Below, piece by piece: positions 1 through 64,000 of a DNA stretch of 64,000 nt; position 1 is the first letter of the stretch, and each line of letters opens with the position of its first letter. The DNA lies in the NCBI RefSeq assembly GCF_031769215.1, contig NW_026782092.1, forward strand, positions 620,001-684,000. Direction: 5' to 3'. Below the pieces are notes generated by a model. It was not told the origin of the DNA. It searched no databases and saw nothing but the letters and a program-made list of their open reading frames with translations. The position numbers and the translations under genes were made by a program. The stretch comes from Ylistrum balloti (Eukaryota).

Positions 1-1740
1 AACACTATCTTTGATGCAAAACGTCTAATTGGTCGGAAATACGATGACCATAATGTCCAGTCGGACATGAAACACTGGCCATTTACGGTGGTCAGTAGCT
101 CCGGTAAACCAACGATTCAGGTGAACAGCAAATGCGACACCAAGCAGTTTACACCAGAGGAAATCAGCTCCATGGTGCTTACTAAAATGAAGGAGACGGC
201 TGAAGCTTTCCTTGGTGAAAAGGTCAAGGATGCTGTGATCACTGTACCAGCCTACTTCAATGACTCCCAGAGACAGGCGACAAAGGACGCTGGGATCATC
301 GCCGGACTGAACGTCCTGAGAATTGTCAATGAACCAACGGCTGCTGCGCTGGCCTATGGACTAGACAAGAACCTCAAAGACGAGAAAAATGTCCTCATCT
401 TTGATTTGGGAGGAGGAACATTTGATGTGTCCATTTTGACGATCGACGAAGGATCGATATTCGAGGTTAAAGCTACTGCTGGTGACACACATTTAGGTGG
501 AGAAGATTTCGACAACAGAGTTGTGAACCATTTCGTACAGGAGTTTAAACGGAAATATGGAAAAGACTTGAGTAAGAACAGCAGGGCTTTACGAAGGCTT
601 CGCACCGCATGTGAACGTGCCAAACGAACCCTTTCGAGCAGCAGCGAAGCAAGTATAGAAATCGACTCTCTGTTTGAGGGAATCGATTTCTACAGTAAAC
701 TCACCAGAGCTAGATTTGAGGACTTGTGTTCTGATCTTTTCCGTGCTACTCTAGAGCCTGTGGAAAAGGCACTTCGTGATGCTAAGATGGACAAATCGAA
801 AATCCACGAGATTGTCTTAGTTGGCGGATCTACACGTATACCAAAGATCCAAAAGATGCTCGAAGATTTCATGAACGGAAAACAGCTCAACAAATCTATC
901 AATCCTGACGAAGCTGTAGCGTATGGTGCTGCAGTTCAAGCTGCCGTTCTTACCGGCGACAGCAGTGACGTCATCAAGGACGTCCTTCTGGTGGACGTGG
1001 CTCCACTGTCCCTCGGAATAGAAACAGCTGGAGGTGTGATGACCAAACTGATCGAAAGGAACACTAGAATTCCCACGAAAACATCTCAAACGTTTACTAC
1101 GTATTCTGATAACCAGCCCGGTGTCAGTATCCAGGTGTTCGAGGGAGAACGAGTCATGACAAAGGACAATAATCAACTGGGAAGGTTTGAACTAAACGGC
1201 ATCCCACCTGCACCCAGAGGTGTTCCACAAATCGAGGTCCAATTCGACATCGATGCTAATGGAATCCTCAATGTGTCGGCTGAGGATAAAAGTACTGGGA
1301 AATCCAACAAAATCACCATCACAAACGACAGGGGACGTTTGAGTAAAGAAGACATTGAGAAAATGGTAGCCGACGCAGAAAAATACAAAGACGAGGACGA
1401 GAAACAGAGGAAAAGAGTTTCTGCCAGAAATCAGCTGGAGAACTACATTTTCAGTGTCAAACAGGCGATGGAAAATGTTGGTGACAAACTTTCATCAGAG
1501 GAAAAATCCACTGTGTGTCAGGGATGTGAGGACAATTTGAAGTGGTTGGACAGTAACACTATGGCGGACGTGGAGGAATACGAATATAAACTAAAGGAAT
1601 TTCAAAAACTGTGTTCACCTATCATGACGAAACTTCACGGGAGTTCACCACAGTCAAATGGCGGGGCACCCAGTGGAGGTTGTGGTAGAGAAGCACAAGG
1701 AGGGTCAAGTACTGGCCCGACGGTAGAGGAAGTGTACTGA
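1..1740 (+). CDS. hsp70: Heat shock protein 70, copy 1 (5'-truncated by window edge)
   Basis: Frame +1 is open from base 1 (NTIFDAKR...). Carries signatures [14 protein letters not shown] and [15 protein letters not shown] and ends GPTVEEVY*. Private K>T change at 112-114. Confidence 0.97.
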
Positions 1741-1983
1741 TCATTTTGCTATTGCTAGTCATTGTAAATTGAAAAGGACAATCTTGAATATTATATACCA
1801 TGTATTTGATTTTTATGTGTGTTTTACATATACAACGAGGACGATATGTGATAGTTTATAATTTTAATGGTATTCTATGTGCAATTAAATTGTGATGTAC
1901 AGTCAACAAATGTTGATAGATCTTGTTTGAATGAATCATACTCTGTTTAAGCAGTTATTTTTGTCGTTTTTATATTGTTATTA

Positions 1984-1989
1984 AATAAA
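1984..1989 (+). terminator. Candidate polyadenylation signal of the repeated HSP70 3' UTR (equivalent site in copies 2-7)
   Basis: AATAAA about 245 nt after the stop, with T/GT-rich sequence downstream; conserved across copies 1-7. Confidence 0.55.
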
Positions 1990-2399
1990 ATTGTTAAAAT
2001 AAGTATTAGGTTTTTCTTGTTTTTCTATATTGCATTTAATTTCTTATACAACTGAGTCCTATTTAATTCGATATGAAATAAAAAAAAACCATCTTCTCAT
2101 TCTATTACAAACATAGAAAGCGAAACGCCGGAGTAACGTGGTGTGAATAAGAGTGAATTCAACCAATCGGCCATTCATCCAGCGTTTCATCTCTAGGACT
2201 ATATTAGCCAATGAGCGTCTTAAATTGTTTCATCTAATTGCAATCTCTATTTAGATTTAGACTTGGTAAATACTTGTGCTCTGTTGGCGTTACCAATTAA
2301 ATAAAGTTACATTCTCAAATGAGAACTAGGTATACATCAACGGAACCAACAGGCAAACTAACGAGCATCAAACACGTCCAGATTCATTTCGCATAAAAA

Positions 2400-2800
2400 A
2401 ATAGAATATTTCTACATGAAATCACTGTGGTGATCCTAAAACTCCTCCCCCTCCCCTCTCCCTTATTTTCATCAACCTGCATCTTTTGAACCCTTGTGTT
2501 ATGAGTTTGTCAGAAATGGAAAACCTCACAATTCAAATCATCATGTTTATTATACAACTTGATGGAAAGCTGTCCATGTTGGTTTCGTAGTAGGAAAAGA
2601 TCGAGATAAGCAGCCCATGTAGAAGAGTCTGTGTATCTTTGCGTTCCAGTTATGGTGGATACACACGATTGACGTAGTCTATAGATTTCTTGTTATTTAA
2701 AGTCAAGATCTGTCAATATATCCGAAGGTGAAATAAAAAGACTTTGCAAGGTCCTTTTTACCCGTTTTGTTGGAGTATTTCAATTAATGTGTTTGTTAGT
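2400..2800 (-). mobile_element. Decayed PLE RT fragment (unit 1-2)
   Basis: Homolog of 42420-42845: FTFGYID then frameshift, NNKKSIDYVNRVYPP*LERKDT, later DKLITQGFKRCRL. Confidence 0.7.
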
Positions 2801-4016
2801 TTCACTTATAAAATTCCGGCTGTTGAAATCTGAATATGTAGCAGTCATATATGCTATTTGAACTTCTTGATCATATCAGTGTTAGCATTTGGTAGGTCGG
2901 TTTCTTTGAATCTTAATAGTTTTCACTTGCGTTGAACTTCGAATATTAATTTTATTAGTTTCAATACTATGTAACTGACTTAATTTCCTGAGTTCTAAAT
3001 ATAATCCCTATCTAAATTTAGTGTTCTTTTATTGCACTGCTTCTGATAATTCATATTTTAAATTATTGGTGACAGATTTGGATAGTTATGAAATCCAATC
3101 TGTCTTTGCCTTGGAAAAGTGCATGGTTATAGTACCTTTCAATATTTCTAGGCATATTCGCACAGAATTAAAAACAATCGTGGTTTCCCACTGAAGGTCA
3201 CTATTTTCACTTTCAACTTTAGCTTGTTGACATATTCAAACACCGACTGCCCTTTTTGATACAAAATCCGCATCTATAGCCGGTCGAGGTCTTTGTGATG
3301 TGTGTTTTAGTGGATATTGATATTTTCCATTTGTGTTGATCTTATAGGAATTGACGCTAGTTTCATCACGTAGATGAATCATACAATAGCTCATAATTAG
3401 GATTTTCCTGCATAAGAACGAAGTTGTTCAAGACCTGTTGATTTATGCACAACTTGTCCATGTATGTAAACTGATAATTGACTAGATTTACACAGATCCG
3501 ATCCTAAAGGTTAACATTGTCTTAGAAATGAACTCGTTTATGACTACAGCTTGTGTTTTTTGTAATTTGTGAAGAATAGCTAACTCGAGTGAAAGATATA
3601 CCAAATACCACTCACTTTGTAACCTCTATATGTTCCTACTCGGAATGGTCCATGTTCATCAGAACACTAGGGTCTCAAGTGTTTTTCTCCTTTGATGTTA
3701 GCGTGATTGGGTAAGACACTTTACTTTCATTTATTTTTTAAAAATTTTTTTGAGGACATGCGACAGGAATTTCGTATGTTTTTTAGCGATGTAGTGACTA
3801 TCTTCAACAATTATACCACATCACAAAATTACCCAACCTCTTAAAGAGGCAATCAATCCAATAAAACAAAATTCAACACGGAGACCCCGCCTCCATAACA
3901 CCATGGCTGTTCACGAGGCGATAAAACCTCCAAATTAAACTACAAGTAAACTCCGCCTCAAAATGAACATGACTAATGACATGGCTAAAAACTGAAAAAA
4001 GAAAAATGAAAATACA

Positions 4017-4205
4017 ACTAGAGTTATACTACCAACGTCTAGACGAAGAGGGCGAAAACATATTCGTATTTTTTAAAATATTTTCATACGAGAAACACAT
4101 ATAACAAATCTTTAATTTAATTAATTATTCTTTGATGAGACCCTAGACGTCCCTTTCATAATTTAAGCACCAAAATGAACTAGACGTTGGTAATATAATT
4201 CTAGT
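4017..4205. mobile_element. MITE-like element with 26-bp terminal inverted repeats (also 14093-14281, 21255-21443, 43616-43804)
   Basis: ACTAGAGTTATACTACCAACGTCTAG (4017-4042) vs CTAGACGTTGGTAATATAATTCTAGT (4180-4205): 24/26 reverse-complement match. AT-rich non-coding core; no clear TSD. Confidence 0.6.
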
Positions 4206-4257
4206 CTAATATATTACAAACAGGACAACCAGTGACCTACGCTCGGTTATGACCGGA

Positions 4258-5599
4258 TTGCTAGGAATGTGGTCTAGAAGAAGACTAACTTTGATAGGGA
4301 AAATCACCGTAGTGAAAACTTAAGCACTTCCTTTACTCAATCTTTTATTTTACTCGTTATCTAGTCCTTTTGCAGACTTGATACAAAATATCAATTCAAT
4401 CTTGCATAGATTTATTTGGGATTACAAACCTGATAAAATAAAACGAAATACACTTATTATGGGATATGAGGAAGGGGGGCTTTAAATGATTCATATAGAA
4501 AGTTTCCTGAAATATCTAAAGATTAAATGGGTTAAACGATTTCATGTGGGCAATGGAGACTGGCAAACATTAGCAAAATCAAAATTTAAATAACTTGGAG
4601 GAGATAGGCTTTGGAATTTAAATAAGCAGAAAATAAAGGAAATAGCAACTGTAATTACAAATAAATTTTGGAAAGATGTTCTTCTATCCTGGAGTGAATT
4701 GAAAAGTGATGATCATCAGTCTGATATTTTAAATTATGTCACCATAAAGCATTTTAAAAATATTTAAATTATGACGAAAAGGGATTTAAAACAATTAGGG
4801 ATTTTCTAGATGAAAATTTACTATTTTTACCATTTAATCAAATAAAAGAAGTCTGTCATAATCTAAATTTTCTGCAATATTTTGCCTTCATAAATAAAAT
4901 ACCAAAGGAAACAACTGAATCCATACGAATCACAGATAACAATGATGGAGATCTAGAGACACATCTACACAAGCTACTAACTAGAACAGACCATAAATAC
5001 ATTTACCACTCCGTGTTACAAAAGCAAAAATACTACCCTGCATCTAAACAAAGAGAAATGGAAAAGAGATCTGGGCATAAATAATGAAAATACCTTAAAC
5101 TGGGGAAAAATATATACACTGTAGTGTTTGTTTTAAAACATGTCCAGATACAAAAACTACAAAATTTTCAATTTAAACTCTTACATAGAATTTTAACCAC
5201 AAATAAATTTCTATACAGAATTAAAATTGTAAGAGGTGAAAATTGTACTTTCTGTGAAAAAGAACAAGAATCTTTAACACACCTCTTTTATCAATGTGAA
5301 AACGTATATACATTATGGGAAGATTTAAAACAGTGGTTAAACAACATGCAAAAAATATCGCAATTTATGAATGGGACATAAAGGGAATTTTAATTTATTA
5401 TAATGATTTTATTTTGATTAATCACTTGATATTAATAACAAAATAGTATATATACACTTGTCGCTTTAGGAATGTAAAACCATCCTTCCCATGGCTTAAA
5501 TCTGTAATCTCTGTACAGTAGGAAGTTGAACGGAAAATTGCCTTTGAAAACAAATCTTTTATCAATTTTGAGGCTAAGTGGTCTCCCCTTGACATTTAA
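4258..5599 (+). mobile_element. 5'-truncated, decayed Tx1/L1-clade LINE ORF2 3' part (unit 1-2)
   Basis: Broken frames read LLGMWSRRRLTLIGKITVVKT..FIWDYKPDKIKRNTLIMGYEEGGL.., a zf-RVT-type region FQFKLLHRILTTNKFLYRIKIVRGENCTFCEKEQESLTHLFYQC, and the ORF2 end IAFENKSFINFEAKWSPLDI*. Several stops and frameshifts. Confidence 0.85.
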
Positions 5600-5737
5600 G
5601 TCGGGTCATCTTCTTTTAATATCCAGAATACAGAATAATTCCTGACAACCTTTTCATAGTCTCATGAGTCTTATACGTATACCCTGTTTCAAACTTACTA
5701 AGATTTCTTTATGCATATAATATTAGTAAAAAAAGCC

Positions 5738-5806
5738 GTTATATATATATATATATTCTTGTCATGTATCTATCTGTGTCTATATATATATATATATAAC
5801 TATATA
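5738..5806. repeat. (TA)n microsatellites after the LINE fragment (recur in every spacer with variable length)
   Basis: TATATA runs at about 5740-5756 and 5781-5797; the length differs between units. Confidence 0.8.
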
Positions 5807-6220
5807 TGTTTGTAAATCACATCTACATATGAGTTATTTTTAACATTTCATGTGACTATCAGTAGGTAATTTGCCAGTAATTATAATGATATAATATTCT
5901 ACATGAATTGATACCTGATATTGAGCTTAAGATTTTTTGCAGACCATGCATACCACTCGTACTTGTTTCTTTGATATATTAAATGTAATATTTGTCTCTG
6001 TCTAAAACCTAGCAGGAAGCCTGGACCTGTTGGGTGTTTATGTATGCAGGTATGTTTTGTTTTGTGGTGTCAATGACAAAAAGACATTATTTGACATTAT
6101 ACCTCATGAATCAATTACAAATTAAGGAAACCTCACGTATTTTATCTTTTGATCATAACTACTGTCTCAAGTGTCAATATTATGGTATTATACGATAAAC
6201 GTGCAGATTTGCATCCTTAG

Positions 6221-6795
6221 GGTGCCTAATCACAAAGCTAACCTGAATTGACTCGGGAAGTTTCTAGATTAATCGGTCGTTCTAGAACGTTTTCGATTAT
6301 TTACAAATGACACATATATCAATTTATTAAATTTTAATTTAATTAATTATTCTTTGATGAAAACTAAGACGTTAAAAACAGCTTAATGTCCCTTTCATAA
6401 TTTTAAGCACCAAAATGAACTGCTTGTATGCAGATGTAATATGTCTGACATTAATATGTTAATATGTTTATACAAGTATCATATGGAAATATTCATTGAC
6501 ATATACGATGTATATACTAAACATTAATTACGTAAACTAATCTTCAATGAATTGAAATTGACTACGTTTAGAAAAACTTCTTTTTGTCAGATTACTTTAA
6601 TATACTTTAATGTTTCTGCGAAACGTATGATGTAGTATGCCCCCTTGAGGTGCCTCATAACAAGGCTGACCTAAATTCATTCGGGAAGTTTCTAGACCAA
6701 TCGAATCACTGGAACGCTCTCGATTATCTAGATCATTCAAGAAAGTATACTATAGTAGGGTATATAAACATGGTGCACACAAGCTGTGATCAGAA
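6221..6795 (+). promoter_or_regulatory. HSP70 copy 2 promoter: distal and proximal HSE modules, TATA box, Inr-like site
   Basis: Distal HSEs GAAgtTTCtaGAT (6257-6269) and TTCtaGAAcgTTTtcGAT (6280-6297). Proximal HSEs TTCggGAAgtTTCtaGAC (6680-6697) and GATcaTTCaaGAA (6731-6743). TATATAAA at 6761-6768 and TCAGAA about 30 nt downstream (6790-6795). Confidence 0.88.
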
Positions 6796-6956
6796 TCAGA
6801 AAAGAAGTTCGACAGTTCTACTTGGAATAACCGCACAGCGGACTTAATACACACTAGTGTGTATATATATCCAGCCTTTAGCGAGCGAGGGAGTGATCGA
6901 CACGCAATACCTAGACAACAATAACTCTACTTTCGATTTGACATTTGAAGACGAAT

Positions 6957-8897
6957 ATGGCAGGCTCACGTAAATCTCCAGCTATTGGAATTGACCTCGG
7001 CACAACATATTCCTGTGTCGGAGTATTCCAACATGGGAAGGTGGAGATTATTGCCAACGACCAGGGAAACAGGACCACGCCTAGTTACGTGGCCTTTACG
7101 GACACGGAGAGACTGATCGGAGACGCTGCCAAGGGCCAAGTAGCAATGAACCCACAGAACACTATCTTTGATGCAAAACGTCTAATTGGTCGGAAATACG
7201 ATGACCATAATGTCCAGTCGGACATGAAACACTGGCCATTTACGGTGGTCAGTAGCTCCGGTAAACCAAAGATTCAGGTGAACAGCAAATGCGACACCAA
7301 GCAGTTTACACCAGAGGAAATCAGCTCCATGGTGCTTACTAAAATGAAGGAGACGGCTGAAGCTTTCCTTGGTGAAAAGGTCAAGGATGCCGTGATCACT
7401 GTACCAGCCTACTTCAATGACTCCCAGAGACAGGCGACAAAGGACGCTGGGATCATCGCCGGACTGAACGTCCTGCGAATTGTCAATGAACCAACGGCTG
7501 CTGCGCTGGCCTATGGACTAGACAAGAACCTCAAAGACGAGAAAAATGTCCTCATCTTTGATTTGGGAGGAGGAACATTTGATGTGTCCATTTTGACGAT
7601 CGACGAAGGATCGATATTCGAGGTTAAAGCTACTGCTGGTGACACACATTTAGGTGGAGAAGACTTCGACAACAGAGTTGTGAACCATTTCGTACAGGAG
7701 TTTAAACGGAAATATGGAAAAGACTTGAGTAAGAACAGCAGGGCTTTACGAAGGCTTCGCACCGCATGTGAACGTGCCAAACGAACCCTTTCGAGCAGCA
7801 GCGAAGCAAGTATAGAAATCGACTCTCTGTTTGAGGGAATCGATTTCTACAGTAAACTCACCAGAGCTAGATTTGAGGACTTGTGTTCTGATCTTTTCCG
7901 TGCTACTCTAGAGCCTGTGGAAAAGGCACTTCGTGATGCTAAGATGGACAAATCGAAAATCCACGAGATTGTCTTAGTTGGCGGATCTACACGTATACCA
8001 AAGATCCAAAAGATGCTCGAAGATTTCATGAACGGAAAACAGCTCAACAAATCCATCAATCCTGACGAAGCTGTAGCGTATGGTGCTGCAGTTCAAGCTG
8101 CCGTTCTTACCGGCGACAGCAGTAACGTCATCAAGGACGTCCTTCTGGTGGACGTGGCTCCACTGTCCCTCGGAATAGAAACAGCTGGAGGTGTGATGAC
8201 CAAACTGATCGAAAGGAACACTAGAATTCCCACGAAAACATCTCAAACGTTTACTACGTATTCTGATAACCAGCCCGGTGTCAGTATCCAGGTGTTCGAG
8301 GGAGAACGAGTCATGACAAAGGACAATAATCAACTGGGAAGGTTTGAACTAAACGGCATCCCACCTGCACCCAGAGGTGTTCCACAAATCGATGTCCAAT
8401 TCGACATCGATGCTAATGGAATCCTCAATGTGTCGGCTGAGGATAAAAGTACTGGGAAATCCAACAAAATCACCATCACAAACGACAGGGGACGTTTGAG
8501 TAAAGAAGACATTGAGAAAATGGTAGCCGACGCAGAAAAATACAAAGACGAGGACGAGAAACAGAGGAAAAGAGTTTCTGCCAGAAATCAGCTGGAGAAC
8601 TACATTTTCAGTGTCAAACAGGCGATGGAAAATGTTGGTGACAAACTTTCATCAGAGGAAAAATCCACTGTGTGTCAGGGATGTGAGGACAATTTGAAGT
8701 GGTTGGACAGTAACACTATGGCGGACGTGGAGGAATACGAATATAAACTAAAGGAATTTCAAAAACTGTGTTCACCTATCATGACGAAACTTCACGGGAG
8801 TTCACCACAGTCAAATGGCGGGGCACCCAGTGGAGGTTGTGGTAGAGAAGCACAAGGAGGGTCAAGTACTGGCCCGACGGTAGAGGAAGTGTACTGA
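6957..8897 (+). CDS. hsp70: Heat shock protein 70, inducible cytosolic type, copy 2
   Basis: Intronless 646-aa ORF from ATG 6957 (the track's TTG start at 6945 is upstream). Signatures [37 protein letters not shown]; no GGMP repeats; HSE/TATA promoter. Confidence 0.98.
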
Positions 8898-9529
8898 TCA
8901 TTTTGATATTGCTAGTCATTGTAAATTGGAAAGGACAATCTTGATTTTTATATGTGTGTTTTACATATACAACGAGGACGATATGTGATATAATTTTAAT
9001 GGTATTCTATGTGCAATTAAATTGTGATGTACAGTCAACAAATGTTGATAGATCTTGTTTGAATGAATCATACTCTGTTTAAGCAGTTATTTTTGTCGTT
9101 TTTATATTGTTATTAAATAAAATTGTTAAAATAAGTATTAGGTTTTTCTTGTTTTTCTATATTGCATTTAATTTCTTATACAACTGAGTCCTATTTAATT
9201 CGATATGAAATAAAAAAAAAACCATCTTCTCATTCTATTACAAACATAGAAAGCGAAACGCCGGAGTAACGTGGTGTGAATAAGAGTGAATTCAACCAAT
9301 CGGCCATTCATCCAGCGTTTCATCTCTAGGACTATATTAGCCAATGAGCGTCTTAAATTGTTTCATCTAATTGCAATCTCTATTTAGATTTAGACTTGGT
9401 AAATACTTGTGCTCTGTTGGCGTTACCAATTAAATAAAGTTATATTCTCAAATGAGAACTAGGTATACATCAACGGAACCAACAGGCAAACTAACGAGCA
9501 TCAAACACGTCCAGATTCATTTCGCATAA

Positions 9530-9866
9530 AAAAATAGAATATTTCTACATGAAATCACTGTGGTGATCCTAAAACTCCTCCCCCTCCCCTCTCCCTTATT
9601 TTCATCAACCTGCATCTTTTGAACCCTTGTGTTATGAGTTTGTCAGAAATGGAAAACCTCACAATTCAAATCATCATGTTTATTATACAACTTGATGGAA
9701 AGCTGTCCATGTTGGTTTCGTAGTAGGAAAAGATCGAGATAAGCAGCCCATGTAGAAGAGTCTGTGTATCTTTGCGTTCCAGTTATGGTGGATACACACG
9801 ATTGACGTAGTCTATAGATTTCTTGTTATTTAAAGTCAAGATCTGTCAATATATCCGAAGGTGAAA
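9530..9866 (-). mobile_element. Decayed PLE RT fragment cut by the LTR element (unit 2-3)
   Basis: Matches about 2400-2733 up to the LTR junction, which falls at the FTF motif. Confidence 0.7.
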
Positions 9867-10293
9867 TGTTACCCCTCTATGTTGTACTATCCTTATGTTA
9901 TACAAAAGACCAGCAACAACCGTTCTCAAGTACAAATGTTGAGTATTAACACAAGTTACAACAATGATAACATGTATGGCCTGAGTATCGAGCTTAACAA
10001 GTTACTCCTTCCACGGCCACACCAGGACTGACTCTATTTGCTGTGATCTTACAGTTTATCCTAAAGCAATTATAATCTAATTCTGATAGGGAAAGTGTCT
10101 TCTACTGATCTACAATTAAACCGTGACCAGTTAATGTCTCCATGGTGGAGAGCATGTCCAGCCAATGTTTCACGGCATGATTCTGACACTAAGGTGACCG
10201 CAATTAAACTATCTGTCTGATAAGCCAGCCGGTCACATTAAGATTTAACACAAATTATGTTCTACACTTGAGTGACAAATTTCACTATTAACA
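9867..10293 (-). repeat. 3' LTR of the Gmr1-like element
   Basis: 427-bp direct repeat of 12770-13196, immediately preceded on the minus strand by the PPT. Confidence 0.95.
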
Positions 10294-10300
10294 TCCCCCT
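10294..10300 (-). other. Polypurine tract (PPT)
   Basis: Minus strand AGGGGGA directly abutting the TG of the 3' LTR. Confidence 0.8.
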
Positions 10301-10490
10301 GCCTAAGAAAACTTTTACGGTCTAAAAGTTCAGAGATAGCTAACTGCTCATGATACTCAGGCTGAGATAATATTTAGTATGTACACAAACACTGGTAAAG
10401 TTTACTTGAACAACAGTTAATTCTAAATTCTACAATATACTGTTAAATTCCTTGGATAAGGTACTTCTGTTAGACTGTCACTGTTTGTTC

Positions 10491-12686
10491 TTAAGGTATA
10501 CACATCACAAAAACCTGAAAACACATGTCCGTGTTCACAACTGATGATACATCCAGAGTCAGTGTTCCCCCTTTTTTTTTCTTCTTCTTCTTCTTTGTTC
10601 GAGACAGTGGCCCAACAATATCCATAGATATTTTGTAAAATGGCTCACTGATGATCGGTGGTTGTCCTAATGGAGCTTTCTCATCACCACGTCTTCTGGC
10701 GGTCTTTTGACATACGTTACAAGTACTACAATACTCTCGTATGTCCTTAAAAATCCCTGGCCAACAGAACGCATTAACGACACGCTCTTTGGTCTTTTCT
10801 ATCCCTAAATGTCCCGCAAGTGGTCTATCATGTCCCAATTTAATGATATTGAGACGTAGTGCCTCTGGTAGTACTACCTGGACTCCATGTTGGGCTCCAT
10901 CACTAGACTCCCATTTCCTACGGAGAATCCCATTTTCCCGGTACAGGGCATTCCTATCTTCCTGCACAGATTCCTCTGAACTTGCAGCTTTTCTCCGAAT
11001 GTTGGCTAAAGTTGGATCTTCCTGCTGAAGCTTACTAAGCACTTCAGCATTTACAGCAGAAAGTTCAAGCGGTTCCTCTGTTGTGATGTTAACTGTATCA
11101 TCCCCATTGCTGTGGGATACAGTCTCACTGATGTTGTCAATGTCCTCACCAACGCCATCGCCATGGTCCAGGTCCACATCGTTCGCCTGTCCAACATCAC
11201 TTCCCTTACTGGCATCCACTTGGTCCGTGTCGGGGTCCATTCCAACTTTTACATGGCATTCCTTTGCCTTGTCCTCAGCTAGCCTTTCTTCAGCAATGTT
11301 ATTACGATGTTGTGCACGCGTAACAACATTCACAGCCTTTGATTGTCTCTCTATGATGTCTACCCCCAACAGGGCTTCAGCGACAAGGTCAGGCACTAAT
11401 CCGACCTGAGCATGTCCCTTATAATATGGCGTGTCCATATCAACGATAGCCAGTTTGGCTGAAAACGGCTGTCCAGTCGCTGTACACAGCGTCTCCCGCT
11501 GACCCTCCAATACACAACTTGGGTCCACCAGGTCTTCCCTAATCAAGGTCATCGCTGACCCAGTGTCTTTCACGAAACTAATATCACGGCCATTGACCTC
11601 TCCTGGGACATGGATAAGTCCTCCCGTGTATTGTCGCACTAAAAATCCTGCAAGATTTTTACCTTCTCTGTTTTTTGGACATTTCCTCGCGAAGTGCCCG
11701 TACTTGTTACAATTGTAACACTGCACACTTTTCATTTGCTCTGTCGATTGCTCCTTTCTCTGGTCCCGATCAGAGGTAAAAGTTTTTCCATTTATACTTT
11801 TACCTTGCGTTGATTTGTTTATATTCCGTTCAGGTAGAATATAATCCTCTGCGGCTTCAACCACACTGCTTGACCCTTTGTTACGGCGTATCCATTGTGC
11901 TTGTGACACTGGCAATGCACTAAGAAAATATTCCTCTTTGAATTTTTCCATGACATCCTCTACTGAGTCCACAAATCTAGTAAGATATTGTTCAATTCTT
12001 GCCATAAGTCCTCTGTATGTTTCCTTAGGTTCCCTTTGGGCTGTCTGTAATAGCTTGAAATATTGGTAGGGCCTTTTCCCGTACCTGTCCATTAGGGCTT
12101 TACAAAGTTCTTCAAATGACCCGTGTGCTTGAATAGCTACCTCTCTGGCCTCACCTGTTAACAAGGTTCTCAGCTGTAGCATTTTTACTTCTTCTGTCCA
12201 TCCAGCCTGTGTTGATAAAGCAGTAAACTCTGATAAGAATGTCACTATATCCTCACTTTCAGTATGATTATAAGGTTGAAGTTTCAGTCTAAACGGCACA
12301 GGGTTAGAATTTGTCTCACACCGTTCCTTTTGAAGTTTTGCTTTTTCAATCTCTAGTTCCAATTCTTTCACTTTCCTTTGATGTTCTCTTTCCTTTTCTT
12401 CGGCGTCCATTCTTATCTTTTCTCTTTCCACTTCCCTTTGATGTTCTCTTTCCTTTTCTTCGGCGTCCATTCTCATCTTTTCTCTTTCAACTTCCATCGT
12501 CATCCTTTCTCTTTCGAAATTCATTTGGCGTTCTTTTTCCTCTTTCTCTGCTTGAAGTTTTTCTTTTTCTAAGTTCATTTGGCGTTCTTTTTCCTCTTTC
12601 TCTGCTTGAATTTCGAGTCTTCTTATTTCCAACTTTGTTTGTGCTGCCGTCATCTTCGCAGTTTCCGTTTCTTCAGTCGTCGACAT
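10491..12686 (-). CDS. Gag (coiled coil + SCAN-like capsid + CCHC) - aspartic protease - truncated integrase polyprotein, 731 aa
   Basis: EEYFLSALPVSQAQWIRR (SCAN/capsid-like), CYNCNKYGHFARKC, VKDTGS (protease DTG), GHDRPLAGHLG...CSTCNVC (integrase H2C2) and MDIVGP (first catalytic Asp). The ORF then breaks into a poly-Lys tract and a short unrelated tail. Confidence 0.9.
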   Translation of the reverse strand: MSTTEETETAKMTAAQTKLEIRRLEIQAEKEEKERQMNLEKEKLQAEKEEKERQMNFERERMTMEVEREKMRMDAEEKEREHQREVEREKIRMDAEEKEREHQRKVKELELEIEKAKLQKERCETNSNPVPFRLKLQPYNHTESEDIVTFLSEFTALSTQAGWTEEVKMLQLRTLLTGEAREVAIQAHGSFEELCKALMDRYGKRPYQYFKLLQTAQREPKETYRGLMARIEQYLTRFVDSVEDVMEKFKEEYFLSALPVSQAQWIRRNKGSSSVVEAAEDYILPERNINKSTQGKSINGKTFTSDRDQRKEQSTEQMKSVQCYNCNKYGHFARKCPKNREGKNLAGFLVRQYTGGLIHVPGEVNGRDISFVKDTGSAMTLIREDLVDPSCVLEGQRETLCTATGQPFSAKLAIVDMDTPYYKGHAQVGLVPDLVAEALLGVDIIERQSKAVNVVTRAQHRNNIAEERLAEDKAKECHVKVGMDPDTDQVDASKGSDVGQANDVDLDHGDGVGEDIDNISETVSHSNGDDTVNITTEEPLELSAVNAEVLSKLQQEDPTLANIRRKAASSEESVQEDRNALYRENGILRRKWESSDGAQHGVQVVLPEALRLNIIKLGHDRPLAGHLGIEKTKERVVNAFCWPGIFKDIREYCSTCNVCQKTARRRGDEKAPLGQPPIISEPFYKISMDIVGPLSRTKKKKKKKKGGTLTLDVSSVVNTDMCFQVFVMCIP
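12370..12610 (-). repeat. In-frame tandem repeats in Gag N-terminus (60-bp x2 and 54-bp x~1.7)
   Basis: Period 60 at 12370-12495 (RMDAEEKEREHQR twice) and period 54 at 12520-12610 (AEKEEKERQMN twice). Confidence 0.85.
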
Positions 12687-12751
12687 ATTGAACAGTTCTA
12701 ATGAGCGTTATATCTTTGATAACGGAGTCCTTCTCCTTAGAATGATCCTTT

Positions 12752-12764
12752 ACCGCTGCCACCA
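12752..12764 (-). other. Primer-binding site complementary to the tRNA-Leu 3' end
   Basis: Minus strand TGGTGGCAGCGGT, 5 nt inside the 5' LTR; complementary to the ...ACCGCUGCCA-CCA end of metazoan tRNA-Leu(AAG/UAG). Confidence 0.85.
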
Positions 12765-12769
12765 GAATA

Positions 12770-13196
12770 TGTTACCCCTCTATGTTGTACTATCCTTATG
12801 TTATACAAAAGACCAGCAACAACCGTTCTCAAGTACAAATGTTGAGTATTAACACAAGTTACAACAATGATAACATGTATGGCCTGAGTATCGAGCTTAA
12901 CAAGTTACTCCTTCCACGGCCACACCAGGACTGACTCTATTTGCTGTGATCTTACAGTTTATCCTAAAGCAATTATAATCTTATTCTGATAGGGAAAGTG
13001 TCTTCTACTGATCTACAATTAAACCGTGACCAGTTAATGTCTCCATGGTGGAGAGCATGTCCAGCCAATGTTTCACGGCATGATTCTGACACTAAGGTGA
13101 CCGCAATTAAACTATCTGTCTGATAAGCCAGCCGGTCACATTAAGATTTAACACAAATTATGTTCTACACTTGAGTGACAAATTTCACTATTAACA
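12770..13196 (-). repeat. 5' LTR of the Gmr1-like element
   Basis: 427-bp direct repeat of 9867-10293 with TG...CA termini, adjacent to the PBS. Confidence 0.95.
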
Positions 13197-14333
13197 GCAT
13201 GGTTATAGTACCTTTCAATATTTCTAGGCATATTCGCACAGAATTAAAAACAATCGTGGTTTCCCACTGAAGGTCACTATTTTCACTTTCAACTTTAGCT
13301 TGTTGACATATTCAAACACCGACTGCCCTTTTTGATACAAAATCCGCATCTATAGCCGGTCGAGGTCTTTGTGATGTGTGTTTTAGTGGATATTGATATT
13401 TTCCATTTGTGTTGATCTTATAGGAATTGACGCTAGTTTCATCACGTAGATGAATCATACAATAGCTCATAATTAGGATTTTCCTGCATAAGAACGAAGT
13501 TGTTCAAGACCTGTTGATTTATGCACAACTTGTCCATGTATGTAAACTGATAATTGACTAGATTTACACAGATCCGATCCTAAAGGTTAACATTGTCTTA
13601 GAAATGAACTCGTTTATGACTACAGCTTGTGTTTTTTTTAATTTGTGAAGAATAGCTAACTCGAGTGAAAGATATACCAAATACCACTCACTTTGTAACC
13701 TCTATATGTTCCTACTCGGAATGGTCCATGTTCATCAGAACACTACGGTCTCAAGTGTTTTTCTCCTTTGATGTTAGCGTGATTGGGTAAGACACTTTAC
13801 TTTCATTTATTTTTTTTTAATTTTTTTGAGGACATGCGACAGGAATTTCGTATGTTTTTTAGCGATGTAGTGACTATCTTCAACAATTATACCACATCAC
13901 AAAATTACCCAACCTCTTAAAGAGGCAATCAATCCAATAAAACAAAATTCAACACGGAGACCCCGCCTCCATAACACCATGGCTGTTCACGAGGCGATAA
14001 AACCTCCAAATTAAACTACAAGTAAACTCCGCCTCAAAATGAACATGACTAATGACATGGCTAAAAACTGAAAAAAGAAAAATGAAAATACAACTAGAGT
14101 TATACTACCAACGTCTAGACGAAGAGGGCGAAAACATATTCGTATTTTTTAAAATATTTTCATACGAGAAACACATATAACAAATCTTTAATTTAATTAA
14201 TTATTCTTTGATGAGACCCTAGACGTCCCTTTCATAATTTAAGCACCAAAATGAACTAGACGTTGGTAATATAATTCTAGTCTAATATATTACAAACAGG
14301 ACAACCAGTGACCTACGCTCGGTTATGACCGGA

Positions 14334-15678
14334 TTGCTAGGAATGTGGTCTAGAAGAAGACTAACTTTGATAGGGAAAATCACCGTAGTGAAAACTTAAG
14401 CACTTCCTTTACTCAATCTTTTATTTTACTCGTTATCTAGTCCTTTTGCAGACTTGATACAAAATATCAATTCAATCTTGCATAGATTTATTTGGGATTA
14501 CAAACCTGATAAAATAAAACGAAATACACTTATTATGGGATATGAGGAAGGGGGGCTTTAAATGATTCATATAGAAAGTTTCCTGAAATATCTAAAGATT
14601 AAATGGGTTAAACGATTTCATGTGGGCAATGGAGACTGGCAAACATTAGCAAAATCAAAATTTAAATAACTTGGAGGAGATAGGCTTTGGAATTTAAATA
14701 AGCAGAAAATAAAGGAAATAGCAAGTGTAATTACAAATAAATTTTGGAAAGATGTTCTTCTATCCTGGAGTGAATTGAAAAGTGATGATCATCAGTCTGA
14801 TATTTTAAATTATGTCACCATAAAGCATTTTAAAAATATTTAAATTATGACGAAAAGGGATTTAAAACAATTAGGGATTTTCTAGATGAAAATTTACTAT
14901 TTTTACCATTTAATCAAATAAAAGAAGTCTGTCATAATCTAAATTTTCTGCAATATTTTGCCTTCATTAATAAAATACCAAAGGAAACAACTGAATCCAT
15001 ACGAATCACAGATAACAATGATGGAGATCTAGAGACACATCTACACAAGCTACTAACTAGAACAGACCATAAATACATTTACCACTCCGTGTTACAAAAG
15101 CAAAAATACTACCCTGCATCTAAACAAAGAGAAATGGAAAAGAGATCTGGGCATAAATAATGAAAATACCTTAAACTGGGGAAAAATATATACACTGTAG
15201 TGTTTGTTTTTAAAACATGTCCAGATACAAAAACTACAAAATTTTCAATTTAAACTCTTACATAGAATTTTAACCACAAATAAATTTCTATACAGAATTA
15301 AAATTGTAAGAGGTGAAAATTGTACTTTCTGTGAAAAAGAACAAGAATCTTTAACACACCTCTTTTATCAATGTGAAAACGTATATACATTATGGGAAGA
15401 TTTAAAACAGTGGTTAAACAACATGCAAAAAAAATATCGCAATTTATGAATGGGACATAAAGGGAATTTTAATTTATTATAATGATTTTATTTTGATTAA
15501 TCACTTGATATTAATAACAAAATAGTATATCTACACTTGTCGCTTTAGGAATGTAAAACCATCCTTCCCATGGCTTAAATCTGTAATCTCTGTACAGTAG
15601 GAAGTTGAACGGAAAATTGCCTTTGAAAACAAATCTTTTATCAATTTTGAGGCTAAGTGGTCTCCCCTTGACATTTAA
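14334..15678 (+). mobile_element. Decayed Tx1/L1-clade LINE fragment (unit 2-3)
   Basis: Near-identical copy of 4258-5599. Confidence 0.85.
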
Positions 15679-16326
15679 GTCGGGTCATCTTCTTTTAATA
15701 TCCAGAATACAGAATAATCCCTCCTGACAACCTTTTCATAGTCTCATGAGTCTTATACGTATACCCTGTTTCAAACTTACTAAGATTTCTTTATGCATAT
15801 AATATTAGTTAAAAAAACCTTATATATAACACTGAGTTTTTTTTTTTCATTTTTTCTTTGTTATTCTTGTCAGGTATCTAACTGTGTCTATATATATATA
15901 TATAACTATATATGTTTGTAAATCACATCTACATATGAGTTATTTTTAACATTTCATGTGACTATCAGTAGGTAATTTGCCAGTAATTATAATGATATAA
16001 TATTCTACATGAATTGATACCTGATATTGAGCTTAAGATTTTTTGCAGACCATGCATACCACTCGTACTTGTTTCTTTGATATATTAAATGTAATATTTG
16101 TCTCTGTCTAAAACCTAGCAGGAAGCCTGGACCTGTTGGGTGTTTATGTATGCAGGTATGTTTTGTTTTGTGGTGTCAATGACAAAAAGACATTATTTGA
16201 CATTATACCTCATGAATCAATTACAAATTAAGGAAACCTCACGTATTTTATCTTTTGATCATAACTACTGTCTCAAGTGTCAATATTATGGTATTATACG
16301 ATAAACGTGCAGATTTGCATCCTTAG

Positions 16327-16901
16327 GGTGCCTAATCACAAAGCTAACCTGAATTGACTCGGGAAGTTTCTAGATTAATCGGTCGTTCTAGAACGTTTTC
16401 GATTATTTACAAATGACACATATATCAATTTATTAAATTTTAATTTAATTAATTATTCTTTGATGAAAACTAAGACGTTAAAAACAGCTTAATGTCCCTT
16501 TCATAATTTTAAGCACCAAAATGAACTGCTTGTATGCAGATGTAATATGTCTGACATTAATATGTTAATATGTTTATACAAGTATCATATGGAAATATTC
16601 ATTGACATATACGATGTATATACTAAACATTAATTACGTAAACTAATCTTCAATGAATTGAAATTGACTACGTTTAGAAAAACTTCTTTTTGTCAGATTA
16701 CTTTAATATACTTTAATGTTTCTGCGAAACGTATGATGTAGTATGCCCCCTTGAGGTGCCTCATAACAAGGCTGACCTAAATTCATTCGGGAAGTTTCTA
16801 GACCAATCGAATCACTGGAACGCTCTCGATTATCTAGATCATTCAAGAAAGTATACTATAGTAGGGTATATAAACATGGTGCACACAAGCTGTGATCAGA
16901 A
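16327..16901 (+). promoter_or_regulatory. HSP70 copy 3 promoter (two HSE modules + TATA)
   Basis: Same motifs as copy 2; TATATAAA at 16867. Confidence 0.87.
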
Positions 16902-17062
16902 TCAGAAAAGAAGTTCGACACTTCTACTTGGAATACACACACAGCGGACTTAATACACGGTAGTGTGTATATATATCCAGCCTTTAGCGAGCGAGGGAGT
17001 GATCGACACGCAATACCTAAACAACAATAACTCTACTTTCGATTTGACATTTGAAGACGAAT

Positions 17063-19003
17063 ATGGCAGGCTCACGTAAATCTCCAGCTATTGGAATTGA
17101 CCTCGGCACCACATATTCCTGTGTCGGAGTATTCCAACATGGGAAGGTGGAGATTATTGCCAACGACCAGGGAAACAGGACCACGCCTAGTTACGTGGCC
17201 TTTACGGACACGGAGAGACTGATCGGAGACGCTGCCAAGGGCCAAGTAGCAATGAACCCACAGAACACTATCTTTGATGCAAAACGTCTAATTGGTCGGA
17301 AATACGATGACCATAATGTCCAGTCGGACATGAAACACTGGCCATTTACGGTGGTCAGTAGCTCCGGTAAACCAAAGATTCAGGTGAACAGCAAATGCGA
17401 CACCAAGCAGTTTACACCAGAGGAAATCAGCTCCATGGTGCTTACTAAAATGAAGGAGACGGCTGAAGCTTTCCTTGGTGAAAAGGTCAAGGATGCTGTG
17501 ATCACTGTACCAGCCTACTTCAATGACTCCCAGAGACAGGCGACAAAGGACGCTGGGATCATCGCCGGACTGAACGTCCTGCGAATTGTCAATGAACCAA
17601 CGGCTGCTGCGCTGGCCTATGGACTAGACAAGAACCTCAAAGACGAGAAAAATGTCCTCATCTTTGATTTGGGAGGAGGAACATTTGATGTGTCCATTTT
17701 GACGATCGACGAAGGATCGATATTCGAGGTTAAAGCTACTGCTGGTGACACACATTTAGGTGGAGAAGATTTCGACAACAGAGTTGTGAACCATTTCGTA
17801 CAGGAGTTTAAACGGAAATATGGAAAAGACTTGAGTAAGAACAGCAGGGCTTTACGAAGGCTTCGCACCGCATGTGAACGTGCCAAACGAACCCTTTCGA
17901 GCAGCAGCGAAGCAAGTATAGAAATCGACTCTCTGTTTGAGGGAATCGATTTCTACAGTAAACTCACCAGAGCTAGATTTGAGGACTTGTGTTCTGATCT
18001 TTTCCGTGCTACTCTAGAGCCTGTGGAAAAGGCACTTCGTGATGCTAAGATGGACAAATCGAAAATCCACGAGATTGTCTTAGTTGGCGGATCTACACGT
18101 ATACCAAAGATCCAAAAGATGCTCGAAGATTTCATGAACGGAAAACAGCTCAACAAATCCATCAATCCTGACGAAGCTGTAGCGTATGGTGCTGCAGTTC
18201 AAGCTGCCGTTCTTACCGGCGACAGCAGTGACGTCATCAAGGACGTCCTTCTGGTGGACGTGGCTCCACTGTCCCTCGGAATAGAAACAGCTGGAGGTGT
18301 GATGACCAAACTGATCGAAAGGAACACTAGAATTCCCACGAAAACATCTCAAACGTTTACTACGTATTCTGATAACCAGCCCGGTGTCAGTATCCAGGTG
18401 TTCGAGGGAGAACGAGTCATGACAAAGGACAATAATCAACTGGGAAGGTTTGAACTAAACGGCATCCCACCTGCACCCAGAGGTGTTCCACAAATCGAGG
18501 TCCAATTCGACATCGATGCTAATGGAATCCTCAATGTGTCGGCTGAGGATAAAAGTACTGGGAAATCCAACAAAATCACCATCACAAACGACAGGGGACG
18601 TTTGAGTAAAGAAGACATTGAGAAAATGGTAGCCGACGCAGAAAAATACAAAGATGAGGACGAGAAACAGAGGAAAAGAGTTTCTGCCAGAAATCAGCTG
18701 GAGAACTACATTTTCAGTGTCAAACAGGCGATGGAAAATGTTGGTGACAAACTTTCATCAGAGGAAAAATCCACTGTGTGTCAGGGATGTGAGGACAATT
18801 TGAAGTGGTTGGACAGTAACACTATGGCGGACGTGGAGGAATACGAATATAAACTAAAGGAATTTCAAAAACTGTGTTCACCTATCATGACGAAACTTCA
18901 CGGGAGTTCACCACAGTCAAATGGCGGGGCACCCAGTGGAGGTTGTGGTAGAGAAGCACAAGGAGGGTCAAGTACTGGCCCGACGGTAGAGGAAGTGTAC
19001 TGA
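17063..19003 (+). CDS. hsp70: Heat shock protein 70, copy 3
   Basis: Intact 646-aa ORF with the same signatures as copy 2. Confidence 0.98.
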
Positions 19004-19679
19004 TCATTTTGCTATTGCTAGTCATTGTAAATTGAAAAGGACAATCTTGAATATTATATTACCATGTATTTGATTTTTATATGTGTGTTTTACATATACA
19101 ACGAGGACATTATGTGATAGTTTATTATTTTAATGGTATTCTATGTGCAATTAAATTGTGATGTACAGTCAACAAATGTTGATAGATCTTGTTTGAATGA
19201 ATCATACTCTGTTTAAGCAGTTATGTTTGTCGTTTTTATATTGTTATTAAATAAAATTGTTAAAATAAATATAAGGTTTTTCCTTGTTTTTTCTGTATTG
19301 CGCATAATTTCTTATACAACTGAGTCCTATTCAATTCGATATGAAATTAAAAACCATCTTCTCATTCTATTACAAACATAGGAAGGAAACGCCGGAGTAA
19401 CGTGGTGTGAATAAGAGTGTAAAAAAATACACACATTGAAATCAACCAATCGGCCATTCATCCAGCGTTTCATCTCTAGGACTATATTAGCCAATGAGCG
19501 TCTTAATTATGTTTCATCTAATTGCAATCTCTATTTAAATTTATATTTGGTAAAAACTTGTGCTCTGTTGGCGTTACCAATTAAATAAAGTTACATTCTC
19601 AAATGAGAACTAGGTATACATCAACGGAACCAACAGGCAAACTAAGAGCATCAAACACGTCCAGATTCATTTCGCATAA

Positions 19680-20060
19680 AAAAATAGAATATTTCTACAT
19701 GAAATCATGTAAAGTTCCCCTTCCCTTATTTTTCAATATTTGTGAACCCTTGTGTTATGAGTTTGTCAGAAATGGAAAACCTCACAATTCAAATCATCAT
19801 GTTTATTATACAACTTGATGGCAAAAAGCTGTCCATGTTGGTTTCGTAGTAGGAAAAGATCGAGATAAGCAGCCCATGTCAAGAGTCTGTGTATCTTTGC
19901 GTTCCAGTTATGGTGGATACACACGATTGACGTAGTCTATAGATTTCTTGTTGTTTAAAGTCAAGATCTGTCAATATATCCGAAGGTGAAATAAAAAGAC
20001 TTTGCAAGGTCCTTTTTACCCGTTTTGTTGGAGTATTTCAATTAATGTGTTTGTTAGTTT
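19680..20060 (-). mobile_element. Decayed PLE RT fragment (unit 3-4)
   Basis: Homolog of 2400-2800. Confidence 0.65.
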
Positions 20061-21495
20061 CACTTATAAAATTCCGGCTGTTGAAATCTGAATATTAGCA
20101 GTCATATATGCTATTTGAACTTCTTGATCATATCAGTGTTAGCATTTGGTAGGTCGGTTTCTTTGAATCTTAATAGTTTTCACTTGCGTTGAACTTCGAA
20201 TATTAATTTTATTAGTTTCAATACTATGTAACTGACTTAATTTCCTGAGTTCTAAATATAATCCCTATCTAAATTTAGTGTTCTTTTATTGCACTGCTTC
20301 TGATAATTCATATTTTAAATTATGACAGATTTGGATAGTTATGAAATCCAATCTGTCTTTGCCTTGGAAAAGTGCATGGTTATAGTACCTTTCAATACTA
20401 GGCATATTCGCACAGAATTAAAAACAATCGTGGTTTCCCCGTGAAGGTCACTATTTTCACTTTCAACTTTAGCTTGTTACATATTAATTTTTTTTGATAC
20501 AAAATCCGCATCTATAGCCGGTCGAGGTCTTTGTGATGTGTGTTTTAGTGGATATTGATATTTTCCATTTGTGTTGATCTTATAGGAATTGACGCTAGTT
20601 TCATCACGTAGATGAATCATACAATAGCTCATAATTAGGATTTTCCTGCATAAGAACGAAGTTGTTCAAGACCTGTTGATTTATGCACAACTTGTCCATG
20701 TATGTAAACTGATAATTGACTAGATTTACACAGATCCGATCCTAAAGGTTAACACTGTCTTAGAAATGAACTCGTTTATGACTACAGCTTGTGTTTTTTG
20801 TAATTTGTGAAGAATAGCTAACTCGAGTGAAAGATATACCAAATACCACTCACTTTGTAACCTCTATATGTTCCTACTCGGAATGGTCCATGTTCATCAG
20901 AACACTAGGGTCTCAAGTGTTTTTCTCCTTTGATGTTAGCGTGATTGGGTAAGACACTTTACTTTCATTTATTTTTTAAAAATTTTTTTGAGGACATGCG
21001 ACAGGAATTTCGTATGTTTTTTAGCGATGTAGTGACTATCTTCAACAATTATACCACATCACAAAATTACCCAACCTCTTAAAGAGGCAATCAATCCAAT
21101 AAAACAAAATTCAACACGGAGACCCCGCCTCCATAACACCATGGCTGTTCACGAGGCGATAAAACCTCCAAATTAAACTACAAGTAAACTCCGCCTCAAA
21201 ATGAACATGACTAATGACATGGCTAAAAACTGAAAAAAGAAAAATGAAAATACAACTAGAGTTATACTACCAACGTCTAGACGAAGAGGGCGAAAACATA
21301 TTCGTATTTTTTAAAATATTATCATACGAGAAATACATATAACAAATCTTTAATTTAATTAATTATTCTTTGATGAGACCCTAGACGTCCCTTTCATAAT
21401 TTAAGCACCAAAATGAACTAGACGTTGGTAATATAATTCTAGTCTAATATATTACAAACAGGACAACCAGTGACCTACGCTCGGTTATGACCGGA

Positions 21496-22700
21496 TTGCT
21501 AGGAATGTGGTCTAGAAGAAGGCTAACTTTGATAGGGAAAATCACCGTAGTGAAAACTTAAGCACTTCCTTTACTCAATATTTTATTTTACTCGTTATCT
21601 AGTCCTTTTGCAGACTTGATACAAAATATCAATTCAATCTTGCATAGATTTATTTGGGATTACAAACCTGATAAAATAAAACGAAATACACTTATTATGG
21701 GATATGAGGAAGGGGGGCTTTAAATGATTCATATAGAAAGTTTCCTGAAATATCTAAAGATTAAAATGGGTTTACGATTTCATGTGGGCAATGGAGACTG
21801 GCAAACATTAGCAAAATCAAAATTTAAATAACTTGGAGGAGATAGGCTTTGGAATTTAAATAAGCAGAAAATAAAGGAAATAAGTGTAATTACAAATAAA
21901 TTTTGGAAAGATGTTCTTCTATCCTGGAGTGAATTGAAAAGTGATGATCATCAGTCTGATATTTTAAATTATGTCACCATAAAGCATTTTAAAAATATTT
22001 AAATTATGACGAAAAGGGATTTAAAACAATTAGGGATTTTCTAGATGAAAATTTACTATTTTTACCATTTAATCAAATAAAAGAAGTCTGTCATAATCTA
22101 AATTTTCTGCAATATTTTGCCTTCATAAATAAAATACCAAAGGAAACAACTGAATCCATACGAATCACAGATAACAATGATGGAGATCTAGAGACACATC
22201 TACACAAGCTACTAACTAGAACAGACCATAAATACATTTACCACTCCGTGTTACAAAAGCAAAAATACTACCCTGCATCTAAACAAAGAGAAATGGAAAA
22301 GAGATCTGGGCATAAATAATGAAAATACCTTAAACTGGGGAAAAATACATACACTGTAGTGTTTGTTTTAAAACATGTCCAGATACAAAAACTACAAAAT
22401 TTTCAATTTAAACTCTTACATAGAATTTTAACCACAAATAAATTTCTATAACGTATATACATTATGGGAAGATTTAAAACAGTGGTTAAACAACATGCAA
22501 AAAAATATCGCAATTTATGAATGGGACATAAAGGGAATTTTAATTTATTATAATGATTTTATTTTGATTAATCACTTGATATTAATAACAAAATAGTATA
22601 TCTACACTTGTCGCTTTAGGAATGTAAAACCATCCTTCCCATGGCTTAAATCTGTAATCTTTACAGTAGGAAGTTCGGAAAATTGCCTTTGAAAACAAAT
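21496..22700 (+). mobile_element. Decayed Tx1/L1-clade LINE fragment (unit 3-4, two extra deletions)
   Basis: Copy of 4258-5599 lacking the CTFC zinc-finger part (junction about 22450) and the ORF2 end (junction about 22700). Confidence 0.8.
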
Positions 22701-23182
22701 TTTTTCTTTGTTATTCTTGTCATGTATCTATCTGTGTCTATATATATATATATATATAAAACTATATATGTTTGTAAATCACATCTACATATGAGTTATT
22801 TTTAACATTTCATGTGACTATCAGTAGGTAATTTGCCAGTAATTATAATGATATAATATTCTACATGAATTGATACCTGATATTGAGCTTAAGATTTTTT
22901 GCAGACCATGCATACCACTCGTACTTGTTTCTTTGATATATTAAATGTAATATTTGTCTCTGTCTAAAACCTAGCAGGAAGCCTGGACCTGTTGGGTGTT
23001 TATGTATGCAGGTATGTTTTGTTTTGTGGTGTCAATGACAAAAAGACATTATTTGACATTATACCTCATGAATCAATTACAAATTAAGGAAACCTCACGT
23101 ATTTTATCTTTTGATCATAACTACTGTCTCAAGTGTCAATATTATGGTATTATACGATAAACGTGCAGATTTGCATCCTTAG

Positions 23183-23757
23183 GGTGCCTAATCACAAAGC
23201 TAACCTGAATTGACTCGGGAAGTTTCTAGATTAATCGGTCGTTCTAGAACGTTTTCGATTATTTACAAATGACACATATATCAATTTATTAAATTTTAAT
23301 TTAATTAATTATTCTTTGATGAAAACTAAGACGTTAAAAACAGCTTAATGTCCCTTTCATAATTTTAAGCACCAAAATGAACTGCTTGTATGCAGATGTA
23401 ATATGTCTGACATTAATATGTTAATATGTTTATACAAGTATCATATGGAAATATTCATTGACATATACGATGTATATACTAAACATTAATTACGTAAACT
23501 AATCTTCAATGAATTGAAATTGACTACGTTTAGAAAAACTTCTTTTTGTCAGATTACTTTAATATACTTTAATGTTTCTGCGAAACGTATGATGTAGTAT
23601 GCCCCCTTGAGGTGCCTCATAACAAGGCTGACCTAAATTCATTCGGGAAGTTTCTAGACCAATCGAATCACTGGAACGCTCTCGATTATCTAGATCATTC
23701 AAGAAAGTATACTATAGTAGGGTATATAAACATGGTGCACACAAGCTGTGATCAGAA
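23183..23757 (+). promoter_or_regulatory. HSP70 copy 4 promoter (two HSE modules + TATA)
   Basis: Same motifs as copy 2; TATATAAA at 23723. Confidence 0.87.
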
Positions 23758-23918
23758 TCAGAAAAGAAGTTCGACACTTCTACTTGGAATACACACACAG
23801 CGGACTTAATACACGGTAGTGTGTATATATATCCAGCCTTTAGCGAGCGAGGGAGTGATCGACACGCAATACCTAAACAACAATAACTCTACTTTCGATT
23901 TGACATTTGAAGACGAAT

Positions 23919-25859
23919 ATGGCAGGCTCACGTAAATCTCCAGCTATTGGAATTGACCTCGGCACCACATATTCCTGTGTCGGAGTATTCCAACATGGGA
24001 AGGTGGAGATTATTGCCAACGACCAGGGAAACAGGACCACGCCTAGTTACGTGGCCTTTACGGACACGGAGAGACTGATCGGAGACGCTGCCAAGGGCCA
24101 AGTAGCAATGAACCCACAGAACACTATCTTTGATGCAAAACGTCTAATTGGTCGGAAATACGATGACCATAATGTCCAGTCGGACATGAAACACTGGCCA
24201 TTTACGGTGGTCAGTAGCTCCGGTAAACCAAAGATTCAGGTGAACAGCAAATGCGACACCAAGCAGTTTACACCAGAGGAAATCAGCTCCATGGTGCTTA
24301 CTAAAATGAAGGAGACGGCTGAAGCTTTCCTTGGTGAAAAGGTCAAGGATGCTGTGATCACTGTACCAGCCTACTTCAATGACTCCCAGAGACAGGCGAC
24401 AAAGGACGCTGGGATCATCGCCGGACTGAACGTCCTGCGAATTGTCAATGAACCAACGGCTGCTGCGCTGGCCTATGGACTAGACAAGAACCTCAAAGAC
24501 GAGAAAAATGTCCTCATCTTTGATTTGGGAGGAGGAACATTTGATGTGTCCATTTTGACGATCGACGAAGGATCGATATTCGAGGTTAAAGCTACTGCTG
24601 GTGACACACATTTAGGTGGAGAAGATTTCGACAACAGAGTTGTGAACCATTTCGTACAGGAGTTTAAACGGAAATATGGAAAAGACTTGAGTAAGAACAG
24701 CAGGGCTTTACGAAGGCTTCGCACCGCATGTGAACGTGCCAAACGAACCCTTTCGAGCAGCAGCGAAGCAAGTATAGAAATCGACTCTCTGTTTGAGGGA
24801 ATCGATTTCTACAGTAAACTCACCAGAGCTAGATTTGAGGACTTGTGTTCTGATCTTTTCCGTGCTACTCTAGAGCCTGTGGAAAAGGCACTTCGTGATG
24901 CTAAGATGGACAAATCGAAAATCCACGAGATTGTCTTAGTTGGCGGATCTACACGTATACCAAAGATCCAAAAGATGCTCGAAGATTTCATGAACGGAAA
25001 ACAGCTCAACAAATCCATCAATCCTGACGAAGCTGTAGCGTATGGTGCTGCAGTTCAAGCTGCCGTTCTTACCGGCGACAGCAGTGACGTCATCAAGGAC
25101 GTCCTTCTGGTGGACGTGGCTCCACTGTCCCTCGGAATAGAAACAGCTGGAGGTGTGATGACCAAACTGATCGAAAGGAACACTAGAATTCCCACGAAAA
25201 CATCTCAAACGTTTACTACGTATTCTGATAACCAGCCCGGTGTCAGTATCCAGGTGTTCGAGGGAGAACGAGTCATGACAAAGGACAATAATCAACTGGG
25301 AAGGTTTGAACTAAACGGCATCCCACCTGCACCCAGAGGTGTTCCACAAATCGAGGTCCAATTCGACATCGATGCTAATGGAATCCTCAATGTGTCGGCT
25401 GAGGATAAAAGTACTGGGAAATCCAACAAAATCACCATCACAAACGACAGGGGACGTTTGAGTAAAGAAGACATTGAGAAAATGGTAGCCGACGCAGAAA
25501 AATACAAAGATGAGGACGAGAAACAGAGGAAAAGAGTTTCTGCCAGAAATCAGCTGGAGAACTACATTTTCAGTGTCAAACAGGCGATGGAAAATGTTGG
25601 TGACAAACTTTCATCAGAGGAAAAATCCACTGTGTGTCAGGGATGTGAGGACAATTTGAAGTGGTTGGACAGTAACACTATGGCGGACGTGGAGGAATAC
25701 GAATATAAACTAAAGGAATTTCAAAAACTGTGTTCACCTATCATGACGAAACTTCACGGGAGTTCACCACAGTCAAATGGCGGGGCACCCAGTGGAGGTT
25801 GTGGTAGAGAAGCACAAGGAGGGTCAAGTACTGGCCCGACGGTAGAGGAAGTGTACTGA
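23919..25859 (+). CDS. hsp70: Heat shock protein 70, copy 4
   Basis: Intact 646-aa ORF, protein identical to copy 3. Confidence 0.98.
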
Positions 25860-26820
25860 TCATTTTGCTATTGCTAGTCATTGTAAATTGAAAAGGACAA
25901 TCTTGAATATTATATTACCATGTATTTGATTTTTATATGTGTGTTTTACATATACAACGAGGACATTATGTGATAGTTTATTATTTTAATGGTATTCTAT
26001 GTGCAATTAAATTGTGATGTACAGTCAACAAATGTTGATAGATCTTGTTTGAATGAATCATACTCTGTTTAAGCAGTTATTTTTGTCGTTTTTATATTGT
26101 TATTCAATAAAATTGTTAAAATAAATATCAGGTTTTTCTTGTTTTTCTGTATTACATATAATGTCTTATACAACTGAGTCCTATTGAATTCGATATGAAA
26201 TAAAAAAAAAAAAACAACAACATCTTATTCTATTACAAACATAGGAAGGGAAACGCCGGAGTAACGTGGTGTGAATAAGAGTGTAAAAAAATACACACAT
26301 TGAAATCAACCAGTCGGCCATTCATCCAGCGTTTCATCTCTAGGACTCTCGCAACTAAATTAGCCAATGAGCGTCTTAGATTATGTTTCATCTAATTGCA
26401 ATCCTTATTTAAATTCATATTTGGTAAAAAAGTGTGCTCTGTTGAGGTTTTCAATTGATTATAGACGAGAGATGAAAGAGGTTCTAAGAAGTATTTGATT
26501 TCATGAAAATGTAAAGTTTTTATTTTTCAATATTTGTGAGCGGACTTAGACAGGTGTAAAACAAACACCAAGAATATACCAGCATGACAACATAATTATA
26601 ATTCAAAATCTACTTCCATTAAACTAGGGCAAAATATGAACAAAATAAATATTTTTAACGGAGACTTAAAAGACTGAGACTGAAAAAGCACAAGGAGAAT
26701 AAGGCCAGGTGTTCCAGAGGAGTAAGTGTCTAGTAAACCTTGGTCAATTCAATTAAATAAAGTTACATTCTCAAATGAGAACTAGGTATACAACAACGGA
26801 ACCAACAGGCAAACTAACGC

Positions 26821-27741
26821 TCTTCTATCCTGGAGTGAATTGAAAAGTGATGATCATCAGTCTGATATTTTGAATTATGTCACCGGAAAGCATTTTAAAA
26901 ATATTTAAATTATGACGAAAAGGGATTTAAAACAATTAGGGATTTTCTAGATGAAAATTTACTATTTTTACCATTTAATCAAATAAAAGAAGTCTGTCAT
27001 AATCTAAATTTTCTGCAATATTTTGCCTTCATTAATAAAATACCAAAGGAAACAACTGAATCCATACGAATCACAGATAACAATGATGGAGATCTAGAGA
27101 CACATCTACACAAGCTACTAACTAGAACAGACCATAAATACATTTACCACTCCGTGTTACAAAAGCAAAAATACTACCCTGCATCTAAACAAAGAGAAAT
27201 GGAAAAGAGATCTGGGCATAAATAATGAAAATACCTTAAACTGGGGAAAAATATATACACTGTAGTGTTTGTTTTTAAAACATGTCCAGATACAAAAACT
27301 ACAAAATTTTCAATTTAAACTCTTACATAGAATTTTAACCACAAATAAATTTCTATACAGAATTAAAATTGTAAGAGGTGAAAATTGTACTTTCTGTGAA
27401 AAAGAACAAGAATCTTTAACACACCTCTTTTATCAATGTGAAAACGTATATACATCATGGGAAGATTTAAAACAGTGGTTAAACAACATGCAAAAAATAT
27501 CGCAATTTATGAATGGGACATAAAGGGAATTTTAATTTATTATAATGATTTTATTTTGATTAATCACTTGATATTAATAACAAAATAGTATATATACACT
27601 TGTCGCTTTAGGAATGTAAAACCATCCTTCCCATGGCTTAAATCTGTAATCTCTGTACAGTAGGAAGTTGAACGGAAAATTGCCTTTGAAAACAAATCTT
27701 TTATCAATTTTGAGGCTAAGTGGTCTCCCCTTGACATTTAA
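26821..27741 (+). mobile_element. Decayed Tx1/L1-clade LINE fragment (short unit 4-5)
   Basis: 3' part only; the 5' part is removed by the short-unit deletion. Confidence 0.83.
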
Positions 27742-28389
27742 GTCGGGTCATCTTCTTTTAATATCCAGAATACAGAATAATCCCTCCTGACAACCTTTTC
27801 ATAGTCTCATGAGTCTGATACGTATACCCTGTTTCAAACTTACTAAGATTTCTTTATGCATATAATATTAGTAAAAAAAGCCCTTATATATAACACTGAG
27901 TTTTTTTCCCTTTTTTTTCTTTGTTATTCTTGTCATGTATCTATCTGTGTCTATATATATATATATAACTATATATGTTTGTAAATCACATCTACATATG
28001 AGTTATTTTTAACATTTCATGTGACTATCAGTAGGTAATTTGCCAGTAATTATAATGATATAATATTCTACATGAATTGATACCTGATATTGAGTTTAAG
28101 ATTTTTTGCAGACCATGCATACCACTCGTACTTGTTTCTTTGATATATTAAATGTAATATTTGTCTCTGTCTAAAACCTAGCAGGAAGCCTGGACCTGTT
28201 GGGTGTTTATGTATGCAGGTATGTTTTGTTTTGTGGTGTCAATGACAAAAAGACATTATTTGACATTATACCTCATGAATCAATTACAAATTAAGGAAAC
28301 CTCACGTATTTTATCTTTTGATCATAACTACTGTCTCAAGTGTCAATATTATGGTATTATACGATAAACGTGCAGATTTGCATCCTTAG

Positions 28390-28964
28390 GGTGCCTAATC
28401 ACAAAGCTAACCTGAATTGACTCGGGAAGTTTCTAGATTAATCGGTCGTTCTAGAACGTTTTCGATTATTTACAAATGACACATATATCAATTTATTAAA
28501 TTTTAATTTAATTAATTATTCTTTGATGAAAACTAAGACGTTAAAAACAGCTTAATGTCCCTTTCATAATTTTAAGCACCAAAATGAACTGCTTGTATGC
28601 AGATGTAATATGTCTGACATTAATATGTTAATATGTTTATACAAGTATCATATGGAAATATTCATTGACATATACGATGTATATACTAAACATTAATTAC
28701 GTAAACTAATCTTCAATGAATTGAAATTGACTACGTTTAGAAAAACTTCTTTTTGTCAGATTACTTTAATATACTTTAATGTTTCTGCGAAACGTATGAT
28801 GTAGTATGCCCCCTTGAGGTGCCTCATAACAAGGCTGACCTAAATTCATTCGGGAAGTTTCTAGACCAATCGAATCACTGGAACGCTCTCGATTATCTAG
28901 ATCATTCAAGAAAGTATACTATAGTAGGGTATATAAACATGGTGCACACAAGCTGTGATCAGAA
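28390..28964 (+). promoter_or_regulatory. HSP70 copy 5 promoter (two HSE modules + TATA)
   Basis: Same motifs as copy 2; TATATAAA at 28930. Confidence 0.87.
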
Positions 28965-29125
28965 TCAGAAAAGAAGTTCGACACTTCTACTTGGAATACA
29001 CACACAGCGGACTTAATACACGGTAGTGTGTATATATATCCAGCCTTTAGCGAGCGAGGGAGTGATCGACACGCAATACCTAAACAACAATAACTCTACT
29101 TTCGATTTGACATTTGAAGACGAAT

Positions 29126-31066
29126 ATGGCAGGCTCACGTAAATCTCCAGCTATTGGAATTGACCTCGGCACCACATATTCCTGTGTCGGAGTATTCCAA
29201 CATGGGAAGGTGGAGATTATTGCCAACGACCAGGGAAACAGGACCACGCCTAGTTACGTGGCCTTTACGGACACGGAGAGACTGATCGGAGACGCTGCCA
29301 AGGGCCAAGTAGCAATGAACCCACAGAACACTATCTTTGATGCAAAACGTCTAATTGGTCGGAAATACGATGACCATAATGTCCAGTCGGACATGAAACA
29401 CTGGCCATTTACGGTGGTCAGTAGCTCCGGTAAACCAAAGATTCAGGTGAACAGCAAATGCGACACCAAGCAGTTTACACCAGAGGAAATCAGCTCCATG
29501 GTGCTTACTAAAATGAAGGAGACGGCTGAAGCTTTCCTTGGTGAAAAGGTCAAGGATGCTGTGATCACTGTACCAGCCTACTTCAATGACTCCCAGAGAC
29601 AGGCGACAAAGGACGCTGGGATCATCGCCGGACTGAACGTCCTGCGAATTGTCAATGAACCAACGGCTGCTGCGCTGGCCTATGGACTAGACAAGAACCT
29701 CAAAGACGAGAAAAATGTCCTCATCTTTGATTTGGGAGGAGGAACATTTGATGTGTCCATTTTGACGATCGACGAAGGATCGATATTCGAGGTTAAAGCT
29801 ACTGCTGGTGACACACATTTAGGTGGAGAAGATTTCGACAACAGAGTTGTGAACCATTTCGTACAGGAGTTTAAACGGAAATATGGAAAAGACTTGAGTA
29901 AGAACAGCAGGGCTTTACGAAGGCTTCGCACCGCATGTGAACGTGCCAAACGAACCCTTTCGAGCAGCAGCGAAGCAAGTATAGAAATCGACTCTCTGTT
30001 TGAGGGAATCGATTTCTACAGTAAACTCACCAGAGCTAGATTTGAGGACTTGTGTTCTGATCTTTTCCGTGCTACTCTAGAGCCTGTGGAAAAGGCACTT
30101 CGTGATGCTAAGATGGACAAATCGAAAATCCACGAGATTGTCTTAGTTGGCGGATCTACACGTATACCAAAGATCCAAAAGATGCTCGAAGATTTCATGA
30201 ACGGAAAACAGCTCAACAAATCCATCAATCCTGACGAAGCTGTAGCGTATGGTGCTGCAGTTCAAGCTGCCGTTCTTACCGGCGACAGCAGTGACGTCAT
30301 CAAGGACGTCCTTCTGGTGGACGTGGCTCCACTGTCCCTCGGAATAGAAACAGCTGGAGGTGTGATGACCAAACTGATCGAAAGGAACACTAGAATTCCC
30401 ACGAAAACATCTCAAACGTTTACTACGTATTCTGATAACCAGCCCGGTGTCAGTATCCAGGTGTTCGAGGGAGAACGAGTCATGACAAAGGACAATAATC
30501 AACTGGGAAGGTTTGAACTAAACGGCATCCCACCTGCACCCAGAGGTGTTCCACAAATCGAGGTCCAATTCGACATCGATGCTAATGGAATCCTCAATGT
30601 GTCGGCTGAGGATAAAAGTACTGGGAAATCCAACAAAATCACCATCACAAACGACAGGGGACGTTTGAGTAAAGAAGACATTGAGAAAATGGTAGCCGAC
30701 GCAGAAAAATACAAAGATGAGGACGAGAAACAGAGGAAAAGAGTTTCTGCCAGAAATCAGCTGGAGAACTACATTTTCAGTGTCAAACAGGCGATGGAAA
30801 ATGTTGGTGACAAACTTTCATCAGAGGAAAAATCCACTGTGTGTCAGGGATGTGAGGACAATTTGAAGTGGTTGGACAGTAACACTATGGCGGACGTGGA
30901 GGAATACGAATATAAACTAAAGGAATTTCAAAAACTGTGTTCACCTATCATGACGAAACTTCACGGGAGTTCACCACAGTCAAATGGCGGGGCACCCAGT
31001 GGAGGTTGTGGTAGAGAAGCACAAGGAGGGTCAAGTACTGGCCCGACGGTAGAGGAAGTGTACTGA
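29126..31066 (+). CDS. hsp70: Heat shock protein 70, copy 5
   Basis: Intact 646-aa ORF, protein identical to copy 3. Confidence 0.98.
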
Positions 31067-32025
31067 TCATTTTGCTATTGCTAGTCATTGTAAATTGAAA
31101 AGGACAATCTTGAATATTATATTACCATGTATTTGATTTTTATATGTGTGTTTTACATATACAACGAGGACATTATGTGATAGTTTATTATTTTAATGGT
31201 ATTCTATGTGCAATTAAATTGTGATGTACAGTCAACAAATGTTGATAGATCTTGTTTGAATGAATCATACTCTGTTTAAGCAGTTATTTTTGTCGTTTTT
31301 ATATTGTTATTCAATAAAATTGTTAAAATAAATATCAGGTTTTTCTTGTTTTTCTGTATTACATATAATGTCTTATACAACTGAGTCCTATTGAATTCGA
31401 TATGAAATAAAAAAAAAACAACAACATCTTATTCTATTACAAACATAGGAAGGGAAACGCCGGAGTAACGTGGTGTGAATAAGAGTGTAAAAAAATACAC
31501 ACATTGAAATCAACCAGTCGGCCATTCATCCAGCGTTTCATCTCTAGGACTCTCGCAACTAAATTAGCCAATGAGCGTCTTAGATTATGTTTCATCTAAT
31601 TGCAATCCTTATTTAAATTCATATTTGGTAAAAAAGTGTGCTCTGTTGAGGTTTTCAATTGATTATAGACGAGAGATGAAAGAGGTTCTAAGAAGTATTT
31701 GATTTCATGAAAATGTAAAGTTTTAATATTTTTCAATATTTGTGAGCGGACTTAGACAGGTGTAAAACAAACACCAAGAATATACCAACATGACAACATA
31801 ATTATAATTCAAAATCTACTTCCATTAAACTAGGGCAAAATATGAACAAAATAAATATTTTTAACGGAGACTTAAAAGACTGAGACTGAAAAAGCACAAG
31901 GAGAATAAGGCCAGGTGTTCCAGAGGAGTAAGTGTCTAGTAAACCTTGGTCAATTCAATTAAATAAAGTTACATTCTCAAATGAGAACTAGGTATACAAC
32001 AACGGAACCAACAGGCAAACTAACG

Positions 32026-32947
32026 TTCTTCTATCCTGGAGTGAATTGAAAAGTGATGATCATCAGTCTGATATTTTAAATTATGTCACCATAAAGCATT
32101 TTAAAAATATTTAAATTATGACGAAAAGGGATTTAAAACAATTAGGGATTTTCTAGATGAAAATTTACTATTTTTACCATTTAATCAAATAAAAGAAGTC
32201 TGTCATAATCTAAATTTTCTGCAATATTTTGCCTTCATTAATAAAATACCAAAGGAAACAACTGAATCCATACGAATCACAGATAACAATGATGGAGATC
32301 TAGAGACACATCTACACAAGCTACTAACTAGAACAGACCATAAATACATTTACCACTCCGTGTTACAAAAGCAAAAATACTACCCTGCATCTAAACAAAG
32401 AGAAATGGAAAAGAGATCTGGGCATAAATAATGAAAATACCTTAAACTGGGGAAAAATATATACACTGTAGTGTTTGTTTTTAAAACATGTCCAGATACA
32501 AAAACTACAAAATTTTCAATTTAAACTCTTACATAGAATTTTAACCACAAATAAATTTCTATACAGAATTAAAATTGTAAGAGGTGAAAATTGTACTTTC
32601 TGTGAAAAAGAACAAGAATCTTTAACACACCTCTTTTATCAATGTGAAAACGTATATACATCATGGGAAGATTTAAAACAGTGGTTAAACAACATGCAAA
32701 AAATATCGCAATTTATGAATGGGACATAAAGGGAATTTTAATTTATTATAATGATTTTATTTTGATTAATCACTTGATATTAATAACAAAATAGTATATA
32801 TACACTTGTCGCTTTAGGAATGTAAAACCATCCTTCCCATGGCTTAAATCTGTAATCTCTGTACAGTAGGAAGTTGAACGGAAAATTGCCTTTGAAAACA
32901 AATCTTTTATCAATTTTGAGGCTAAGTGGTCTCCCCTTGACATTTAA
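32026..32947 (+). mobile_element. Decayed Tx1/L1-clade LINE fragment (short unit 5-6)
   Basis: As 26821-27741. Confidence 0.83.
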
Positions 32948-33595
32948 GTCGGGTCATCTTCTTTTAATATCCAGAATACAGAATAATCCCTCCTGACAAC
33001 CTTTTCATAGTCTCATGAGTCTGATACGTATACCCTGTTTCAAACTTACTAAGATTTCTTTATGCATATAATATTAGTAAAAAAAGCCCTTATATATAAC
33101 ACTGAGTTTTTTTCCCTTTTTTTTCTTTGTTATTCTTGTCATGTATCTATCTGTGTCTATATATATATATATAACTATATATGTTTGTAAATCACATCTA
33201 CATATGAGTTATTTTTAACATTTCATGTGACTATCAGTAGGTAATTTGCCAGTAATTATAATGATATAATATTCTACATGAATTGATACCTGATATTGAG
33301 TTTAAGATTTTTTGCAGACCATGCATACCACTCGTACTTGTTTCTTTGATATATTAAATGTAATATTTGTCTCTGTCTAAAACCTAGCAGGAAGCCTGGA
33401 CCTGTTGGGTGTTTATGTATGCAGGTATGTTTTGTTTTGTGGTGTCAATGACAAAAAGACATTATTTGACATTATACCTCATGAATCAATTACAAATTAA
33501 GGAAACCTCACGTATTTTATCTTTTGATCATAACTACTGTCTCAAGTGTCAATATTATGGTATTATACGATAAACGTGCAGATTTGCATCCTTAG

Positions 33596-34170
33596 GGTGC
33601 CTAATCACAAAGCTAACCTGAATTGACTCGGGAAGTTTCTAGATTAATCGGTCGTTCTAGAACGTTTTCGATTATTTACAAATGACACATATATCAATTT
33701 ATTAAATTTTAATTTAATTAATTATTCTTTGATGAAAACTAAGACGTTAAAAACAGCTTAATGTCCCTTTCATAATTTTAAGCACCAAAATGAACTGCTT
33801 GTATGCAGATGTAATATGTCTGACATTAATATGTTAATATGTTTATACAAGTATCATATCGAAATATTCATTGACATATACGATGTATATACTAAACATT
33901 AATTACGTAAACTAATCTTCAATGAATTGAAATTGACTACGTTTAGAAAAACTTCTTTTTGTCAGATTACTTTAATATACTTTAATGTTTCTGCGAAACG
34001 TATGATGTAGTATGCCCCCTTGAGGTGCCTCATAACAAGGCTGACCTAAATTCATTCGGGAAGTTTCTAGACCAATCGAATCACTGGAACGCTCTCGATT
34101 ATCTAGATCATTCAAGAAAGTATACTATAGTAGGGTATATAAACATGGTGCACACAAGCTGTGATCAGAA
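33596..34170 (+). promoter_or_regulatory. HSP70 copy 6 promoter (two HSE modules + TATA)
   Basis: Same motifs as copy 2; TATATAAA at 34136. Confidence 0.87.
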
Positions 34171-34331
34171 TCAGAAAAGAAGTTCGACACTTCTACTTGG
34201 AATACACACACAGCGGACTTAATACACGGTAGTGTGTATATATATCCAGCCTTTAGCGAGCGAGGGAGTGATCGACACGCAATACCTAAACAACAATAAC
34301 TCTACTTTCGATTTGACATTTGAAGACGAAT

Positions 34332-36272
34332 ATGGCAGGCTCACGTAAATCTCCAGCTATTGGAATTGACCTCGGCACCACATATTCCTGTGTCGGAGTA
34401 TTCCAACATGGGAAGGTGGAGATTATTGCCAACGACCAGGGAAACAGGACCACGCCTAGTTACGTGGCCTTTACGGACACGGAGAGACTGATCGGAGACG
34501 CTGCCAAGGGCCAAGTAGCAATGAACCCACAGAACACTATCTTTGATGCAAAACGTCTAATTGGTCGGAAATACGATGACCATAATGTCCAGTCGGACAT
34601 GAAACACTGGCCATTTACGGTGGTCAGTAGCTCCGGTAAACCAAAGATTCAGGTGAACAGCAAATGCGACACCAAGCAGTTTACACCAGAGGAAATCAGC
34701 TCCATGGTGCTTACTAAAATGAAGGAGACGGCTGAAGCTTTCCTTGGTGAAAAGGTCAAGGATGCTGTGATCACTGTACCAGCCTACTTCAATGACTCCC
34801 AGAGACAGGCGACAAAGGACGCTGGGATCATCGCCGGACTGAACGTCCTGCGAATTGTCAATGAACCAACGGCTGCTGCGCTGGCCTATGGACTAGACAA
34901 GAACCTCAAAGACGAGAAAAATGTCCTCATCTTTGATTTGGGAGGAGGAACATTTGATGTGTCCATTTTGACGATCGACGAAGGATCGATATTCGAGGTT
35001 AAAGCTACTGCTGGTGACACACATTTAGGTGGAGAAGATTTCGACAACAGAGTTGTGAACCATTTCGTACAGGAGTTTAAACGGAAATATGGAAAAGACT
35101 TGAGTAAGAACAGCAGGGCTTTACGAAGGCTTCGCACCGCATGTGAACGTGCCAAACGAACCCTTTCGAGCAGCAGCGAAGCAAGTATAGAAATCGACTC
35201 TCTGTTTGAGGGAATCGATTTCTACAGTAAACTCACCAGAGCTAGATTTGAGGACTTGTGTTCTGATCTTTTCCGTGCTACTCTAGAGCCTGTGGAAAAG
35301 GCACTTCGTGATGCTAAGATGGACAAATCGAAAATCCACGAGATTGTCTTAGTTGGCGGATCTACACGTATACCAAAGATCCAAAAGATGCTCGAAGATT
35401 TCATGAACGGAAAACAGCTCAACAAATCCATCAATCCTGACGAAGCTGTAGCGTATGGTGCTGCAGTTCAAGCTGCCGTTCTTACCGGCGACAGCAGTGA
35501 CGTCATCAAGGACGTCCTTCTGGTGGACGTGGCTCCACTGTCTCTCGGAATAGAAACAGCTGGAGGTGTGATGACCAAACTGATCGAAAGGAACACTAGA
35601 ATTCCCACGAAAACATCTCAAACGTTTACTACGTATTCTGATAACCAGCCCGGTGTCAGTATCCAGGTGTTCGAGGGAGAACGAGTCATGACAAAGGACA
35701 ATAATCAACTGGGAAGGTTTGAACTAAACGGCATCCCACCTGCACCCAGAGGTGTTCCACAAATCGAGGTCCAATTCGACATCGATGCTAATGGAATCCT
35801 CAATGTGTCGGCTGAGGATAAAAGTACTGGGAAATCCAACAAAATCACCATCACAAACGACAGGGGACGTTTGAGTAAAGAAGACATTGAGAAAATGGTA
35901 GCCGACGCAGAAAAATACAAAGATGAGGACGAGAAACAGAGGAAAAGAGTTTCTGCCAGAAATCAGCTGGAGAACTACATTTTCAGTGTCAAACAGGCGA
36001 TGGAAAATGTTGGTGACAAACTTTCATCAGAGGAAAAATCCACTGTGTGTCAGGGATGTGAGGACAATTTGAAGTGGTTGGACAGTAACACTATGGCGGA
36101 CGTGGAGGAATACGAATATAAACTAAAGGAATTTCAAAAACTGTGTTCACCTATCATGACGAAACTTCACGGGAGTTCACCACAGTCAAATGGCGGGGCA
36201 CCCAGTGGAGGTTGTGGTAGAGAAGCACAAGGAGGGTCAAGTACTGGCCCGACGGTAGAGGAAGTGTACTGA
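34332..36272 (+). CDS. hsp70: Heat shock protein 70, copy 6
   Basis: Intact 646-aa ORF, protein identical to copy 3. Confidence 0.98.
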
Positions 36273-37230
36273 TCATTTTGCTATTGCTAGTCATTGTAAA
36301 TTGAAAAGGACAATCTTGAATATTATATTACCATGTATTTGATTTTTATATGTGTGTTTTACATATACAACGAGGACATTATGTGATAGTTTATTATTTT
36401 AATGGTATTCTATGTGCAATTAAATTGTGATGTACAGTCAACAAATGTTGATAGATCTTGTTTGAATGAATCATACTCTGTTTAAGCAGTTATTTTTGTC
36501 GTTTTTATATTGTTATTCAATAAAATTGTTAAAATAAATATCAGGTTTTTCTTGTTTTTCTGTATTACATATAATGTCTTATACAACTGAGTCCTATTGA
36601 ATTCGATATGAAATAAAAAAAAACAACAACATCTTATTCTATTACAAACATAGGAAGGGAAACGCCGGAGTAACGTGGTGTGAATAAGAGTGTAAAAAAA
36701 TACACACATTGAAATCAACCAGTCGGCCATTCATCCAGCGTTTCATCTCTAGGACTCTCGCAACTAAATTAGCCAATGAGCGTCTTAGATTATGTTTCAT
36801 CTAATTGCAATCCTTATTTAAATTCATATTTGGTAAAAAAGTGTGCTCTGTTGAGGTTTTCAATTGATTATAGACGAGAGATGAAAGAGGTTCTAAGAAG
36901 TATTTGATTTCATGAAAATGTAAAGTTTTAATATTTTTCAATATTTGTGAGCGGACTTAGACAGGTGTAAAACAAACACCAAGAATATACCAACATGACA
37001 ACATAATTATAATTCAAAATCTACTTCCATTAAACTAGGGCAAAATATGAACAAAATAAATATTTTTAACGGAGACTTAAAAGACTGAGACTGAAAAAGC
37101 ACAAGGAGAATAAGGCCAGGTGTTCCAGAGGAGTAAGTGTCTAGTAAACCTTGGTCAATTCAATTAAATAAAGTTACATTCTCAAATGAGAACTAGGTAT
37201 ACAACAACGGAACCAACAGGCAAACTAACG

Positions 37231-38152
37231 TTCTTCTATCCTGGAGTGAATTGAAAAGTGATGATCATCAGTCTGATATTTTAAATTATGTCACCATAAA
37301 GCATTTTAAAAATATTTAAATTATGACGAAAAGGGATTTAAAACAATTAGGGATTTTCTAGATGAAAATTTACTATTTTTACCATTTAATCAAATAAAAG
37401 AAGTCTGTCATAATATAAATTTTCTGCAATATTTTGCCTTCATCAATTAAATACCAAAGGAAACAACTGAATCCATACGAATCACAGATAACAATGATGG
37501 AGATCTAGAGACACATCTACACAAGCTACTAACTAGAACAGACCATAAATACATTTACCACTCCGTGTTACAAAAGCAAAAATACTACCCTGCATCTAAA
37601 CAAAGAGAAATGGAAAAGAGATCTGGGCATAAATAATGAAAATACCTTAAACTGGGGAAAAATATATACACTGTAGTGTTTGTTTTTAAAACATGTCCAG
37701 ATACAAAAACTACAAAATTTTCAATTTAAACTCTTACATAGAATTTTAACCACAAATAAATTTCTATACAGAATTAAAATTGTAAGAGGTGAAAATTGTA
37801 CTTTCTGTGAAAAAGAACAAGACTCTTTAACACACCTCTTTTATCAATGTGAAAACGTATATACATCATGGGAAGATTTAAAACAGTGGTTAAACAACAT
37901 GCAAAAAATATCGCAATTTATGAATGGGACATAAAGGGAATTTTAATTTATTATAATGATTTTATTTTGATTAATCACTTGATATTAATAACAAAATAGT
38001 ATATATACACTTGTCGCTTTAGGAATGTAAAACCATCCTTCCCATGGCTTAAATCTGTAATCTCTGTACAGTAGGAAGTTGAACGGAAAATTGCCTTTGA
38101 AAACAAATCTTTTATCAATTTTGAGGCTAAGTGGTCTCCCCTTGACATTTAA
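37231..38152 (+). mobile_element. Decayed Tx1/L1-clade LINE fragment (short unit 6-7)
   Basis: As 26821-27741. Confidence 0.83.
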
Positions 38153-38801
38153 GTCGGGTCATCTTCTTTTAATATCCAGAATACAGAATAATCCCTCCTG
38201 ACAACCTTTTCATAGTCTCATGAGTCTGATACGTATACCCTGTTTCAAACTTACTAAGATTTCTTTATGCATATAATATTAGTAAAAAAAGCCCTTATAT
38301 ATAACACTGAGTTTTTTTCCCTTTTTTTTTCTTTGTTATTCTTGTCATGTATCTATCTGTGTCTATATATATATATATAACTATATATGTTTGTAAATCA
38401 CATCTACATATGAGTTATTTTTAACATTTCATGTGACTATCAGTAGGTAATTTGCCAGTAATTATAATGATATAATATTCTACATGAATTGATACCTGAT
38501 ATTGAGTTTAAGATTTTTTGCAGACCATGCATACCACTCGTACTTGTTTCTTTGATATATTAAATGTAATATTTGTCTCTGTCTAAAACCTAGCAGGAAG
38601 CCTGGACCTGTTGGGTGTTTATGTATGCAGGTATGTTTTGTTTTGTGGTGTCAATGACAAAAAGACATTATTTGACATTATACCTCATGAATCAATTACA
38701 AATTAAGGAAACCTCACGTATTTTATCTTTTGATCATAACTACTGTCTCAAGTGTCAATATTATGGTATTATACGATAAACGTGCAGATTTGCATCCTTA
38801 G

Positions 38802-39371
38802 GGTGCCTAATCACAAAGCTAACCTGAATTGACTCGGGAAGTTTCTAGATTAATCGGTCGTTCTAGAACGTTTTCGATTATTTACAAATGACACATATAT
38901 CAATTTATTAAATTTTAATTTAATTAATTATTCTTTGATGAAAACTAAGACGTTAAAAACAGCTTAATGTCCCTTTCATAATTTTAAGCACCAAAATGAA
39001 CTGCTTGTATGCAGATGTAATATGTCTGACATTAATATGTTAATATGTTTATACAAGTATCATATGGAAATATTCATTGACATATACGATGTATATACTA
39101 AACATTAATTACGTAAACTAATCTTCAATGAATTGAAATTGACTACGTTTAGAAAAACTTCTTTTTGTCAGATTACTTTAATATACTTTAATGTTTCTGC
39201 GAAACGTATGATGTAGTATGCCCCCTTGAGGTGCCTCATAACAAGGCTGACCTAAATTCATTCGGGAAGTTTCTAGACCAATCGAATCACTGGAACGCTC
39301 TCGATTATCTAGATCATTCAAGAAAGTATAGTAGGGTATATAAACACGGTGCACACAAGCTGTGATCAGAA
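38802..39371 (+). promoter_or_regulatory. HSP70 copy 7 promoter (two HSE modules + TATA, 5-bp deletion before TATA)
   Basis: Same motifs; TATATAAA at 39337. Reads gaaagtata-gtaggg where the other copies read gaaagtatactatagtaggg. Confidence 0.87.
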
Positions 39372-39532
39372 TCAGAAAAGAAGTTCGACAGTTCTACTTG
39401 GAATACACACACAGCGGACTTAATACACGGTAGTGTGTATATATATCCAGCCTTTAGCGAGCGAGGGAGTGATCGACACGCAATACCTAAACAACAATAA
39501 CTCTACTTTCGATTTGACATTTGAAGACGAAT

Positions 39533-41473
39533 ATGGCAGGCTCACGTAAATCTCCAGCTATTGGAATTGACCTCGGCACAACATATTCCTGTGTCGGAGT
39601 ATTCCAACATGGGAAGGTGGAGATTATTGCCAACGACCAGGGAAACAGGACCACGCCTAGTTACGTGGCCTTTACGGACACGGAGAGACTGATCGGAGAC
39701 GCTGCCAAGGGCCAAGTAGCAATGAACCCACAGAACACTATCTTTGATGCAAAACGTCTAATTGGTCGGAAATACGATGACCATAATGTCCAGTCGGACA
39801 TGAAACACTGGCCATTTACGGTGGTCAGTAGCTCCGGTAAACCAAAGATTCAGGTGAACAGCAAATGCGACACCAAGCAGTTTACACCAGAGGAAATCAG
39901 CTCCATGGTGCTTACTAAAATGAAGGAGACGGCTGAAGCTTTCCTTGGTGAAAAGGTCAAGGATGCTGTGATCACTGTACCAGCCTACTTCAATGACTCC
40001 CAGAGACAGGCGACAAAGGACGCTGGGATCATCGCCGGACTGAACGTCCTGCGAATTGTCAATGAACCAACGGCTGCTGCGCTGGCCTATGGACTAGACA
40101 AGAACCTCAAAGACGAGAAAAATGTCCTCATCTTTGATTTGGGAGGAGGAACATTTGATGTGTCCATTTTGACGATCGACGAAGGATCGATATTCGAGGT
40201 TAAAGCTACTGCTGGTGACACACATTTAGGTGGAGAAGATTTCGACAACAGAGTTGTGAACCATTTCGTACAGGAGTTTAAACGGAAATATGGAAAAGAC
40301 TTGAGTAAGAACAGCAGGGCTTTACGAAGGCTTCGCACCGCATGTGAACGTGCCAAACGAACCCTTTCGAGCAGCAGCGAAGCAAGTATAGAAATCGACT
40401 CTCTGTTTGAGGGAATCGATTTCTACAGTAAACTCACCAGAGCTAGATTTGAGGACTTGTGTTCTGATCTTTTCCGTGCTACTCTAGAGCCTGTGGAAAA
40501 GGCACTTCGTGATGCTAAGATGGACAAATCGAAAATCCACGAGATTGTCTTAGTTGGCGGATCTACACGTATACCAAAGATCCAAAAGATGCTCGAAGAT
40601 TTCATGAACGGAAAACAGCTCAACAAATCTATCAATCCTGACGAAGCTGTAGCGTATGGTGCTGCAGTTCAAGCTGCCGTTCTTACCGGCGACAGCAGTG
40701 ACGTCATCAAGGACGTCCTTCTGGTGGACGTGGCTCCACTGTCCCTCGGAATAGAAACAGCTGGAGGTGTGATGACCAAACTGATCGAAAGGAACACTAG
40801 AATTCCCACGAAAACATCTCAAACGTTTACTACGTATTCTGATAACCAGCCCGGTGTCAGTATCCAGGTGTTCGAGGGAGAACGAGTCATGACAAAGGAC
40901 AATAATCAACTGGGAAGGTTTGAACTAAACGGCATCCCACCTGCACCCAGAGGTGTTCCACAAATCGAGGTCCAATTCGACATCGATGCTAATGGAATCC
41001 TCAATGTGTCGGCTGAGGATAAAAGTACTGGGAAATCCAACAAAATCACCATCACAAACGACAGGGGACGTTTGAGTAAAGAAGACATTGAGAAAATGGT
41101 AGCCGACGCAGAAAAATACAAAGATGAGGACGAGAAACAGAGGAAAAGAGTTTCTGCCAGAAATCAGCTGGAGAACTACATTTTCAGTGTCAAACAGGCG
41201 ATGGAAAATGTTGGTGACAAACTTTCATCAGAGGAAAAATCCACTGTGTGTCAGGGATGTGAGGACAATTTGAAGTGGTTGGACAGTAACACTATGGCGG
41301 ACGTGGAGGAATACGAATATAAACTAAAGGAATTTCAAAAACTGTGTTCACCTATCATGACGAAACTTCACGGGAGTTCACCACAGTCAAATGGCGGGGC
41401 ACCCAGTGGAGGTTGTGGTAGAGAAGCACAAGGAGGGTCAAGTACTGGCCCGACGGTAGAGGAAGTGTACTGA
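39533..41473 (+). CDS. hsp70: Heat shock protein 70, copy 7
   Basis: Intact 646-aa ORF, protein identical to copy 3. Confidence 0.98.
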
Positions 41474-42419
41474 TCATTTTGATATTGCTAGTCATTGTAA
41501 ATTGGAAAGGACAATCTACCATGTATTTGATTTTTATATGTGTGTTTTACATATACAACGAGGACATATGTGATAGTTTAATTTTAATGGTATTCTATGT
41601 GCAATTAAATTGTGATGTACAGTCAACAAATGTTGATAGATCTTGTTTGAATGAATCATACTCTGTTTAAGCAGTTATTTTTGTCGTTTTTATATTGTTA
41701 TTAAATAAAATTGTTAAAATAAGTATTAGGTTTTTCTTGTTTTTCTATATTGCATTTAATTTCTTATACAACTGAGTCCTATTTAATTCGATATGAAATA
41801 AAAAAAAAAAACAACATCTTATTCTATTACAAACATAGGAAGGGAAACGCCGGAGTAACGTGGTGTGAATAAGTAAAAAAATACACACATTGAAATCAAC
41901 CAGTCGGCCATTCATCCAGCGTTTCATCTCTAGGACTCTATAAATTAGCCAATGAGCGTCTTAGATTATGTTTCATCTAATTGCAATCCTTATTTAAATT
42001 CATATTTGGTAAAAAAGTGTGCTCTGTTGAGGTTTTCAATTGATAATAGACGAGAGATGAAAGAGGTTCTAAGAAGTATTTGATTTCATGAAAATGTAAA
42101 GTTTTAATATTTTTCAATATTTGTGAGCGGACTTAGACAGGTGTAAAACAAACACCAAGAATATACCAGCATGACAACATAATTATAATTCAAAATCTAC
42201 TTCCATTAAACTAGGGCAAAATATGAACAAAATAAATATTTTTAACGGAGACTTAAAAGACTGAGACTGAAAAAGCACAAGGAGAATAAGGCCAGGTGTT
42301 CCAGAGGAGTAAGTGTCTAGTAAACCTTGGTCAATCCAATTAAATAAAGTTACATTCTCAAATGAGAACTAGGTATACAACAACGGAACCAACAGGCAAA
42401 CTAACGAGCATCAAACACG

Positions 42420-42845
42420 TCCAGCTTCAGGTCGCATGTAGAAATAGAATATTTCTCCATGAGATCACTATGGTGATCTGAAAACTTCTCCCCCTCTCCC
42501 TTATTTTCATTAACCTACATCTTTTGAACCCCTGTGTTATGAGTTTGTCAGAAATCGAAAAACTCACAATTCAAATCATCTCGTTTATTATACAACTTGA
42601 TGGAAAGCTGTCCATGTTGATTTCGTAGTAGGAAAAGATCGAGATAAGCAGCCCAAGAGTCTGTGTATCTTTGCTTTCCAGTTATGGTGGATACATACGA
42701 TTGACGTAGTCTATAGATTTCTTGTTATTTAAAGTCAAGACGTCGTCAATATATCCGAAGGTGAAATGAAAGACTTTGCAAGGTCCTTTTTTACCCGTGT
42801 TGTCGGAGTATTTCCCTTAAAGTATTTGTTACTTTCACTTATAAT
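42420..42845 (-). mobile_element. Decayed Penelope-like element (PLE) reverse transcriptase fragment (unit 7-8, best preserved)
   Basis: Minus strand reads KKDLAKSF-(frameshift)-FTFGYIDDVLTLNNKKSIDYVNRMYPP*LESKDT, with YIDD at 42742-42753. This matches the recalled PLE (Naiad/Neptune-like) pattern ..SFNFTFRYIDDVLSLNN..F.D.V..IYP.ELEIKDT. Confidence 0.78.
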
Positions 42846-43856
42846 TTTTTTTGATACAAAATCTATATCTATAGCCGGTCGAGGTCTTTGTGATGTGTGC
42901 TTTAGTGGATATTGATATTTTCCACTTGTGTTGATCTGATAGGAATTGACGCTAGTTGTTTCATCACGTAGATGAATCATACAATAGCTCATAATTAGGA
43001 TTTTTCTTTCATAAGAACGAAGTTGTTCAAGACTTGTTGATTTATGCACAACTTGTCCATGTATGTAAACTGATAATTGACTAGATTTACACAGATCCGG
43101 TCCTAAAGGTTAACATTGTCTTAGAAATGAACTCGTTTATGACTACAGCTTGTGTTTTTTTGTAATTTGTGAAGAATAGCTAACTCGAGTGAAAGATATT
43201 CCATATACCACTCACTGTGTAACCTCTATATGTTCCTACTCGGAATGGTCCATGCTCATCAGAACACTAGTATCTCGACTGTTTTTCTCCTTTGATGTTA
43301 GCGTGATTGGGTAAGACACTTTACTTTCATTTTTTTTTTTTTTTTTTTGAGGACATGCGACAGAAATTTCGTATGTTTTTTTTAGAGATGTAGTGACTAT
43401 CTTCAACAAGGAGACCACATCATAAAATTACCCAACCTGTTTAAGAGGCGATCAATCCAATAAAACAAAATTCAACACGAAGACCCCGCCTCCATAACAC
43501 CATAGCTGTTCACGAGGCGATAAAACCTCCAAATTAAACTACAAGTAAACTCCGCCTCAAAATGAACATGACTAATGATATGGCTAAAAACTGAAAAAAG
43601 AAAAATGAAAATACAACTAGAGTTATACTACCAACGTCTAGACGAAGAGGGCGAAAACATATTCGTATTTTTTTCAATATTTTCATACGAGTAACACATA
43701 TAACAAATCTTTAATTTAATTAATTATTCTTTGATGAGACCCAAGACGTCCCTTTCATAATTTAAGCACGAAAATGAACTAGACGTTGGTAATATAATTC
43801 TAGTCTAATCTATTAAAACCAGGACAACCAGTGACCTACGCTCGGTTATGACCGGA

Positions 43857-45199
43857 TTGCTAGGAATGTGGTCTAGAAGAAGGCTAACTTTGATAGGGAA
43901 AATCACCGTAGTGAAAACTTAAGCACTCCCTTTACTCAATATTTTATTTTACACGTTATCTAGTCCTTCTGCAGACTTGATACAAAATATCAATTCAATT
44001 TTGCATAGATTTATTTGGGATTACAAACCTGATAAAATAAAACGAAATACACTTATTATGGGATATGAGGAAGGGGGGCTTTAAATGATTCATATAGAAA
44101 GTTTCCTGAAATATCTAAAGATTAAATGGGTTAAACGATTTCATGTGGGCAATGGAGACTGGCAAACATTAGCAAAATCAAAATTTAAATAACTTGGAGG
44201 AGATAGGCTTTGGAATTTAAATAAGCAGAAAATAAAGGAAATAGCAAGTGTAATTACAAATAAATTTTGGAAAGATGTTCTTCTATCCTGGAGTGAATTG
44301 AAAAGTGATGATCATCAGTCTGATATTTTAAATTATGTCACCATAAAGCATTTTAAAAATATTTAAATTATGACGAAAAGGGATTTAAAACAATTAGGGA
44401 TTTTCTAGATGAAAATTTACTATTTTTACCATTTAATCAAATAAAAGAAGTCTGTCATAATCTAAATTTTCTGCAATATTTTGCCTTCATTAATAAAATA
44501 CCAAAGGAAACAACTGAATCCATACGAATCACAGATAACAATGATGGAGATCTAGAGACACATCTACACAAGCTACTAACTAGAACAGACCATAAATACA
44601 TTTACCACTCCGTGTTACAAAAGCAAAAATACTACCCTGCATCTAAACAAAGAGAAATGGAAAAGAGATCTGGGCATAAATAATGAAAATACCTTAAACT
44701 GGGGAAAAATATATACACTGTAGTGTTTGTTTTTAAAACATGTCCAGATACAAAAACTACAAAATTTTCAATTTAAACTCTTACATAGAATTTTAACCAC
44801 AAATAAATTTCCATACAGAATTAAAATTGTAAGAGGTGAAAATTGTACTTTCTGTGAAAAAGAACAAGAATCTTTAACACACCTCTTTTATCAATGTGAA
44901 AACGTATATACATTATGGGAAGATTTAAAACAGTGGTTAAACAACATGCAAAAAATATCGCAATTTATGAATGGGACATAAAGGGAATTTTAATTTATTA
45001 TAATGATTTTATTTTGATTAATCACTTGATATTAATAACAAAATAGTATATATACACTTGTCGCTTTAGGAATGTAAAACCATCCTTCCCATGGCTTAAA
45101 TCTGTAATCTCTGTACAGTAGGAAGTTGAACGGAAAATTGCCTTTGAAAACAAATCTTTTATCAATTTTGAGGCTAAGTGGTCTCCCCTTGACATTTAA
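43857..45199 (+). mobile_element. Decayed Tx1/L1-clade LINE fragment (unit 7-8)
   Basis: Near-identical copy of 4258-5599. Confidence 0.85.
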
Positions 45200-45845
45200 G
45201 TCGGGTCATCTTCTTTTAATATCCAGAATACAGAATAATCCCTCCTGACAACCTTTTCATAGTCTCATGAGTCTTATACGTATACCCTGTTTCAAACTTA
45301 CTAAGATTTCTTTATGCATATAATATTAGTAAAAAAAGCCCTTATATATAACACTGAGTTTTTTTCCCTTTTTTTTCTTTGTTATTCTTGTCATGTATCT
45401 ATCTGTGTCTATATATATATATAACTATATATGTTTGTAAATCACATCTACATATGAGTTATTTTTAACATTTCATGTGACTATCAGTAGGTAATTTGCC
45501 AGTAATTATAATGATATAATATTCTACATGAATTGATACCTGATATTGAGCTTAAGATTTTTTGCAGACCATGCATACCACTCGTACTTGTTTCTTTGAT
45601 ATATTAAATGTAATATTTGTCTCTGTCTAAAACCTAGCAGGAAGCCTGGACCTGTTGGGTGTTTATGTATGCAGGTATGTTTTGTTTTGTGGTGTCAATG
45701 ACAAAAAGACATTATTTGACATTATACCTCATGAATCAATTACAAATTAAGGAAACCTCACGTATTTTATCTTTTGATCATAACTACTGTCTCAAGTGTC
45801 AATATTATGGTATTATACGATAAACGTGCAGATTTGCATCCTTAG

Positions 45846-46420
45846 GGTGCCTAATCACAAAGCTAACCTGAATTGACTCGGGAAGTTTCTAGATTAATCG
45901 GTCGTTCTAGAACGTTTTCGATTATTTACAAATGACACATATATCAATTTATTAAATTTTAATTTAATTAATTATTCTTTGATGAAAACTAAGACGTTAA
46001 AAACAGCTTAATGTCCCTTTCATAATTTTAAGCACCAAAATGAACTGCTTGTATGCAGATGTAATATGTCTGACATTAATATGTTAATATGTTTATACAA
46101 GTATCATATGGAAATATTCATTGACATATACGATGTATATACTAAACATTAATTACGTAAACTAATCTTCAATGAATTGAAATTGACTACGTTTAGAAAA
46201 ACTTCTTTTTGTCAGATTACTTTAATATACTTTAATGTTTCTGCGAAACGTATGATGTAGTATGCCCCCTTGAGGTGCCTCATAACAAGGCTGACCTAAA
46301 TTCATTCGGGAAGTTTCTAGACCAATCGAATCACTGGAACGCTCTCGATTATCTAGATCATTCAAGAAAGTATACTATAGTAGGGTATATAAACATGGTG
46401 CACACAAGCTGTGATCAGAA
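45846..46420 (+). promoter_or_regulatory. HSP70 copy 8 promoter (two HSE modules + TATA)
   Basis: Same motifs as copy 2; TATATAAA at 46386. Confidence 0.87.
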
Positions 46421-46581
46421 TCAGAAAAGAAGTTAGACACTTCTACTTGGAATACACACACAGCGGACTTAATACACGGTAGTGTGTATATATATCCAGC
46501 CTTTAGCGAGCGAGGGAGTGATCGACACGCAATACCTAAACAACAATAACTCTACTTTCGATTTGACATTTGAAGACGAAT

Positions 46582-48522
46582 ATGGCAGGCTCACGTAAAT
46601 CTCCAGCTATTGGAATTGACCTCGGCACCACATATTCCTGTGTCGGAGTATTCCAACATGGGAAGGTGGAGATTATTGCCAACGACCAGGGAAACAGGAC
46701 CACGCCTAGTTACGTGGCCTTTACGGACACGGAGAGACTGATCGGAGACGCTGCCAAGGGCCAAGTAGCAATGAACCCACAGAACACTATCTTTGATGCA
46801 AAACGTCTAATTGGTCGGAAATACGATGACCATAATGTCCAGTCGGACATGAAACACTGGCCATTTACGGTGGTCAGTAGCTCCGGTAAACCAAAGATTC
46901 AGGTGAACAGCAAATGCGACACCAAGCAGTTTACACCAGAGGAAATCAGCTCCATGGTGCTTACTAAAATGAAGGAGACGGCTGAAGCTTTCCTTGGTGA
47001 AAAGGTCAAGGATGCCGTGATCACTGTACCAGCCTACTTCAATGACTCCCAGAGACAGGCGACAAAGGACGCTGGGATCATCGCCGGACTGAACGTCCTG
47101 CGAATTGTCAATGAACCAACGGCTGCTGCGCTGGCCTATGGACTAGACAAGAACCTCAAAGACGAGAAAAATGTCCTCATCTTTGATTTGGGAGGAGGAA
47201 CATTTGATGTGTCCATTTTGACGATCGACGAAGGATCGATATTCGAGGTTAAAGCTACTGCTGGTGACACACATTTAGGTGGAGAAGATTTCGACAACAG
47301 AGTTGTGAACCATTTCGTACAGGAGTTTAAACGGAAATATGGAAAAGACTTGAGTAAGAACAGCAGGGCTTTACGAAGGCTTCGCACCGCATGTGAACGT
47401 GCCAAACGAACCCTTTCGAGCAGCAGCGAAGCAAGTATAGAAATCGACTCTCTGTTTGAGGGAATCGATTTCTACAGTAAACTCACCAGAGCTAGATTTG
47501 AGGACTTATGTTCTGATCTTTTCCGTGCTACTCTAGAGCCTGTGGAAAAGGCACTTCGTGATGCTAAGATGGACAAATCGAAAATCCACGAGATTGTCTT
47601 AGTTGGCGGATCTACACGTATACCAAAGATCCAAAAGATGCTCGAAGATTTCATGAACGGAAAACAGCTCAACAAATCCATCAATCCTGACGAAGCTGTA
47701 GCGTATGGTGCTGCAGTTCAAGCTGCCGTTCTTACCGGCGACAGCAGTGACGTCATCAAGGACGTCCTTCTGGTGGACGTGGCTCCACTGTCCCTCGGAA
47801 TAGAAACAGCTGGAGGTGTGATGACCAAACTGATCGAAAGGAACACTAGAATTCCCACGAAAACATCTCAAACGTTTACTACGTATTCTGATAACCAGCC
47901 CGGTGTCAGTATCCAGGTGTTCGAGGGAGAACGAGTCATGACAAAGGACAATAATCAACTGGGAAGGTTTGAACTAAACGGCATCCCACCTGCACCCAGA
48001 GGTGTTCCACAGATCGAGGTCCAATTCGACATCGATGCTAATGGAATCCTCAATGTGTCGGCTGAGGATAAAAGTACTGGGAAATCCAATAAAATCACCA
48101 TCACAAACGACAGGGGACGTTTGAGTAAAGAAGACATTGAGAAAATGGTAGCCGACGCAGAAAAATACAAAGACGAGGACGAGAAACAGAGGAAAAGAGT
48201 TTCTGCCAGAAATCAGCTGGAGAACTACATTTTCAGTGTCAAACAGGCGATGGAAAATGTTGGTGACAAACTTTCATCAGAGGAAAAATCCACTGTGTGT
48301 CAGGGATGTGAGGACAATTTGAAGTGGTTGGACAGTAACACTATGGCGGACGTGGAGGAATACGAATATAAACTAAAGGAATTTCAAAAACTGTGTTCAC
48401 CTATCATGACGAAACTTCACGGGAGTTCACCACAGTCAAATGGCGGGGCACCCAGTGGAGGTTGTGGTAGAGAAGCACAAGGAGGGTCAAGTACTGGCCC
48501 GACGGTAGAGGAAGTGTACTGA
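46582..48522 (+). CDS. hsp70: Heat shock protein 70, copy 8 (terminal copy, unique 3' flank)
   Basis: Intact 646-aa ORF, protein identical to copy 3. Downstream sequence stops matching the other units about 14 nt after TGA. Confidence 0.98.
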
Positions 48523-48900
48523 TCATTTTGAGATTGGTGTTGTTTTTCCGAATTGACAACTGCATTATTAATTTGCAATTTATTTGTAGAGATAAACAAT
48601 ATAGTATAAAATAGTATACATTGATGATGAAATCCGTGAGTAATTCACATTTAATACGGGTGTTTACTTTTACTGTTTACATTTACTGACATGACACTCA
48701 TTTCCAACACCATGTTCTGTCTTGGAATAGATTCTTTAAGTGCATTGTATAATCTAGGACTTGAGGTGTGTCAAGTGTCCGTGTTATGGTCGGGCCGTAT
48801 AATTGCAATTATCCGAACAATTATTAAACGTGTTCATGTTTTTTTGGGCATTGTTAAATGTATTATGAATTTGTATGGTATTTTTTATACTTTCTTTATA

Positions 48901-48906
48901 AATAAA
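48901..48906 (+). terminator. Candidate polyadenylation signal of HSP70 copy 8
   Basis: First AATAAA in the unique 3' flank, followed by TGT-rich sequence. Confidence 0.45.
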
Positions 48907-50310
48907 TATGAGAAATTACATTGTATGTATTTGTTTGATTGTGATACGAGTCCTAGGTCCGTGAAACCATTTTCAGGCTCAAGCAGCCTGGAATCTACCC
49001 TGATCTTAACGTTGTAAATAGTTTCAAAGAAAAAACATTAAACGCTGAAAATGATATCTCAGTCTTTTGCCTTAGCTTTAAACCATTAGAAATATTTATC
49101 CAGATATTAAGATTCATCACCGACAGTATTTGAGTCCGAGCACCGTGAGTTTCATTAATACTTACTTATATTATACACCCTATGTCGAAATAGATTTTAA
49201 GAAATAGTGACAGGTTGGTTAAGGCACAGCCAGTGTTGTTTCACATACAAATGTACCAATCATGACGTTTAGCCCATAATAAATTGGTTATCGATTGACT
49301 AAGGTTCGTGTGACAGTTCCAAATATTACAACATATTCAAATTTATTAGACTGTGTTTGTTTATTTCGATGACAAATTAATGATGTTCATTAGAATGATC
49401 ACACATATATATATAGTTTACATCTACTGAAAAACATTAGTTAAGATGTTTTGCATCAAGTACCATTAATTAAGCTGTCCATAATAAGAACAATTGGCCA
49501 GTTCTCCCCATATTAACCCATGCCAGAAAGTCTACTAGAACGGACTTTTGTAACACTTTCATTTAATACTATCTAGGTTCTATCGTCATAAATAAGGCCG
49601 TATCAATGAGTAACCTGGAAGATATTACATCACATGTCTGTTCTGTCTTATCCATCAGTAATTCTGAGATGTACCTTTATCATCATGTAATCTATCCAAC
49701 TGGTCACACTCTTATCTTCCCCACTAACATATAAGCTGGTGTATATTTTAGTGTTTGGCAGTTCCCCGACCGGTGTACACAAAATCTATCCGATCGCTAA
49801 TGAAACTACTTGATCCAACGTTGCTGGTTTCGTCGGACTTCAAAGAAAGTACTACACTTTGTTAACTTCCTGCAATGCCACACGTTAACTTCATTTTCAT
49901 TTCAAATACAATTGCAAAATATAAGACAGAATATTTAGTCTCCCTGTTGTTCTAGATTATATCTACAACGTTATAGGCCTATACCAAAGACATAGAATGC
50001 GTATGGAAACCGGACATGTGTAAGTCTAACAATCATATGCTAATAAGGAATGACGCACATCCTGGATCTGCGTCGCAATAGTACTTCAAATTCATGCATC
50101 CAGTATAAACGCACAAATGATCCGGGTCGTCCATTTTTAACGAATTTAATTTCTCAGTCGATTATTGTGGTCGATTAGAGCAGATAATAAACCCTTTATT
50201 AAACCCAAAATCAAGGAACATTAATACAACATATATCGAACATATTCAGTAATGGAATATGGTGTATATCGTTGTAAACTTCTTATTTTATAAATGTCGA
50301 CGAAAGTGTC

Positions 50311-50605
50311 GCTGGGAGTTGTGGCGTGCTCCTGTAATCCAGCTACCTGGAGGCTTGGTGTGGTGGACTGTTTGAGGGCGGGGGTCCTGCTTTCAGGTGC
50401 TCTATGTCGATCGGGCGTCCGCGCTAAGTTCGGCATCAATATGGCGACATCGGGGGAGCCCAGTGTCACCAGGTTGTCTAAGGAGGGACGAAACGGCCCA
50501 GGGTGGAAACACAGCAGGCAAAAGTCCCCGTGTCAAATAGTAGTGGGATCGCGCCCGTGAATAGGCATCGGTTAGTAGCCCGTCCAACATAGTGGGACCC
50601 ATTCC
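50311..50605 (+). ncRNA. RN7SL: 7SL / signal recognition particle RNA gene
   Basis: About 295 nt colinear with metazoan 7SL. Alu-domain 5' end GCTGGGAGTTGTGGCGTGCTCCTGTAATCC; conserved GATCGGGCGTCCGCGCTAAGTTCGGCATCAATATGG; helix 6 GGG-GGAG-CCC; helix 8 GGCCCAGG-GTG-GAAA-CAC-AGCAGG with paired substitutions; AGTAGTGGGATCGCGCC. TATAAA at 50289 and an oligo-T Pol III terminator from 50606. Confidence 0.96.
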
Positions 50606-63547: not shown

Positions 63548-64000
63548 CTGTCAATTTGCAAGTAAAAAACTAAGTTTGAGATATAATATAAAACCTATAA
63601 TATTACCTGATATTCTTCCTTTAAATGATGGTAAAAAGTTTGGCCTTTAATTCAGAAGTTGAAAAAAAAAGTTTCAATCTCTTTAATGAAACCTAATGTA
63701 TCAAACATATGTTATTTTTTTCTTTTGAAAGCTTATCTTTAGAAATTGAATATTTATCTATTAGCAAAACTTGATTAGGTAAACAGAAGGAAAACTTACA
63801 ACATAAATACTATTTACAGCTTAGACAACAACAATTATTTTTTTTAATAAATCATAATTTTTCATAATTTAACATTTATTGAAATTTTCAATATACATGC
63901 AAACATAATGTGATATTTTCAAGCCTCTTCAGTGCATTTCAAACATAATGCATTATAGTAAATATGCATGACATTGCAGGATATTTTTCACAGTGAAAAG

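What the first reader, a model, noticed from the sequence alone, without database searches (positions are those of the whole stretch)
8883..8897. All eight HSP70 copies end in EEVY, not EEVD: a fixed change in the TPR co-chaperone docking motif
Seen: every copy ends GAG GAA GTG TAC TGA (GPTVEEVY*), one base (GAC>TAC) from EEVD; stops at 1740, 8897, 19003, 25859, 31066, 36272, 41473, 48522. Established: the terminal Asp side chain plus the C-terminal carboxylate form the two-carboxylate clamp ligand for TPR co-chaperones (Hop/STIP1, CHIP/STUB1, Tom70), and EEVD also contacts class-B J-proteins. Inference: this amplified, HSE-driven isoform may be uncoupled from HSP90 hand-off and CHIP degradation, making it a holdase/refoldase-biased stress chaperone. 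More speculatively, E-E-V-Y resembles the acidic Src-family substrate context, so Tyr phosphorylation could restore a terminal negative charge as a switchable EEVD mimic. The change could also be a mildly deleterious mutation fixed by array homogenization.
Basis: partly seen in the sequence, partly recalled or inferred. Interest (0 to 1): 0.75.

Follow-up and report, generated by a model that had tools for sequence, protein, structure and literature searches.

The report
Scallop heat-shock HSP70 ending in EEVY
A tandem array of heat-shock HSP70 genes in a scallop genome ends in EEVY instead of the near-universal EEVD, and this change is old, shared by other scallop genera and kept by selection, so it probably alters which helper proteins dock on this stress chaperone.

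Summary
GAGGAAGTGTACTGA occurs exactly eight times, always at the end of an intronless HSP70 gene. Seven genes are full length (646 aa) and one is cut by the window start. Contigs from four public DNA runs (three studies) show no difference at the TAC codon. No RNA run was found.

The window is a scallop (Pectinidae) contig. The genes sit in a head-to-tail array of 5.2-kb units that are 99.6-100% identical. Each full unit carries a heat-shock element and a TATA box.

EEVY is not private to this array. Orthologues and paralogues at three or more loci in Mizuhopecten, Pecten and Argopecten also end GPTVEEVY. All form one clade, whose sister is a scallop paralogue clade ending in D. Interspecific dS is 0.55-1.18 and dN/dS is 0.03-0.08. 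The linker before the motif varies freely while the motif does not. Keeping Tyr by chance has P of about 0.003. The reading 'deleterious change fixed by homogenisation' is therefore refuted.

Published peptide scans show CHIP needs the terminal Asp, whereas the class-B J-protein DnaJB4 does not. The likely effect is weaker TPR docking with J-protein docking kept. This is untested here. The phosphotyrosine-switch idea has no support.

Another first-stage note (s1-240805) flags the same motif in the overlapping upstream window.

The parts
8883..8897 (+). Terminal codons GAG GAA GTG TAC TGA (E-E-V-Y-stop) of HSP70 copy 2. The same 15-mer lies at 1726-1740, 18989-19003, 25845-25859, 31052-31066, 36258-36272, 41459-41473 and 48508-48522.
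   Evidence: independent DNA contigs show no difference
1..1740 (+). HSP70 copy 1, 5' end cut by the window start (580 codons seen)
6957..8897 (+). HSP70 copy 2, intronless 646-aa ORF (Pfam HSP70, 864.9 bits); carries N390 and D479 where the other copies have D and E
17063..19003 (+). HSP70 copy 3 (CDS identical to copies 4 and 5)
23919..25859 (+). HSP70 copy 4
29126..31066 (+). HSP70 copy 5
34332..36272 (+). HSP70 copy 6
39533..41473 (+). HSP70 copy 7
46582..48522 (+). HSP70 copy 8, the last of the array. No unit-like sequence of 200 nt or more follows it.
6680..6696 (+). Heat-shock element TTCGGGAAGTTTCTAGA, about 265-277 nt upstream of the ATG. The 13-nt core (as searched) starts again at 16786, 23642, 28849, 34055, 39261 and 46305. 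It is followed by a CCAAT box, further HSE-like blocks and the TATA box GTATATAA (about 6761-6768).
   Evidence: conserved in the promoters of all scallop EEVY genes (alignment A1)
31067..36272 (+). Reference 5.2-kb repeat unit (spacer, promoter and gene). The other units are 98.7-100% identical over the shared parts. Longer spacers come from insertions at unit position about 582-959.
10491..12686 (-). Retroelement ORF fragment (zinc knuckle, aspartyl protease, integrase H2C2) inserted in the spacer between copies 2 and 3

Best explanation
The window holds a recently amplified head-to-tail array of the classical heat-inducible, intronless cytosolic HSP70 of a scallop: eight copies here, with an unchecked first-stage note suggesting one more upstream. 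Its GPTVEEVY C-terminus is a real feature of this lineage. The terminal Asp changed to Tyr by one base (GAC to TAC) once, after a gene duplication. This happened in, or before, the common ancestor of the scallop genera sampled. It has been kept by purifying selection ever since, long before this array expanded. Inferred mechanism: Tyr removes the side-chain carboxylate that TPR 'two-carboxylate clamp' co-chaperones (CHIP, Hop TPR1) hold. The features used by class-B J-domain proteins are all kept: the free alpha-carboxylate, the two Glu (P3, P4), an aliphatic P5 (Val) and Pro at P7. This stress isoform would therefore still be activated by DNAJB-type partners for refolding and disaggregation, but would couple poorly to CHIP-mediated ubiquitination and Hop/HSP90 hand-off. 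D-ending paralogues (GPII[D/E/H]E[L/M]D) and the cognate HSC70 (EEVD) would keep TPR coupling. Shown here: the sequence, the DNA confirmation, the distribution, monophyly, selection, and the promoter and array anatomy. Inferred: every binding consequence.
For: The motif occurs 8 times out of 8, and independent DNA contigs agree. The nearest relatives (91-93% identity) are Mizuhopecten yessoensis, Pecten maximus and Argopecten irradians proteins ending GPTVEEVY. Of 180 full-length relatives recovered, 167 end in D; the 10 ending in Y are all scallop. In other scallops the EEVY genes lie at three or more different loci, as single genes or divergent pairs. The window array shares its dynein-heavy-chain neighbour with the Mizuhopecten single gene. 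With the tail columns removed, the EEVY genes form one clade (SH-aLRT 94). That clade sits inside a scallop clade (98) whose other branch is D-ending scallop paralogues. dN/dS is 0.03-0.08 at dS 0.55-1.18. The dS tree length is 2.21, giving P of about 0.003 that Tyr is kept on all branches if neutral. The 25 residues before the motif vary freely, while GPTVEEVY does not. Synonymous sites inside the motif and the stop codon (TAA/TGA) differ between species. D646Y is the only clade-specific change at a site that is invariant in 128/128 other sequences. HSE and TATA blocks are conserved in all EEVY-gene promoters. Literature: CHIP needs P1, P2, P5 and the carboxylate. DnaJB4 needs the carboxylate, P5 (Val slightly better than Ile), P3, P4 and P7, and is not sensitive to Ala at P1 (PMC8913300). 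A scallop HSPA8 and HSP90 keep EEVD (PMC11750468).
Against: No binding, expression or heat-induction data exist for this protein, and no RNA run was found. The published scans used human CHIP and DnaJB4 with Ala at P1, not Tyr and not scallop partners. PfHsp70-x, ending EEVN, still binds human Hop in vitro, so a non-Asp terminus need not abolish TPR binding. Scallop TPR domains might have co-adapted. All Tyr codons are TAC (no TAT), so selection on Tyr rests on a rate argument and not on an observed synonymous change. One Mizuhopecten copy has TAG instead of TAC and ends in EEV, so loss of the Tyr is at least tolerated in one copy, or is an assembly error or rare allele. Absence of EEVY outside scallops is only as good as a word-indexed search.
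Confidence: 0.55

Rival explanations
1. Functionally near-silent variant. TPR co-chaperones still bind EEVY adequately through the main-chain carboxylate, the P2 Val and the P5 Val, or scallop TPR domains have co-adapted. The isoform would then work like any EEVD HSP70, and Tyr is simply one acceptable residue.
For: PfHsp70-x, ending EEVN, still needs its tail to bind human Hop in vitro (PMC6282620). P2 and P5, which also matter for CHIP, are intact.
Against: The terminal Asp is invariant in 167 of 167 other full-length relatives with an intact tail, which argues that the side chain matters. Ala at P1 clearly weakens CHIP binding. Tyr has been kept across a dS tree length of 2.2 without reverting to Asp, a single-base step. 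That fits a selected new state better than a mere 'acceptable' one.
Confidence: 0.2
2. Gain of a new partner or switch. The C-terminal acidic-x-aromatic end is read by a different module: a CAP-Gly-type domain that reads C-terminal EEY/F ends, a PDZ-type domain, or a lineage-specific TPR. Alternatively it is modified (Tyr phosphorylation or removal), giving regulated docking.
For: Tyr itself, not just 'non-Asp', is conserved. C-terminal Tyr after acidic residues is a known docking signal on alpha-tubulin for CAP-Gly proteins (PMC2064338). One Mizuhopecten copy is genetically 'de-tyrosinated' (ends EEV).
Against: This is pure analogy. EEVY has Val, not Glu, next to the Tyr. No partner has been identified. 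A terminal Tyr lacks the downstream residues that tyrosine kinases normally use (my own knowledge). Nothing here tests modification.
Confidence: 0.12
3. Mildly deleterious or neutral mutation spread through this array by gene conversion or unequal crossing-over, or an assembly or consensus error copied across collapsed repeats.
For: Array units are 99.6-100% identical, non-coding DNA included, so homogenisation or recent amplification is real.
Against: The same ending is found in three other genera, at non-array loci and in other assemblies. It is also found in contigs of four runs from three studies. The clade is monophyletic and under strong purifying selection.
Confidence: 0.02

Closest known systems
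Canonical inducible cytosolic HSP70 (HSPA1A / Drosophila Hsp70-Hsp68 / molluscan 'HSP70 B2' type) ending GPT[IV]EEVD
   Same: Full-length Pfam HSP70 match. Intronless gene with an HSE and TATA promoter, multi-copy. 77-83% identical to oyster, mussel and mammalian inducible HSP70. The tail keeps G-P-T-V-E-E-V.
   Different: The last residue is Tyr, not Asp. In the set recovered here this ending is confined to one scallop clade and is conserved within it.
Plasmodium falciparum Hsp70-x (C-terminal EEVN)
   Same: A natural cytosolic-type HSP70 in which only the terminal Asp of EEVD is replaced. The tail is still functionally important (PMC6282620).
   Different: Asn is close in size and shape to Asp and still supports Hop binding in vitro. 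Tyr is bulky and aromatic. PfHsp70-x is an exported parasite protein, not the heat-shock-promoter isoform of an animal.
HSP70s that lack the EEVD motif altogether (plant truncated Hsp70T, Trypanosoma brucei Hsp70.c)
   Same: Cytosolic HSP70 lineages that have given up the standard TPR docking end (PMC10687569 and PMC8269394, abstracts).
   Different: Those lack the whole motif. Here seven of the eight tail residues, including all J-protein determinants, are strictly kept and only P1 is changed.
Scallop paralogue clade ending GPII[D/E/H]E[L/M]D (P0058, P0079, P0066)
   Same: Sister clade from the same scallop-specific duplication, 79% identical to the window protein.
   Different: Keeps the terminal Asp but varies P2, P4 and P6. 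The EEVY clade does the reverse.

Membership tests
HSP70 (Pfam PF00012), cytosolic HSPA1/HSP70-B2 type | Full-length match to the HSP70 profile (nucleotide-binding and substrate-binding domains) | tested here: met
   864.9 bits, residues 9-612 on profile positions 1-597 of 599
HSP70 (Pfam PF00012), cytosolic HSPA1/HSP70-B2 type | Groups with the inducible molluscan HSP70 B2 / HSP68-like genes in a tree | tested here: met
   Nested in bivalve HSP70 B2-like sequences; scallop clade support 98
HSP70 (Pfam PF00012), cytosolic HSPA1/HSP70-B2 type | Heat-shock promoter (HSE trimer plus TATA) and an intronless gene | tested here: met
   An uninterrupted ORF and the HSE TTCGGGAAGTTTCTAGA before each of the 7 full copies. 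HSE and TATA blocks are conserved in orthologues. Induction itself was not tested.
HSP70 (Pfam PF00012), cytosolic HSPA1/HSP70-B2 type | C-terminal EEVD | tested here: not met
   EEVY in all 8 copies
Ligand of carboxylate-clamp TPR co-chaperones (CHIP, Hop TPR1) | Terminal Asp side chain (P1) | tested here: not met
   P1 is Tyr. P1 is one of the three positions most important for CHIP (PMC8913300).
Ligand of carboxylate-clamp TPR co-chaperones (CHIP, Hop TPR1) | Free C-terminal carboxylate, P2 Val, aliphatic P5 | tested here: met
   The sequence ends ...V(P5)-E-E-V(P2)-Y-stop. Val is accepted at P5 by CHIP.
Ligand of carboxylate-clamp TPR co-chaperones (CHIP, Hop TPR1) | Measured binding to a TPR domain | not testable with these tools
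   Needs peptide binding assays
Ligand of class-B J-domain protein CTD-I (DnaJB1/DnaJB4/Sis1) | Free carboxylate, P5 Ile/Val/Leu/Phe/Tyr, P3 and P4 Glu, P7 Pro | tested here: met
   P(P7)-T-V(P5)-E(P4)-E(P3)-V-Y is present and invariant across the clade. The requirements are from PMC8913300. Binding itself was not tested.
C-terminal EEY/F ligands of CAP-Gly domains | C-terminal aromatic residue directly preceded by acidic residues | tested here: inconclusive
   A terminal Tyr is present, but Val, not Glu, precedes it. This is an analogy only (PMC2064338).

The most novel reading that the evidence does not exclude
After a scallop-specific duplication of the inducible HSP70, the two ways of reading the EEVD tail were split between the daughters. 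The EEVY clade keeps every J-protein determinant (carboxylate, P3/P4 Glu, P5 Val, P7 Pro) and has lost the TPR determinant (P1 Asp). The sister clade GPII[D/E/H]E[L/M]D keeps the TPR determinants (P1 Asp, hydrophobic P2 and P5) and has relaxed a J-protein determinant (P4). This would be a natural separation-of-function pair: a 'refold/disaggregate' HSP70 and a 'triage/hand-off' HSP70.
Probability: 0.25. Interest if true: 0.7.

Novelty: new variant of a known kind. Interest (0 to 1): 0.5.

Why it matters
The EEVD end is one of the most conserved short motifs in eukaryotic proteostasis, and two classes of co-chaperone (TPR proteins and class-B J-proteins) compete for it. Here a whole animal family has kept a Tyr in place of the Asp in its main heat-shock HSP70 across a synonymous divergence of about one substitution per site, while keeping D-ending paralogues. 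That makes it a ready-made natural separation-of-function allele. It lets one ask with simple peptide and refolding assays what a stress HSP70 gains by escaping CHIP and Hop while still working with DNAJB partners. The locus is also relevant to thermal tolerance in farmed scallops, because in this genome the EEVY gene has been amplified to at least eight near-identical HSE-driven copies.

Tried and rejected
- **Literature:** a full-text search for 'EEVY' with HSP70 found no paper. A first search with match 'anywhere' returned only surnames.
- **Scallop HSP papers:** those read or searched do not mention the variant. One heat-stress paper on Chlamys farreri heart does not mention HSP70 at all.
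- **RNA evidence:** two run searches found only DNA or unknown-type runs kept as contigs. Transcription, heat induction and the TAC codon in mRNA could therefore not be checked.
- **EEVY outside scallops:** a word search on the C-terminal 87 residues gave only 75 candidates, and none outside scallops ends in Y. The word index needs several shared 5-mers, so distant EEVY proteins could be missed.
- **Enlarging the D-ending sister clade:** a tail-region search with P0079 recovered no further members, so that clade rests on three sequences.
- **Ravalin et al. 2019 (all-residue scan of CHIP ligands):** not held in the library.
- **Strict HSE trimers:** found only in the window and its syntenic Mizuhopecten orthologue. 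The alignment showed that the other promoters carry the same blocks with one or two changes.
- **Rejected readings:** assembly artefact; private homogenised mutation.

Full report
**Observation.** None is expected by chance. Each occurrence closes an HSP70 reading frame ending ...[10 protein letters not shown].
- Seven frames are complete intronless ORFs of 646 aa counted from the ATG (for example 6957-8897). The first is cut by the window start.
- The protein gives a full-length Pfam HSP70 match of 864.9 bits.
- The copies differ by 0-7 nt in 1941 nt and by at most three residues. Three copies are identical.

**Check in reads.** Two run searches found no RNA run. Assembled contigs of four runs were laid on the gene; they come from three studies and carry two organism labels.
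- Contigs span 7064-8906, and no other letter is listed at 8892-8894 (TAC).
- A second contig type diverges on both sides of 8843-8885. It continues '...AAGTGTACTGATAATTTT', so another paralogue or allele in the same animals also ends VY-stop.
- Contigs hide rare variants. This shows the codon is the common state in independent DNA samples, not that no other allele exists.

**What and where.** The nearest proteins, at 91-93% identity, are 'heat shock protein 68-like / 70 B2-like' of the scallops Mizuhopecten yessoensis, Pecten maximus and Argopecten irradians. Oysters, mussels and other molluscs follow at about 80%. The window is part of a 1.04-Mb contig of assembly GCA_031769215.1.

The genes lie in a head-to-tail array.
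- The 5.2-kb unit is 99.6-100% identical between most copies, non-coding DNA included.
- Longer spacers come from insertions at one place in the unit. One insertion is a retroelement fragment at 10491-12686 on the minus strand.
- The array ends after the copy at 48522.
- A dynein heavy chain gene follows on the minus strand. The same neighbour follows the single Mizuhopecten gene P0011, so the array is an expansion of a syntenic locus.

Each full copy has the heat-shock element TTCGGGAAGTTTCTAGA about 270 nt upstream of the ATG, then a CCAAT box, further HSE-like blocks and GTATATAA. These blocks align in the promoters of all eight scallop EEVY genes examined, although synonymous divergence is near one substitution per site. 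The gene is therefore the classical heat-shock-promoter HSP70 of scallops. Induction itself was not tested.

**Distribution of EEVY.**
- Of the 120 best whole-protein hits, seven end in EEVY and all are scallop. One further Mizuhopecten protein ends in EEV. Everything else with an intact tail ends in D, as EEVD, EEMD, DEMD or similar.
- A second search seeded with words from the last 87 residues added 42 proteins from insects, chelicerates, gastropods and others. Of these, 41 end GPT[IV]EEVD and one lacks the motif altogether.
- Over all searches, of 180 roughly full-length relatives, 167 end in D and 10 end in Y, all scallop. One ends in V and two lack the tail altogether.
- The open-access literature holds no paper with both 'EEVY' and HSP70.

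**Age and selection.** In the other scallops the EEVY genes are not in arrays. There is a single gene next to dynein and a divergent pair next to a LIM gene in Mizuhopecten. Pecten has a single gene. Argopecten has a single gene next to the LIM gene and a divergent pair between short-chain dehydrogenase genes.
- A maximum-likelihood tree built without the tail columns puts all EEVY genes in one clade (SH-aLRT 94). That clade sits inside a scallop-only clade (98). The other branch of the scallop clade holds scallop paralogues ending GPIIEELD, GPIIDEMD and GPIIHELD.
- The D-to-Y change (GAC to TAC, one base) therefore arose once, after a scallop-specific duplication and before the Argopecten, Pecten and Mizuhopecten lineages split.
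- Pairwise dS between species is 0.55-1.18, with dN/dS of 0.03-0.08.
- A neighbour-joining tree in dS units has length 2.21. With equal rates, the chance that a neutral TAC codon still encodes Tyr on every branch is about 0.003.
- The 25 residues before the motif vary at most positions, whereas G-P-T-V-E-E-V-Y is fixed apart from one Thr-to-Ser change.
- Third positions inside the motif differ between species (GGC/GGT, CCA/CCT/CCG, ACT/ACA/ACG, GTG/GTT/GTA, GAA/GAG), and so does the stop codon (TAA/TGA).
- Against 128 D-ending relatives, only six positions are specific to the clade. D646Y is the only one at a site that is otherwise invariant.
- One exception exists. Mizuhopecten P0014 reads GTG TAG TGA where its neighbour reads GTG TAC TGA, so it ends in EEV. 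It may be a real allele or an error.

The change predates the array by a large margin and behaves as a selected state.

**Likely mechanism (inferred).** Johnson et al. 2022 (PMC8913300) scanned the human HSP70 tail.
- CHIP binding depends on the C-terminal carboxylate and on P1 (Asp), P2 (Val) and P5 (Ile). The two Glu are dispensable.
- DnaJB4 binding depends on the carboxylate and P5, with contributions from P3, P4 and P7. It is not sensitive to Ala at P1. Val at P5 binds it slightly better than Ile.
- GPTVEEVY keeps every J-protein determinant and loses one of the three main CHIP determinants.
- The best reading is a stress HSP70 that DNAJB-type partners can still activate, but that docks poorly on carboxylate-clamp TPR proteins (CHIP, probably Hop TPR1). 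This would bias it toward refolding and away from ubiquitination and HSP90 hand-off.
- Scallops keep EEVD on the cognate HSPA8 and on HSP90 (PMC11750468), and keep a D-ending inducible paralogue clade. The TPR system itself therefore remains in use.

**Caveats.** The published scans used Ala, not Tyr, and human proteins. PfHsp70-x ends in EEVN and still binds human Hop in vitro (PMC6282620). Scallop TPR domains may have co-adapted.

**Rivals.**
- A near-silent variant is possible, but it fits poorly with the invariance of Asp elsewhere and with the lack of reversion.
- A new partner or modification is pure analogy. One example is the CAP-Gly reading of C-terminal Tyr seen on alpha-tubulin (PMC2064338). 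Another is phosphorylation.
- The Src-like argument also ignores that the Tyr has no downstream residues (my own knowledge).
- Assembly artefact and private homogenised mutation are excluded.

**A lead worth testing.** The sister clade keeps P1 Asp and hydrophobic P2 and P5, but varies P4 (Glu, Asp or His) and P6. This is the mirror image of the EEVY clade. It suggests the two docking modes were divided between the paralogues. It rests on only three sister sequences, and a further search found no more.

**Verdict.** The protein is an ordinary inducible HSP70 in every respect tested except its last residue. That residue is an old, selected, scallop-wide variant of the EEVD motif that the searchable literature does not appear to describe. 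It is a new variant of a known kind, of moderate interest, and cheap to test.

Noticed in passing
L004:11936-11944 (Mizuhopecten yessoensis, protein P0014): One copy of a divergent EEVY pair reads GTG TAG TGA where its partner reads GTG TAC TGA. The Tyr codon is a stop and the protein ends in EEV. It may be a real 'Tyr-less' allele or an assembly error.
   Followed up: partly
window 1-48522: The 5.2-kb unit is 99.6-100% identical between most copies, non-coding DNA included. This points to very recent amplification or ongoing unequal crossing-over. The syntenic Mizuhopecten locus has one annotated gene, which may be a true single copy or a collapsed array in that assembly. An earlier first-stage note implies at least one more copy upstream of the window.
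   Followed up: partly
window 10491-12686 (- strand): A 731-aa retroelement ORF (zinc knuckle, aspartyl protease, integrase H2C2 zinc domain) with a run of Lys near its end. It is inserted in the spacer between copies 2 and 3 and appears truncated.
   Followed up: partly
window ~53700-64000 (- strand): Exons of a dynein heavy chain gene follow the array, according to the gene calls on locus L011. The same neighbour flanks the Mizuhopecten orthologue.
   Followed up: no
window protein residues 60, 81, 137, 301, 452 (copy 2, 6957-8897): Besides D646Y, only five residues set the EEVY clade apart from 128 D-ending relatives: N60G, F81Y, Y137F, I301L and A452V. I301L is shared with the sister clade. 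Their roles are unknown.
   Followed up: no
P0058, P0079, P0066 (scallop sister clade): These tails read GPIIEELD, GPIIDEMD and GPIIHELD. The terminal Asp is kept, but P2, P4 and P6 differ from the GPTVEEVD norm. This is the reverse of the pattern in the EEVY clade.
   Followed up: partly
window 8843-8885, in runs X3, X6 and X9: A second contig type (about 580 nt) matches only this stretch, then continues with a different 3'UTR after ...GTGTACTGA. This indicates a further EEVY paralogue or allele elsewhere in the same animals.
   Followed up: no
window protein residue ~628 (Cys in ...GGCGRE...): A Cys followed by Gly is conserved in the otherwise fast-evolving tail linker of all scallop EEVY proteins, and a similar CGQQ occurs in insect Hsp68/Hsp70 tails.
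   Followed up: no
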